The notes beneath the pieces are model-generated. The model saw only the letters and a list, made by a program, of their open reading frames with translations. It was not told the DNA's origin and did no database searches. Positions 1 through 59,943 of a DNA stretch of 59,943 nt are shown one piece after another; positions within the stretch are counted from its first letter, which is position 1, and each line of letters opens with the position of its first letter. Location of the stretch: the sequence record SRR31156797_608. One strand, 5' to 3'. A program made the position numbers and the translations under genes.

Positions 1-2079
1 GTCAGTACCACGACCAGCCATGTTTGTGGCAATAGTTACACCACCAGCTCTACCTGCTTCAGCTACAATATCTGCTTCCCGTTGGTGGAGTTTAGCATTA
101 AGTACGTTATGCTTAATTCCTTTCATCTTCAGCATTCGGCTAAGTATTTCAGAAACTTCAACCGAGGTAGTACCCACCAAACATGGTCGGCCTTGCTTAG
201 TTAATTCTACAACTTCTTCAATAACAGCAGCATATCGTTCACGCTTAGTACGATAAACTAAATCCTGTCGGTCATCTCTGATAATAGGTCTATTGGTTGG
301 GATAACAACCACATCAAGTTTGTAGATGTTCCACAATTCACCTGCTTCGGTTTCTGCAGTACCGGTCATACCACTTAGTTTGGTATACATTCGGAAGTAG
401 TTCTGCAAAGTAATAGTAGCAAATGTTTGTGTTGCAGCTTCAACTTTTACGCTTTCTTTAGCTTCAATGGCCTGGTGTAATCCATCACTATACCGGCGAC
501 CTTCCATAATACGTCCGGTTTGCTCATCAACAATTTTAACCTTGTTGTCCATTACCACATACTCCACATCTTTTTCAAACATGGCGTATGCTTTCAGCAA
601 TTGATTAATAGTATGTACACGTTCAGATTTTACAGCATAGTCCTGCAGTAATTGGTCTTTCTCCTTCAATAGCTTCTTCTCAGGTAGGTTTTGTTTTTCC
701 AGCTCGGCAATTTCACTACCAATATCCGGCAATACAAAGAATGATTGGTCTTCAACATCAGCTGATAGGAGGTCAATACCTTTATCTGTAAGCTCAATGC
801 TGTTATGTTTTTCGTCGATGATAAAATACAATTCATCAGTAACCTTATGCATGTTTTTCTGGTTCTCAGCCATGTAAACATTTTCTGTTTTCTGCATAAG
901 TGCTTTCATACCTTCCTCACTGAGGAATTTGATGATTGCTTTTGTTTTTGGTAAACCTTTAAATGCTCTTAATAGTAACAATCCTCCCTTAGTTGTATCA
1001 CCTGCTGCAATTAATTTTTTTGCTTCAGCAAATATCTCAGTTATAAGCTTTTTCTGTGCATTAAAAAGGCGTTGTACATTTGGACGATACTCCATAAACA
1101 TTTGGTCGTTGCTTTTTGGTACAGGACCGGAAATGATCAATGGCGTACGTGCATCATCAATTAATACGGAGTCAACCTCGTCGACTATGGAGTAGTTATG
1201 TTTGCGTTGTACAAGATCTTCAGGACGGTGAGCCATATTGTCACGCAGGTAATCAAAACCAAATTCATTGTTTGTTCCGAATGTAATGTCGCATTCATAG
1301 GCATCTCTGCGTTCGGAGCTATTTGGCTCATGTTTATCAATACAGTCTACAGATAAGCCATGGAATTCATAAATAGGTCCCATCCATTCAGCATCACGCT
1401 TGGCAAGGTAATCATTCACAGTAACTAAATGAACGCCTCTGCCAGTCAATGCATTAAGGAATACCGGGAGTGTTGCTACTAATGTTTTACCTTCACCGGT
1501 AGCCATCTCAGCAATTTTTCCCTGGTGAAGCACTATACCACCAATTAGCTGAACATCATAATGGATCATTTCCCATTTCATGGTATTTCCACCGGCAGTC
1601 CATGAATTGTAGTAAATAGCTTTGTCGCCTCTAATGTCAACCAAATCGCGACTAGTGGCTAAATTACGGTCAAAACCATTAGCGGTAACTTCAATTTCCT
1701 CGTTATCTGTAAAGCGCTGAGCTGTGCTTTTTACAATAGCAAAAGCTTTGGGTAGGATTTCATTGAGCGTTTCTTCCAGCTTCTCGTCAATTCTTTTCTC
1801 AATCTTGTCTATTTCATCGTAATATTCTTCTTTCTCAGTATGATCGCGCGTCTCATCTGCTTTTTTCTTCAGGGCATCAATTTGATCTTGCTCTTCTTTG
1901 ATTGCTTCACGGATGTGCTTTTTAAGGTCAGAAGATGCGCTTCTTAATTCATCATGACTAAGTTGCTTTATATTCTCGTATTCAGCTTTTATTTGTTCTA
2001 CAATCGGCATGATCTCTTTAATGTCGCGAGCTGCCTTGGTACCAAATAATTTGGTTATAAAACCGTCTACTAATCCCAT
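1..2079 (-). CDS. secA: Preprotein translocase subunit SecA (5' part; runs off the window edge)
   Basis: Not in the ORF track; translated by hand from ATG at 2079: [15 protein letters not shown]..., with SecA motifs [42 protein letters not shown] and [10 protein letters not shown] at the edge. Confidence 0.98.
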
Positions 2080-2117
2080 TATTTAGATTTTTATGTATTT
2101 GTCTATTTTTGAACCCA

Positions 2118-2125
2118 CAAATTTA
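2118..2125 (-). promoter_or_regulatory. Bacteroidota sigma-A -7 element (TAAATTTG) for secA
   Basis: Matches TAnnTTTG about 40 bp upstream of the secA ATG. Confidence 0.55.
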
Positions 2126-2214
2126 ATCGAAAAATTCTGCTATCCCTAATTACAGGAAGGATAATAGTTAAAATTAAACGTTAAATTTTGAGAATTTAAT
2201 AGAATACTTAGCAA

Positions 2215-2991
2215 TCAATGAGCCAGCTTTTTTTCATATTCGCTTATAAGCAGCCGTAAAGAAGGATTATTAACATCAAATTTTTGCTGTTCAATTGATG
2301 AAATAGGAAGAATGCCAGGGGATGTACCTGTTAAAAAGGCTGCTTGAAAATTGACAATATCTTTAATATGAATTTTTGCTTCATTAAAATTCAAATTGAT
2401 TTCTTTGATGATATCTATGACAATATGTCTTGTGATACCTTCCAAAACCATATCAGCGGGTGGTGTAAAGATTTGATTATTACGAATGAAAAAAATATTT
2501 GATCGACTACCTTCGGAAATTTCACCATCCTGCTCATATATAGCTTCATAAATCCCATTTTCGTGGATGAAGTCACCAACAGATTGTCTGAGTTTTACCC
2601 GTTTTACTTTAGCATTAGGATTCTCTCTAAGGGCATTATAAAATAAACAAGGAACTCCATTTTTGTATTGTGAATCAGTAGGATAGAAGTGTGGGATATA
2701 TTTGACACACCAATTATCAAGGTGATTTACCGTAATCTCAATGTTACCTTTTTTTTGGTTGGATTTTTCAATTAGTAATGTAATGCCTTTAAATATCTTA
2801 TTGGCATCAGGAATTTGCATTTTTGTTAGCGCTGCAGACCTAATTAATCGATTAATATGAGCATCAAAAAATGCAGGTTTACCATTAACTATCCGCAACA
2901 CTTCATAAATGGAATGACCACTAATAATATGATTCTCCGATAATTTATCGGTAGTTTTTAATTCTCCATTTATAATGCAATAATCACTCAT
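2215..2991 (-). CDS. Class IV PLP-dependent aminotransferase (IlvE/PabC/D-Ala aminotransferase-like)
   Basis: YEVLR, HINRL, EGSRSNIFF, LEGITR and FLTGTS motifs. Confidence 0.85.
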   Translation of the reverse strand: MSDYCIINGELKTTDKLSENHIISGHSIYEVLRIVNGKPAFFDAHINRLIRSAALTKMQIPDANKIFKGITLLIEKSNQKKGNIEITVNHLDNWCVKYIPHFYPTDSQYKNGVPCLFYNALRENPNAKVKRVKLRQSVGDFIHENGIYEAIYEQDGEISEGSRSNIFFIRNNQIFTPPADMVLEGITRHIVIDIIKEINLNFNEAKIHIKDIVNFQAAFLTGTSPGILPISSIEQQKFDVNNPSLRLLISEYEKKLAH

Positions 2992-4318
2992 TGCTATCAG
3001 AAGGTTTTATTTCATCGATTAGTTTAATCATTTCTGATTTAGCAACAGCCAAATTAGAGTCCTTTTTATTACGCATAAACCATTTATGTTTAAGAGAATA
3101 CCAATGATTTAGCTGGAATATTTTTATGCTTAAAACTCCTGTAATTATAGTTGAGAAGAATATAATCATTGATAAACCTGGAGAATAAGATACAAATAAG
3201 AATATGAGTAAACCAATAAAAAATAACAGATATAATACTACAGATAAACCAAACCTTACTGAAGTTCTGAACTGTACATCTTTAATTTTTTTATTGGCTA
3301 GCCACAAAGGTAAATACCAAAACGGTCCGTAAATAATTAATCCCGGAAGCGCCAGCGGACTTAATATTAAACTCAGAATGAAGTAATAAATACTATTGAA
3401 TGAAGCTTTAGTGCCAATAATTTCATGAGGAATATCACTACAAGCATTTCTTAGCTTTTTAGCATGTTGAATGATAGTGTTCCACTTAACTGAATCCTCT
3501 TTTTCTAATTTGTTCAGTGCTTGAGCTGTTTCCTTCTGTACTTGATATCTTTTGTTTTGAATTTCAGTTGTGAATCCCGGCACTTTGCTTTCAGCATAAA
3601 CCTCAACAGCTAAAAGTGATTCTTCATAAAATTCTTCTGATTCGACATGTATAATGTGATCTTGAAGCTTTTCTGTAAGCTCTTTGGTTATATTGTTGAT
3701 AGCAATTTGTGGTTTTTCCTTGTAGCTTTCCAAATAGGGTTGAAGTGGAAACGGTTCGCCAAAAACAACTGTCAGTCGAGAGAAGAATTTATCGTAACTT
3801 GAATAATCAATTGCTGTGGGTACTATTTGTAAATCAACTTGTTCGTTTCCAGCTATTTCAGAAGCAAATGCGATACGAGCAAATCCTTTTTTTAATGTAC
3901 GTAACCTCTTGGCTCCAAAATGGTTTCCTTCAGGCAAAACAACTAAACCACGCTTATTATTGAGTACTCTAACAGTATGTTCAAATATTTCCTGATTATT
4001 TTTGAGTGTTTCATATCCATCTCTGATGCGATAAACTGGCAGGACTTTCAAAAAATATAGGATAGAAGCTATTGATTTTTTCTTAAAAATATCGCTGCGT
4101 GCAAGGAATACTAATGGTTCATTTTTAGCAAATAAAATGGCCATTGCATCCATCAAAGCATTTTGATGGTTTGGAGTTATAATATTAGGCTTTTCCTTGT
4201 CTTTTTTAGGCCTGTTGATGGTGTAAACTTCTCTGTAGAATAGATTATGCAATCCCATTGCATATTTATATAAAACCCAGTAAGGCATTGTGTACTTTTC
4301 AATATTTTTCTTCCCCAT
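2984..4318 (-). CDS. PlsC-family glycerolipid acyltransferase with C-terminal membrane domain
   Basis: NHQNALMD (HX4D), FLARSDIF and LPEG motifs; C-terminal hydrophobic helices. Confidence 0.85.
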   Translation of the reverse strand: MGKKNIEKYTMPYWVLYKYAMGLHNLFYREVYTINRPKKDKEKPNIITPNHQNALMDAMAILFAKNEPLVFLARSDIFKKKSIASILYFLKVLPVYRIRDGYETLKNNQEIFEHTVRVLNNKRGLVVLPEGNHFGAKRLRTLKKGFARIAFASEIAGNEQVDLQIVPTAIDYSSYDKFFSRLTVVFGEPFPLQPYLESYKEKPQIAINNITKELTEKLQDHIIHVESEEFYEESLLAVEVYAESKVPGFTTEIQNKRYQVQKETAQALNKLEKEDSVKWNTIIQHAKKLRNACSDIPHEIIGTKASFNSIYYFILSLILSPLALPGLIIYGPFWYLPLWLANKKIKDVQFRTSVRFGLSVVLYLLFFIGLLIFLFVSYSPGLSMIIFFSTIITGVLSIKIFQLNHWYSLKHKWFMRNKKDSNLAVAKSEMIKLIDEIKPSDSNE

Positions 4319-4373
4319 AATTTGTAAAATTAAGCGTACAAATAAGTCTAAAAAAATTTATAAAATCAAATTA

Positions 4374-5321
4374 TTATCCCAGAACCGGTTTTCTCCGCCA
4401 CCAACTGGCTAATGTTAAGCCGGCTATGATGTGCCAGATTCCCCACCACGCAGCAATATATGCCATGGCACCTACTTCTAGTTCAGGTGGAAATATTTTT
4501 GGATTAAATATCAAAACAAGAGCTAATCCGGAGTTTTGGATGCCTGTTTCTATGGATATTGTTCTATGGTTAATTGGGGCGAGTTTCATAATTCGGGCAA
4601 AATAGAAACCCAGCAGTAATGCCAACATGTTGTGAAAGAATACAATAACGGTAACCCATTTAAAATGTGTTATAAAATGAGTAAAGTTATTTGAGAATGC
4701 AACCACTATAAAACCAATAAATGCAATGATGGAGAAAATTTTAATGGGTTTAATGATCTTTTGAGTGAAATTTGGAAAATGTTTTGAAAAAAGTATTCCA
4801 ACAATTAGAGGGATACCTAATATAATGAACACTGTAATAAACATTTGCACTGGATCAATACTCAATGGTCTTACCAATTCTGAATGCTTTTGCGCAAAGT
4901 TAATGTAAAGATTTCCATAGAATGAAAAGTTGAAAGGAGTGAGCAAAATGGCACCCAGACTTGATATTCCGGTGAGGCTAACAGACAAAGCAGTATTTCC
5001 TTTGGCAAAATGTGAAATGAAGTTTGAAATATTTCCTCCCGGACATGAAGCTACCATAATCATTCCCAAAGCAACGCCAACCGTTATGAAATCACTCACC
5101 AAAACCGCAAAACCAAATGTTAGGAGTGGGAGTAATACAAATTGGGAAATTACACCAATGATAGCACTTTTGGGATTGTTTAGGATTTTCTTAAACTGAC
5201 GGGGATCTATTTCTAGTGCAATTCCAAACATGATGAATGCCAAAACGAGATTTAAAATGAATAAACCTCCGCTATCAAAGTTCAATTGCAGTTTGTCTAA
5301 TAAAAGTAAATCTTCACGCAT
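4374..5321 (-). CDS. Bile acid:sodium symporter (BASS) family transporter
   Basis: CPGGNISN and SIETGIQN motifs; multiple TM helices. Confidence 0.9.
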   Translation of the reverse strand: MREDLLLLDKLQLNFDSGGLFILNLVLAFIMFGIALEIDPRQFKKILNNPKSAIIGVISQFVLLPLLTFGFAVLVSDFITVGVALGMIMVASCPGGNISNFISHFAKGNTALSVSLTGISSLGAILLTPFNFSFYGNLYINFAQKHSELVRPLSIDPVQMFITVFIILGIPLIVGILFSKHFPNFTQKIIKPIKIFSIIAFIGFIVVAFSNNFTHFITHFKWVTVIVFFHNMLALLLGFYFARIMKLAPINHRTISIETGIQNSGLALVLIFNPKIFPPELEVGAMAYIAAWWGIWHIIAGLTLASWWRRKPVLG

Positions 5322-5323
5322 AA

Positions 5324-6607
5324 TTACACCTCCCCGTATAAGTCAAATGCCTCTGCATCAGTTATGTTGACATTATAAAAGTTGCCAATAGACAAAGCCT
5401 TTTTTGAAGAAATAATAACTTCGCCATCCACATCAGGTGAGTCATATTCTGTTCTTCCGAAATAGAAATCATCTTCCTTTCTATCAATGATCACTTTATA
5501 GGATTGTCCAATTTTTTGCTGATTATTATGATATGAAATATCGTGTTGTATTTCCATTAATTCATCGAGTCTATCTTGTTTGGTTTGTTCTTCAACATTG
5601 TCATTTAAATGCTCGTAGGCATATGTGTAAGCTTCATGAGAGTATGGGAATGCCCCCATTTTCTCAAATTTAAACTCTTGAATATATTTTTTTAATTCTT
5701 CAAAATGCGAATCCGTTTCACCGGGAAAACCAACAATCAAAGTAGTTCTGATCTCTACATCTTTAACTTTCGCACGAATATCATTTAATATTTGTTTGGT
5801 AGTGTTGCCATTATGTCCTCTACGCATTCCTTTCAGAATATCATCTGATATATGCTGCATGGGGATATCAATGTAGTTACATACTTTTGGATTTCGATTC
5901 ATTTCTTCAAATAAATCATCAGGAATACCCACAGGATAGGCATAATGTAAGCGAATCCATTCAATACCTTCTATTTCAGAAATGCTTTTAATCAACTGAG
6001 TAAGTGTTGGCTTTTGCTCTAAATCCTGCCCATACCATGTTAAATCCTGTGCTATGAGAATGAGCTCCTTAACGCCGTTTTTAGCTAAAAACTGAGCTTC
6101 TTTGATCAATTCTTTGGGTTCAAATGATTTATAATCACCTGTAATTTTGGGAATTGAGCAGAATGCACATTTTCTATGGCATCCTTCTGATATTTTTAAA
6201 TATGCATAATGCTTTGGTGTAGAAAGAATACGCTCATGAGAGATGTCATATTTTAATTGTCCGTTAAGCGCTTCAATAATAGCATTGGCGTCATATTTTC
6301 CAAACCATGCATTTACTTCAGGGATTTCTTTCTTAAGTTCTTTTGCAAACAACTCTGTTAAACAGCCAAAAACGCCCAAAAAAGCATCCGGATTGTCTTT
6401 ATTTTGTTCTGCAATTTCCAGAATGGTTTCAATAGATTCTTGCTGAGCATCGTGAATGAATCCGCAAGTATTTACCAGGGTAATAGGATAGGGCTTAGTT
6501 TGGTCATAAGCTATTTGATAACCATTAGCTTCCAATTGGCGGGCAAGGTGTTCGCTATCCACAAGATTCTTGGAACACCCTAAATTTATGATGTTTATTG
6601 TATTCAA
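5324..6607 (-). CDS. rimO: Ribosomal protein S12 methylthiotransferase RimO (TTG start)
   Basis: LGCSKNLVDSE, NTCGFI, radical SAM CHRKCAFC, C-terminal TRAM region (SPDVDG). Confidence 0.96.
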   Translation of the reverse strand: MNTINIINLGCSKNLVDSEHLARQLEANGYQIAYDQTKPYPITLVNTCGFIHDAQQESIETILEIAEQNKDNPDAFLGVFGCLTELFAKELKKEIPEVNAWFGKYDANAIIEALNGQLKYDISHERILSTPKHYAYLKISEGCHRKCAFCSIPKITGDYKSFEPKELIKEAQFLAKNGVKELILIAQDLTWYGQDLEQKPTLTQLIKSISEIEGIEWIRLHYAYPVGIPDDLFEEMNRNPKVCNYIDIPMQHISDDILKGMRRGHNGNTTKQILNDIRAKVKDVEIRTTLIVGFPGETDSHFEELKKYIQEFKFEKMGAFPYSHEAYTYAYEHLNDNVEEQTKQDRLDELMEIQHDISYHNNQQKIGQSYKVIIDRKEDDFYFGRTEYDSPDVDGEVIISSKKALSIGNFYNVNITDAEAFDLYGEV

Positions 6608-6653
6608 TTTCCTGTAAGTTAAGGAGTTTATTCGGAAAAATAACGATCAGAAA

Positions 6654-7598
6654 CTATTCGTTGAATAAAGAATCTACAAATTCAACTTTATTGAATATTT
6701 GTAAGTCCTCTATTTTCTCACCTATACCAATGTATTTCACAGGAATTTGTAATTGATCTGAAATACCAATTACAACGCCACCTTTAGCAGTTCCATCGAG
6801 TTTTGTAATGGCCATAGAAGTGATTTCTGTAGCTTTGGTGAATTGTTTAGCTTGCTCAAACGCATTTTGTCCGGTTGAGCCATCAAGGATGAGTAATACC
6901 TCGTGAGGAGCATCTGGAATAACCTTTTGCATCACTCGCTTTATTTTAGTTAACTCATTCATTAGGTTAACTTTATTATGCAACCGGCCTGCAGTATCAA
7001 TAATTACAACATCAGCATCTTTACTTTTAGCTGAGGCAACTGTATCGTACGCTACAGAAGCGGGATCTGATCCCATTTTTTGTTTAATAAGAGGTACATC
7101 AACCCGTTGGCTCCATATCTCGAGTTGGTCAATTGCAGCCGCACGGAAAGTATCAGCAGCACCTATAATTACACTCTTACCACTTTGTTTATATTTATGT
7201 GCAATTTTACCGATGGTTGTAGTTTTTCCAACACCGTTAACACCTACAACCATTATAACGTATGGTTTTTTATGCTCGGGGATATCCCATGTTGAAGCCT
7301 CGCCGCTGCCGGTTTCGGTAAGAAGAGCAGTAATTTCATCTCTTAAAATGATATTAAGTTCTGAAGTACTTGTGTATTTATCTTTTGAAACTCTTTGTTC
7401 TATTCTTTGTATGATTTTAATAGTCGTGTTTACACCAACATCTGAGGCAATCAATACTTCTTCCAACTCATCTAATACTTCATCATCCACTTTTGACTTA
7501 CCTACAACAGCTCTGGTTAGCTTTTGGAAGACGCTTTGTTTGGTTTTAGAAAGACCTTTATCAAGGTTTTGCTTTTTATCTTTAGAAAATATTCCCAT
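6654..7598 (-). CDS. ftsY: Signal recognition particle receptor FtsY
   Basis: GVNGVGKTTTIGK, DTFRAAA, DTAGRLH and TKLDGTAKGG motifs. Confidence 0.98.
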   Translation of the reverse strand: MGIFSKDKKQNLDKGLSKTKQSVFQKLTRAVVGKSKVDDEVLDELEEVLIASDVGVNTTIKIIQRIEQRVSKDKYTSTSELNIILRDEITALLTETGSGEASTWDIPEHKKPYVIMVVGVNGVGKTTTIGKIAHKYKQSGKSVIIGAADTFRAAAIDQLEIWSQRVDVPLIKQKMGSDPASVAYDTVASAKSKDADVVIIDTAGRLHNKVNLMNELTKIKRVMQKVIPDAPHEVLLILDGSTGQNAFEQAKQFTKATEITSMAITKLDGTAKGGVVIGISDQLQIPVKYIGIGEKIEDLQIFNKVEFVDSLFNE

Positions 7599-7640
7599 CG
7601 TTATAAATTTAAGCTGTGCAATTTAGCAATATTTTAACAT

Positions 7641-7674
7641 AAAAAAAAGGTCTGCACGTACTGTGAGACCTTTT
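7641..7674 (-). terminator. Intrinsic terminator after rpmB-rpmG-DUF4295
   Basis: AAAAGGTC...GACCTTTT stem with an A8 tract (U tract on the minus strand). Confidence 0.7.
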
Positions 7675-7694
7675 ATTGAATATCTTAATTGGCA

Positions 7695-7850
7695 CTATTT
7701 CTTAGCGAAGAAATCTTTTACGTGCTCATTATTTACAATACCTTCTTTAAATTGATATGCACCTGTTTTAGGTGATTTTACCATTTTAATTACTTTGGCG
7801 AATTCTTTACCTGAACCTGTTTTTAAGGTTGCTACTACTTTCTTTGCCAT
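7695..7850 (-). CDS. DUF4295 family small protein (51 aa)
   Basis: Below the ORF-track cutoff; MAKKVVATLKTGSGKEFAKVIKMVKSPKTGAYQFKE...; typical Bacteroidota position between rpmG and ftsY. Confidence 0.9.
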   Translation of the reverse strand: MAKKVVATLKTGSGKEFAKVIKMVKSPKTGAYQFKEGIVNNEHVKDFFAKK

Positions 7851-7857
7851 ATCTTAA

Positions 7858-8043
7858 TTATTTTATTTCGCGGTGAAGCGTTACTTTTTTAAGAATTGGA
7901 TTGTATTTTTTCAATTCAATTCTGTTCGGTGAATTTTTTCTATTCTTAGTGGTGATATAACGAGAAGTACCCGGTTGTCCACTTTCTTTATGCTCTGTGC
8001 ATTCTAGAATTACCTGAACGCGATTTCCTTTCTTCTTTGCCAT
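7858..8043 (-). CDS. rpmG: 50S ribosomal protein L33
   Basis: [10 protein letters not shown]...[10 protein letters not shown]...ELKKYNP...HREIK. Confidence 0.97.
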
Positions 8044-8059
8044 GACTAAACTCTCTCAA

Positions 8060-8302
8060 TTAAAATTTTGTAATGAATCCTTTTTCTTTAGCTTCTTTTA
8101 AGGCTACAGAAAGTCCTTTTTTGTTGATAATACGCAATCCATTCGCTGATACGCGTAATGTAACCCATCTCTCTTCTTCAGGATGATAGAAGCGTTTCTT
8201 CAATAAGTTGGGATAAAACCTTCTTTTAGTCTTTTTGTTAGAGTGAGACACGTGGTTCCCAACCATTGGTCTTTTTCCTGTAATCTGACAAACTCTCGAC
8301 AT
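8060..8302 (-). CDS. rpmB: 50S ribosomal protein L28 (start reassigned to ATG at 8302)
   Basis: [33 protein letters not shown]. Confidence 0.97.
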
Positions 8303-8412
8303 CGTTCTATAATTTTTTTGTATTCTTTTCTTAAATCGGAGTGCAAATGTCAGGATAATAAATGAATAAATCAAATATTTTATTAAAAAATCACAGGAAA
8401 ATTTAAAAAAAC

Positions 8413-9666
8413 TTAATTCTTAATTTGATTTTTAATCAATTTGATCAATTCGTACATGGCTACAGTGGCTGAACGCTCCATAATTATGGTGCGATTATGG
8501 GTGAAAAGAAAGTGTCTTGTATGTACTTCGCCATTGATGTAAATTCCTACCCAAACTGTGCCAATTGGCTTATCTTCAGTTCCTCCGGTAGGACCGGCTA
8601 TACCAGTTGTGGAAATAGCCAAATTAGTATTAAAAAGCTCAGCAGTGTTTTTAGCCATTTCTGCTGCAGTTTCTTTGCTAACAGCACCAAATTTATCAAT
8701 TGTTGCTTTATTCACATTTAATAAATTGATTTTGGCTTCATTGCTGTAAGCGGTTATTCCACCATAAAAATATTCTGATGCCCCAGCAACGGAAACGATT
8801 CTTTGAGCAAGTAGACCACCAGTGCAGCTTTCTGCAACAGAAACTTTTAGATTATTATTAATCAATACTTTACTTAGTGTATGCTCTACCTTTTCTTTAC
8901 CTTCTGCTACAATGCTGTTTCCCAGAACTGTATATAGCTTGGCCGCTTGTTCATTTATAATATCCTGGTGATTGGTTTGACTTGATAAACGCAAACGTAT
9001 TACTCCTGGAGAAGGTAAATAGGCCAGATCAATTGTCTTTGGAAGCTCATCTTCCCATGTTTTTAATTTATGAGCTAATTCACTTTCCGGATATCCAATT
9101 ACATGTAAAGTACGATAACTATTATTTTTTAAATCAAAGCGTTTATTAAGCTCAGGAATGATCTTTTTTTCAAAAATATGTTTCATTTCGAAAGGAACAC
9201 CGGGCATAGATATGATAATCGTGCTGTTTTTTTCAAAAAGTTGTACAGGAGCTGTTCCAATGGGATTACGTATAACATGACTGACATTGGAAACTAATGC
9301 TTGTGCACGATTATTATCTGATAATTGAAGAAAACCACGTCTTTTAATAATGAACTGCTTAATATCATTGAGTACTTCATCATTCATAATCATGGTTCCA
9401 CCAAAATAATCATTTAACGCTTCCTTAGTGCGATCATCATTGGTAGGTCCAAGACCTCCAGTAATTAATATTATATTATTTTCCGGAATTAGTTCATCAA
9501 GGGTAGTCTTTAATTGTGCGGGCTGGTCGCTTATACTTCGTATTTCAGTGGTTTTAATTCCAATATGGAATAGTTTATCTGCCAACCACGCAGAGTTGCT
9601 ATCAATAATTTGCCCGATTAGAATTTCATCACCAATTGTAATGATTGAAGCTTTATATGGGTTCAT
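8413..9666 (-). CDS. cinA: CinA family NMN deamidase-related protein (MoCF domain plus PncC domain)
   Basis: [34 protein letters not shown] and [11 protein letters not shown] motifs. Confidence 0.93.
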
Positions 9667-10245
9667 TTATCTTTTAAGCTTTAATATTCTACGTTTAAAA
9701 CTTGAGGGTTGGTTTATAGGAAATACGCCATATTGCACTTTCCTTAAATCTTCAACAGTATAAAAGGCATGAGGGTTATTATTTTGAATAATGTCTTGCG
9801 CCTCCTGTAACTGCCTCCTTTTAAGTATGATATATATTACATTTACTTTTGAAAACTTGCCTTTTGCTTCTATCTCAGTAACACCATATCCTTTTGAATA
9901 CAATGTATTGGTCAATTCCGAAGTGTCATTTTGAGTTATTACCCTAATTACTAAGGTTCCCATTGCAAGTTTTTCTTCAATGAGCAGTCCTATATAATTA
10001 CCCGTGGCAAAACCTCCGGCGTAAGCAATATAGCAGACCCAATTATTGAGATTTTGCATAATTTCACCAATGGCTAATATCCATACTAAAACTTCAAAAA
10101 AGCCAAGGAGAGGGGCAATTAATTTATTTCCACGGGCAACTACAATTATCCTTATTGTTCCTATACTTACATCAACTATGCGAGCAAGGAATATTAATAA
10201 AGGTAAAATAACATAGCTATACCAGTCAAAACTAATATCCTGCAT
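9667..10245 (-). CDS. DUF2179 / UPF0316 (YebE-like) membrane protein
   Basis: ARIVDVSIGTIR, GFFEVLVW and AGGFATGNYIG motifs; start placed at MQDISF (10245). Confidence 0.8.
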   Translation of the reverse strand: MQDISFDWYSYVILPLLIFLARIVDVSIGTIRIIVVARGNKLIAPLLGFFEVLVWILAIGEIMQNLNNWVCYIAYAGGFATGNYIGLLIEEKLAMGTLVIRVITQNDTSELTNTLYSKGYGVTEIEAKGKFSKVNVIYIILKRRQLQEAQDIIQNNNPHAFYTVEDLRKVQYGVFPINQPSSFKRRILKLKR

Positions 10246-12817
10246 TATCATACCAGTTATTGCGTTTATCATATTTTAAATCCTGTAATATGGATGATTT
10301 TACACCAATTGTAAATGAGTAACTCTGACGACTACCAAATGGTACCCAACTGAATGACATAACCCAGCAATGTAAATCACGAGTAATGTTAAATCGGGTG
10401 ATAGACATTTTACGATTTTCGAAATCATAACCTGTTCTAAATCCAATCTTCCATGCCTTTGTTACACTGAAATTTCCTGAGAGACCAACTGTTTGATTTA
10501 CTGTTTTAGTATTTTTCGGTTTTGAGTAACCCCAGGTATAGTCAAGCTTAAAGCTCCATGGAATGTCAAAATAATCGTAATAATCATAATAATCCGATTG
10601 GCCTTTTTCGTCTTCTTCTACTTCATCACCTTCAAAAAACTTTGAATCGAGACTAAAACCAACTGTAACCCTTGCACTAGTAATCCTTCCGAGTTTGCCA
10701 TCCATTGTGTATTGAAATTGGTCTATTTTATCGTAAGTAATTGGATCTAACGCATATGGATCCATTGTGGCACTTGCGTTAATGTTAATTTTTTGGAATA
10801 GATTTGTTGAAGCTCTCATTGAAAGAGGCGCCCAATTTAGTGAATCAGCTGCCAAATTATAACTTGTATTAAAACTCAACTGTTTTAGTAAATCAATCTT
10901 TTTTGTACTAGAAGCAGTATCTTTTGGTGTTTTCACTTTCATTCCAATCTGATTGCTCAAACTAAAAGTTACTGAACCGGACTTTGAACCTCCCGGAACA
11001 CCATAAATACCATTATCATAATAACTATAGGTACCATTGTTTGGATCACCTTCTATATAATCATAATATCCATATCTATCTAAAGTAAAGTTTGGTCTGT
11101 AGCTGTATCCCACAGAAGGTGTATGCACTATTCGAATTGCATCAATTGGCATAAACGGTTTAAAACGAAACATACCATAAATTGTCGTATTTATGTTGGC
11201 ACTGGCACTATAGTCATAAACTCGGTTAAATCCCGTAATCGTATCAGTTACTTTTTTACCATATGTTACTGTTTCTCCTTCGACAAATGTACCATCTTCA
11301 TATTTTTGTCTAATTGAATTAAAATACCATCGTTCTGTATAATTAACTGAAGGAGAGAAGTTAAAGAATTTTAAGAATTTAGCTGAAGTTGAAACACCAA
11401 CATCGTGTTTTATTCCAAATTTAAATTGATCTACAACTTCTGGTTTAAAAAGCTCTTCTTCATGCACTGTAAATCTATTTTCAAACTTTGATTTGTAGGT
11501 AATTCCGAGTTTAGTAAGCATATTTTGTTTATTAGACGAAAATAATGCTTCAAATGGTGTAATTCTCTTCATATTCAGGTTCATGCTTGGTAAGGTCATA
11601 GTTACTGAGCTGTCTAGAGTTTTTAAAGTGTGCCTTAACTGCGCATTGAATGAAAATGGAGTGCCAGGTAGATTATGGCTGTAGTTAATTGAACTATTGA
11701 CTGTGTTTTGAATGTAATTATCAATGTTTGTAGAGTAAGTATTTGCTGAAGTAGATTTTAAATTAACGTTGGCAGAAAAATTACTATTTGGTCTGGCTTT
11801 AGGGTCTTGTCTATGTTGCCATAATATGGTATATGCGGAGGTATTTACATAGTCTGGTAATCCCTTTTCACTTTCAATTATCTTTTCATACATCAAGCTT
11901 ACATTACCTCCAAATCGATAACGTTTTTTATATCTTGACATCACACTACCTTTCATAGAACCATAAGAATATATGCTGCCAAGTACTTTTAAATCCATAT
12001 AATCATTTAGTGCCCAGTAATATCCAAGGTTTTCAAGAGAAAATCCTCTTCGTTCAGATTCACCATAACTTGGGATAATTAATCCCGAGGTTTGTTCTTT
12101 TGTAAAAGGGAAAAATCCAAATGGAATGGCAATTGGTGTAGGAATATCTTTAATTACAAGATAAAGTGGGCCTGAAACAATTTTGTCATCTTGAATAACA
12201 CGAGCTTTGCTCATGGCAATATAATAATGTGGATGCTCATGGTCACATGTTGTGTATTTTCCGGCTTTGAGATCAATAATATTATCGCTATGCTTTTTAG
12301 TACGCATACTGTGCAAGTATCCGCCATCTTGTTCTGTTATTACGTCAGTAATAATTCCTTTTTGTGTTTTGAAATTATATCTCAATTCCCTTGATTCATA
12401 TAATTCCTGCCCTTCTTTAAAAACAGGAAATCCTTTTAATATTCCTGCAGAATCTTTTATTCCCTTTGCAAAAAGTTCATTTTTATTAAAATCAATTTCG
12501 ATGTGATCAGCTGTTAATTCAATGTCTTCATAAGTTACACGGGCATTTCCCTTCAAGATGATTTTTCGCTCATTCATGAAAGAAATTATGGTGTCAAATG
12601 ATTTATAGTCTACTTTGCTGGCTAAAAGTGTTTGTTTTTTTTGAGGCTTGACTTTAACAGTATCTTCATTGAGAGGATTGGTTTTAGCTAGACTGTCATT
12701 GGTGGAGGTAAGGCTTGTGTCGATTACAGTAGTGTCAGATTGAGCCAAGGTCAATCCGTTAAAAACCAGCAGGATAATCTTAATAATAATTATATATCGA
12801 ATAAAATCTCTAGACAC
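10232..12817 (-). CDS. lptD: Putative LPS-assembly outer membrane protein LptD (Bacteroidota type)
   Basis: Signal peptide, OstA-like N-terminal region (YTTCD), aromatic-rich barrel ending RDLHCW...LQDLKY; divergent from the amidase. Confidence 0.85.
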   Translation of the reverse strand: MSRDFIRYIIIIKIILLVFNGLTLAQSDTTVIDTSLTSTNDSLAKTNPLNEDTVKVKPQKKQTLLASKVDYKSFDTIISFMNERKIILKGNARVTYEDIELTADHIEIDFNKNELFAKGIKDSAGILKGFPVFKEGQELYESRELRYNFKTQKGIITDVITEQDGGYLHSMRTKKHSDNIIDLKAGKYTTCDHEHPHYYIAMSKARVIQDDKIVSGPLYLVIKDIPTPIAIPFGFFPFTKEQTSGLIIPSYGESERRGFSLENLGYYWALNDYMDLKVLGSIYSYGSMKGSVMSRYKKRYRFGGNVSLMYEKIIESEKGLPDYVNTSAYTILWQHRQDPKARPNSNFSANVNLKSTSANTYSTNIDNYIQNTVNSSINYSHNLPGTPFSFNAQLRHTLKTLDSSVTMTLPSMNLNMKRITPFEALFSSNKQNMLTKLGITYKSKFENRFTVHEEELFKPEVVDQFKFGIKHDVGVSTSAKFLKFFNFSPSVNYTERWYFNSIRQKYEDGTFVEGETVTYGKKVTDTITGFNRVYDYSASANINTTIYGMFRFKPFMPIDAIRIVHTPSVGYSYRPNFTLDRYGYYDYIEGDPNNGTYSYYDNGIYGVPGGSKSGSVTFSLSNQIGMKVKTPKDTASSTKKIDLLKQLSFNTSYNLAADSLNWAPLSMRASTNLFQKININASATMDPYALDPITYDKIDQFQYTMDGKLGRITSARVTVGFSLDSKFFEGDEVEEDEKGQSDYYDYYDYFDIPWSFKLDYTWGYSKPKNTKTVNQTVGLSGNFSVTKAWKIGFRTGYDFENRKMSITRFNITRDLHCWVMSFSWVPFGSRQSYSFTIGVKSSILQDLKYDKRNNWYDNAGY

Positions 12818-12843
12818 TAATTTCTTATTCCGTGTGTTTATAC

Positions 12844-12851
12844 TATTTTTG
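12844..12851 (+). promoter_or_regulatory. Sigma-A -7 element (TATTTTTG) for the amidase
   Basis: Matches TAnnTTTG about 60 bp upstream of ATG 12910. Confidence 0.45.
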
Positions 12852-12909
12852 CTAACTTAAAATGCACAATTTTTGCGGTTCAAAACTAATTAAAATCTTT
12901 TATTCTATT

Positions 12910-14028
12910 ATGCTTCAAATAAAGAAGATTTCAGTATTACTCTTAATAATAGTCTTTATTGGCTGTTGTTCAAATATTTTTGCTTCTAAAACTGAGCGAA
13001 AATATGTTGTTGTATTAGATGCTGGTCATGGAGGTAAAGACAGTGGCGCGCGTGGAAGTATTTCCTGGGAAAAAGATATAGTTTTAGAAGTAACCAAACA
13101 GGTTGGAGAGTATTTAAACAAGCATTTACCAAACGTTAAGGTCATATATACAAGGAATGATGATACATTTATTAAACTCTATGAAAGAGCAAATATTGCT
13201 AACGAAAATGAAGCTGATTTATTTGTATCGATTCATGCCAATGCATCGCCAAGTAAAAATTCCCGAGGTACAGAAACGTTTGTCATGGGTTTACATAAAA
13301 CCGATGGAAACCTTGCAGTAGCTCAAAAAGAAAACTCTGTGGTGGCACTTGAGGAAGATTATACTGAGCAATATGAAGGGTATGATCCTCATAGTCCGGA
13401 ATCTTATATAATTTTTTCTTTGATGACCAATGCTCATTTAGACCAAAGTTTAAAAGCTGCAGAATTAGTGCAAACAGAATTTAGAGAAAGGGCCAGAAGA
13501 AAAGATAGAGGAGTAAAGCAAGCAGGTTTTTTGGTGTTGTGGAAAACTACCATGCCTAGCATTTTGATTGAATTAGGATTTATTTCAAATAGGCACGAAG
13601 AAACATATTTAAACTCGGACCAGGGTAAAGATTATCTTGCATCGGCTATTTTTAGGGCCATTAGAAGCTATTTTGAAGATTTAGAGGCTAATGAAGCTGA
13701 AGATGTGGAATATATCGAAGAAAAGGGCTCTAATGAGCCTGTGGTTACTAATAAGCCTGATAGTGAGGAGATTGTTTTCAAAGTACAGCTTACGGCTTCA
13801 AGCAATGAAGCCAATTTGAATAAAACACCCTTTAGCGAAGTAGAAGGAGATATTGAAGTTCAAAAAATAGGAAAGTTTTATAAGTATTATTTAGGAAATG
13901 CTAAAAGTTATGAAGAAGCAAAAGCATTGCAAAACAAATGTCGTGACTTATTTCCAGACTCCTTCATAGTTGCCTTTCAGGGGACAAATCCATTGTCATT
14001 GCAAAAAGCCATCGATAAAACAAAATAA
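12910..14028 (+). CDS. N-acetylmuramoyl-L-alanine amidase (Amidase_3) with C-terminal SPOR-like domain
   Basis: LDAGHGGKD, SIHAN and ILIELGFISN motifs; start at 12910 gives a clean signal peptide (alternative 12862). Confidence 0.92.
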   Translation: MLQIKKISVLLLIIVFIGCCSNIFASKTERKYVVVLDAGHGGKDSGARGSISWEKDIVLEVTKQVGEYLNKHLPNVKVIYTRNDDTFIKLYERANIANENEADLFVSIHANASPSKNSRGTETFVMGLHKTDGNLAVAQKENSVVALEEDYTEQYEGYDPHSPESYIIFSLMTNAHLDQSLKAAELVQTEFRERARRKDRGVKQAGFLVLWKTTMPSILIELGFISNRHEETYLNSDQGKDYLASAIFRAIRSYFEDLEANEAEDVEYIEEKGSNEPVVTNKPDSEEIVFKVQLTASSNEANLNKTPFSEVEGDIEVQKIGKFYKYYLGNAKSYEEAKALQNKCRDLFPDSFIVAFQGTNPLSLQKAIDKTK

Positions 14029-14101
14029 CAACCTTGGTTATTCTCATCGTTAATTGCAAGTTATTTTTTAACTTGCAATCGATCAATAATTATTCTTTCA
14101 T

Positions 14102-15340
14102 ATGAATAAATACAAATACATATTAATTGGTTTCCTGGTTTCAATAACTGTTGGAATATTTATTTTCGGTTTAAACTATTTAAAAGGTAAAAATTATTTT
14201 ATTGAAGAAGATAAATATTATGTAGTATATGATAGGATAGAAGGCCTTACAAATGCAAGTCCTGTTTTATTGAATGGATTTAATATTGGTCAGGTTAGAG
14301 AGATAAAATTTCATGACATAAGAAAAGGTAACCTTATTGTAACATTTGTTGTTAAAAAAGATATACACATTCCTAAGAATTCTATTGCACGCATTTTTAG
14401 TCAGGATTTAATGGGTACTAAAGCCATAGACTTAATTTATTCTGAAGAGAAAGATTATGCTACACCTGGTGATACTTTAATTCCTGAAACTGAAGAAAGT
14501 TTAAAAGAGCAGGTGAGTATTGAAATGCTTCCGCTAAAAAACAAAGCTGAGGATTTGCTGAAGGAGATGGAAAATGCCATTAAGATTATTAATCAAATTT
14601 TTAATGAACAAACTCAACGTAATCTTCAACAGGGTATTGAGCAGTTCAATCAGATTGCGAAGCACTTGCGATCCAGCACTGCAAGTGTGGATAGTTTATT
14701 AATTAAAGAAAAGTATCGTATTCACAGATTGATTGCAAATTTGGAATCAATTACAGCCAATTTTAAAGGTAATAATGAAAATGTTACGGAACTTATCGAG
14801 AACTTAAAAATGCTCACTGATTCATTAAATCAGGTTGATTTCAAAGGTACCGCATCTAAAGTTGATAGTTCTTTATATGCATTTAATGAGATTTTAAAAC
14901 AAATTGAAAATGAAGAAGGTACATTGGGGCAATTAATTTACGATGACTCTTTATATAATACATTAAACAGAAGTACTGATTATATAGGCAATTTAGCTCA
15001 GGATCTTCGCGTCAATCCAAAACGATATTTGCATTTTTCAGTTTTTGATTTGGGCCGAACCATGTATGTACTCGATCAGGATAAAATGAAAAAACAAGCT
15101 GATAAGCGAGAAGGTATTTATTATGTATTGCTTGCAGAAAGTGATAATCCAATTCCGGTAGAGTCTTTTAGTAAAATTGAGAATGTAGAGCAGCGTGTTT
15201 ACAACGAAAAATACCTTTATACTGTTGGGGGCTATTATAAAAAACGTAAAGCTGAGAAGTTTTATAATAAAGTGCGCAGGAACTATCCCGAAGCAAGATT
15301 AGTCTATTTTAATAAAGGTCAATATTTAACTATAGAATAA
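14102..15340 (+). CDS. MlaD/MCE family lipid-transport protein with extended C-terminus
   Basis: N-terminal TM anchor, GL..ASPVLLNGFNIGQV and DLMG motifs, helical region, NPKRYLHFSVF. Confidence 0.88.
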   Translation: MNKYKYILIGFLVSITVGIFIFGLNYLKGKNYFIEEDKYYVVYDRIEGLTNASPVLLNGFNIGQVREIKFHDIRKGNLIVTFVVKKDIHIPKNSIARIFSQDLMGTKAIDLIYSEEKDYATPGDTLIPETEESLKEQVSIEMLPLKNKAEDLLKEMENAIKIINQIFNEQTQRNLQQGIEQFNQIAKHLRSSTASVDSLLIKEKYRIHRLIANLESITANFKGNNENVTELIENLKMLTDSLNQVDFKGTASKVDSSLYAFNEILKQIENEEGTLGQLIYDDSLYNTLNRSTDYIGNLAQDLRVNPKRYLHFSVFDLGRTMYVLDQDKMKKQADKREGIYYVLLAESDNPIPVESFSKIENVEQRVYNEKYLYTVGGYYKKRKAEKFYNKVRRNYPEARLVYFNKGQYLTIE

Positions 15341-15496
15341 TTTTATCATAATCCTGAAATTTGCAAGGTAATTTTCCATTAACAATTATTTAACGTTTTC
15401 GTAATACGATTAAAATACAGGCCTTTAAATTCCATGTTTGCGTAACATTCTGATTGTCAGTTTTTTATAAAAATATTTTTTTTTAGGTTTTTAAAG

Positions 15497-15505
15497 TGTT
15501 GATAA
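15497..15505 (-). promoter_or_regulatory. Possible DnaA box upstream of dnaA (TTATCAACA)
   Basis: One mismatch to TTATCCACA, 130 bp upstream of dnaA; single copy. Confidence 0.4.
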
Positions 15506-15634
15506 TAAAAATGATATCGTAAATTTTAAAAATGCAAGCGATATTTTATTTTTTTTTAAACTTTTTTTTCACCAACTTAGACTTCGCAAAAATAAAAATC
15601 AAGAAGATTATAAATTGTTAGGAATTAGGTTGCT

Positions 15635-17059
15635 ATGGATCACAAACTAGCGTGGGATCAGTGTCTCTCAGTAATTAAGGATAACATACCTGATAGAAGT
15701 TTCCGAACTTGGTTTACACCAATTAGGCCAATAAAACTTGAAGAAGGTGTTTTGACAATTGAAGTTCCAACCTCATTTTTTTATGAGTATTTGGAAGAAC
15801 ATTTTATCGATATATTACGAAAGACGCTGAACAAGGTAATAGGAGATGGAGCTAAACTTGAGTATAGTATTATTGTACACAACAGTACACATAATTCAAA
15901 ACCTTACACATTAAAAGTACCAACTCAAAACAAAAGTGACTTGACTAATAGACCTGTATCCATTCCTATGGGGCAAAATCAACAGGTTTCTATTAAAAAC
16001 CCTTTTGTAATACCAGGTATCCAAAAACTTAATATTGATCCACAACTTAATAGTGATTATAGTTTCGATAACTTTATTGAAGGCGAATGCAATAGATTAG
16101 CTCGTTCTGCCGGGTTTGCTATTGCTCAAAATCCCGGTAAAACGGCATTTAATCCTCTATTTATATACGGTGCATCAGGACTTGGAAAAACTCATTTGGC
16201 GCACGCCATTGGCATTGAGGTTAAAGAACGTTTCCCTGAAAAAACAGTATTATATGTAAGTGCCAATAAATTTGAAAGACAATATGCTGATGCAGCCAGA
16301 AATAATGAGCGTAATGATTTTGTTCATTTTTATCAAATGATTGATGTACTTATTATCGATGATGTGCAGCATTTAGCCGCTAAACCAGGTACACAAGATG
16401 TATTTTTCCATATTTTTAATCATTTACATCAATCTGGTAAGCAATTGATTTTAACCTCAGATAAACCGCCAGTTGAGCTTGAGGGTCTGGAGCAAAGGTT
16501 ATTATCACGTTTTAAATGGGGGTTGAGTGCTGATTTGCAAGTGCCTGATTTTGATACACGTAAAGCGATTTTGCAAAAAATGGCCTACAAAGATGGTATT
16601 GAGCTTGGTGATGATATTGTAAATTATGTGGCCAGTAATATAAATACTAACGTTCGAGAAATTGAAGGTGCATTGGTTTCATTACTAGCACAGTCAACAC
16701 TGAATAAAAAAGAAATAACTATTGAATTGGCCAAAAGTCTAATAGATAAGTTAGTTTCTAACACCAAAAAAGAAATTACACTGGATCTTATACAACAAAC
16801 TGTGTCAAGTTATTTCAATATGCCTATTGATCAGTTAAATAGTAAGACTCGTAAAAGAGAAATTGTTCAGGCTCGTCAAATTGCCATGTACTTTGCAAAA
16901 CATAAAACTAAATCATCTTTATCTACTATAGGTGCACGCATTGGTGGTAAAGATCATGCTACTGTGCTTCATGCTTGCAAAACTGTTAAAAATCTTTTAG
17001 ATACTGACAAAAGATTTAAAGTATACGTAGATGACATAGAAAAAATGTTAGAAGGATAG
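15635..17059 (+). CDS. dnaA: Chromosomal replication initiator DnaA
   Basis: NPLFIYGASGLGKTHL, IDDVQ, RLLSRF, NVREIEGAL, ARQIAMY and KDHATVLHA motifs. Confidence 0.99.
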   Translation: MDHKLAWDQCLSVIKDNIPDRSFRTWFTPIRPIKLEEGVLTIEVPTSFFYEYLEEHFIDILRKTLNKVIGDGAKLEYSIIVHNSTHNSKPYTLKVPTQNKSDLTNRPVSIPMGQNQQVSIKNPFVIPGIQKLNIDPQLNSDYSFDNFIEGECNRLARSAGFAIAQNPGKTAFNPLFIYGASGLGKTHLAHAIGIEVKERFPEKTVLYVSANKFERQYADAARNNERNDFVHFYQMIDVLIIDDVQHLAAKPGTQDVFFHIFNHLHQSGKQLILTSDKPPVELEGLEQRLLSRFKWGLSADLQVPDFDTRKAILQKMAYKDGIELGDDIVNYVASNINTNVREIEGALVSLLAQSTLNKKEITIELAKSLIDKLVSNTKKEITLDLIQQTVSSYFNMPIDQLNSKTRKREIVQARQIAMYFAKHKTKSSLSTIGARIGGKDHATVLHACKTVKNLLDTDKRFKVYVDDIEKMLEG

Positions 17060-17082
17060 AGTTCAAATTATGATATTTAAAT

Positions 17083-17123
17083 AAGCTATCTGTAAGACTT
17101 TTATTTACTTGCAGGTAGCTTTT
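17083..17123 (+). terminator. Intrinsic terminator after dnaA
   Basis: AAGCTATCTGTAAG / CTTGCAGGTAGCTT stem (G-U pairs) followed by T residues. Confidence 0.65.
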
Positions 17124-17237
17124 CTGTTAAATCATGTCAACACTTTGGGATGATTAGTGTTTACGACAATGAATATTTGAATAAAATTTTGTAAAACTGA
17201 CATAAATCATCAATTTTGTACGATCAAAAAAAATAGA

Positions 17238-18005
17238 ATGGGAATAAAAATAAAGACACCAGAACAAATTGAGGGGATTAGAAAAAGTAGCCAACTGGCT
17301 GCTTCATGTTTAGACTTTATTGAACCTTACGTTAAACCAGGAGTTACCACTGAATATCTCGATGATCTTATTGAAAAACACATCCGTGAAAACGGCGCAA
17401 TACCAGCTCCATTGAATTATCATGGTTTTCCCAAAGCTACTTGTATTTCTCCAAATAGTGTAGTTTGCCATGGTATTCCAAGTAAAAAGACTATCCTGAA
17501 AGAAGGAGATATTATTAACATTGATGTTACTACTATATTAGACGGTTATTATGGTGACACCAGTCGCATGTTTGAAGTTGGTGATATAAGTGAAAAAGCA
17601 GCTAATTTAATTGACACAACAAAACATTGTTTGGACCTTGGTATTAAGCAAGTTAAGCCGGGTAATAGATTTGGAAATATTGGTTACGTTATTTCAAGAT
17701 ATGCACAAAGTAAGGGTTATAGCGTAGTATATGAGTTTTGTGGACATGGTGTTGGCTTGGAGTTTCATGAAGAGCCTCAGGTTGAGCATATTTCACGAAA
17801 AAACTCAGGCGCAACAATGAAACCCGGAATGATTTTTACCATCGAACCCATGATTAATATGGGAAAAGCAAAAGTTAAAGTTGATAAAAATGATGGTTGG
17901 ACAGCCACAACCATTGATAATGAGTTATCGGCTCAATTTGAACACACTGTGTTGGTTACAGAAGATGGTTATGAAGTATTGACAGATATTCACAATGAAT
18001 ACTAA
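17238..18005 (+). CDS. map: Type I methionine aminopeptidase
   Basis: VCHGIP, NIDVT, GDTSRMF, GHGVG..FHEEP, FTIEPMIN and AQFEHTV motifs. Confidence 0.97.
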   Translation: MGIKIKTPEQIEGIRKSSQLAASCLDFIEPYVKPGVTTEYLDDLIEKHIRENGAIPAPLNYHGFPKATCISPNSVVCHGIPSKKTILKEGDIINIDVTTILDGYYGDTSRMFEVGDISEKAANLIDTTKHCLDLGIKQVKPGNRFGNIGYVISRYAQSKGYSVVYEFCGHGVGLEFHEEPQVEHISRKNSGATMKPGMIFTIEPMINMGKAKVKVDKNDGWTATTIDNELSAQFEHTVLVTEDGYEVLTDIHNEY

Positions 18006-18035
18006 AATAGAACAATTAATTTAAAACATACTCGT

Positions 18036-18782
18036 ATGAAATTATTAGAAGGAAAAACAGCTATTGTTACTGGGGCATCAAGAGGTATTGGTCGTGCCAT
18101 TGCACTGCGTTTTGCTGAAAATGGAGCCAATGTGGCAGGTACAGACCTCAAATATGATGAGAATGCAGAAGCTCTTGAAAAAGAGATTGCTGCCATGGGC
18201 GTTAAATGTAAAATGTATGCTTCTGATGCAAGTAATTTCGAAGGTTGCCAAACATTAGCAGATGAAGTAGTAAAAGATTTCGGTCAAATTGATATTCTTA
18301 TCAATAATGCAGGTATTACTAAAGACAATCTTTTAATGAGAATGACTGAAGGCGATTGGGATGCAGTAATGAATATCAATCTTAAATCTGCATTTAATAT
18401 GACAAAAGCTGTACAGCGCACTATGCTTAAGCAGCGTAATGGTTCTATTGTAAACATGAGCTCTGTGGTAGGTGTATCCGGAAACGCTGGACAAGCTAAT
18501 TACAGCGCCAGTAAAGCTGGTATGATTGGGTTTACCAAATCAGTGGCAAAAGAGCTAGGGTCTCGTAATATCCGCGTGAATGCAATTGCACCTGGATTTA
18601 TTATTACTGAAATGACTGGTAAACTGCCTGAAGATGTAGTGAAAGGTTGGAGCGATCAAATTCCTTTGAAAAGAGGAGGAGAACCCACTGAGGTTGCTGA
18701 TGTAGCTATGTTCCTTTCTTCAGATTTATCTTCATACGTAAGCGGTCAGGTGATTAACGTATGTGGCGCAATGAATACATAA
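18036..18782 (+). CDS. fabG: 3-oxoacyl-ACP reductase
   Basis: TGASRGIG, NNAGITKD, NYSASKAG and NAIAPGFI motifs. Confidence 0.95.
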   Translation: MKLLEGKTAIVTGASRGIGRAIALRFAENGANVAGTDLKYDENAEALEKEIAAMGVKCKMYASDASNFEGCQTLADEVVKDFGQIDILINNAGITKDNLLMRMTEGDWDAVMNINLKSAFNMTKAVQRTMLKQRNGSIVNMSSVVGVSGNAGQANYSASKAGMIGFTKSVAKELGSRNIRVNAIAPGFIITEMTGKLPEDVVKGWSDQIPLKRGGEPTEVADVAMFLSSDLSSYVSGQVINVCGAMNT

Positions 18783-18804
18783 CTCAAATCATCTAATATT
18801 ATAC

Positions 18805-18833
18805 AATAACCGGCATACTCTGCCGGTTATTTT
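18805..18833 (+). terminator. Intrinsic terminator after fabG
   Basis: AATAACCGGCA-N5-TGCCGGTTATT followed by T residues. Confidence 0.8.
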
Positions 18834-18873
18834 GTATATTCACATTTCATTTTGCCAATTAGATCCATAGGCT

Positions 18874-20910
18874 ATGTATACATCAGGTGCATATTTAGTT
18901 TTAAGCATAATTCTTTCTTTACTCATTTCTTTTGTTTTAGCATATTTAGCATATAAAAGCAAAACATTTAAAACTTCATCTAAATTATTATTTGGACTTC
19001 GCTGGATTGCATTGACCCTGCTAATGCTCATTCTATTTAACCCGGGTATTAAAATCACCAAAATTACAGATCAGAAACCCTTGCTGTACTTCCTTGAGGA
19101 TAATACAAGTTCAATCAAGTATTTAACTGATTCAGCAGAATTAAATACGCTTAATAATAGCTTAAATAGTATAAAAATAGATTTGGAAACCTATTATGAC
19201 ATTGAAACCTTTTATTTTGATAATAGTGTATATGGTACTGTAGATGAGAGATATAAAGGTCCGGTAACTGACATTGGAAACACACTTAAAAAGATTTCCG
19301 AGTTAGATGATAAAACAGTAAATAAGGTTGTGTTGGTTAGTGATGGAAATTATAATCAGGGAGAAAATCCACTATTTTTAAGTGCTGGATTACCATACGA
19401 GCTCTATACAGTTTCAATAGGCGATACAATTTCAGAAAATTCATTTTACTTTAGAAACCTTTATCACAATATGGTTGGGTACACCAATGAGGAAATACCT
19501 ATAGAAGCCAATATAAGATATGAAAAACTGACTGAAGACACTGTAATTAATGTTGAAGTACTCTCTGATGATAAAGTCATTAAAACAGACAACATAAACC
19601 TTGATAGCAGGACAAGACGAACTAAATACAGTTCATATTTTAAGTATAATAAAATAGGGCTTAAAAAATTTACGATAAGAATTAAAGATGTTCCAACATC
19701 TGCCAGATCCTTTTATCTGGAAGTTAAAAAGCAAAAACAGAAAGTATTAGTTTTATATCATTCAGTACATCCTGATATAGGAGTTATAAGACGGGCACTT
19801 GACTTGAGCAATAGATTTGATCCTGTAATAGTACAAGCTAATCAATTTGACCAGGAAATATCTGATTTTAATTTAATTGTGTTTCATCAAATTCCTTCAG
19901 GTCAATTTGCAGAAGACCGATGGTTTGCCGAAGCAGTAACAGCTCAAATCCCTAAATGGGTAATATTAGGTCCAAAATCAGATATAAGTACTTTTAATCA
20001 AGGCCAGGATGCGTTGCAGCTAAACAATTTCAATGGTCAGTATGACGAAGCAGGGATATATCTTAATGACAATTTCAGCTGGTTTAAAAGTGAACTTAAT
20101 CAGGACTTCAATTCAGCATCATGGCCGCCTTTAACTGTTCCATTTGCTAACTATAAAGTAAAAAAGGGTGTAAGTCTTTTTGATCAATCATTGATGGGTA
20201 TTGAAACTGAACGTCCAGCCTGGTTATTTGTTGATCAACCCTACAGATATTCAATATTAACCGGAACAGGGCTATGGAAGTGGGGAATATATGATTACAG
20301 AATGAATGGTAACCACAATAAAATTCACGATTTAGTATATAAAACGGTTAGATATTTATCGCTAAACAAACCTAAAAAACGCCTTCAGCTGAATGTGGCA
20401 AAAGTCTATGAGTCCTCTCAATCTATTGAATTTGAGGCTATCTGGTATAATCAAAACTATGAAATTGATAATACTCTGCCTGGTAATATGGTTTTAATAG
20501 ATTCTACTAACAAAGAATTTGATTTTGCATTTATTCCTTCTGGAAACAAATATAAAATTCAAGCAGGATTATTATCTCCGGGTTTATATAAGTATAAAGC
20601 AAAAATAAGTTCCGAAAACGAGTTATTTTCAAATGAAGGTAGTTTTGTCGTAAGTGAAACGAATCTTGAGAAAAATGACTATAAGGCTAATATTCAATTA
20701 CTAAGAAAGCTTTCAGGATCGAAGAATTCGTTGTATTTTAAAGAGGTAGACAATCTAAGAGAAATGCTGAAACCAGATGAAAAACATCAAATAATCCAGA
20801 AAACAGACACTAAAATAGCAGATTTAATAGATGATAAACTGTTTTTGTTTCTGATTATCACGTTGTTTGCTTTAGAATGGACAATAAGAAAATATCGTGG
20901 ACAGTTATAA
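18874..20910 (+). CDS. Membrane-anchored protein with a degenerate vWA-like domain
   Basis: Two N-terminal TM helices, EDNTSS and VLVSDGNYN (MIDAS-like), C-terminal TM helix with EWTIRK. Confidence 0.65.
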   Translation: MYTSGAYLVLSIILSLLISFVLAYLAYKSKTFKTSSKLLFGLRWIALTLLMLILFNPGIKITKITDQKPLLYFLEDNTSSIKYLTDSAELNTLNNSLNSIKIDLETYYDIETFYFDNSVYGTVDERYKGPVTDIGNTLKKISELDDKTVNKVVLVSDGNYNQGENPLFLSAGLPYELYTVSIGDTISENSFYFRNLYHNMVGYTNEEIPIEANIRYEKLTEDTVINVEVLSDDKVIKTDNINLDSRTRRTKYSSYFKYNKIGLKKFTIRIKDVPTSARSFYLEVKKQKQKVLVLYHSVHPDIGVIRRALDLSNRFDPVIVQANQFDQEISDFNLIVFHQIPSGQFAEDRWFAEAVTAQIPKWVILGPKSDISTFNQGQDALQLNNFNGQYDEAGIYLNDNFSWFKSELNQDFNSASWPPLTVPFANYKVKKGVSLFDQSLMGIETERPAWLFVDQPYRYSILTGTGLWKWGIYDYRMNGNHNKIHDLVYKTVRYLSLNKPKKRLQLNVAKVYESSQSIEFEAIWYNQNYEIDNTLPGNMVLIDSTNKEFDFAFIPSGNKYKIQAGLLSPGLYKYKAKISSENELFSNEGSFVVSETNLEKNDYKANIQLLRKLSGSKNSLYFKEVDNLREMLKPDEKHQIIQKTDTKIADLIDDKLFLFLIITLFALEWTIRKYRGQL

Positions 20911-20982
20911 TATTAGTTATGCATTATTTTGCACTAATCTTTACTAAATTTGTTATAGTTAAAGGACATAAACTCATTTGAT

Positions 20983-21912
20983 ATGAATATTAAAAGTATA
21001 ATCTCAATTTTTGTTTTTGGTGTGATTTTTTCCAGTTGTACCTCAATTGGGAAAATACAGCTTGAAATATTACGTCCGCCAACGGATACGCTCAGCATTT
21101 CAAACCAAACAATTAATATTACCAATGGATATTTACAAAAAAATGTAAAGTCAAAAGATGATTTTGAAAATTTGGTTAAATATGATAAATATAGGTTAGA
21201 CAGCCTTGTAAGTGTTGAATCAATTATTGCGTTGAGACAAACACTAAATGAAGCAGGTATGGTCAAAACCGGGGTGGTTGATTCTACAGGACAAAAGAAA
21301 ATTGGTGGAACCTATTTAAGTATTGATAGTGTTAATATCAGATCGGAGGTTGAAACAGAACCGATGTACGTATACAGCCGCAATGCTTACTATGCTGCGG
21401 TGCGAGTTCCATATATAATAAAATGGAGAATTCAAGCTGCAAATGAAGATCCAGTATATCAGGTTTATCAAGATACATTGTGGGCTGAAGGATATGCTGC
21501 TGTCTTTGATAGATTGGCTGATTTAGTTAGCTTCGATAACGTTATTGAGTACATAATTTCCAAAACTACTTTCGATTTTGCCAGAAAAATATCGCCAGTT
21601 TGGGAAGAAACAACCAGATACTATATGAAATCAGGTAATAATGATTTCCTTAGAGCTTCATTTTTTATGGACAATAAGCAATATGATGAAGCAGCGCTAA
21701 TATGGCAGAAATATGCCGAAAATGATAAAGGTACCCTTGCTGCAAGTGCAAACCTAAACCTTGCTCTATATCATGAGTTGCAAGGTGATATAAATGAGGC
21801 CATTATATTTTGTGAAAAAGCAGTAGAACTAAAAAATGAACTGGCGAAAAGATATTTAAAGGTTTTAAAACAAAGACAATACGAAATCCAGAAAATTCTA
21901 AAAATTCAATAA
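20983..21912 (+). CDS. Lipoprotein with C-terminal TPR (DUF6340-like)
   Basis: Lipobox FSSC, ILRPP and ISPVWEETTRYY motifs, TPR-like C-terminus; TAAATTTG at 20945-20952. Confidence 0.65.
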   Translation: MNIKSIISIFVFGVIFSSCTSIGKIQLEILRPPTDTLSISNQTINITNGYLQKNVKSKDDFENLVKYDKYRLDSLVSVESIIALRQTLNEAGMVKTGVVDSTGQKKIGGTYLSIDSVNIRSEVETEPMYVYSRNAYYAAVRVPYIIKWRIQAANEDPVYQVYQDTLWAEGYAAVFDRLADLVSFDNVIEYIISKTTFDFARKISPVWEETTRYYMKSGNNDFLRASFFMDNKQYDEAALIWQKYAENDKGTLAASANLNLALYHELQGDINEAIIFCEKAVELKNELAKRYLKVLKQRQYEIQKILKIQ

Positions 21913-21915
21913 AAA

Positions 21916-23136
21916 ATGACCATTCTTTACATTATTATAGGTATTCTAGTGTTAGAATATGTTGTAGGAGAGATAGTTGATTACCTTAATTTAAAGCATG
22001 AGTTAAAGCCAATTGCACCTCTGTTGAGTCAAAAATTTACATTTTCGTTACGTAAAAAAATGCATCTTTACCATCTGGCCAATTATAAGACCAGCTTCTT
22101 TCATAGTCTTTTTTCGCTGATTGTAATTCTGGTACTTATACTCTCGTTTGGTTTTGGTGAGATTGATAATTTCATCAGGAAGTATTTTGAAAATGAAGTA
22201 GTTATTTCAATCGTTTTTTTTGCTGTTATTGGACTGGCTACAACTATATTATCCTTACCCTGGCAAATATTTAATGTGTTCTATATTGAAAATCGTTTTG
22301 GCTTCAATAGACAAACTGTGAAGTTGTTTTTTGTGGATAAACTTAAAGGAATTCTTCTTGCAGTAATAATTGGTGGAGTTTTAATAACAGCACTTACCTA
22401 TATCTACTACCAATTGCCGAATAGTTTTTGGTGGATTGCATGGATTATTTTTGCAACTTTTACACTCTTTATGACCATGTTATATTCAACGCTCATTGTA
22501 CCTTTATTCAATAAACAAAAACCATTAGAAGCAGGAAGTTTGCGCGATAAAATTGAGTCGGTAGCTAAAAAAGCTAATTTTAAGTTGGATAATATATTTG
22601 TTATAGATGGATCTAAAAGATCTTCTAAGAGTAATGCTTATTTTACAGGAATAGGACCTAAAAAACGAATTGTACTTTATGATACCTTAATTAAAGACCT
22701 TGAAGAAAATGAAATAGCTGCTGTTTTATCCCATGAAATTGGGCATTATAAAAAGAATCACATTTTAATAAACCTATTAACAGGTATACTTCAAACCGGT
22801 TTTATTCTATTCCTTTTTGATTTTATTGCCGGATATGATGCACTATACGAGGCAATTGGAGCCGTGAAACCATCATTTCATTTAGGGCTTTTGGTGTTTG
22901 GGTTTTTATTTACACCTATATCAATAATAATAGGTTTAATAATGAATTTATGGAGCAGGAAGGCTGAATATCAGGCAGATAATTTTGCCGCATCACTTGG
23001 ATTCAAAGACCAGCTTAAGTCATCATTGGTGAAACTAACAGATAAAAATCTATCGAATATTAATCCGCATCCACTATATGTCTTTATGCATTATAGTCAT
23101 CCACCACTTAATAAGAGGTTACAAAACCTGGATTAA
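21916..23136 (+). CDS. M48 family (Ste24-like) integral membrane zinc metallopeptidase
   Basis: DGSKRSSKSNAYF, HEIGH (HExxH), EYQAD and HYSHPPL motifs. Confidence 0.93.
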   Translation: MTILYIIIGILVLEYVVGEIVDYLNLKHELKPIAPLLSQKFTFSLRKKMHLYHLANYKTSFFHSLFSLIVILVLILSFGFGEIDNFIRKYFENEVVISIVFFAVIGLATTILSLPWQIFNVFYIENRFGFNRQTVKLFFVDKLKGILLAVIIGGVLITALTYIYYQLPNSFWWIAWIIFATFTLFMTMLYSTLIVPLFNKQKPLEAGSLRDKIESVAKKANFKLDNIFVIDGSKRSSKSNAYFTGIGPKKRIVLYDTLIKDLEENEIAAVLSHEIGHYKKNHILINLLTGILQTGFILFLFDFIAGYDALYEAIGAVKPSFHLGLLVFGFLFTPISIIIGLIMNLWSRKAEYQADNFAASLGFKDQLKSSLVKLTDKNLSNINPHPLYVFMHYSHPPLNKRLQNLD

Positions 23137-23327
23137 AATATTATTTTGGTATCTTAAATCAATAAACTTTTTTTCAAAAAAAAATATTTATAATTATCTT
23201 GTTGTTTATCAGAATTTTATGTGGTTTTCATTAATAAAATACGATAAAAATTATATTTTTTTGTCATAAACTTGTATGATGGTCGTCACATTACTGAAAC
23301 CAATTCATAGAAACTCAACTTGAAAGC

Positions 23328-23852
23328 ATGGATGCTGAAAAATTAAAAAAAGCTATTTACAAATATAAAGACCAAATGTATAGATTGGCTTTAAGTATAG
23401 TAAAGAACCAGCCAGAGGCAGAGGATGCATTACAAGATGTTTTTATCAAGTGTTGGGAAAATAGGCATAAAATATCCATAGATGAAAGCTTAAAAGCATA
23501 TTTAATGCAATCAGTAAGGAATAAATGCCTTGATATGATTAAAAAACAGAGTAGACAAAAAGAAACAGAAGCTATTGAAGATTATGAATATCAATATCAA
23601 AACGAACAAAATATAGACCAGGTAGAGCAATTAAAAATAGTTTATGAATTAATTGAAAGGCTACCAGAGAAAAATAGAACCATATTGGAATTGCGAGAAA
23701 AAGAAGATTTATCATTTGAGGAAATCTCAAAAATAACGCAAAACAGTGTAGAAAACGTAAGAACAATATTGAGTAGAACAAGAAAAAAGCTTAAAACTGA
23801 TTTAATGCAAATAGTAAACTTTGAAAGAAGTTCAATTTCAAACTTAAATTAG
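23328..23852 (+). CDS. ECF-family RNA polymerase sigma factor
   Basis: Region 2 AEDALQDVFIKCW; region 4 LSFEEISKI...VRTILSRTRKKL. Confidence 0.9.
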   Translation: MDAEKLKKAIYKYKDQMYRLALSIVKNQPEAEDALQDVFIKCWENRHKISIDESLKAYLMQSVRNKCLDMIKKQSRQKETEAIEDYEYQYQNEQNIDQVEQLKIVYELIERLPEKNRTILELREKEDLSFEEISKITQNSVENVRTILSRTRKKLKTDLMQIVNFERSSISNLN

Positions 23853-23858
23853 AAAACG

Positions 23859-24299
23859 ATGAAAAATAACGATAAGAATAAAAACCTATTAACCAATGAT
23901 CAAGCTGACTTTATTATAAGTAAAGCTTTGAAACAAGATAACGAAGTGCAGATGCCGGACGATCTGTTTGACAGGTTATGGGATAATGCACAGCAAAAAG
24001 AAACAAAACCCAGAACAATAAGAATGAAGTTTTATGCTGTTGCGGCCTCAATTGCCTTGCTGGTAACACTTACAGGAGTATGGTTTTATAATCAGTCGCA
24101 AATCCATATGCAAAAACAATACGAGCAAAGCACAATGGCATTAAACAAAGTATCAAAGTATTTAAACATAGGCTTGTCTAAATTGGAACACGTTGATCAA
24201 TACCAGGAGGCAGTACAACATTTACAAATACTAAAAAAGCCTGAAAGCAAAACGAAAAAACTAGAATACATTAATAAATTACCAATTGTAACCGAATAA
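23859..24299 (+). CDS. Putative single-pass anti-sigma factor
   Basis: Directly follows the ECF gene; YAVAASIALLV TM segment typical of Bacteroidota anti-sigma factors. Confidence 0.6.
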   Translation: MKNNDKNKNLLTNDQADFIISKALKQDNEVQMPDDLFDRLWDNAQQKETKPRTIRMKFYAVAASIALLVTLTGVWFYNQSQIHMQKQYEQSTMALNKVSKYLNIGLSKLEHVDQYQEAVQHLQILKKPESKTKKLEYINKLPIVTE

Positions 24300-24320
24300 T
24301 TAACTCTTAAATCTCATATT

Positions 24321-24833
24321 ATGAAAACTTTAGTGATTTTATTTACAGCAATATTAATGAGTGGCGTAAGCTTAGCACAAGATGTGAAAGATATATATAA
24401 TCGTCACCTCGGAGAAGGAAACTACACAAAAGTAGTAATTGGAAAAGGTCTATTTCAATGGGCAGCATCTATGGCCGATGAAAAAGATAAAGAAGCACAA
24501 GCGTTAAAGGATCTAACGGGAATTGAAATCTACAGTGCTGAAGATTATCAACAAAAAGAAAAATTACCAGCTTTGATGGCTGAAGTATGGAAACTATTTG
24601 ATAATGGTGACTATTTAGAATTCATGCGAGTAGAAGAAAAAAATGAACGCGTAGTTTTTTACTTTAAAAAAGCCAATAATCAGATTACTGATATGGTATT
24701 AGTTGCTGAAGAAGATGCTACGGTTATTAAAATAAGTGGAATTATTGACCCAAACACAATCTCAGGCATTTCAAAATCAATGAACATACAGGGAATGGAG
24801 AAATTAGAAGAAATTGATAAGCAGCAAAAATAA
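24321..24833 (+). CDS. DUF4252-like exported protein
   Basis: Signal peptide, LKDLTGIEIY, YLEFMRV and C-terminal MNIQGMEKL; usual partner of this ECF type. Confidence 0.75.
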   Translation: MKTLVILFTAILMSGVSLAQDVKDIYNRHLGEGNYTKVVIGKGLFQWAASMADEKDKEAQALKDLTGIEIYSAEDYQQKEKLPALMAEVWKLFDNGDYLEFMRVEEKNERVVFYFKKANNQITDMVLVAEEDATVIKISGIIDPNTISGISKSMNIQGMEKLEEIDKQQK

Positions 24834-24854
24834 GATTACCAATCACATTATATG

Positions 24855-24883
24855 AAGCCTGGATTTAGTTCCGGGCTTTTTTT
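24855..24883 (+). terminator. Intrinsic terminator
   Basis: AAGCCTGGA/TCCGGGCTT stem followed by a T tract. Confidence 0.8.
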
Positions 24884-25003
24884 GTAACAATGTTTTATAG
24901 AATAATAATTAAAAAATTGGTATTGTATATCTTTTTTCTTTAAATTTAAACCATTCATGGATAGTTGATATCTAATATCAGGTCGTACACTAATTAGTTT
25001 ATT

Positions 25004-26281
25004 ATGAGGGATATACTATTAATGCTTTGCTTTATATTTGCTTTTCAAATTGGAATCGCACAAGACAAAGATATTGATAAAATATACAATAAAGCCAGAA
25101 ATAAGTATGCTACAGGCCACTTTGAGCAGGCTAGAGATAATTACCTTCAACTAATAAAATTAAAACCCAATGATTTTGTATTTAATTATGAATTGGGCAT
25201 GTTACTTTTTTATGAATTAAATGACAAACCCGGCAGTATTCCATATTTTGAGACAGCTATTCAAGTAATGCAAGATACCGTGGCAGATGTATACAACTAC
25301 ATGGGGCAAGCCTATCAAAGTAACTTAGAATATGATAAAGCCATTGAATCATTTAATAAATATACGGCTATTCCACCAAAAGAAGGAGTGATTAGAGTGA
25401 GTGTAAAACGATATATCGACCAGTGTATACAGGAAAAACAAAAGCTTGAAGAGATACAGGCAAAAAGACAAAATAGCCAAAAAGATGGCACACAAGTGCT
25501 AAACCTGGGTCCAATTGTAAACTCTGAAAATGATGATCTTTCTCCAATACTATATAATGGCAAGCTATTATTTACATCAGCGCGCAAGTTCGATTATGTT
25601 TTTAACGAATACATGCGACATAGTTTTCTGACTATGTTTATTGAAGATCAATACATTAAGCCAGAACCGTTGAGCGAATCACCATATGATAAAGGAATGG
25701 TTGTAGACCCAAACTGGCATCAAGAAATAAGCTCAATAACCATTGATTTTGGGACGATTACTGTAATTTATGAAGAAGATATATGGATTATAACTAAAAA
25801 AGGGAAAAACTGGGCAGAACCGGTTCAAATGAGTCGCAAAATTAATAGATCAAGAGATAATGCTTACGCTTCGCTATCCGGAAAAGGCGATAGGATGATA
25901 TTTGTAATCTTTGATCGTAAAACGAAACAATATGACTTATACCAAACTGCAAAGAATGCAGAAGGAGAGTGGCGTGATCCTATTAAACTAAATAATCAAA
26001 TTAATACCTTAAGTAACGAACATTATCCATTTTTAAGTCCGGATGGTTATACATTATATTTTTCTTCAGATCGAGAAGGTGGAAAAGGAAAATATGATAT
26101 CTACAAATGTACATTGCAGGAAAATAATGAATGGAGTACCCCGGAACTATTAGATTCACCTATTAATTCAGCTGGAAATGATATCTCGTTCAAATATTAT
26201 AATGAAATTAACAAAGCTTACTTTTCTTCTGACCGAAAAGGAGGATTTGGAAAGTTTGATATCTACGAGGTAATCTATTAA
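25004..26281 (+). CDS. Exported TPR plus PD40 (WD40-like beta-propeller) repeat protein
   Basis: Signal peptide, N-terminal TPRs, PD40 motifs (PFLSPDGYTLYFSSDREGGKGKYDIY; AYFSSDRKGGFGKFDIY). Confidence 0.85.
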   Translation: MRDILLMLCFIFAFQIGIAQDKDIDKIYNKARNKYATGHFEQARDNYLQLIKLKPNDFVFNYELGMLLFYELNDKPGSIPYFETAIQVMQDTVADVYNYMGQAYQSNLEYDKAIESFNKYTAIPPKEGVIRVSVKRYIDQCIQEKQKLEEIQAKRQNSQKDGTQVLNLGPIVNSENDDLSPILYNGKLLFTSARKFDYVFNEYMRHSFLTMFIEDQYIKPEPLSESPYDKGMVVDPNWHQEISSITIDFGTITVIYEEDIWIITKKGKNWAEPVQMSRKINRSRDNAYASLSGKGDRMIFVIFDRKTKQYDLYQTAKNAEGEWRDPIKLNNQINTLSNEHYPFLSPDGYTLYFSSDREGGKGKYDIYKCTLQENNEWSTPELLDSPINSAGNDISFKYYNEINKAYFSSDRKGGFGKFDIYEVIY

Positions 26282-26930
26282 TAATTAAATCATTAGATTA
26301 ATATTCTGATTCTCTTTTTCTATTTCTAGAACATATTTAATTTGAACACTAAGCGAATTCTTAATGTGAGCATATTTAATAGATAAGGTGTTGTAATTGT
26401 TATTGATTTAGCTATGCTGTGCGCTATATAGGTTATAAACCCCTTAATCTGCTCATCATATATAGAAATCTAATGTAACGTGAGTTCGATGTAATTATGC
26501 GACACTCAATCGGGTAGTGGGTTATACTGTTATTGGCATACTAGGTTACTCTTTCCCAATTTGTATTACGGATTATTATAATGAGATAAATAGATGTCCT
26601 TAAAAATTAAAACTAGTATAAGAAGAGGGTTTACCCTTGATTAAGGATATTTACACTGATTTCAAGTGCAAAACATATGATGTTAAGTTAATTTAACAAA
26701 CATATAATTAACTCATTTTCATAACATTAAATTTATTATATGAAGTGATATTTAAAGATTTAAATATGGAAGTCCTGCCATATTGACAAAACCTTGCTTT
26801 AATAAGATAAAACTGATTTTATAATACTGTATATCAGTTTGTTATGATGATTTAATAAATTTAAAGTTCACTATGTGAGATTACAGCTATAGCAAATAAA
26901 AACACTTAATTCTTATGGATTAATCTTTGA

Positions 26931-26980
26931 TTACAATTGTAAATTACATATATTTGTTTACAAATTAACAAATAGTTACA
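26931..26980 (+). promoter_or_regulatory. Promoter/operator array upstream of the XRE regulator
   Basis: Perfect palindrome TTACAATTGTAA (26931-26942), -7 element TATATTTG (26949-26956), ATTTGTTTACAAAT (26952-26965), further TTACA half-sites at 26944 and 26976. Confidence 0.6.
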
Positions 26981-26981
26981 A

Positions 26982-27434
26982 ATGTCAATTTCCGAAAGAA
27001 TTGTTTACATACAGCAACAAGAAGGTATTTCTGCAAGTAAATTTGCAGATTTACTAGGTGTTCAGAGATCTGGTCTATCACACATTTATAGTGGTCGAAA
27101 TAAACCAAGTATTGATTTCTTGCAAAAACTATCCATACAATTTCCACAATACAGGTTAGAATGGATTATTAATGGAATTGAGCCTATACTATACGTAGAT
27201 AAAGCCCCAGAAAAGGCACAGGAACCGGATTTATTTAATCAGATGGTATCTAATGAGGTTAGAAGTGAAAACAAAGCAGAATATGGGCTCAAATCCACTA
27301 CCAACAAGAATAAAAAACAGTTAGTTGATTTAGAATCTAATGATCAGGAAATACCCGAAAGGGAAATATTGAAAGTTATGTTGATATATTCTGATAACAC
27401 ATTTAAAGTTTTGGATCCTCAAAATCATAAATAA
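26982..27434 (+). CDS. XRE-family helix-turn-helix transcriptional regulator
   Basis: SASKFADLLGVQRSGLSHIYSGRNKPSIDFL...WIING; C-terminal KVMLIYSDNTF motif. Confidence 0.9.
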   Translation: MSISERIVYIQQQEGISASKFADLLGVQRSGLSHIYSGRNKPSIDFLQKLSIQFPQYRLEWIINGIEPILYVDKAPEKAQEPDLFNQMVSNEVRSENKAEYGLKSTTNKNKKQLVDLESNDQEIPEREILKVMLIYSDNTFKVLDPQNHK

Positions 27435-27438
27435 TTGT

Positions 27439-27472
27439 TACATTTGCCTAGAATTTAGATTTGTTTACAAAT
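27439..27472 (+). promoter_or_regulatory. pyrD promoter -7 element and operator-like palindrome
   Basis: TACATTTG (27439-27446) and ATTTGTTTACAAAT (27459-27472), identical to 26952-26965. Confidence 0.5.
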
Positions 27473-28484
27473 GTATAAGGCAATTATTCGACCACTTTTA
27501 TTTCAGTACGGACCTGAAAAGGCTCATAAAATCACATTTAATCTTCTTAAAACATTTCAAGCTATACCCGGTGGACTGGATTTGCTGTCTTTATTGACAC
27601 CCAATAACAATCAACCGGTTGAATTAATGGGTTTAAAGTTCAAAAATAAGATTGGTGTGGCAGCTGGATTAGATAAAAATGCTGAATTAATCAAAGTATG
27701 GAAAGCAATAGGTTTTGGCTATGCTGAAATTGGCACTATTACGCCTAAGGGCCAGCCAGGAAACCCAAAACCAAGGCTATATAGGCTCAAAAAAGACGAA
27801 GGATTAATCAATAGGATGGGATTTAACAATCATGGATTAGATTCTGCTGTTGAAAAGCTTAAAAAGCGTCCTTCTGATTACATTGTTGGAGGTAATTTAG
27901 GAAAAAATACCACTACTCCTAATGAAGAAGCCGTTCACGATTATATAACTGTTTTTGAAGGGTTATATGATTATGTAGATTACCTGGTTGTGAATGTGAG
28001 TTGTCCTAATATTTCGGATTTAAAAAAGCTACAAGATAAGGATGAGCTTAATAATATCTTAGGTGCATTAATGGAAAGTAGAAAAAATAGGGCGATTCAA
28101 AAGCCTGTACTTCTTAAGATTTCACCCGATTTGAATAATCATCAGCTAATAGATACGCTGCAATTAGTTTCTGATCATAGTTTAGAAGGTGTTATTGCTA
28201 CTAATACATCAGTTTCAAGAAATGATTTACTTACTGATAATGAGATTGTCAAATCAATGGGGAATGGCGGCTTAAGCGGTTTACCAATTGCGAAGCGAGC
28301 TACTGAGGTAATATCATTAGTTCGAAAAGAGATGGGATCTGATTTTCCCATAATTGGTGTGGGTGGTATTCATAGTGCAGATGAAGCCAAGAGAAAATTA
28401 GATGCTGGTGCAAATATGTTACAATTGTATACAGGCTTTATTTATCATGGAATAGGGTTAATAAAGGATAGTTTACATGTGTAA
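27471..28484 (+). CDS. pyrD: Quinone-dependent dihydroorotate dehydrogenase (class 2)
   Basis: AAGLDKN, QPGNPKPRL, INRMGFNN, VNVSCPN, KISPD and GGLSG motifs. Confidence 0.96.
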   Translation: MYKAIIRPLLFQYGPEKAHKITFNLLKTFQAIPGGLDLLSLLTPNNNQPVELMGLKFKNKIGVAAGLDKNAELIKVWKAIGFGYAEIGTITPKGQPGNPKPRLYRLKKDEGLINRMGFNNHGLDSAVEKLKKRPSDYIVGGNLGKNTTTPNEEAVHDYITVFEGLYDYVDYLVVNVSCPNISDLKKLQDKDELNNILGALMESRKNRAIQKPVLLKISPDLNNHQLIDTLQLVSDHSLEGVIATNTSVSRNDLLTDNEIVKSMGNGGLSGLPIAKRATEVISLVRKEMGSDFPIIGVGGIHSADEAKRKLDAGANMLQLYTGFIYHGIGLIKDSLHV

Positions 28485-28544
28485 CCTTTAGTTTTATTAA
28501 ATTATTGTATATTTATTGCTTCAAAATTTATAAATGAAAATGTC

Positions 28545-29717
28545 ATGCTAAATATTGCTCTATTTGGACCTCCGGGAGCTGGTAAAGGAACTCAATCAGC
28601 CCGATTAGTAGAAAAGTACAATCTGACTTATATATCAACCGGAGATATTCTCCGAGAAGAAATTAAAGCCGGTACTGTGCTTGGAATGAAGGCTAAAGAT
28701 GTTATTGAGAAAGGTGGTTTAGCCTCTGATGAGATTATTGTGCAAATTATTGAGGCTAAGATTAAGAGGAATCCTTATGCGAATGGTTTCTTATTTGATG
28801 GGTTCCCCAGAACCATTGTGCAGGCTTATATTTTAGAGGGTATGTTATTTAAGATGAATACGCGCCTGACATGCATGTTGAGCTTAGAAGTACCTAAAGA
28901 TGAGCTTGTTAGTAGGTTGAGAGAACGTGGGAAAAGTTCAGGTAGAGCTGATGATACTGAAGATGTTATTCAGAATAGATTACGCGAATATGATGAGAAA
29001 ACCTTTCCAGTAGCAAAATTCTACAAGGATAAAGGTATCTATAATGGAATTGATGGGATTGGTTCGTTAGATGATGTATTTGTTAGGTTAGATGCTGCTG
29101 TACAAAAATCATTAGAGGACAGATGGGTTAACCTCATTCTTTTTGGTTATCCTGGTGCAGGTAAAGGTACACAGGCTAAAATGTTGGCCGATAGATATAA
29201 TTTGCATTATATATCCACAGGTAAAATATTAAGACAAGAAATTAAGGATAATACTGATATTGGAAAGCTTGCAAAACCATATATGGAAAAGGGAGCTATT
29301 GTGCCTGATGAATATGCCATTAAACTCATTGAGCGTAAGATGGAGGAGCATAATAAGGCAAACGGCTTTATATTTAAGGGTTTTCCACGCACGATGGTTC
29401 AGGCTTATATTTTAGATGGAATGTTACATAAAGTTGGTTCAACTATTACTTCAGCTTTTGAACTTAAAATAAGTGCTACAGAGGCAGTTAAACGATTAGT
29501 TGATCGAAGTAAAACAGACCAACGTCGGCCATATGATATGGAAATTGAAACCATCATTTCTCGCTTAGAGGAATATGAAAAACGTACTTTAATGGCCAAA
29601 GATTTCTATGATAAAAAGCATTTATTGCATGTTGTAGATGGTCAGGGAACTGAAGAGGAAGTATTAAAGAGAATAACTGATAAAATTGATAATACAGTAT
29701 TAAGAAATCCAAGATAA
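28545..29717 (+). CDS. adk: Adenylate kinase with two tandem ADK domains
   Basis: Two P-loops (GPPGAGKGT and GYPGAGKGT), each followed by ISTG.ILR and F.GFPRT. Confidence 0.9.
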   Translation: MLNIALFGPPGAGKGTQSARLVEKYNLTYISTGDILREEIKAGTVLGMKAKDVIEKGGLASDEIIVQIIEAKIKRNPYANGFLFDGFPRTIVQAYILEGMLFKMNTRLTCMLSLEVPKDELVSRLRERGKSSGRADDTEDVIQNRLREYDEKTFPVAKFYKDKGIYNGIDGIGSLDDVFVRLDAAVQKSLEDRWVNLILFGYPGAGKGTQAKMLADRYNLHYISTGKILRQEIKDNTDIGKLAKPYMEKGAIVPDEYAIKLIERKMEEHNKANGFIFKGFPRTMVQAYILDGMLHKVGSTITSAFELKISATEAVKRLVDRSKTDQRRPYDMEIETIISRLEEYEKRTLMAKDFYDKKHLLHVVDGQGTEEEVLKRITDKIDNTVLRNPR

Positions 29718-29740
29718 ATATTAATCGTTGTTAATTCGAG

Positions 29741-29777
29741 AATCCTGACATATTCCGGTAATTTGTCAGGGTTTTTT
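29741..29777 (+). terminator. Intrinsic terminator after adk
   Basis: AATCCTGACA...TGTCAGGGTT followed by a T tract. Confidence 0.8.
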
Positions 29778-29817
29778 ATTTAAATTCAGTTTGCAAATAT
29801 GTTAAATAGCTATAATT

Positions 29818-30249
29818 ATGGGAATTGGATTTTCATTTACATGCAAAGCTTGCAATTATAATAAAGAGATTCAAATTGGAGTTGGACTATTTGTAAATAA
29901 GATGGGACTCAAGGAATACTTAGAATTTAACAATCAATTCAAAACTATACATAAACAAACTAAGGCAAAATTATCCAGGTTTTTATTGGATAAAGACAAC
30001 CGGATAATTGATCCTGAATATCGAGCTTACCAGTGTGATAATTGCCATAAGATTTTTAATAAGATTTATGTAGAAATATTTGAAGAAATAGATGGAAAAA
30101 AAAATCAAATCTACCATAGTGAGTTTAAATGTTGGAAATGCAATTCAAAACTCAGAGAATTAAATGTGGAGGACATGAGTCAAACTTATTGTCCTAAATG
30201 CAGTAAAAATACATTTGAAAAAGATCATGTAATTATTCAATGGGATTAA
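29818..30249 (+). CDS. Hypothetical Zn-ribbon protein (four CxxC motifs)
   Basis: CKAC, CDNC, CWKC and CPKC; ends IIQWD. Confidence 0.75.
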   Translation: MGIGFSFTCKACNYNKEIQIGVGLFVNKMGLKEYLEFNNQFKTIHKQTKAKLSRFLLDKDNRIIDPEYRAYQCDNCHKIFNKIYVEIFEEIDGKKNQIYHSEFKCWKCNSKLRELNVEDMSQTYCPKCSKNTFEKDHVIIQWD

Positions 30250-30267
30250 TTGCGAATTCTAGCTCAA

Positions 30268-30295
30268 TTGTCCTATAATTTATATTATGTTAAAT
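30268..30295 (+). other. dif: dif site (XerC/XerD chromosome dimer resolution site)
   Basis: TTGTCCTATAA-TTTATA-TTATGTTAAAT: 11-6-11 layout, right arm identical to the E. coli XerD arm, left arm ends in the conserved ATAA; intergenic between convergent genes. Confidence 0.85.
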
Positions 30296-30307
30296 AGATG
30301 TATGGGA

Positions 30308-30331
30308 AATAAAGGGAGATTACTCTCCCTT
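30308..30331 (-). terminator. Terminator for the gyrA-TPR transcript
   Basis: AAGGGAGA-TTAC-TCTCCCTT hairpin with an A-rich flank on the left. Confidence 0.6.
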
Positions 30332-30342
30332 CTTACTTTAGT

Positions 30343-31548
30343 CTATTTAAGTAATTCTTCTACTTCTTTAAGGCGTTTCATAAACTGAGCTTGTTTCTCA
30401 GAGTCTTTTACGCTACGTAATTGCATGTAAAGCTTTTTCAAAGTTCCTAAAATATCTTTGGCTTGTGGTTCTAGCTTGTGAGCTTTCTCAAAATACTTAG
30501 ATGCTTGTTCAAATGCTTCTAAAGCTTCTTCATTCAATTTATTATACTTTTCAGTTTCACTCAAGTCCAATTGATTAGCTTTATTCTTAAGCTCTGCTCC
30601 TTTATTAAAGAATAATGTACCTAAATTGAAAAGTACGTCAACGTTATTTGGATCAATAGCGATAGCTTTATCATAAGCTTTTAAAGCTTTTTCTTCCTGG
30701 TCTAACTCAGAATATACATTACCTAAGGCAAAATATAGCGTTACGTTTTCAGGATCTTTTTCAATCGCTTCTTCCATAAAGATTCTTGCGTCATCAAGTT
30801 TTCCTGCCTTGTTATAGTAATCAATGAGTTGCAATCTGATATACTTGTTATCTTGCGTTTTACTCATTCCTTCTTTTAAAATTGCTACGAAGTTCGCAGT
30901 ATCTTCCATTTTTTGGTAATTCGATGCTAATTGCAAATAAACTTTACCAACTTCATAATCAACATCAGTGGCCATTTTGAAGTATTTGTTAGATAACTCC
31001 AAATCTCCAGCCTGTTGAGCCGCAAAACCAGCTAAAAAGTATACACGATTACCTTCCATTTTATAAACCCTTAAACATACCTCTTCAAGGTCAAACGTTT
31101 CCTCCAGTTTTGAAGCTTTAATAAGCATATCAAAATTGTCAAGTGCAATATCAAACTTTTTATTCTGTATTGAATTAACACCATTAATCAGGGCTTGCGA
31201 AAGTGCTGTGTTTAAGTTGTTTAATACATCTTTTTTGTAGCGTCCTTTTTCATCCAATTCTAAAGACTTCATGAATGACATAATAGCCTCGTTAATCGGA
31301 TTTGGATGCAAATCACTAAAAGTAGTATCCTGATAAATTTGCTGATAAATTGTTCCTCTGTAGAACCATGTTTTAGCCTCTCCTGATGTACTTGGATGCT
31401 CTTTTGCTTCATCAATAGCTTTCATGGCCTTACCAAGCTCATTATATTTTGGTTTAGCATAATTGTATGCACTTACAACTTTTGACTTCTGTGCATTTGC
31501 TATACCAAATGAAGCTATTAATATTGCTACGAAAATTAATTTTTTCAT
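30343..31548 (-). CDS. Exported tetratricopeptide repeat protein
   Basis: Signal peptide, AKTWFYRG, multiple TPR units; downstream of gyrA. Confidence 0.85.
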   Translation of the reverse strand: MKKLIFVAILIASFGIANAQKSKVVSAYNYAKPKYNELGKAMKAIDEAKEHPSTSGEAKTWFYRGTIYQQIYQDTTFSDLHPNPINEAIMSFMKSLELDEKGRYKKDVLNNLNTALSQALINGVNSIQNKKFDIALDNFDMLIKASKLEETFDLEEVCLRVYKMEGNRVYFLAGFAAQQAGDLELSNKYFKMATDVDYEVGKVYLQLASNYQKMEDTANFVAILKEGMSKTQDNKYIRLQLIDYYNKAGKLDDARIFMEEAIEKDPENVTLYFALGNVYSELDQEEKALKAYDKAIAIDPNNVDVLFNLGTLFFNKGAELKNKANQLDLSETEKYNKLNEEALEAFEQASKYFEKAHKLEPQAKDILGTLKKLYMQLRSVKDSEKQAQFMKRLKEVEELLK

Positions 31549-31614
31549 GTCTATATTCTTTTGATTATTTCACTTCAAAATTAAATGATTTATTAATAAT
31601 TAACAATATTTTAA

Positions 31615-34119
31615 CTATTCTTCTGATGATTCTTCAGTTTCAGTTGTATTTTCTCCTTCTATTTGCTCTTCATCTTCATCACCATTGCTTTCTGCATAAG
31701 CGATAGCAGCAATCTGGTCATCTTGTTTGAGATTTATTAACTTCACTCCTTGAGTTGCTCTACCTAAAACACGCATTTGTGCAACGGATAACCTAATAGT
31801 TAAACCTTTACGTGTGATAATCATGATATCATCACTGTCTGTCACACCTTTAAGTGCAATCAATTTACCAGTTTTCTCAGTGATGTTAATGGTTTTTACT
31901 CCTTTTCCACCACGACGAATAATTCGGTAATCCTGAATCAAAGAACGTTTACCATAGCCGTTTTCTGAAACAACCAGGATGTCTTCTGATTCATTTTCTA
32001 CAGTAATCATGCCAATAACCTCGTCATCTTCTGAAATTGAGATACCACGCACTCCAGCAGCGTTTCTACCAACTGTACGTACATCTTTTTCAGGGAAACG
32101 GATTGCTTTACCAGACTTCACTCCCATTAAAATATCATGAGTTCCGTTGGTCATTTTTGCTTCAAGCAATTCATCTCCTTCTCTAATGTTTACAGCAACA
32201 ATACCATTGGTACGTGGTCGAGAATAAGCTTCCAGTAATGTCTTCTTAACCACACCTTTTTTAGTGGCTAAAATTATATTATGGTTGTTTATGTATTCCT
32301 CGTCTTTAAGGTCTTTTACATTTATATATGCTTTTACTTTATCGTCAGGCTCAATATTGAGCATATTCTGAATAGCTCTTCCTTTTGAAGTTCTTGTTCC
32401 TTCAGGAATTTCATAAACTTTGAGCCAGAAAACCTTACCTTTTTCAGTAAAGAAAAGCATGGTATTGTGCATTGAAGCTACGTACATATGTTCTACAAAA
32501 TCAGCATCTCGAGTTGTAGAACCTTTTGCGCCGGTACCACCACGGCCCTGGGTTTTAAATTCAGTAAGTACAGTACGTTTAATATATCCCATGTGAGATA
32601 TCGTAATTACAACATCTTCATCAGCGTAGAAATCTTCTGGATTAAATTCTTCTGCATCCATTACAATTTCTGTATTACGCTCATCACCGTATTGTTCTTT
32701 TACTTCTATTAACTCGTCTTTTACAATACGCATTCTGATTGCACGATCTCCTAGTACTTCTTTATACCATTTAATCTTTTCTAACAGTTCATTGTATTCT
32801 TCACGCAATTTATCCTGCTCCAGTCCTGTTAATTGACCTAAACGCATGTCAACAATTGCTTTTGATTGAACTTCAGATAGTTCAAAGCGTTCCATCAATT
32901 TATTTCTGGCCTCTTCGCGATTTGATGATGCACGAATAAGTTTTACAACTTCATCGATATTGTCACTGGCAATGATTAATCCCTCTAAAATATGGGCTCT
33001 TTTCTCTGCCTGTTCTAATTCATATTGCGTTCTTCTGGTAACTACTTCATGACGATGTTCAATAAATTCATGAATAATTTCTTTCAGATTAAGCAATTTT
33101 GGGCGACCATTAACTAATGCAATGCTATTTACACTAAATGTTGATTGAAGTTGTGTGTATTTGTATAGTTTATTTAAAACAACATTAGCGATTTCATCAC
33201 GCTTAATGTCATAAACGATACGCATTCCATTCCGACCTGATTCATCATTAACATTTGAAATACCTTCTATTTTTTTATCGTTGACTAATTCAGCTGTTTT
33301 AATAATCATTTCAGCTTTATTAACCATATATGGTATTTCAGTTACGATAATTTTTTCACGGCCGTTAGCATCTGTTTCAATTTCTGCCTTGGCGCGCATT
33401 ACTACACGTCCTTTACCTGTTCTATAGGCCTCTTTTACACCTGAATAACCGTAAATAATACCTCCTGTTGGAAAATCAGGAGCTTTGATAATGTTGATCA
33501 TTTCTTCAATATCAATCTCAGGGTTATCCACATAAGCAATACAAGTATCCACTACGTTATTAAGGTTATGTGGTGGAATATTTGTTGCCATACCAACTGC
33601 AATACCAGATGCACCATTAACCAGCAAAGTTGGCAGTTTAGTCGGTAATACTGTCGGTTCTTTTAATGTGTCATCAAAATTTAATTGAAAATCGACAGTG
33701 TTTTTATCAATATCTGCTAGTGTTAGATCAGATATTTTTCCAAGTCGAGCTTCTGTATAACGCATAGCAGCTGGGCTATCCCCGTCAACGGACCCAAAGT
33801 TCCCCTGTCCATCAACAAGTCTGTACCTCATTGACCAGGGTTGTGCCATACGCACCATTGCCATGTATACAGATGAATCACCGTGCGGGTGATATTTACC
33901 GAGCACCTCTCCTACAATACGTGCCGACTTTTTGTAAGATTTATTATAACTTACGCCCAATTCATGCATCCCAAATAATACACGTCTGTGTACTGGTTTT
34001 AAACCGTCTCTTACGTCCGGTAATGCGCGGGCTACGATAACCGACATTGAATAATCAATGTAGGCGGATTTCATCTCTTCTTCGATGTTAATCTTTTGAA
34101 TTTTCTCTCCTTCAGCCAT
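31615..34119 (-). CDS. gyrA: DNA gyrase subunit A (start reassigned to ATG at 34119)
   Basis: [29 protein letters not shown] (catalytic Tyr), GyrA box QGRGGTG, pinwheel repeats, acidic tail. Confidence 0.98.
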
Positions 34120-34282
34120 TCCTTTACTGTTTTGAAAATTAGCAACCAAAAATACAAATAATGCCCTTATTTCCTACATAAAATGAGCTAACTTTATCAA
34201 CAAGTAGTTGTTTATAAAATATGGTCTGTTTTTTGAAACAAGAGTATTAAATTTACATATTGAATTGAAAAGCGAAAAGCAC

Positions 34283-36805
34283 ATGAATGCACAATTTTCA
34301 GAAAGATTAAACGAAGTATTATCATACAGCAGAGAAGAGGCAATAAGACTTGGAAATGAGTCAATTAGCATTGAACATTTGTTCCTTGGTTTATTGCGCG
34401 AAGGAGAAGGTCCTGCCATTGATGTTCTAATTTCAATGGGTGTAAAGTTACTTGATATTAGGCAATCAATTGAAGAACAAATACGTCAGGATAGTATCAC
34501 AGATGTGACAAAAAAGGATACTTTACCTCTACTCCGCCCTACAGAAAGGGTATTAAAGTTAATCTATCTTGAAGCCAGATCACTTCATAGCGATGAAGTG
34601 GATACGCATCACCTCATGATGGCAATTTTAAAAGAAGAAAATTCTTTAACAGCCATGACATTAAGAGAATTGCGTGTGGATTATGATCGTTTCAAGGAGA
34701 ATTATCTAAAATATAGCCCACAGGCTAGAGATGACTCTGGCTATGGAGATGAAGATATGGATGAACCAGGTGATTTTCAATCATCAACTCCAAAATCAGA
34801 TTCAGATACACCAGTTTTAGACAATTTCGGAGTAGATTTAACTAAAGCTGCTGAGGAAAAACGCCTTGATCCAATAGTAGGACGCGAGGTTGAAATAGAA
34901 CGATTGGCCCAAATTTTAAGTCGTCGTAAAAAGAATAATCCTGTACTTATTGGTGAACCCGGAGTTGGTAAATCAGCAATTGTAGAAGGTATGGCAGCTA
35001 GAATTGTAAAGCGTCAGGTTTCAAGGGTATTGTTTGATAAACGAATTATGACACTTGATTTAGCTTCAATTGTAGCCGGAACAAAATATCGTGGACAATT
35101 TGAAGAGAGAATTAAAGCTATATTAAATGAGTTGTCGAAAAATGACAATATCATTCTATTTATCGACGAAATTCATACCATTGTTGGTGCAGGTGGTGCT
35201 ACTGGATCGCTTGATGCAGCAAATATGCTAAAACCTGCCTTAGCGCGTGGTGAAATACAATGTATTGGTGCTACAACGCTAGATGAATACCGTCAGCACA
35301 TTGAAAAAGATGGTGCCCTTGAGAGACGTTTCCAAAAAGTAATGGTTGAGGCCACCACCCCTGAAGAAACAAAAGAAATTCTTCATCGAATAAAAGATCG
35401 TTATGAAGAACATCATAATGTAAACTATACTGATGAAGCTCTAGACGCCTGTATTAAGCTGTCTATGCGTTATGTTTCAGATAGGTATTTACCAGATAAA
35501 GCAATTGATGCGCTTGATGAAAGTGGTTCAAGAGTTCATATTTCCAATATTAATGTACCAGATAAAATAGTAGAGCTTGAGAAAGAAATTGAGCAAATTC
35601 ATGAGGAGAAAATTAAAAAGGTACACGAGCAAAATTTTGAGCAGGCAGCAAGCTTGAGAGACACAGAACGTAAAAAAACTGAAGAGCTTGAACAGGAAAA
35701 GGAAAAGTGGGAAAATGAACTAGTTAAACATCGTGAAACAGTAACTGAGGAAAATGTAGCTGAAGTTATTGCCATGATGACAGGTGTGCCTGTAAAACGC
35801 ATTGCACAAACTGAAGGTACTCGTCTATTGAAAATGGGTGAAGAACTTCAGCTTAACGTAATTGGTCAAGATCAAGCTATTGCTAAGATTGTTAAAGCTA
35901 TTCAGCGCAACAGAGCTGGTCTAAAAGATCCGAACAAACCAATCGGTACTTTCATATTCCTTGGTCCTACCGGAGTTGGAAAAACACAATTGGCAAAAGT
36001 ACTGGCTGAATACTTATTTGACTCACAAGATGCCTTGTTACGTGTTGATATGAGTGAATTTATGGAGAAATTTGCAGTTTCCAGATTAGTTGGAGCTCCT
36101 CCAGGATATGTTGGATACGAAGAAGGCGGTCAACTAACTGAAAAAGTTCGTCGCAAACCTTATTCTGTAGTATTATTAGATGAAATTGAAAAGGCTCACC
36201 CTGATGTATTTCATATTCTTTTACAAGTATTGGATGAAGGCCGCCTAACAGATAGTTTTGGTCGCAGAGTAGATTTCCGGAATACCATTATTATAATGAC
36301 ATCAAATATTGGTTCAAGAGAACTGAGAGAGTTCGGTAAAGGTGTTGGATTTGCGACTTCTGCAAAAATTCAGGGTGCTGATGATTATTCAAAAAGTATT
36401 ATTCATAAAGCACTAAAAAATGCCTTTGCTCCTGAATTTATCAATCGCCTCGATGATGTAATTATGTTCAATTCCTTAGATAAGGAAGCCATTAATAAAA
36501 TCATTGATATTGAATTGAAAGGATTATTCCAGCGCACTGAAGAACTTGGTTATAAATTAGATCTTTCAGCACCAGCTAAAGAGTTTATTGCAGACAAAGG
36601 TTTTGATGCGCAATATGGTGCAAGGCCATTGAAAAGAGCCATTCAAAAATATCTGGAAGATGAAATGGCCGAATTGATTTTAAAATCAGATTTAAAAGAA
36701 GGCGATACAATTAAGGCTGTATTGAATAAAAAAGATGTTAAAATTGATTTTAAGGTACAGAAGAAAGAATCAGCTGAAAAAGAAGAAGATAATAAAGAGA
36801 AATAG
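34283..36805 (+). CDS. clpC: ATP-dependent Clp protease ATP-binding subunit ClpC (start ATG 34283)
   Basis: Clp-N repeats, two AAA+ modules ([16 protein letters not shown]), UVR-type middle domain, VGF ClpP-docking loop. Confidence 0.93.
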
Positions 36806-36826
36806 ATATAAATCTATGATTGTAAG

Positions 36827-36858
36827 AAAAGCCGACTTAAATTTGTCGGCTTTTTTTT
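36827..36858 (+). terminator. Intrinsic terminator after clpC
   Basis: AAAAGCCGAC...GTCGGCTTTT with T8 tract. Confidence 0.85.
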
Positions 36859-36917
36859 ATTTTGGTAGAACAAATCGGTCAATCCATTGTATAGTCTAAT
36901 AAATAAAAACTTGAAAT

Positions 36918-37427
36918 ATGGAATTTAATAATGTAAAATTTTCATTTGGACCATTGAATACTACTTTGGCCGGTAAAGAAGTAAAAGTTGGAGATAAAGC
37001 TCCCGAATTTACTGTAATTAATAATGACTTACAACCAGTGAAATTAAGTGACTATGCTGGTAAAAAGAGGATTATATCAGTATTCCCTTCTGTTGATACA
37101 CCAGTATGTGCAGCACAAAACCGTAATTTTAATAAGTTGCTTAGCGAATTAGATAATACTGTTGTGCTTTCTATTTCAAATGATTTACCATTTGCACAAA
37201 AGCGTTTTTGTGGTGCAGAAGGAATCGATAAAGTAATCACACTATCAGATCATAAAGACCTTGATTTTGGTTCAAAATATGGTTTTGTAATCAACGAAGT
37301 TCGATTATTAGCCAGAGGTGTTGTGGTTATTGATGAAAACGATGAAGTAAAATACGTTGAGTATGTGCCAAGTGCCGGTGAAGAGCCCAATTATGAGAAA
37401 GCTTTAGAAGTGGCAAAATCAATATAA
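36918..37427 (+). CDS. tpx: Thiol peroxidase (atypical 2-Cys peroxiredoxin)
   Basis: PSVDTPVC and DLPFAQKRFCGAEG motifs. Confidence 0.95.
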   Translation: MEFNNVKFSFGPLNTTLAGKEVKVGDKAPEFTVINNDLQPVKLSDYAGKKRIISVFPSVDTPVCAAQNRNFNKLLSELDNTVVLSISNDLPFAQKRFCGAEGIDKVITLSDHKDLDFGSKYGFVINEVRLLARGVVVIDENDEVKYVEYVPSAGEEPNYEKALEVAKSI

Positions 37428-37442
37428 GAGACATAATTAGTT

Positions 37443-37474
37443 AAAAAAGAAGCGGCTTTCGGGCCGCTTTTTTT
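37443..37474. terminator. Bidirectional intrinsic terminator
   Basis: A tract, AAGCGGC/GCCGCTT stem, T tract; lies between convergent genes. Confidence 0.85.
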
Positions 37475-37478
37475 ATAG

Positions 37479-39785
37479 TTAATCTTTCGTTTCAGTTGAG
37501 AATATTGATTTAGAAATATTTCTATAAGTTAAGTCATCATCTTCAATAAAATAAAATAGCCCTCCCCAACTATGTTTAACCATCATGTAAACAGTAACAA
37601 TACCATTTTCGTTCATGAAAATCCTGGTAATGGTTTTGTGTTTCTGCTCGTCAACTTCGATTGTTTTATGTTGGGTATAAACCTCTTTCAGTTTTTGTTT
37701 GTAAGATATAATGGCCTTTTCTTTTTCTGATTGAGAAGTGCCTTCTGCAGTTGCTAAATCTCTTAAATATTTAACTGAACCTTCCGGTAAATCTTCCTGA
37801 GCCGTATTTGGTTTATTATTCTGTTTTGCTTGTTGCTCTGCTATTTTTCTAGCTTTCTCCTGAGCTATTTTTCTTTCACGTTCAGCTTCAGCTGCTCTTT
37901 TGGCTGCGTTTTCTTCTTCCATCCTTTTCTTATCAGCCGCCTTAGCTGCAGCAATACTATCTTCTTTGGCTTTTATTTGGGCTAATTTACGAGCCCTGTC
38001 TTCAGCAGCTTTTTTGGCTTCAGCAATAGAGTCTAAACGGTTTTGTTTAGCTACTACTCTCTGTAAACTATCATTTCGACGTTTTTCTTTTGCAAGTTTC
38101 TTAGCCTTAGCAATGGCTTCCTGACGTTTACGTTCGGCTTCCTCTTTCCTTTTGGCTTCAGCTTCAGCATCTTTTCGCCTTTTAGTAGCTTCCTTCTGTG
38201 CTTGTATACTATCTTGTTGTTTTTGAAGTTCTGCTAATTTGCGTGCTCTGTCTTCAGCTGCATCTTTAGCTTCAGCAATTGAATCTAAACGCCTTTGTTC
38301 TGCCAATACCCTTTGTAAACTATCGTTTCGTCGTTTATCTTTTGCAAGTTTTCTGGCCTTAGCTATGGCTTCCTTTCGCTTAAGTTCAGCTTCTTCTTTT
38401 CTTTTGGCTTCTGCTTCTAGTTCTTTTCTTCGTTTATCCGCCTCTTTTGCTGCCTGAATACTATCTTGTTGTTTTTGAAATTCAGCTAATTTGCGTGCTC
38501 TGTCTTCAGCAGCCTTTTTTGCTTCGGCAATTGAGTCTAAACGTTTTTGTTCAGCCTGAGCTTGAAGCAGACTATCGTTTCTGCGGTTAGCTTCAGCTAG
38601 TTTTTTAGCCTTTTCAATTGCTTCCTTTCGTTTACGTTCGGCTTCTTCTTTTCTTTTACGCTCAAGCTCTTCCTGTCTTTTTCGCTCTTCCAACTCTTTA
38701 GCTTTTTTTATACTGTCTTGTTGCCGTTGAAATTCTGCCAATTTACGAGCCCTATCCTCAGCTGCTTTTTTTGCTTCAGCAATAGAATCTAATCTTCTTT
38801 GTTCAGCTGCTGCTCTCTTAATACTATCATTTCGCCGTTTATCTTCTGCTAATTTTTTAGCCTTAGCTATTGCTTCCTGTCGTTTACGCTCAGCTTCTTC
38901 TTTTCTTTTCTGTTCAGCCTCTGCCTGCCTTCTTTTTTCAGCTGCTTCTTTGGCTGCTTTGATGCTATCTTGTTGTCTTTTAAGTTCTGCCAGTTTGCGT
39001 GCCCTGTCCTCAGCAGCTTTTTTAGCCTCTGCAATAGAATCTAATCGCTTTTGTTCCGCCTGGGCTTTGATAATACTATCCATTCTTCTTTTGTCGGCTG
39101 CCAGTTTGCGCGCTTTTTCAATGGCTTCTTGCTTTTTTCTTTCGGCTTCTTCTTTCTTCTTTTGTTCCTGAATGGCTTTTTCCTGAGCAAGCTTTTTAGC
39201 ACGTGCTTCAGCTTGCTGTCTTTGTCTTTCTATCTCGGCTTGTCTTTTGGCTTCGGCTTCTGCTGCTGCTTGTTCTTCTTTATTGACTAGTTCTTTTTCT
39301 TTTTTATTTTGATCTATTTTTGATTGTACCGATTTTGAATAATCTACATCATAATCAAAATCCTTAATAGAAGGATCAAATGAAATCATCCCAACCGGTT
39401 GATTAAAAACCACTACTTTATCATCACCTTGTGGGTCAAGGTTTACCTGGAATTCATAAGGACGAAACGGAAAAACCATTTCGTCTTCTTTAATTTGAGA
39501 AGGTACATTCGTATTAATTTCAATCTTCTTTGTAATAAATCCCTTGGTTTCAAATGTTAATAGGTAATTCCTATCATACCTTAATTCAAATTCGAATTTA
39601 CCATTCTTTGGAGGAATAATTTGATTGACCTTCCTATCTCCTTCGGTCAAAATAATTACTGACCGCTCTTCAGTCTTTTCATTGAGCTTTAATTTACCAA
39701 ATACAATGAAGAAATCAGCCTGAGCAGAAAGTACGACAGGGAGAAAAATTAGAAAAGAAATTAAAAATATCTTAACTTTAAACAT
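37479..39785 (-). CDS. Exported protein with a long E/K/R/A-rich repetitive helical stalk (TolA-like composition)
   Basis: Signal peptide MFKVKIFLIS...LSA, N-terminal beta domain, about five 84-aa repeats, C-terminal domain with VKHSWGGLFYF. Confidence 0.8.
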   Translation of the reverse strand: MFKVKIFLISFLIFLPVVLSAQADFFIVFGKLKLNEKTEERSVIILTEGDRKVNQIIPPKNGKFEFELRYDRNYLLTFETKGFITKKIEINTNVPSQIKEDEMVFPFRPYEFQVNLDPQGDDKVVVFNQPVGMISFDPSIKDFDYDVDYSKSVQSKIDQNKKEKELVNKEEQAAAEAEAKRQAEIERQRQQAEARAKKLAQEKAIQEQKKKEEAERKKQEAIEKARKLAADKRRMDSIIKAQAEQKRLDSIAEAKKAAEDRARKLAELKRQQDSIKAAKEAAEKRRQAEAEQKRKEEAERKRQEAIAKAKKLAEDKRRNDSIKRAAAEQRRLDSIAEAKKAAEDRARKLAEFQRQQDSIKKAKELEERKRQEELERKRKEEAERKRKEAIEKAKKLAEANRRNDSLLQAQAEQKRLDSIAEAKKAAEDRARKLAEFQKQQDSIQAAKEADKRRKELEAEAKRKEEAELKRKEAIAKARKLAKDKRRNDSLQRVLAEQRRLDSIAEAKDAAEDRARKLAELQKQQDSIQAQKEATKRRKDAEAEAKRKEEAERKRQEAIAKAKKLAKEKRRNDSLQRVVAKQNRLDSIAEAKKAAEDRARKLAQIKAKEDSIAAAKAADKKRMEEENAAKRAAEAERERKIAQEKARKIAEQQAKQNNKPNTAQEDLPEGSVKYLRDLATAEGTSQSEKEKAIISYKQKLKEVYTQHKTIEVDEQKHKTITRIFMNENGIVTVYMMVKHSWGGLFYFIEDDDLTYRNISKSIFSTETKD
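37925..39160 (-). repeat. Degenerate 252-bp (84-codon) intragenic tandem repeat, about 5 copies
   Basis: The RLDS codon block recurs at about 38029, 38281, 38533, 38785 and 39037 (252-bp period). Confidence 0.9.
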
Positions 39786-39828
39786 GTGATCAGTATTGTA
39801 TAACAAAAAAAGCTAAAATTTGCTGAAT

Positions 39829-40332
39829 ATGAAAAATTATTTGACCATCATTTTAATCATACTTTCATTTTGTACGCTTTACTCTCAAGAAAACGATACA
39901 CTAATGGATTATAGTATGGTGCTAATTCAAAAGCAAGAGTTTGCAAAAGCTATTCCATTTTTAAAAAAATATAGCCAAGCTAACCCGGATCATCTTAATT
40001 CTAAGCTCCAATTGGCTTTCTGTTATACGCAAACCGGAGAATTACAGAAAAGCATTGAATATTATCAGGCCATATTAGCAGAAAGACCGGATTATCATCG
40101 TGCTTATTATATGCTTGCCAATATTTTTTACCGACAGGAAAACGCTGATAATGCTCTTCAAATGGTAAATAGCGCCTTAGATTTATCCGCTGATGATCCA
40201 GATTACCTTTTGATGAAAGGTCAAATTTTAAGGTTAACAGGAGATTTAAAGCAAGCATGTAAATTTTTCAAAAAAGCACGAAAATTAGGCAGTTCAGAAG
40301 CAAAATTTGAATATACTAAATATTGCAAATAA
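39829..40332 (+). CDS. Small exported TPR protein
   Basis: Signal peptide, TPR units, C-terminal AC..FKKA..LG...YC motif. Confidence 0.8.
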   Translation: MKNYLTIILIILSFCTLYSQENDTLMDYSMVLIQKQEFAKAIPFLKKYSQANPDHLNSKLQLAFCYTQTGELQKSIEYYQAILAERPDYHRAYYMLANIFYRQENADNALQMVNSALDLSADDPDYLLMKGQILRLTGDLKQACKFFKKARKLGSSEAKFEYTKYCK

Positions 40333-42072
40333 TTAAAAGAATTTCTTTATAGTCGAAAGCAATTGTCTTGATCTTATTGGTTTTGAAATAAAACCATCAC
40401 AACCTATTTTGTAACACTTTTCATCTTCATTAGCCATCATAAAGGCAGTTTGGGCTATAATTGGAAGATTTGGTTTTTTCTTTTTAATATAAGTTGCAGC
40501 TTCGTAGCCGTTCATTTCTGGCATTTGTAGATCCATTAAAATCAAATCGATATTTGTGTTCTCGTCAACAGCCTGGCAAGCCTCTATCCCATTTTTAGCC
40601 CATATTACTTTTGCACCTGTATTTACAATAATTTCGCGCAGAAAAATATAATTAAACTCCACATCTTCTGCTATTAAAATCGTTTTGTCGCTCCAGTTAT
40701 TGGTTTCCTTCTCTTCAATTTTTTGTATAGCCTTTTCAATTCTAAAGTTTTTCTCTGGAAAGGAAATATAAAAAGTGGTCCCTATATCTACTTCCGAATT
40801 GAACCATATGTTTCCACCCAACTGTTCAATCATTTCTTTTGCAATGCTTAACCCTAAACCAGATCCACCACTTTCAAATGTAAATGCATGCTCTTCACTT
40901 TTAAACAAGCTGAAAATCTCACTTTGCTTATCTTTATCTATACCCTTTCCAGAATCTTCAACATAGAGCTTAATTTGATCTTCGTCGATTTGGGTACCTA
41001 TTTTGATTTCACCCTCTTCGGTATGTTCAATGGCATTTTCAATTAATTGACCTATAACTTGTCTTATTCTAAAAATATCTGTGTAAATTTTAACTTTATG
41101 AGCATCGTCAGGGTATATAACATTCACAAATACTTTATCATTAATGTTTTTTGCCTCGTCTTCTTTCAATTCTACTTCAATTTCATTTAAAATGTCTTTG
41201 ATATCAAACCACTCTTTTCGAAAGTTAATTTGATTACTCTGTAATTTACTGGCATCAATGATATTATCAAACATTCTCACCAGCATCTGGGAGCTTTTGG
41301 AAATCATTGCTATAAAATCTTCTCTTTGATCTATGGTTAAATCAGGATCTGCCAATAAATCACTGAAGCCAACAATGGAATTTACCGGTGTCCTTACTTC
41401 ATGTGAAATATTGGTTAAAAATGCTGTTTTAAGTTGATTGGCTTTAGCAATCTTATCGAGCATGCTTTTATTGGATGCTATAGCTTTAACCCTGTCATAA
41501 GCCTGAGCAATAACAAGTGCTACGCTTTTATAAAAACTAAAAAGAATATTATTTACGGTATTTAAATTAGGGTTGTTAATAACCATTAAACCATACAGAT
41601 TATCTTTAAGCAACAATGAAAAAATCCACCATGTATTGTTTTCAGTTGGAAAAAATTTATTGAAAAATTGTTCTAACTCAGTAAAATTATCTTTAGCTTT
41701 TAGATACAGAACTTTAGTTTTTCTTAAATTTTTAATTAATTCTTTTTCAGGATTATATTTCAATGATATGGAATAAAGATCATTATGCTTTTCCTCTTTG
41801 ATGTGTTTGCCATTCAATAAAAATTCAGAATGTTCCTGATCAAGTGAATATATAGCAATGGATTCATCACTCACAACAGATATCTTTTTTAAAGATTCAT
41901 TTATATTTTGAGTAGAGATGGCATTGTCTTTTGTCAAAATTGGAATAATTTCTGTGATTACCTCCTGTTGTAACAAACTCCATTGAAGTGTATCAAAAAG
42001 CTCCTTTGTTGAAAAGGAGGATTCACTGAAATTCTCATCAAAAATGTTACTTTTGTCGTCGATTTGTGTCAT
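40333..42072 (-). CDS. Cytoplasmic hybrid sensor histidine kinase/response regulator
   Basis: H box NISHEVRTPVNSIVGFS, G boxes DSGKGI and GSGLGL, receiver domain AEDV...MDLQMP...SKP; start probably MTQIDD (42072). Confidence 0.92.
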   Translation of the reverse strand: MTQIDDKSNIFDENFSESSFSTKELFDTLQWSLLQQEVITEIIPILTKDNAISTQNINESLKKISVVSDESIAIYSLDQEHSEFLLNGKHIKEEKHNDLYSISLKYNPEKELIKNLRKTKVLYLKAKDNFTELEQFFNKFFPTENNTWWIFSLLLKDNLYGLMVINNPNLNTVNNILFSFYKSVALVIAQAYDRVKAIASNKSMLDKIAKANQLKTAFLTNISHEVRTPVNSIVGFSDLLADPDLTIDQREDFIAMISKSSQMLVRMFDNIIDASKLQSNQINFRKEWFDIKDILNEIEVELKEDEAKNINDKVFVNVIYPDDAHKVKIYTDIFRIRQVIGQLIENAIEHTEEGEIKIGTQIDEDQIKLYVEDSGKGIDKDKQSEIFSLFKSEEHAFTFESGGSGLGLSIAKEMIEQLGGNIWFNSEVDIGTTFYISFPEKNFRIEKAIQKIEEKETNNWSDKTILIAEDVEFNYIFLREIIVNTGAKVIWAKNGIEACQAVDENTNIDLILMDLQMPEMNGYEAATYIKKKKPNLPIIAQTAFMMANEDEKCYKIGCDGFISKPIRSRQLLSTIKKFF

Positions 42073-42097
42073 AAATGAATATATAAAGTATAAAAAT

Positions 42098-43510
42098 ATG
42101 AATTTAAAATTAAAGTACATCTGGTTTTTAGTATCTTTTATAATAATTCAGCTAAGTCTATACAGTCAGCCCCTTCGCATCGAGTTTACTATTGAGGGTT
42201 TGCCCAATCAGGAAATAATAATTGCGCATCATTTTGGAGAAAATACATTGGTAGATGATACCGTTCAAATGAATAATGATGGCTTTGGTGTTTTTTCGCG
42301 TGATACCCTTTTACCAAAAGGATTATATCTCTGTATTTACCCCGATCATAGCTATTTTGAGTTTATTTTGGATGATGATCAAAGTTTTGAGATTGAAACA
42401 ACCATTGGAAAAAGTGCCGAAGACTATATTAAAAATATGAAATTGAAAGGGTCAGATATTAATAAGGCATTTTTTGATTATCAACTGTTTATGATATCTC
42501 TGAACCAACAATCTAATGACCTCAGAAAAGCTTTAAAAAATGATCCCAACAATAAGGAGATTAAAGATAAACTTTCGAATTTAAATATTCAGGTTAAAGA
42601 TAAGTGGACTGAAATCAAAGAAAACTATTCAGGATCATTTTTAGCTAAAATGATCACAGCGCTTGAAGAAGTTAAGGTTCCTGAACCTCCCAAAGATGAA
42701 AACGGGAATATTACTGATAGTTTGTTTCAATATAATTACTACAAGGACCATTTTTTTGATAACATTGATTTTATTGATAATCAGCTACTTTACTCCCCAG
42801 TTTATCATAGAAAACTTCAGTATTTTTTCGAAAAAGTAGTGGCTAAAAGACCTGATTCAGTTATTTCTGCGGCTGATCGCTTATTGAGTAAGTTCGAATC
42901 AAAAGATAAATATTTTCAATATACGCTTGCACACATATTCAATAAATATGCAAATTCAAATTATATGGGATTTGACAAGGTTTTAGTGCATTTGGCTGAC
43001 AACTATTACTTAAATGGTAAAGCTAGCTGGGTATCAGAAGAATATATGCAAAAACTTAAAGAAAGAGTCGAAAAGTTACGTCCTAATTTATTAGGTGTAG
43101 TTGCTCCTAAACTTGATAAAATGCAAACTGTTGAAGGTTATTTTTATCCATTGCATGATATTAAGGCAAAGTTCACTGTGGTGGCATTTTGGGAGCCTGA
43201 CTGTGGACATTGTAAAAAGGAAATTCCTCAGTTGCATGAAGAGGTATTTGTAGAACTACACGATTATGATGTACAGGTGTATGCAGTTTATACTCAGGTG
43301 AATTATAATGAGTGGAAAGAGTTCATAGAAGAAAAAGCCCTAACAGATTGGATCAATGTTTGGGACCCTAATCATTTTACAAATTTCCGTAACAAATACG
43401 ATGTATACAGTACACCAACGCTTTATTTACTTGATGCTGACAAGAAAATCATAGCTAAACGTGTTGATGTAAAAACAATAAAATCGATCATTAAAGAACA
43501 AGGAAAATGA
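42098..43510 (+). CDS. Exported TlpA/thioredoxin-like protein (DUF4369/DUF5106-like N-terminal region)
   Basis: Signal peptide, YYKDHFFDN, FWEPDCGHCKK redox motif, YSTPTLYLLD. Confidence 0.85.
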   Translation: MNLKLKYIWFLVSFIIIQLSLYSQPLRIEFTIEGLPNQEIIIAHHFGENTLVDDTVQMNNDGFGVFSRDTLLPKGLYLCIYPDHSYFEFILDDDQSFEIETTIGKSAEDYIKNMKLKGSDINKAFFDYQLFMISLNQQSNDLRKALKNDPNNKEIKDKLSNLNIQVKDKWTEIKENYSGSFLAKMITALEEVKVPEPPKDENGNITDSLFQYNYYKDHFFDNIDFIDNQLLYSPVYHRKLQYFFEKVVAKRPDSVISAADRLLSKFESKDKYFQYTLAHIFNKYANSNYMGFDKVLVHLADNYYLNGKASWVSEEYMQKLKERVEKLRPNLLGVVAPKLDKMQTVEGYFYPLHDIKAKFTVVAFWEPDCGHCKKEIPQLHEEVFVELHDYDVQVYAVYTQVNYNEWKEFIEEKALTDWINVWDPNHFTNFRNKYDVYSTPTLYLLDADKKIIAKRVDVKTIKSIIKEQGK

Positions 43511-44142
43511 TACTTATACTAGGACTCTTGGTTTTTGCATATTTATTAGGTTCTGTTCCAAGTGCTGTTTGGATTGGGAAGGCATTTTTCAATAAAGATG
43601 TAAGAGAACACGGAAGTGGCAATGCTGGTGCTACCAACACATTCAGAGTTTTAGGCTGGAAGCCTGGATCGTTAGTATTTGCAATTGATACAGTAAAAGG
43701 ATTTTTAGCTGTATATCTTTTAAACTTTAGTTCTGCTAATAGTTATGAATATGGAGTGTTTTTCTTTATTGGAGCAGGTTTGCTGGCAGTAATTGGCCAT
43801 ATATACCCTTGTTTTGCTCAGTTTAGAGGAGGAAAAGGTGTTGCAACTATGCTGGGAGTTATATTAGGTTTACATCCTGTTCCTGCAGCTTTGGCTCTAT
43901 CTGTGTTTGTAATTGTTTTCTTTATAACTCAATATGTTTCTTTGGGTTCATTGAGTGCCGGGCTCTCCTTTCCTGTTTTAATCTTTATACTTTATCCCGA
44001 AACAGATCCATATTTGAAAGGGTTTGCTATTCTACTGGCATCTATATTGTTTTTTAGCCATAGAGCCAATATTCAAAGATTACTTACTGGAACTGAAAAT
44101 AAAGCTAAGATCTACGGAAAACAGCGGCAAAAGCACTCTTAG
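43507..44142 (+). CDS. plsY: Acyl-phosphate:glycerol-3-phosphate acyltransferase PlsY
   Basis: YLLGS, GSGNAGATN, GHIYP..FRGGKGVAT and HRANIQRL..GTE motifs. Confidence 0.95.
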   Translation: MILILGLLVFAYLLGSVPSAVWIGKAFFNKDVREHGSGNAGATNTFRVLGWKPGSLVFAIDTVKGFLAVYLLNFSSANSYEYGVFFFIGAGLLAVIGHIYPCFAQFRGGKGVATMLGVILGLHPVPAALALSVFVIVFFITQYVSLGSLSAGLSFPVLIFILYPETDPYLKGFAILLASILFFSHRANIQRLLTGTENKAKIYGKQRQKHS

Positions 44143-44947
44143 GTGCTTCTTCTTTCTTTTGTTCACCTATCTCATACCATTCTACGAGTTGTTTACGGAG
44201 GTTTTGACTATTTATATTGTAATCGTAAAGGCCAGGTTTGAAAAGTGATATTTTACCTGTCTCTTCCGATACGGTAATCACAATAGCCTGATAGTTTTCG
44301 GTCATACCTTTTGCAGCTCTATGTCTTAATCCCATATAAGCCGGAAGCTCTGTAGATTTTGATAGAGGTAAAACACATCTCGCAGCTACTATTTTTTTAT
44401 TGAAAATAATAACAGCACCATCATGTAAAGGACTATTTTTAAAAAAGATACTCTCCAGCAAACGACCTGAAATTGAGCTGTTTAGTATGTCGCCAGATTC
44501 AATAACTGGAGCAGGCTCGGTTCTTTTGGTCATTACAATAAGTGCTCCTGTTCGAGTGGCTGCCATGTTTACACAGCTCTTTACAATTTCTTCAACTTCT
44601 TTGTTGGTTAGCGATTTCGTTGATTTATGAAATAATTGTTCTAATGAAAAACTTCGACTAAAAAAATCCCGGGTGCCAATCATTTGTAAAAATCGCCTTA
44701 ATTCTTGCTGGAACACTATAATTAGAGCAATAACTCCAACCCCCATAAATTGTCCTAAAATGGTACTTAAAAGGTCCATATTGAGGGCCTGTACTAACTG
44801 CCAGAACAAATAAACTGAGAATATTACAACAAATATATTAATGGCAACAGTACCCTTGATTAATAGAAATATTTGATACATCAGAAATGCTACCAGCAAA
44901 ATATCCAGTATATCTAAAAATCTCAATGTAATAAACCCTTCAATCAT
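44105..44947 (-). CDS. dacA: Diadenylate cyclase CdaA/DacA
   Basis: Three N-terminal TM helices, FQQELRRFL, PLHDGAV, GLRHRAA and VSEETG motifs. Confidence 0.93.
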   Translation of the reverse strand: MIEGFITLRFLDILDILLVAFLMYQIFLLIKGTVAINIFVVIFSVYLFWQLVQALNMDLLSTILGQFMGVGVIALIIVFQQELRRFLQMIGTRDFFSRSFSLEQLFHKSTKSLTNKEVEEIVKSCVNMAATRTGALIVMTKRTEPAPVIESGDILNSSISGRLLESIFFKNSPLHDGAVIIFNKKIVAARCVLPLSKSTELPAYMGLRHRAAKGMTENYQAIVITVSEETGKISLFKPGLYDYNINSQNLRKQLVEWYEIGEQKKEEAPKSAFAAVFRRS

Positions 44948-45795
44948 ATGGTATTATTTAATGTTTTCTGAACCAATTTAACCGTTTCTGTAGCTTGCTT
45001 TACATCATGAACCCTAACAATGGAAGCACCTTTCATTAACGCAATTGTATTTAAAGCTGTAGTTCCAGTTAAACTCTCTTCAGGACTTATATTTAAATAC
45101 TTGTATATCATACTCTTGCGAGATAACCCAGCTAAAAGAGGCTTGTTAAATATAGACAATTCATGAAACTTATTTAATATTTCATAGTTTTGATCCAGGG
45201 TTTTTGCAAACCCAAATCCCGGGTCTAAGATCAGGTCATTTATCCCCAGCCTTGTAGCTTTGTCTATAAATTTAGCAAAATATATTTTCAAATCCTTTAA
45301 TAAATCATTGTAGGTGGTTTTAGTTTGCATATTTTGGGGATTTCCCTGCATGTGCATTCCAATATATATTTTATTTGATTCAGCTGCTATATATAATATT
45401 TCTGGTTCCAATTGCCCGGCTGATATATCGTTTATAATATCAATATTATAGTTTTCAATTGCATATTTTGCAACTTTGAACCTAAATGTATCAATTGAAA
45501 CAGGTATTTCAGGGAAATCAGATAACATTATTTCTAAAGCTGGTGTAATACGCTCAATTTCTATTTTTTCTGAAATGTCCTCTGCTCCTGGACGAGATGA
45601 ATAACCCCCTATATCAATCCATTCAGCCCCTTCGTTTATCATTTGAGTAATGCGCTGCACCATTTCTTTTTGATCAACTACTCTACTTTGCGAATAAAAT
45701 GAATCAGGTGTACAATTTAATATACCCATTATTAAGGGCTTGCCAATTGTAAAAATGTCTCCTCTTAGATTAATCTTATATTGCCTTGATATCAT
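44944..45795 (-). CDS. folP: Dihydropteroate synthase
   Basis: MGILNCTPDSFY, DIGGYSSRPGA, DPGFGFAK, GLSRKS and RVHDV motifs. Confidence 0.96.
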   Translation of the reverse strand: MISRQYKINLRGDIFTIGKPLIMGILNCTPDSFYSQSRVVDQKEMVQRITQMINEGAEWIDIGGYSSRPGAEDISEKIEIERITPALEIMLSDFPEIPVSIDTFRFKVAKYAIENYNIDIINDISAGQLEPEILYIAAESNKIYIGMHMQGNPQNMQTKTTYNDLLKDLKIYFAKFIDKATRLGINDLILDPGFGFAKTLDQNYEILNKFHELSIFNKPLLAGLSRKSMIYKYLNISPEESLTGTTALNTIALMKGASIVRVHDVKQATETVKLVQKTLNNTI

Positions 45796-45984
45796 CTAGT
45801 TAAAATAATCTAAACTATATAATTGTTATTAGTTTCACTGTAATTAATTAAACAGTTACGAAGTTAAAACAATATCCTTTATTCTTAAATCTTTTGATCA
45901 TTTTCATTATATCAATTTACAACTGGTTTAATAAACTGTTTATAAAAATCAGTGTTTTAATGTAAAACTATACACCATGCTTAT

Positions 45985-45992
45985 TATCTTTG
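45985..45992 (+). promoter_or_regulatory. Sigma-A -7 element (TATCTTTG) for the tmk operon
   Basis: Matches TAnnTTTG 40 bp upstream of tmk. Confidence 0.55.
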
Positions 45993-46031
45993 AAATCTTA
46001 AAGAAATAGATAACGATATAAAATACTGATA

Positions 46032-46721
46032 ATGAATAAATTTTTAGTTCTGGAAGGGTTAGATGGTTCTGGAAAATCTACGCAAGTTGAGATGCTTAAG
46101 AATTACTTTGATGCACAAAATGTAAATTATAAATTTTTACATTTTCCGAGAACTAATACCTCCTATTTTGGTGAACAGATTGCTCGTTTTTTAAGAGGTG
46201 AATTTGGAAAAGCAGATGAAGTGGATCCTTATTTAGTGGCTATGCTATATGCTGGCGACCGTTTCTCAGCTGCACAAAATATACGTCAATGGCTAAGTAT
46301 TGGTGCAGTTGTAGTAGTTGACAGATATGTAATGTCTAATATAGCTTTTCAATGTGCAAAACTTAATGATGAAGATGCTAAGGAAAAGCTCCGCAATTGG
46401 ATTTTTCAATTTGAATATAATTACTATCAAATACCAAAACCAGGAGTGTCAATTTTTTTAGATGCTCCTATGAAATTTGTTTCTCATAACCTTGAGAACG
46501 AAAGAAAAGGAGTCGACAGAGATTACCTTCAGGGTAAACAAGATATTCATGAAGAAAAAATTGAATTCCAAGAACGAGTTAGAAATGAATATATTAAAGC
46601 ACTTCACTTAGACAACTCATTTAAGCATGTTAATTGTGATACTGAAGGTAGTATGAAAAAACCAGAACAAATTTTTGAAGAATTAATTAATGTGTTAAAA
46701 GAGAATCATATTATCTCATAA
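46032..46721 (+). CDS. tmk: Thymidylate (dTMP) kinase
   Basis: LEGLDGSGKSTQ, HFPR, LYAGDR and DRYVMSN motifs. Confidence 0.88.
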   Translation: MNKFLVLEGLDGSGKSTQVEMLKNYFDAQNVNYKFLHFPRTNTSYFGEQIARFLRGEFGKADEVDPYLVAMLYAGDRFSAAQNIRQWLSIGAVVVVDRYVMSNIAFQCAKLNDEDAKEKLRNWIFQFEYNYYQIPKPGVSIFLDAPMKFVSHNLENERKGVDRDYLQGKQDIHEEKIEFQERVRNEYIKALHLDNSFKHVNCDTEGSMKKPEQIFEELINVLKENHIIS

Positions 46722-46732
46722 AATTACTGAAA

Positions 46733-47965
46733 ATGAAGCAAGTAAGAAATATTTCAAGGCTGTTGATAGGTATAATGTTTATTTTTAGTGGATTTGTGAA
46801 AGCTATTGATCCATTGGGTTCTACATATAAATTCACTGATTATTTTAATGCATTTGGCATGGAATGGCTTGTTCCAGCTGCTTTATTTTTTGCTGTATTG
46901 CTTGCCGCAATTGAGTTTTTAATAGGATTTGCACTTTTAAACAATGCAATGACCAGGATAACTTCAATATTGGCCTTTGCCTTTATGGTCTTCTTTACAG
47001 GTTTAACACTGGTTTTGGCAATTTCAAATCCTGTAAGTGATTGCGGTTGTTTTGGTGATGCTATTAAGCTTACAAACTGGCAAACATTTTACAAAAACCT
47101 GATATTTCTTGTACCAACAACAATTATTTTTTGGCAACGTAAAAAGTATGAGCCTAGATTTGAGCGTGTTGGTCAAACTATCATTGTGGTTTTTGGTGCT
47201 TTAACTATTTTGTTTATTTCAAAATATAGCTACCAGCATTTACCTCTAATTGATTTTAGAGCGTATAATGTAGGTACAAATATTGAATTGGCTAAAACTG
47301 ATATATGGAATGGTGCTCCCCAACCAGAGTTTAATACAAAGATTGTTTATGAAAAAGATGGTGAGAAGAAGGCTTTCACAACTCAGAATTTACCTGATAC
47401 AACATGGACATGGGTTGAAACAATTAACGATCAGGTAAGTGAAGGCTTTTTAGCTCCTATCCAGAATTTTACAATAACTGATGAGCATAAGCAAGATGTA
47501 ACAGACATTATTATATCTGATGAATATTTCTCATTGATGTTTGTAGCTTATGATTTAGAGAAAGTGCCGGATGAAGCCATTTCTAAACTTCAAATGATTA
47601 ACGACGTTTCGCAATCTAAAGGATATAATACATTTATTGTAACTGCTTCTAATATAGATCAAGTTAGAGAGTTTGAGCAAAAAAACTCAATTATGGCTAC
47701 TTTTTATTTTGCTGATCCAATTACCTTAAAGACAATTGTAAGAAGTAATCCCGGTCTTGTTTTATTACATGATGGCCAAATTTTAAATAAATGGCATTAC
47801 AATGATTTCCCTGAGGAATACCAATTAACTGAATATGAATTATTTAAATCTCACCAGGATGCCAAATCATCCATTATAAACTGGTTATTATTTGGTTTCA
47901 TGGTTTTCTGGGTTGCTATTGTTTTACTATTTGAAGTATTTGTACTTAAATCTCGTTTTTCTTGA
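46733..47965 (+). CDS. BT_3928-family DoxX/MauE-like membrane protein
   Basis: SGFVKAIDPLG, DCGCFGDA and IVRSNPG...KWH motifs. Confidence 0.85.
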   Translation: MKQVRNISRLLIGIMFIFSGFVKAIDPLGSTYKFTDYFNAFGMEWLVPAALFFAVLLAAIEFLIGFALLNNAMTRITSILAFAFMVFFTGLTLVLAISNPVSDCGCFGDAIKLTNWQTFYKNLIFLVPTTIIFWQRKKYEPRFERVGQTIIVVFGALTILFISKYSYQHLPLIDFRAYNVGTNIELAKTDIWNGAPQPEFNTKIVYEKDGEKKAFTTQNLPDTTWTWVETINDQVSEGFLAPIQNFTITDEHKQDVTDIIISDEYFSLMFVAYDLEKVPDEAISKLQMINDVSQSKGYNTFIVTASNIDQVREFEQKNSIMATFYFADPITLKTIVRSNPGLVLLHDGQILNKWHYNDFPEEYQLTEYELFKSHQDAKSSIINWLLFGFMVFWVAIVLLFEVFVLKSRFS

Positions 47966-49053
47966 TACAAAAAACATTCAATCAAATAGGTTATACCATT
48001 TTGGTTTTGTTTGGTGTGATTACCCTGGTTTTTTTTCTATTTATTGTATTACCTGGTGATCCGGCCCAAATGATGGTAGGCCAACGTAGTGATGTCGAAA
48101 CCCTCCAAAATATTAGGACTGAATATGGTTTTGATCAACCAGTCTATAAACAGTATTTTCTATATTTGAATGATTTGTCGCCACTATCATATTTTGATGA
48201 CGATTTAACAGGCTTTGCTCCCAACTCCAATCGTTATCATTCATACTTAACACTTATTCCGCTTGGAAAACACAGAAAAATAATACTAAAATTTCCTTTT
48301 TTAAGAAATTCTTATCAAAGTAAACAGCCCGTAAATAGCATTATTCATAAGGCTTTACCTCAAACTTTAATTTTAGCTTTTGTGAGTATTCTCTTAGCCG
48401 CCCTAATTGGAATATTCTTGGGCGCATTGGCTGCATATTTTAAGGGAACGTTTTTTGATAAAAGTATTGTTTCTGTATCCGCTTTGGGCATGAGCCTTCC
48501 ATCCTTTTTTGCTGCAATATTAATTGGTTGGCTATTTGCATATGTATTATCCAATTACACACATTTAAATTTAACAGGAAGCCTTTACGAAATTGACCCC
48601 TTAACAGGTGAGAAAAGCCTGGCATTAAAGAATATTATTTTACCTGCAATTACACTAGCTGTTAGGCCATTAAGTGTTTTTATCCAATTAACCAGAAATA
48701 GTCTATTACAGGAGGTATCTAGCGATTATTTTATTACAGCATTAGCAAAAGGAAATAGGCGTACAAATGCCATTAAAAATCATGCGTTAAAAAACGCCTT
48801 AAACCCTGTTATTACAGCTATCTCCGGTTGGTTCGCCTCTATGTTGGCAGGCGTTGTTTTTGTAGAATTTATATTTGGATGGAAAGGTTTGGGTGAGCTT
48901 TTAGTCAATGCGTTAAATAATTATGATTTTCCTATCGTAATGGGTTGCATTCTAACCATAGCTTTCCTATTTTTATTGATTAATATACTGGTTGATATCG
49001 TTTATACATGGATTGATCCACGAATACGTTATCAGACCGCTAAAACTGAATAA
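47962..49053 (+). CDS. ABC transporter permease, OppB/DppB family (TTG start)
   Basis: PGDPA, EAA-like loop TALAKG...HALKNAL, VEFIFGWKGLG and DPRIR motifs. Confidence 0.88.
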   Translation: MIQKTFNQIGYTILVLFGVITLVFFLFIVLPGDPAQMMVGQRSDVETLQNIRTEYGFDQPVYKQYFLYLNDLSPLSYFDDDLTGFAPNSNRYHSYLTLIPLGKHRKIILKFPFLRNSYQSKQPVNSIIHKALPQTLILAFVSILLAALIGIFLGALAAYFKGTFFDKSIVSVSALGMSLPSFFAAILIGWLFAYVLSNYTHLNLTGSLYEIDPLTGEKSLALKNIILPAITLAVRPLSVFIQLTRNSLLQEVSSDYFITALAKGNRRTNAIKNHALKNALNPVITAISGWFASMLAGVVFVEFIFGWKGLGELLVNALNNYDFPIVMGCILTIAFLFLLINILVDIVYTWIDPRIRYQTAKTE

Positions 49054-49055
49054 TT

Positions 49056-49808
49056 ATGAGAAAAATGATTGTTGCCGGTAACTGGAAAATGAATACCGAT
49101 ATTAATGAAGCTAAAAGTTTAGCTCAAGATCTAAAAGAACAACTCAAAAACTATAATGGAGATAAGGAAATTATTGTTGCCCCTCCATATACGAATATGT
49201 CTGAAGTTGGATCTATTATCGCAGATTCACCTATTCGCTTATCGTCTCAAAACTGTGCATCTGAAGCTTCGGGAGCTTACACTGGTGAAGTATCTGTTTC
49301 AATGATCAAATCTATTGGAGCTGATGCTGTGATTATTGGCCATAGCGAGCGTAGAGAATACTTTAAGGAAGATGACAATACGCTATTTAAAAAGCTAAAA
49401 CTGACACTTGAAGCTGGTTTACAACCTATCTTTTGTTTTGGTGAAGTACTGGAAGAAAGAGAATCCGGAAAGCATGAAGATACTGTGAAATCTCAACTAT
49501 CGGAAACTGTATTTAAGCTATCCGAAGATGAATTCAGTAAAGTTATATTGGCTTATGAACCTGTTTGGGCCATTGGTACCGGAAAAGTGGCAACACCTGA
49601 GCAAGCGCAGGAAATGCACGCATTTATTAGAAGTCAAATTGAAGCCAGTTTTAATGCAAGTATAGCTGATAATACTACAATTCTATACGGAGGAAGTTGT
49701 AAGCCGAGTAATGCTCAAGAATTATTCTCTCAAAAAGACGTAGATGGAGGTCTAATTGGTGGTGCTTCTTTAAAGGCTGAAGATTTTGTTGCTATTATAA
49801 ATGCATAA
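49056..49808 (+). CDS. tpiA: Triosephosphate isomerase
   Basis: AGNWKMN, IGHSERR, AYEPVWAIGTG and LIGGASL motifs. Confidence 0.98.
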   Translation: MRKMIVAGNWKMNTDINEAKSLAQDLKEQLKNYNGDKEIIVAPPYTNMSEVGSIIADSPIRLSSQNCASEASGAYTGEVSVSMIKSIGADAVIIGHSERREYFKEDDNTLFKKLKLTLEAGLQPIFCFGEVLEERESGKHEDTVKSQLSETVFKLSEDEFSKVILAYEPVWAIGTGKVATPEQAQEMHAFIRSQIEASFNASIADNTTILYGGSCKPSNAQELFSQKDVDGGLIGGASLKAEDFVAIINA

Positions 49809-49818
49809 TGCTTAAAAC

Positions 49819-50640
49819 GTGAACTATATTGAAGTAAGCATAGAACTGAATTCCTTAAAGTCTGGTTATCAGGATATTGTAATTGCAGAATTAGGAGAAA
49901 TTGGATTTGAATCCTTTATTGAAGAAGATAATGCATTAAATGCCTATATTCCAATAAAAGATTTTAATGAAAATTCGTTAGTAGATATATCCCGGTCTTA
50001 TGGTGATTTTGAATTCAATATCCGCGAAATTGAGCAGCAAAACTGGAATGCCCAGTGGGAATCGTCATTTGAGCCAATAGAGATCGGTAAGTTTTGTCGT
50101 ATACGTGCACCATTTCATGAAACTGATCAATCTTTTAAATATGAATTAGTTATTGAGCCTAAAATGTCATTCGGAACCGGGCATCATGCTACTACCCGAC
50201 TAATAATTCAATTTATGCAAAATATTGATTTTAAAGGTCAATCAGTTCTAGATATGGGTTGTGGAACCGGTGTTTTGGCTATAATGGCTAAAAAATTAAA
50301 TGCATTTGCAGTACATGGGATAGATATTGATACCTGGGCTGTTGAAAATACCATAGAAAATGCTGAACGTAATGAAGTTGAAGGATTGACAGCTGTGGTT
50401 GGCGATGCTGAGTTAATTAAAGATAATTACGACATTATATTTGCCAATATAAATCGAAATATCTTAGTGAATGATATGGAGGCATATGCAAGTCATTTAA
50501 ACAATGGAGGTTCCATTTATTTTAGTGGCTTTTATGAAAGTGATGTAGCTATTATTACTGATGCTGCAAATAAATTCGATTTGAGCTTTAAGTCCAAATT
50601 ATCAGAAGATAATTGGGCTGCCCTACATTTTAGTAAATAA
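49819..50640 (+). CDS. prmA: Ribosomal protein L11 methyltransferase
   Basis: PKMSFGTGHHATT, LDMGCGTGVL and ANINRN motifs. Confidence 0.95.
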   Translation: MNYIEVSIELNSLKSGYQDIVIAELGEIGFESFIEEDNALNAYIPIKDFNENSLVDISRSYGDFEFNIREIEQQNWNAQWESSFEPIEIGKFCRIRAPFHETDQSFKYELVIEPKMSFGTGHHATTRLIIQFMQNIDFKGQSVLDMGCGTGVLAIMAKKLNAFAVHGIDIDTWAVENTIENAERNEVEGLTAVVGDAELIKDNYDIIFANINRNILVNDMEAYASHLNNGGSIYFSGFYESDVAIITDAANKFDLSFKSKLSEDNWAALHFSK

Positions 50641-50650
50641 AGTCTGAGTT

Positions 50651-53600
50651 ATGAAAAAATTCAAATTTCGTTTTTTGTTAGTTATAACTATTTTGGCTTT
50701 TAGTGCTTTAAATAGTTTTTCTCAGTCTACTTATAAGTTTCGTTCAGATTCTATTGGTTTTTATGAAGACTTGCAGTCATTTATGGAAAACATTAAATCG
50801 GAAAAAGAAGCGACTAATAAACTTATTGAACGATTTGAATTACTCAGAGAAAAAGGCAAAATAACCGATACATTACATAACTTGTTTGTATCTACAACAA
50901 CAGCACTCGTTAGACGAAGAGCAAAAGCTTATCCTCATTTGTACCAATGGCTTAACACAACTGCAAAATATATAGAAGATGACAAAATTGGAGTAAACTT
51001 TTATGCATATCAAGAAGCCCTCCAGCGACTAATAAACAGCAGGAAAGCCCGCCTTAGGCATATATCTAGATTTATAGAAACCATTTACCAACTTACCGAG
51101 TTAAATATTATTAATAAAAATGGTTCTACCGTATGGAGAAGTGATGCTAAGGACTATACTTTTAGGTTTGAGAATGAGGACAGTTTGAGAATTAGTTTTC
51201 CATTAAGCACATTGAAGTGTAATTCTGTTCGCGACAGTATTCATGTTTATAACGCAGAAGGAGATTTCGATCCTGTAAATCGGATTTGGCGAGGAAATAC
51301 TGGAACTACATATTGGGAAAGAGCTGGTTATAGTCGAGACTCAGTATTTGCTATATATAAAAATTATAAAATTGATATGCAGTTAAGCCGATTTAAGGCT
51401 GACAGTGCGGAGTTTTATAATTTTTATTTCTATGATGAACCAATCCTGGGAGAATTAAATGATCACGTAACAGAAATTATGGAAAACAAGAAACCTTATT
51501 TTCCTGAATTTAAGTCATATAACAATAACTTCCGAATAGATGATATTTTTGATGATATCAATTATATCGGCGGATTTTACATGAGAGGTGCTCAATTATT
51601 TGGCTCAGGAAATGAAATTCGAGATGCCAGAATTGAAATGTATAGAGATGTTGAAGTGATTCGTGATGGTGACACAATTATTGATAAAATGCTTTTCATT
51701 AAAAGTAATAGTGATGTATTTGTTTTTACTGATGAGCGTATTTTGACACGTGATGCCAAGGTAGTAATGGTTTTAGGAGAAGATTCATTATATCATCCAG
51801 GTTTGCAGCTTACTTATCTTAATAAAAATAAAGAAATTACGCTATTAAGGGATGAAAATGCAACAAACATGTCAAGAAGCCCTTATTACGATACTTATCA
51901 CATGTTTGAGATTGATGCAAAAGTCGTAAAATGGAGAGTTGGTAGTGATGAAGTATTTTTTACTTCAATCAGAAATAGTGTAGTAAATAATGCAGGTTTT
52001 TCATCTTTTAATTTGTTCAACAAAAAGAATTTTGATGTTTTTCAGGGTTATGATTTCCGGCATCCATTCTTTGCTATCAGAAGTTATTTAAATAAACAAG
52101 AGCGAAGAACGTTTACAGCCAAAGAAATAGGCCTGGTAATTAAACAGCCTGAACATGAGGCAAGTAAGATGTTATTGCATATGACTTATCTTGGTTATGT
52201 TGATTATGACAACGATACAAAAAGAGGATTAGTTAAAGATAAATTTTATGATTATTTACTAAATGTTGTTGGTAAAAAAGACTATGATTTAATTAATATA
52301 CAATCAAATACAGAAGGTGATCGAGAAAATGCAATACTAAATCTAAAGGACTTGAATTTGTACGTAAATGGCGTTCCACAGGTACATATTTCAGATGCTA
52401 AAAGGGTTAATATTTTTCCAAAAAATGAAGAAATTATTCTGAAGCAAAACAGAAGCATTGATTTTGCCGGAGTAATTGAAACAGGGTATTACACATTTTT
52501 TGGTAATAATTTTCATTTCGATTATGAGCAATTTGGGGTTGTGTTGGAACACATTGACTCTCTGCAAATTAAAGTAGTTGATTATTATGACAACTTTGGC
52601 GATCCGGTATTCAAAAAAGTTCAATCAACCATTGAAAATATTACCGGTAATGTATTTATTGATGATCCCGGTAATAAATCAGGAATCAAAGATAATGCAC
52701 AATATCCAATATTTAAGTCTGCAAAAGACTCTTACGTTTATTATGATGAATCATCTATTGCAAAAGGTGTTTACACACGTGATACTTTTTATTTTAGGAT
52801 TGATCCTTATATCATTGATAGTTTGAACAGTTTTGATGCTCAGGGTATGAAATATACCGGAACATTTTATGGTGGTGAGATTTTCCCTCCTATTGATGAA
52901 GAACTACAATTACGTCCGGATAATTCTCTTGGATTTGTATATGAAACTCCTGAGCAAGGTCTTCCCGTATATAAAGGTCGAGGTCAATATTATGATACTA
53001 TCTCAATGGATAATAGAGGGTTAAAAGGATCTGGTAAACTGGAGTTTTTAACTTCAACAACTTGGGCTCAAGAATTTAAGTTCTATCCTGATACCATGCG
53101 GACTCTTGCTAATCGGTACGAAAATATTCGACAAGTTGATCCATTCCAGGGACCTGAAATACAGGCAGAAAAGCTAAATATGCTTTGGAAACAGGATATC
53201 AATAAAATGTATGCCAGCACAACTGAGATAAAGGCTATAATGTATGCCGCCCAAAGTGAGTTTAAAGGAACATTCTACATGGATAAAGACGGAGTTGAAG
53301 GTCATGGAAATTTAGCAGTTGAAAAGGGTCGTTTTAGGTCAAATAAATATGAATTTTTGGCAGATCAGATGAAAGCCAAAGTTACAGACTTTAATATTGA
53401 AGGTCTGGTGGAAGAAACATTTGCTTTAAAGGCCGATAGTATTAAAACAACACTTGATTTTCCTTCCAGAACCGCCCGTTTTGAAGCACTTTCGTCCCTT
53501 AAGCCAATGTATTTCCCTATAAATCAGTATAAAGCATACCTAAATACTTTTGAATGGGCAATTGATCAGGAAAAGTTGGCACTGAAAGGCTCTTCAGTAC

Positions 53601-55294
53601 ACAGGTTTGCAGATGGAGATCATACATTATTACCAAATCCAACAAAAAGATATCCCAGAGGAGCATTGTTTGTATCAACACACCCATTACAATATGAATT
53701 AAACTATGTCTCTCCTGAAACAGACATTGATCTTGGCAATAATTTTATTTATTCTCATAATGTGGAATTCATTGAAATAGCTGATGCGACTATTTATCCG
53801 GGAGATGGAGAATTTACAGTTAAACCTGATGCCAGATATAATACACTTCAAAAAGCAGAGATTTTGGCTAATAACGATACAAAATATCACAAGTTTTATG
53901 ATGTAACTGCCAATGTCACTTCCAGGAAAAAATATGCTGCTAGTGGTTACTATGATTATATTGATAAAAATAAAAAACCACACCAGATCAGATTTGATAT
54001 CATTAGTGTAGATAGTTCAGAACAAACTTTTGCTCGTGGAAAAATTCTTGGTGAAGATGATTTTAGTATCTCCCCTGCATTCAAATACAGAGGCGATGTG
54101 AATTTATATGCACCTGAGCAGTTTTTAAATTATAAAGGATTTTTCAACACAACCCAAACTTGCGATATGTATGGTGATTATTGGGTTAAATTTGAAGCTC
54201 AGTTGAATCCTGATGAAATATTAATACCAATTGATTCAGTAACTACAGACATCAATCAAAAACGGCTTTACAAGGGTATTATGCTGGAACATGATTCCGT
54301 ACATATTTTAAAGCGTTTTTTCACACCGCGTCATCATTATACAGACAAATACATAACTACAGCTACTGGATATTTAAGATATGATGAAAATGGTAAAAAA
54401 TATGAAATAGCCCCATTGGCTAAATTAAATAATCCTGATACTTTAATGGATTATATTGCCAACTATAGCGAGAATTGCAATATGTATGGCGAAGGTGATA
54501 TAGATTTGACCGGCGATTACGGACAAATAAAATTCAATAATCATGGTAAAGTGAATTATTTCCATGATCGCAATGAATTAATTTTGGATTTATTTTCAAC
54601 CGTTGACTTTTTCTTTACCGAGAATGCCATAAAATATATGGCCGATACATTGAAGAACTTCAAAGGTCTAAAACCTGTTAATATGCTGTCTGACAGGTAT
54701 TATGATGGAATAAGTAAGATTGTAGGAAATAAAATGACAGATCAACTCCTTAATGAACAAAAGCTATTTGGAGCATATAAGAAATTCCCGAAAGAATTAG
54801 AAAAAACGTTTGTATTTTCTAATCTTAGCCTTAAATGGAATGAAAAAGATGGAACTTTCCATTCATTTGGGGACATTGGAATTACAAGTATTCTGGATGT
54901 GCAGGTAAATAAGCATGTGAAAGGAGCTGTTCAAACAGGAACCAGCCGAACCGGTGATTATTTCTTTATTTATCTCGAGTTTAGCCCTAACTATTGGTAC
55001 TTCTTCCGCTATAAACGTGGAATTATGCTAGCTGTATCATCTGATCAGAAATTTAACGAAATGATTCAGGATTTGAAAGCTCGTGACCGTAAACAAAAAG
55101 TTGAGCGCGGAGAACCTAAATTTTACTATTACCTGGGTTCAATGACCGACAAAAATCGTTTTTTAAGCTTATTCCATGAAGCAGAGAAAGAAGATGAAGA
55201 AGTTCCTGAGGAAAATAATGGCAATCAAGACAATGGATCTGAAAATGGGTTAAACCCCAATGAAGAAGAAAATCAAAATAATGAACAGAAATAG
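50651..55294 (+). CDS. Large (1547 aa) exported beta-rich hypothetical protein
   Basis: Uninterrupted ORF with a signal peptide, aromatic/beta-rich composition and an acidic Asn-rich tail; no motif recognised. Confidence 0.85.
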   Translation: MKKFKFRFLLVITILAFSALNSFSQSTYKFRSDSIGFYEDLQSFMENIKSEKEATNKLIERFELLREKGKITDTLHNLFVSTTTALVRRRAKAYPHLYQWLNTTAKYIEDDKIGVNFYAYQEALQRLINSRKARLRHISRFIETIYQLTELNIINKNGSTVWRSDAKDYTFRFENEDSLRISFPLSTLKCNSVRDSIHVYNAEGDFDPVNRIWRGNTGTTYWERAGYSRDSVFAIYKNYKIDMQLSRFKADSAEFYNFYFYDEPILGELNDHVTEIMENKKPYFPEFKSYNNNFRIDDIFDDINYIGGFYMRGAQLFGSGNEIRDARIEMYRDVEVIRDGDTIIDKMLFIKSNSDVFVFTDERILTRDAKVVMVLGEDSLYHPGLQLTYLNKNKEITLLRDENATNMSRSPYYDTYHMFEIDAKVVKWRVGSDEVFFTSIRNSVVNNAGFSSFNLFNKKNFDVFQGYDFRHPFFAIRSYLNKQERRTFTAKEIGLVIKQPEHEASKMLLHMTYLGYVDYDNDTKRGLVKDKFYDYLLNVVGKKDYDLINIQSNTEGDRENAILNLKDLNLYVNGVPQVHISDAKRVNIFPKNEEIILKQNRSIDFAGVIETGYYTFFGNNFHFDYEQFGVVLEHIDSLQIKVVDYYDNFGDPVFKKVQSTIENITGNVFIDDPGNKSGIKDNAQYPIFKSAKDSYVYYDESSIAKGVYTRDTFYFRIDPYIIDSLNSFDAQGMKYTGTFYGGEIFPPIDEELQLRPDNSLGFVYETPEQGLPVYKGRGQYYDTISMDNRGLKGSGKLEFLTSTTWAQEFKFYPDTMRTLANRYENIRQVDPFQGPEIQAEKLNMLWKQDINKMYASTTEIKAIMYAAQSEFKGTFYMDKDGVEGHGNLAVEKGRFRSNKYEFLADQMKAKVTDFNIEGLVEETFALKADSIKTTLDFPSRTARFEALSSLKPMYFPINQYKAYLNTFEWAIDQEKLALKGSSVHRFADGDHTLLPNPTKRYPRGALFVSTHPLQYELNYVSPETDIDLGNNFIYSHNVEFIEIADATIYPGDGEFTVKPDARYNTLQKAEILANNDTKYHKFYDVTANVTSRKKYAASGYYDYIDKNKKPHQIRFDIISVDSSEQTFARGKILGEDDFSISPAFKYRGDVNLYAPEQFLNYKGFFNTTQTCDMYGDYWVKFEAQLNPDEILIPIDSVTTDINQKRLYKGIMLEHDSVHILKRFFTPRHHYTDKYITTATGYLRYDENGKKYEIAPLAKLNNPDTLMDYIANYSENCNMYGEGDIDLTGDYGQIKFNNHGKVNYFHDRNELILDLFSTVDFFFTENAIKYMADTLKNFKGLKPVNMLSDRYYDGISKIVGNKMTDQLLNEQKLFGAYKKFPKELEKTFVFSNLSLKWNEKDGTFHSFGDIGITSILDVQVNKHVKGAVQTGTSRTGDYFFIYLEFSPNYWYFFRYKRGIMLAVSSDQKFNEMIQDLKARDRKQKVERGEPKFYYYLGSMTDKNRFLSLFHEAEKEDEEVPEENNGNQDNGSENGLNPNEEENQNNEQK

Positions 55295-55305
55295 CAATTA
55301 AATAA

Positions 55306-56031
55306 ATGGAATATCATAAAACAATAACTGAGTTTTATTTTTATGCTGAATCCATTAAAAATGACAAAATAATTCTTTCAAAAGAGGAATTATCACATAT
55401 ACACAAGGTTCTTAGGATTAAACCATTAACTAGAATCATCTTAACTGATGGATTAGGTAAAGTAGCACATGCTACTATTACAGATATTTCTCATAAAGAA
55501 ATAACATTCAGTAACATAGAAGTTAAAAATGAGGTGCCTCTATCCTATCATTTAACCATTGCTATTGCACCAACAAAAAATATAAATCGTTTTGAATGGT
55601 TTATCGAAAAAGCCACAGAGATAGGTATTTCAGATATTCAACCAATACTCACAGAACATTCAGAAAGAAAGCATTTAAGATACGATCGAATTGAAAAAGT
55701 GATTATTGCAGCAATGAAACAATCAAAAAAGGCCTGGAAACCCAATATATTACCTTTAATTGAGTTTAAGGATTATGTTACAAGGTCAAGTGTTTGCGGT
55801 AAATATATGGCTTATTTAGGCGAAAAATCGCCCCATTTGCAGCATGTATCCGGACAAAATAAATGTAATATTGTCCTTATAGGTCCTGAAGGTGGTTTTT
55901 CACAAGAAGAATATTTATTGGCGAAAGAAAATCAATATCAATCTGTGAGCCTTGGTAACAGCAGACTACGTACAGAAACTGCCGGCATTGTGGCTACACA
56001 GATAATTTCAATGAATTATGATGAGAATTAA
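55306..56031 (+). CDS. rsmE: 16S rRNA m3U1498 methyltransferase
   Basis: HIHKVLR, EKATEIG, LIGPEGGFS and LRTETA motifs. Confidence 0.93.
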   Translation: MEYHKTITEFYFYAESIKNDKIILSKEELSHIHKVLRIKPLTRIILTDGLGKVAHATITDISHKEITFSNIEVKNEVPLSYHLTIAIAPTKNINRFEWFIEKATEIGISDIQPILTEHSERKHLRYDRIEKVIIAAMKQSKKAWKPNILPLIEFKDYVTRSSVCGKYMAYLGEKSPHLQHVSGQNKCNIVLIGPEGGFSQEEYLLAKENQYQSVSLGNSRLRTETAGIVATQIISMNYDEN

Positions 56032-56671
56032 AATACTTATTGTTTTAATATTTGCTACTGTTGCTCTTTTAAATGGACAACAATTACGCTTGGGGCTTTT
56101 AAAATATAATGGCGGTGGCGATTGGTATGCTAATCCTACTGCTATTCCTAATTTATCACGGTTTTGCAATCAACAGCTTAACATGAATTTAAATCCGGAA
56201 TATCTTGAAGTTGAACCAGGTAATATAGATATTTTTAATGTTCCTTTTGTGCATATGACTGGACATGGAAATGTTTATTTCTCGGAAAATGAAGCCAGAA
56301 ACCTCAGAGAATACCTTCTTTCCGGAGGTTTTCTTCATATTGATGATAATTATGGTATGGATAAGTTTATTCGAAGAGAAATAAAGAAAATATTTCCCGA
56401 TAAAACGCTCATTGAGCTACCATTTGATCATCCTATTTATCATCAGAAATATAATTTCAAAGAAGGTTTGCCAAAAGTTCATCGTCATGATGGTAACCCG
56501 CCGCAGGGTTTTGCTATTATTCACGATGATAGGGTTATACTTTTCTATTCTTACGAAAGTGACCTTGGGGATGGTTGGGAAGATCCCAGTGTGCATAACG
56601 ACAGCCCGGAGAAGCACTTAGAAGCTTTGCAAATGGGTGCAAATCTAGTTCAATACGCATTACATAATTAA
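56018..56671 (+). CDS. DUF4159 domain protein
   Basis: KYNGGGDWY, HMTGHG, GGFLHIDDNYG and DLGDGWED motifs. Confidence 0.85.
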   Translation: MMRIKILIVLIFATVALLNGQQLRLGLLKYNGGGDWYANPTAIPNLSRFCNQQLNMNLNPEYLEVEPGNIDIFNVPFVHMTGHGNVYFSENEARNLREYLLSGGFLHIDDNYGMDKFIRREIKKIFPDKTLIELPFDHPIYHQKYNFKEGLPKVHRHDGNPPQGFAIIHDDRVILFYSYESDLGDGWEDPSVHNDSPEKHLEALQMGANLVQYALHN

Positions 56672-56681
56672 AGCAATTATT

Positions 56682-57680
56682 GTGAGCAAAATACTTATCA
56701 TACAAACGGCTTTTATTGGAGATGTCATTCTTTCAACAGCGGTTGGCAAAAAACTTAATAACCATAAACCGGAATCTGAAATACACTATTTGGTTAGGAA
56801 AGGTAATGAAGGTCTCGTGGATAGTTTGCCTTTTGTCAAACATGTATGGATTTGGGATAAGAAGAATAATAAAACCCGCAATTTATTTAAGCTTTTTAGT
56901 CAAATTCGAAAAGAAAAGTACGATTACGTAATTAATCTGCAGAGATTTTTCTCCTCTGGTATATTAACCGCTTTAAGTAAAGGAAAAACGAAGATAGGTT
57001 TTAATAAAAATCCATTATCGTTTGCATTTAATAAATCAATAGATCATACCATTGGTGATGGTAATCATGAGGTGGCAAGAAACCAAATGTTAATTGCAGA
57101 TTTGACTGATAATAAGTATGTAAGGCCTGTGCTTAATATCCCATCTTCTCTACCTCCTATTACCAATCAGTTTATCAGCGAAAAGTTCATTTGCATTGCT
57201 CCTGCATCTGTGTGGTTTACTAAGCAATTCCCCATTGAAAAATGGATTGAATTCATTAAAAAGCTTCCTGAAAACTTAAAAATTGTAATGCTTGGTGCTC
57301 CAAATGATAGCGAGCTGGTTGAACAAATCAGTAAGGCATGTGCTAATTATAAGATCATAGACTTGTGTGGAAAGGTTTCACTAATAGAATCAGCTGCTGT
57401 GATGCAAAAGGCGACAATGAATTATGTGAATGATTCCGCTCCTCTTCATTTAGCCTCAGCAGTAAATGCTAATGTTAGAGCGCTTTTTTGCTCAACTATT
57501 CCAGATTTTGGATTTGGGCCATTATCTGATGATGGTAAAGTAGTCCAAATAGAAGAAAATTTAGCTTGTCGTCCATGTGGGTTACATGGTAAGAAGGAAT
57601 GCCCAATTGGTACATTTGAATGTGCCACCAAAATTGATACAAATAAGATGGCTACTGAATTAGCAGATTATTTGAAATAA
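56682..57680 (+). CDS. Glycosyltransferase family 9 (heptosyltransferase-like)
   Basis: QTAFIGDVIL, NDSAPLHLASA and CRPCGLHG motifs. Confidence 0.9.
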   Translation: MSKILIIQTAFIGDVILSTAVGKKLNNHKPESEIHYLVRKGNEGLVDSLPFVKHVWIWDKKNNKTRNLFKLFSQIRKEKYDYVINLQRFFSSGILTALSKGKTKIGFNKNPLSFAFNKSIDHTIGDGNHEVARNQMLIADLTDNKYVRPVLNIPSSLPPITNQFISEKFICIAPASVWFTKQFPIEKWIEFIKKLPENLKIVMLGAPNDSELVEQISKACANYKIIDLCGKVSLIESAAVMQKATMNYVNDSAPLHLASAVNANVRALFCSTIPDFGFGPLSDDGKVVQIEENLACRPCGLHGKKECPIGTFECATKIDTNKMATELADYLK

Positions 57681-57701
57681 GAAGATTTCATCAATCTCAC
57701 A

Positions 57702-58181
57702 TTATTTTAAAAAACCGGTAGGCGGTGTGGGTCGTGTTTCAATTAGAAGTCCAATGCAACCTTTTACTTCATAAGGTGATTCTGTATTATTTGAAGGTGT
57801 TTCGAGTGTTATTCTGGCATTCACGGTTTCAAGGGCAGAAAATTCAAGATTAAGGTTCATATTGTCCTTTGTATTATCATATATGATGACATTTTTATCA
57901 ATATCAACTATTTGCACAAACAATTGATTTCCAAACAAATCATCCACAGCAATATTTATATGATAATCATGACCATTATGAAATAATATATCTTGAGTTA
58001 CAAATTCACCTTTCTGGAGTTGAAAGCTTCTACTTTCTATAAGTGATTTATAGCCATCATTCTCATAATATATGCAGTATTCTTTATGGAAATTGGCACA
58101 ATTTTGCGAATTACCTACAAATGGAACAAAAAGCAATGTTAGAAAGGCAATAATTATATGCGGTTTGAGAAATATGCGCAT
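57702..58181 (-). CDS. Exported Cys-containing hypothetical protein (paralog of 58203-58703)
   Basis: Signal peptide; CANFHKEYC, YDNTKDN and GCIGLLIE. Confidence 0.75.
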   Translation of the reverse strand: MRIFLKPHIIIAFLTLLFVPFVGNSQNCANFHKEYCIYYENDGYKSLIESRSFQLQKGEFVTQDILFHNGHDYHINIAVDDLFGNQLFVQIVDIDKNVIIYDNTKDNMNLNLEFSALETVNARITLETPSNNTESPYEVKGCIGLLIETRPTPPTGFLK

Positions 58182-58202
58182 ATTGAATAAGGCAAAATTA
58201 AG

Positions 58203-58703
58203 TTAAAATCCTTTTCTTGGAGTTACCATGTATTCTATGAGCAAACCAATACAACCAACCTGTGCATCTCGTCTGATAATGGCACTATAGGAACTGGTTG
58301 CTAATGGTGACTCTCCTTGAACTTCTACTTCAATCCACAGCTCAACCGTTGTAGTAACAGTAAACTCAAAATCCTGGGCAAAGTTATCTTCAGTATTATC
58401 ATAAAGCACCTGGTCTCTTCCTTTTTCGATTACTCTGAAAATAATAGGTTTATTGAATACATCATCATGGCAAATTGATATTCTGTAGTCCCTACCATTA
58501 AAGGCTTCTAGAAGCGTCCTTGATTTTTGTCCTTTATGGAATAATCCACTTCTTGATTCGGAATTCAATTGGTAATACTTATTGGTAGAACGATCACAAT
58601 GATTTTTATGATATTCCAGGCAACGTGATCGCGAATAATCGTGCGTTTGTGAAAACCCTTGTAAACTTAACACGATGAATATGGCAACTATTATTTGCTT
58701 CAT
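58203..58703 (-). CDS. Exported Cys-containing hypothetical protein (paralog of 57702-58181)
   Basis: Signal peptide; CLEYHKNHC, YDNTEDN and GCIGLLIE. Confidence 0.75.
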   Translation of the reverse strand: MKQIIVAIFIVLSLQGFSQTHDYSRSRCLEYHKNHCDRSTNKYYQLNSESRSGLFHKGQKSRTLLEAFNGRDYRISICHDDVFNKPIIFRVIEKGRDQVLYDNTEDNFAQDFEFTVTTTVELWIEVEVQGESPLATSSYSAIIRRDAQVGCIGLLIEYMVTPRKGF

Positions 58704-59110
58704 TGATATTTAAATTTAACTTTTACTGTATCTATTTTAGGTGTTTTAATATTTCCTTGTTTATCAATTATTGTTACACCTTCAATATTAATATATCTGT
58801 AATTTATGCTTTCGTTTAAAACAGCTTCTCTTAGCTTTTTTGTAAACATACTATCGTTTACAGCACACTTTATGCTACTTCCAAGTGCAAACATACTAAA
58901 ATTGTAGTTGTTTACGGACCACCCTTTATAATTAGTTTTAATTTTTCCGCTTTTTAGAAAATCCTTTTTAGAAAGCTTGATAATGGGCGTATCGACTTCT
59001 CTTTGGCCAATGATTATTAGTGTATCTTTTATATCCTCTTGAGCATAAGACACATTAAACCCAAAAGACAAAATCATTAATAAAACTATATTTCTAAATG
59101 CAGTGGTCAT
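58700..59110 (-). CDS. Exported hypothetical protein, possibly a stand-alone GldM C-terminal-like domain
   Basis: Start MTTAFRN (59110) gives a signal peptide; the mature part resembles the GldM/PorM last domain by eye only. Confidence 0.55.
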   Translation of the reverse strand: MTTAFRNIVLLMILSFGFNVSYAQEDIKDTLIIIGQREVDTPIIKLSKKDFLKSGKIKTNYKGWSVNNYNFSMFALGSSIKCAVNDSMFTKKLREAVLNESINYRYINIEGVTIIDKQGNIKTPKIDTVKVKFKYQ

Positions 59111-59218
59111 TCGTAAAGGTAAATAATGTTTTTTGTATAATAACCTGTAATAATTCAATTTAACATTTTCTTATAATGATAAATTTAAACCAATTTTTTT
59201 GTTGAGAAAATAGATTCC

Positions 59219-59249
59219 AAAAAAAAGGCCGCCATATTGGGCGACCTTT
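59219..59249 (-). terminator. Intrinsic terminator after rplI
   Basis: A8 tract and AAAGGCCGCC/GGCGACCTTT stem. Confidence 0.8.
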
Positions 59250-59268
59250 GTATATTCTTGAATGTTTC

Positions 59269-59715
59269 TTATTCAGAAACAACTTCAAAATCAATTTCAA
59301 CACTTACTTCACGGTGTAGTTTAATCGTTGCTTTGTATTTACCAACTTCTTTAACTGAATCACCCACAATTGAAATGTTTTTACGGTCAATATCAAATCC
59401 TTTTTTCTGCAATGCTTCTGCAATTTGGATAGTATTAACAGAACCAAAGATTTTTCCTGCTGAGCTTGTTTTTGCTCCTATTGAAATTTCTTTGTTTTCA
59501 ATTTGTCCGGCAAGAGCTTTAGCTTCTTCAATTAGCTTAGCTTCTTTGTGCGCACGCTGACGTTTGTTTTCTGCATGCATTTTCAGCGCTGACTCGCTTG
59601 CAATAATTGCATATCCTCTTGGGATTAAAAAATTACGAGCATAACCATCTTTTACATCTACGATGTCATCAGCGTGGCCTAAATTAGGCATATCTTGTTT
59701 TAAAATAATTTCCAT
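59269..59715 (-). CDS. rplI: 50S ribosomal protein L9
   Basis: VKDGYARNFLIPRG and GKIFGSV motifs. Confidence 0.98.
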   Translation of the reverse strand: MEIILKQDMPNLGHADDIVDVKDGYARNFLIPRGYAIIASESALKMHAENKRQRAHKEAKLIEEAKALAGQIENKEISIGAKTSSAGKIFGSVNTIQIAEALQKKGFDIDRKNISIVGDSVKEVGKYKATIKLHREVSVEIDFEVVSE

Positions 59716-59730
59716 AATTCGAAAAATTAA

Positions 59731-59943
59731 TTATTTCATCATATCAGTTACATATGGCAATAAGGCCAAGTGACGAGCTCTTTTAATAGATACAGAAAGT
59801 TTACGCTGATACTTAAGTGAAGTACCAGTAATTCTGCGAGGTAAAATTTTACCTTGCTCGTTAAGGAATTTTTTCAAGAACTCAGGATCTTTGTAATCGA
59901 TATATTTAATGCGGTTTTTCTTAAAACGGCAATATTTTTTCTT
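59731..59943 (-). CDS. rpsR: 30S ribosomal protein S18 (3' part; start lies outside the window)
   Basis: Hand translation: [19 protein letters not shown]...[10 protein letters not shown]...[17 protein letters not shown]. Confidence 0.97.

Follow-up and report, generated by a model that had tools for sequence, protein, structure and literature searches.

A putative dif site beside gyrA and 13-15 kb from dnaA in a clade of Bacteroidota

Kono et al. (2011) predicted dif in 19 of 19 Bacteroidetes genomes, and the passages of that paper concerned with these sites place dif against GC skew and name no neighbouring genes, the word dnaA being absent from the main text (PMC3025954). Chromosome dimer resolution in Bacteroidetes was described as unstudied in a paper that noted the presence of XerC and XerD homologues in the group (PMC3091885), and our literature search found no demonstration of XerC/D acting on such a site in any Bacteroidota. 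As regards the origin, oriC was reported to lie commonly far from dnaA in Bacteroidetes, with reference to DoriC (PMC4755523); that dnaA is often unlinked from oriC in Bacteroidota, as the first-pass annotation of the DNA studied here stated, is thus already published. A tight linkage of dnaA to dif is striking and, as far as we have found, undescribed: a literature search that covered sources other than subscription journals returned no statement of dnaA-dif or gyrA-dif linkage. Here, we describe a 28-bp sequence in a DNA stretch of 59,943 nucleotides (sequence record SRR31156797_608, referred to as the window). With a probability of roughly 0.9, it is the chromosome dif that marks the replication terminus, located in a gyrA-TPR-dif module and with dnaA 13-15 kb away on the other side. 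The evidence consists of identity with a published dif, of single copy number, terminus-type skew and rRNA gene orientation in relatives, and of conserved synteny.

The 28-bp site and its surroundings in the window

The site is composed of the following elements.

30268..30295 (+): dif site, 28 bp, XerC-type arm, 6-bp spacer and XerD-type arm
30268-30278 (+): XerC-type arm of dif, TTGTCCTATAA
30279-30284 (+): dif spacer, 6 bp, TTTATA
30285-30295 (+): XerD-type arm of dif, TTATGTTAAAT

The two 11-bp arms are imperfectly inverted and stand 6 bp apart, with the inner halves ATAA and TTAT inverted around TTTATA. The first-pass annotation had proposed a dif at 30268..30295 whose XerD arm is identical to that of Escherichia coli; the sequence reads as it stated, and TTATGTTAAAT is also the XerD arm in the E. 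coli K-12 row of the published predictions (PMC3025954, supplementary file 2). The whole site is identical, at 28 of 28 positions, to the dif predicted for Robiginitalea biformata HTCC2501 in the same file, which was placed 0.067 degrees off the GC-skew shift point of its genome, and it is 1-4 bases off the predicted dif of other Flavobacteria, Cytophagia and Sphingobacteria (PMC3025954). Within these predictions, the core TATAATTTATATTATGTTAAAT is common to the window, Flavobacteriaceae bacterium 3519-10, Dyadobacter, Amoebophilus and Chitinophaga, whereas the predicted dif of Cytophaga has one spacer base unlike the 22-nt core of the window, and those of Gramella and two Flavobacterium species differ from the window by one base in the XerD arm (PMC3025954). 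Because of the matches to these predictions, that of R. biformata above all, and the identity of the XerD arm with that of E. coli, the 28-mer can be identified, as a sequence, as the canonical dif of non-Bacteroides Bacteroidota. It is single in the window even with up to three mismatches tolerated, was matched in 0 of 100 dinucleotide-preserving shuffles, and was still the single site in a looser scan that allowed at most two mismatches in the XerD arm and at most five in the XerC arm.

The genes and other features around the site are as follows.

12862..30249 (+): co-oriented gene block, 17 kb, running into dif
15635-17059 (+): dnaA, full length, TIGR00362 at 502 bits (cut-off 343.9)
29818..30249 (+): last gene of the left block, 143 aa, without an NCBIfam family, stop codon 18 nt before dif
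30312..30331 (+): strong terminator-like hairpin with an 8-bp stem and a 4-nt loop, lying after dif and ahead of the TPR stop codon
30343-31548 (-): TPR-repeat protein gene (TPR families), a conserved spacer separating gyrA from dif
31615-34149 (-): gyrA (DNA gyrase subunit A), transcribed toward dif, NF004043 at 1210 bits against a cut-off of 902

The dif site is intergenic, in a 93-bp convergent gap (30250-30342), and the 1-kb region around it holds three terminator-like matches versus 0.2 expected from shuffles. The 17-kb block on its left contains amiC-like and mlaD-like genes, dnaA, map, fabG, an M48 protease gene, an ECF sigma gene, an OmpA-like gene, pyrD and a double adk, among others; all of its ORFs of at least 100 aa (12862-30249) are on the + strand, except for one 110-aa ORF that is overlapped by + strand ORFs. 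On the right, the TPR gene and gyrA converge on dif. The gene orientation claimed earlier, a + strand block pointing at the site from the left and gyrA-TPR from the right, was therefore reproduced apart from that one overlapped ORF, and the distances given there as about 13 kb to dnaA and 1.3 kb to gyrA are accurate by the NCBIfam-named genes: dif is 13.2 kb past the end of dnaA and 1.32 kb past the 3' end of gyrA.

Some other ORFs of the window deserve mention. The ORF just upstream of dif at 28545-29717 (+), of 390 aa, is the fused double adk, with two full tandem adenylate-kinase domains at residues 3-188 and about 195-390 (NF001381, 405 bits). The ORFs at 10232-12817 (-), of 861 aa, and at 18874-20910 (+), of 678 aa, had no NCBIfam match at E <= 1e-5; of 80 distant loci, 17 have a counterpart of the latter beside fabG and the M48 gene, at 22-29% identity. 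A 775-aa ORF at 37479-39806 (-), likewise without an NCBIfam family, lies in a region of strongly negative AT skew (-0.32), and its staggered, overlapping matches to one stretch of contig C3 of a related genome, G310, suggest that it may be built of internal repeats.

Raw GC skew in the window tracks the coding strand, which bears out the earlier remark that spot checks of G and C counts were not decisive. Because of this dependence, third-codon-position (GC3) skew was evaluated per gene strand, so that the replication effect could be split from the coding-strand effect. Left of dif, + strand GC3 skew was +0.10 in - strand genes and +0.13 in + strand genes, which gives a replication component of about +0.115; the + strand was G-rich throughout 1-30 kb, and no skew switch was seen either around dnaA or where gene orientation diverges, near 12.8 kb. 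Right of dif, the values were -0.08 in - strand genes and +0.07 in + strand genes, that is, a component of about -0.01 and not about -0.11, and between 46 and 60 kb the corrected skew was weakly positive again. The corrected skew thus collapses at dif without reversing within 30 kb, and the cumulative raw skew is still rising right of dif, so that the cumulative maximum predicted for 30.3 kb by the first-pass annotation is absent. This non-reversing right flank is the main weakness of the case for a terminus that can be made from the window alone.

Replication polarity in a relative with a complete chromosome

An order-level sample of 301 genomes was searched with the DnaA of the window. The best match was found in G265 (88% identical; the next, 72%), which has a complete chromosome of 4,812,386 bp with a single dnaA match at 1-1419 of its contig C1. 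The window is colinear with this chromosome from 4,796,673 across the coordinate origin to about 39,900, where gyrA occupies 18,005-20,518 (-). Nucleotide identity over the aligned blocks is 66-77%, and for the site of the window, uniqueness and chromosome-wide skew are known from relatives only. The exact 21-nt dif core occurs once in G265, at 16,694; two other matches have three mismatches each, and a control pattern likewise gave two matches.

Chromosome-wide polarity in G265 was assessed in forty 20-kb samples as + strand GC3 skew over genes of both strands. The skew was positive at 2.52-4.81 Mb and 1-20 kb, and negative at 20-80 kb, 340-440 kb and 540 kb-2.48 Mb, which places a terminus-type switch at dif and an origin-type switch at about 2.476-2.483 Mb (cumulative minimum at about 2.476-2.478 Mb). 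The point opposite dif is 2.42 Mb, close to the origin-type switch at about 2.48 Mb, and hence, the two replichores are nearly equal. An anomaly was seen at 100-320 kb, right of dif, where the skew has the wrong sign and five 20-kb samples had no + strand ORF of at least 150 aa.

The same stretch of G265 (C1, about 100,000-320,000, some 85 kb right of dif) contains at least 11 repeated tyrosine-recombinase gene pairs, all on the - strand. In the single unit inspected, two genes for DnaG-type primases (CHC2 zinc finger and Toprim) were found. The block, about 200 kb long, resembles a set of small integrative elements repeated in tandem in one orientation. Another repeat, of about 95 copies in one orientation in one of the stretches sampled from the 0.02-2.46 Mb replichore, dominates the strand-skewed 8-mers and is probably a large CRISPR array.

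A first ranking of polar words (8-mers) in G265 was swamped by the repeat of about 95 copies. When skew was required in both replichores of G265, the check for KOPS-like polar words yielded no strong word, and the weakly strand-skewed words derived from this genome showed no flip at dif in the right flank of the window.

The 16S genes of G265, at 1.437 Mb (-), 2.531 Mb (+) and 3.740 Mb (+), are co-directional with forks that start at 2.48 Mb and meet at dif, so that three of three rRNA operons point toward dif; in five complete genomes, 16S genes are transcribed toward dif in nine of nine cases (7 separate loci). If the site were an origin, every rRNA operon would therefore be head-on to replication. 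Two candidate Xer genes are present in G265: one scores 345 bits as XerD, which is over the cut-off of that family, and the other, at 249 bits, is Xer-like.

An origin-linked dnaA arrangement was not seen in the window: dnaA is flanked by an MlaD/MCE-like gene upstream and by map (methionine aminopeptidase) downstream, with no dnaN beside it; DnaA boxes are not enriched (20 found versus 19.9 expected); and an origin-type skew switch is absent. Some 2.4 Mb separates the dnaA locus of G265 from the origin-type switch of that chromosome. No cluster of E. coli-type DnaA boxes was found at 2.46-2.54 Mb, and perfect boxes across the chromosome (91 versus 40 for the control) formed no tight intergenic cluster, a pair at 2.416-2.418 Mb being inside genes. 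A 509-bp divergent gap with 79% AT at 2,482,839-2,483,347, where gene orientation diverges, is a candidate origin only. In all five complete genomes inspected (G265, G278, G281, G111 and G183), gyrB is 4-21% of genome length from dif, and therefore cannot serve as an origin marker here; dnaA, gyrA and gyrB are all in the terminus half of these five chromosomes.

These data bear on the possibility that the polarity is inverted, in which case replication would start where dnaA, gyrA and the Xer site lie and would end, in G265, at the switch near 2.48 Mb. Such an arrangement would be familiar, since dnaA, gyrA and gyrB are near oriC in many other bacteria and all three, even gyrB, are on the dif side here; the lack of a clear DnaA-box cluster at the 2.48-Mb switch of G265 would also be accommodated. 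However, the leading strand is G-rich in bacteria, and the G-rich strands converge on dif. The inverted polarity would also put nine of nine 16S genes head-on to replication, and around dnaA there is neither a skew switch nor DnaA-box enrichment. Published data point the same way: Prevotella intermedia has a DnaA-box-rich oriC at a skew switch away from dnaA (PMC4755523), and 33-46.5% of the chromosome separates gyrA from the DoriC origin in six Bacteroidetes (PMC8359277, Table 1). We consider an inverted polarity hardly credible. The reading of the site as the terminus, and with it the earlier proposal that the initiator gene sits at the terminus, is supported by the skew and rRNA orientation of G265, by the single-copy core in relatives and by a sharp skew reversal in the more distant genome G263 described below; it follows that dnaA would double in copy number only at the end of replication. 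A terminus role of the site in the genome of the window itself is inferred by extension from these relatives.

Conservation in the clade and in wider samples

A clade set was defined as six genomes with a DnaA at least 78% identical to that of the window. The perfect 21-nt dif core occurs exactly once in each of the six, and the distances between dnaA and dif are as follows.

G265: 15.3 kb, on a single contig
G306: 13.9 kb, on a single contig
G308: 14.9 kb, on a single contig
G310 (DnaA 96% identical): 13.3 kb, two contigs abutting at window position ~21,870
G307: about 14.2 kb, two contigs with ends that fit the same layout
G309: too fragmented for a distance

The 17-kb block (12862..30249) is colinear with G265, G306, G308, G310 and G307. 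Comparison of dnaA-dif distance across relatives, which had been proposed as a check, thus gave 13-15 kb in five clade genomes, three of them on single contigs and two on abutting contigs.

The 28-mer might have been a chance or relic Xer site, such as a scar or attachment site of an Xer-integrating element, with the working dif elsewhere. The AT-rich 11-nt XerD arm alone would occur by chance about 0.3 times per 60-kb window (arithmetic from base composition), and microvirus proviruses of Bacteroidetes are flanked by dif-like sites (PMC3091885). Against this, all 28 positions equal a published dif and such a site is single in the window; neither provirus genes nor a second dif-like repeat flank 30268-30295; the core is single-copy in G265 and in five of five other clade genomes; and it occupies a conserved syntenic place, and the skew switch in G265 and G263. 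With the 28/28 match, single copy, synteny and skew switch taken together, a chance or relic site is refuted for practical purposes, and we give it very little weight.

It could also be argued that dnaA and dif owe their proximity to an assembly artefact, or to a single recent rearrangement peculiar to this genome and without wider meaning. The flat right-flank skew of the window does hint at a recent rearrangement beside dif, and among distant relatives of the M48-protease gene (80 loci, 45-53% identical), neither dnaA nor a dif-like site was found within 10 kb, although these loci are too distant to be of direct use. On the other hand, three independent assemblies, including a finished chromosome, show the same order and spacing on a single contig, two more fit this layout, and the wider samples described below repeatedly place dnaA on the terminus side. 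An artefact or a one-off event is scarcely tenable in view of these data.

On the gyrA side, the arrangement extends well beyond the clade. Both gyrA and dif were located in 92 genomes of the order sample among the matches listed. In 71 of these 92, the 3' end of gyrA is followed by dif at a distance of 1.2-5.5 kb, and in 64 of them, the distance is 1.2-1.65 kb, which equals the length of one gene; gyrA and dif have the same relative orientation in 70 of these 71 genomes. In the remaining listed genomes, the two are elsewhere on the same contig (5 genomes) or on different contigs (16 genomes). With respect to the M48 gene, the module of G004 is on the other side and its dif is reversed, and a small inversion carrying gyrA-TPR-dif as a unit would explain this layout. 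gyrA-TPR-dif is, then, a fixed module that is common in this Bacteroidota order. The gyrA-origin distances published for six Bacteroidetes agree with gyrA on the terminus side, and the passages that report them do not describe a dif beside gyrA (PMC8359277).

The dif core, with at most one mismatch, was present in 160 of the 301 genomes of the order sample, in one copy in all but two, and the control pattern matched in 5 genomes. One genome, G204, is the sole member of the sample with three core matches (contigs C15 and C19), each with one mismatch and all on the - strand; two of the three have the same spacer variant. The extra cores might reflect the integration of an element at dif, or additional replicons in G204.

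For 114 genomes of the order sample, the matches listed include dnaA as well as dif. The two are on the same contig in 25, and the 89 pairs on different contigs are uninformative in fragmented assemblies. Among the listed same-contig pairs, 22 of 25 are at most 300 kb apart, i.e., at most 7.4% of genome length, a figure biased toward short distances because pairs on short contigs must be close. In the 10 listed genomes with a contig of at least 1 Mb, the distances are 0.3, 1.3, 1.6, 2.4, 2.5, 6.9, 6.9, 17.8, 20.1 and 21.6% of genome length, where 50% is the maximum possible and two of the ten values assume a circular contig. In G263, whose DnaA is 53% identical to that of the window, dnaA is 5.4 kb from dif; in a local comparison on its 405-kb contig, skew reversed sharply at dif, from values of +0.10 to +0.21 on the left to -0.18 and -0.23 on the right. 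In G281, where 67 kb separates dnaA from dif, a flip of raw skew and of gene orientation marks dif, although more weakly than in G265 and G263, and the origin-type switch is diffuse, between 1.6 and 2.7 Mb.

A sample of Flavobacteriales gave a similar result: the core was found once in 81 of 141 genomes, with 0 control matches, and of the 80 genomes in which dnaA and dif were both located, 29 have them on the same contig, at a median of 12.8% and a maximum of 29.9% of genome length. Eight small Flavobacteriales genomes have dnaA 25-39 kb from dif. When terminus side is defined as a distance of at most 25% of genome length, dnaA is on the terminus side in 25 of 25 listed same-contig pairs of the order sample and in 27 of 29 of Flavobacteriales, counts that are not independent events because the sampled genomes are related to each other. 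Terminus-side dnaA is a tendency in two Bacteroidota orders, of which the clade of the window represents an extreme, syntenically fixed form.

Gene dosage, practical consequences and comparison with known systems

At the dif site, the tyrosine recombinases XerC and XerD, activated by FtsK at the division septum, would resolve chromosome dimers, and dnaA, about half a chromosome from the origin, would be among the last genes to be replicated. Initiation would then double the origins, and the dnaA genes would double only when the forks meet. DnaA synthesis per origin would be halved through the replication period and would recover only at termination; the layout itself might in this way curb re-initiation until the previous round is complete. 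To our knowledge, the E. coli regulators SeqA and Hda are not described in Bacteroidota. The gyrA-TPR-dif module may be another part of such a terminus-timed gene set. Initiator dosage tied to the completion of replication, which the first-pass annotation proposed as a possible help in timing initiation, is plausible, and a neutral explanation is at least as likely. Rearrangements symmetric about the origin-terminus axis have been reported (PMC5850607), and the position of dnaA relative to dif most likely persists via such axis-symmetric rearrangements, which preserve the distance of a gene from the terminus. Since they do so for any gene, the persistence of the position alone is no proof of selection; that selection, over and above inheritance, keeps dnaA beside dif in Bacteroidota seems to us rather unlikely.

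These findings have practical consequences. In this clade, dnaA marks the terminus side and not the origin, and the same tendency is seen in the two Bacteroidota orders. Finished genomes are often numbered from dnaA; the G265 chromosome starts at dnaA, and the start of the Lutibacter profundi genome was set at dnaA on purpose (PMC5219744). In the GRiD growth estimate, coverage at dnaA is expected to equal that of the origin and coverage at dif that of the terminus (PMC6251912), and a dnaA/dif check of this type would mislead for these bacteria. The single-copy 21-nt core offers a simple terminus marker for many Bacteroidota draft genomes. A dnaA gene that is replicated last may also be regarded as a natural experiment on initiator gene dosage versus initiation timing.

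Among described sites, the dif of E. coli is a useful reference. The site of the window resembles it in its length of 28 bp and its 11+6+11 layout; it is intergenic in the window, and single-copy and at the skew switch in relatives. The XerC-side arms are different, GGTGCGCATAA in E. coli versus TTGTCCTATAA in the window. With respect to the XerC/XerD/FtsK system of E. coli, an XerD orthologue is present in G265, and by analogy, recombination of the window site by XerC/D is predicted. In E. coli, dnaA adjoins oriC, not dif. P. intermedia OMA14 has a dnaA that is likewise off the origin, about 0.78 Mb from oriC on a 2.28-Mb chromosome, in passages that do not mention dif (PMC4755523), whereas dnaA in the window and its relatives is 13-15 kb from dif.
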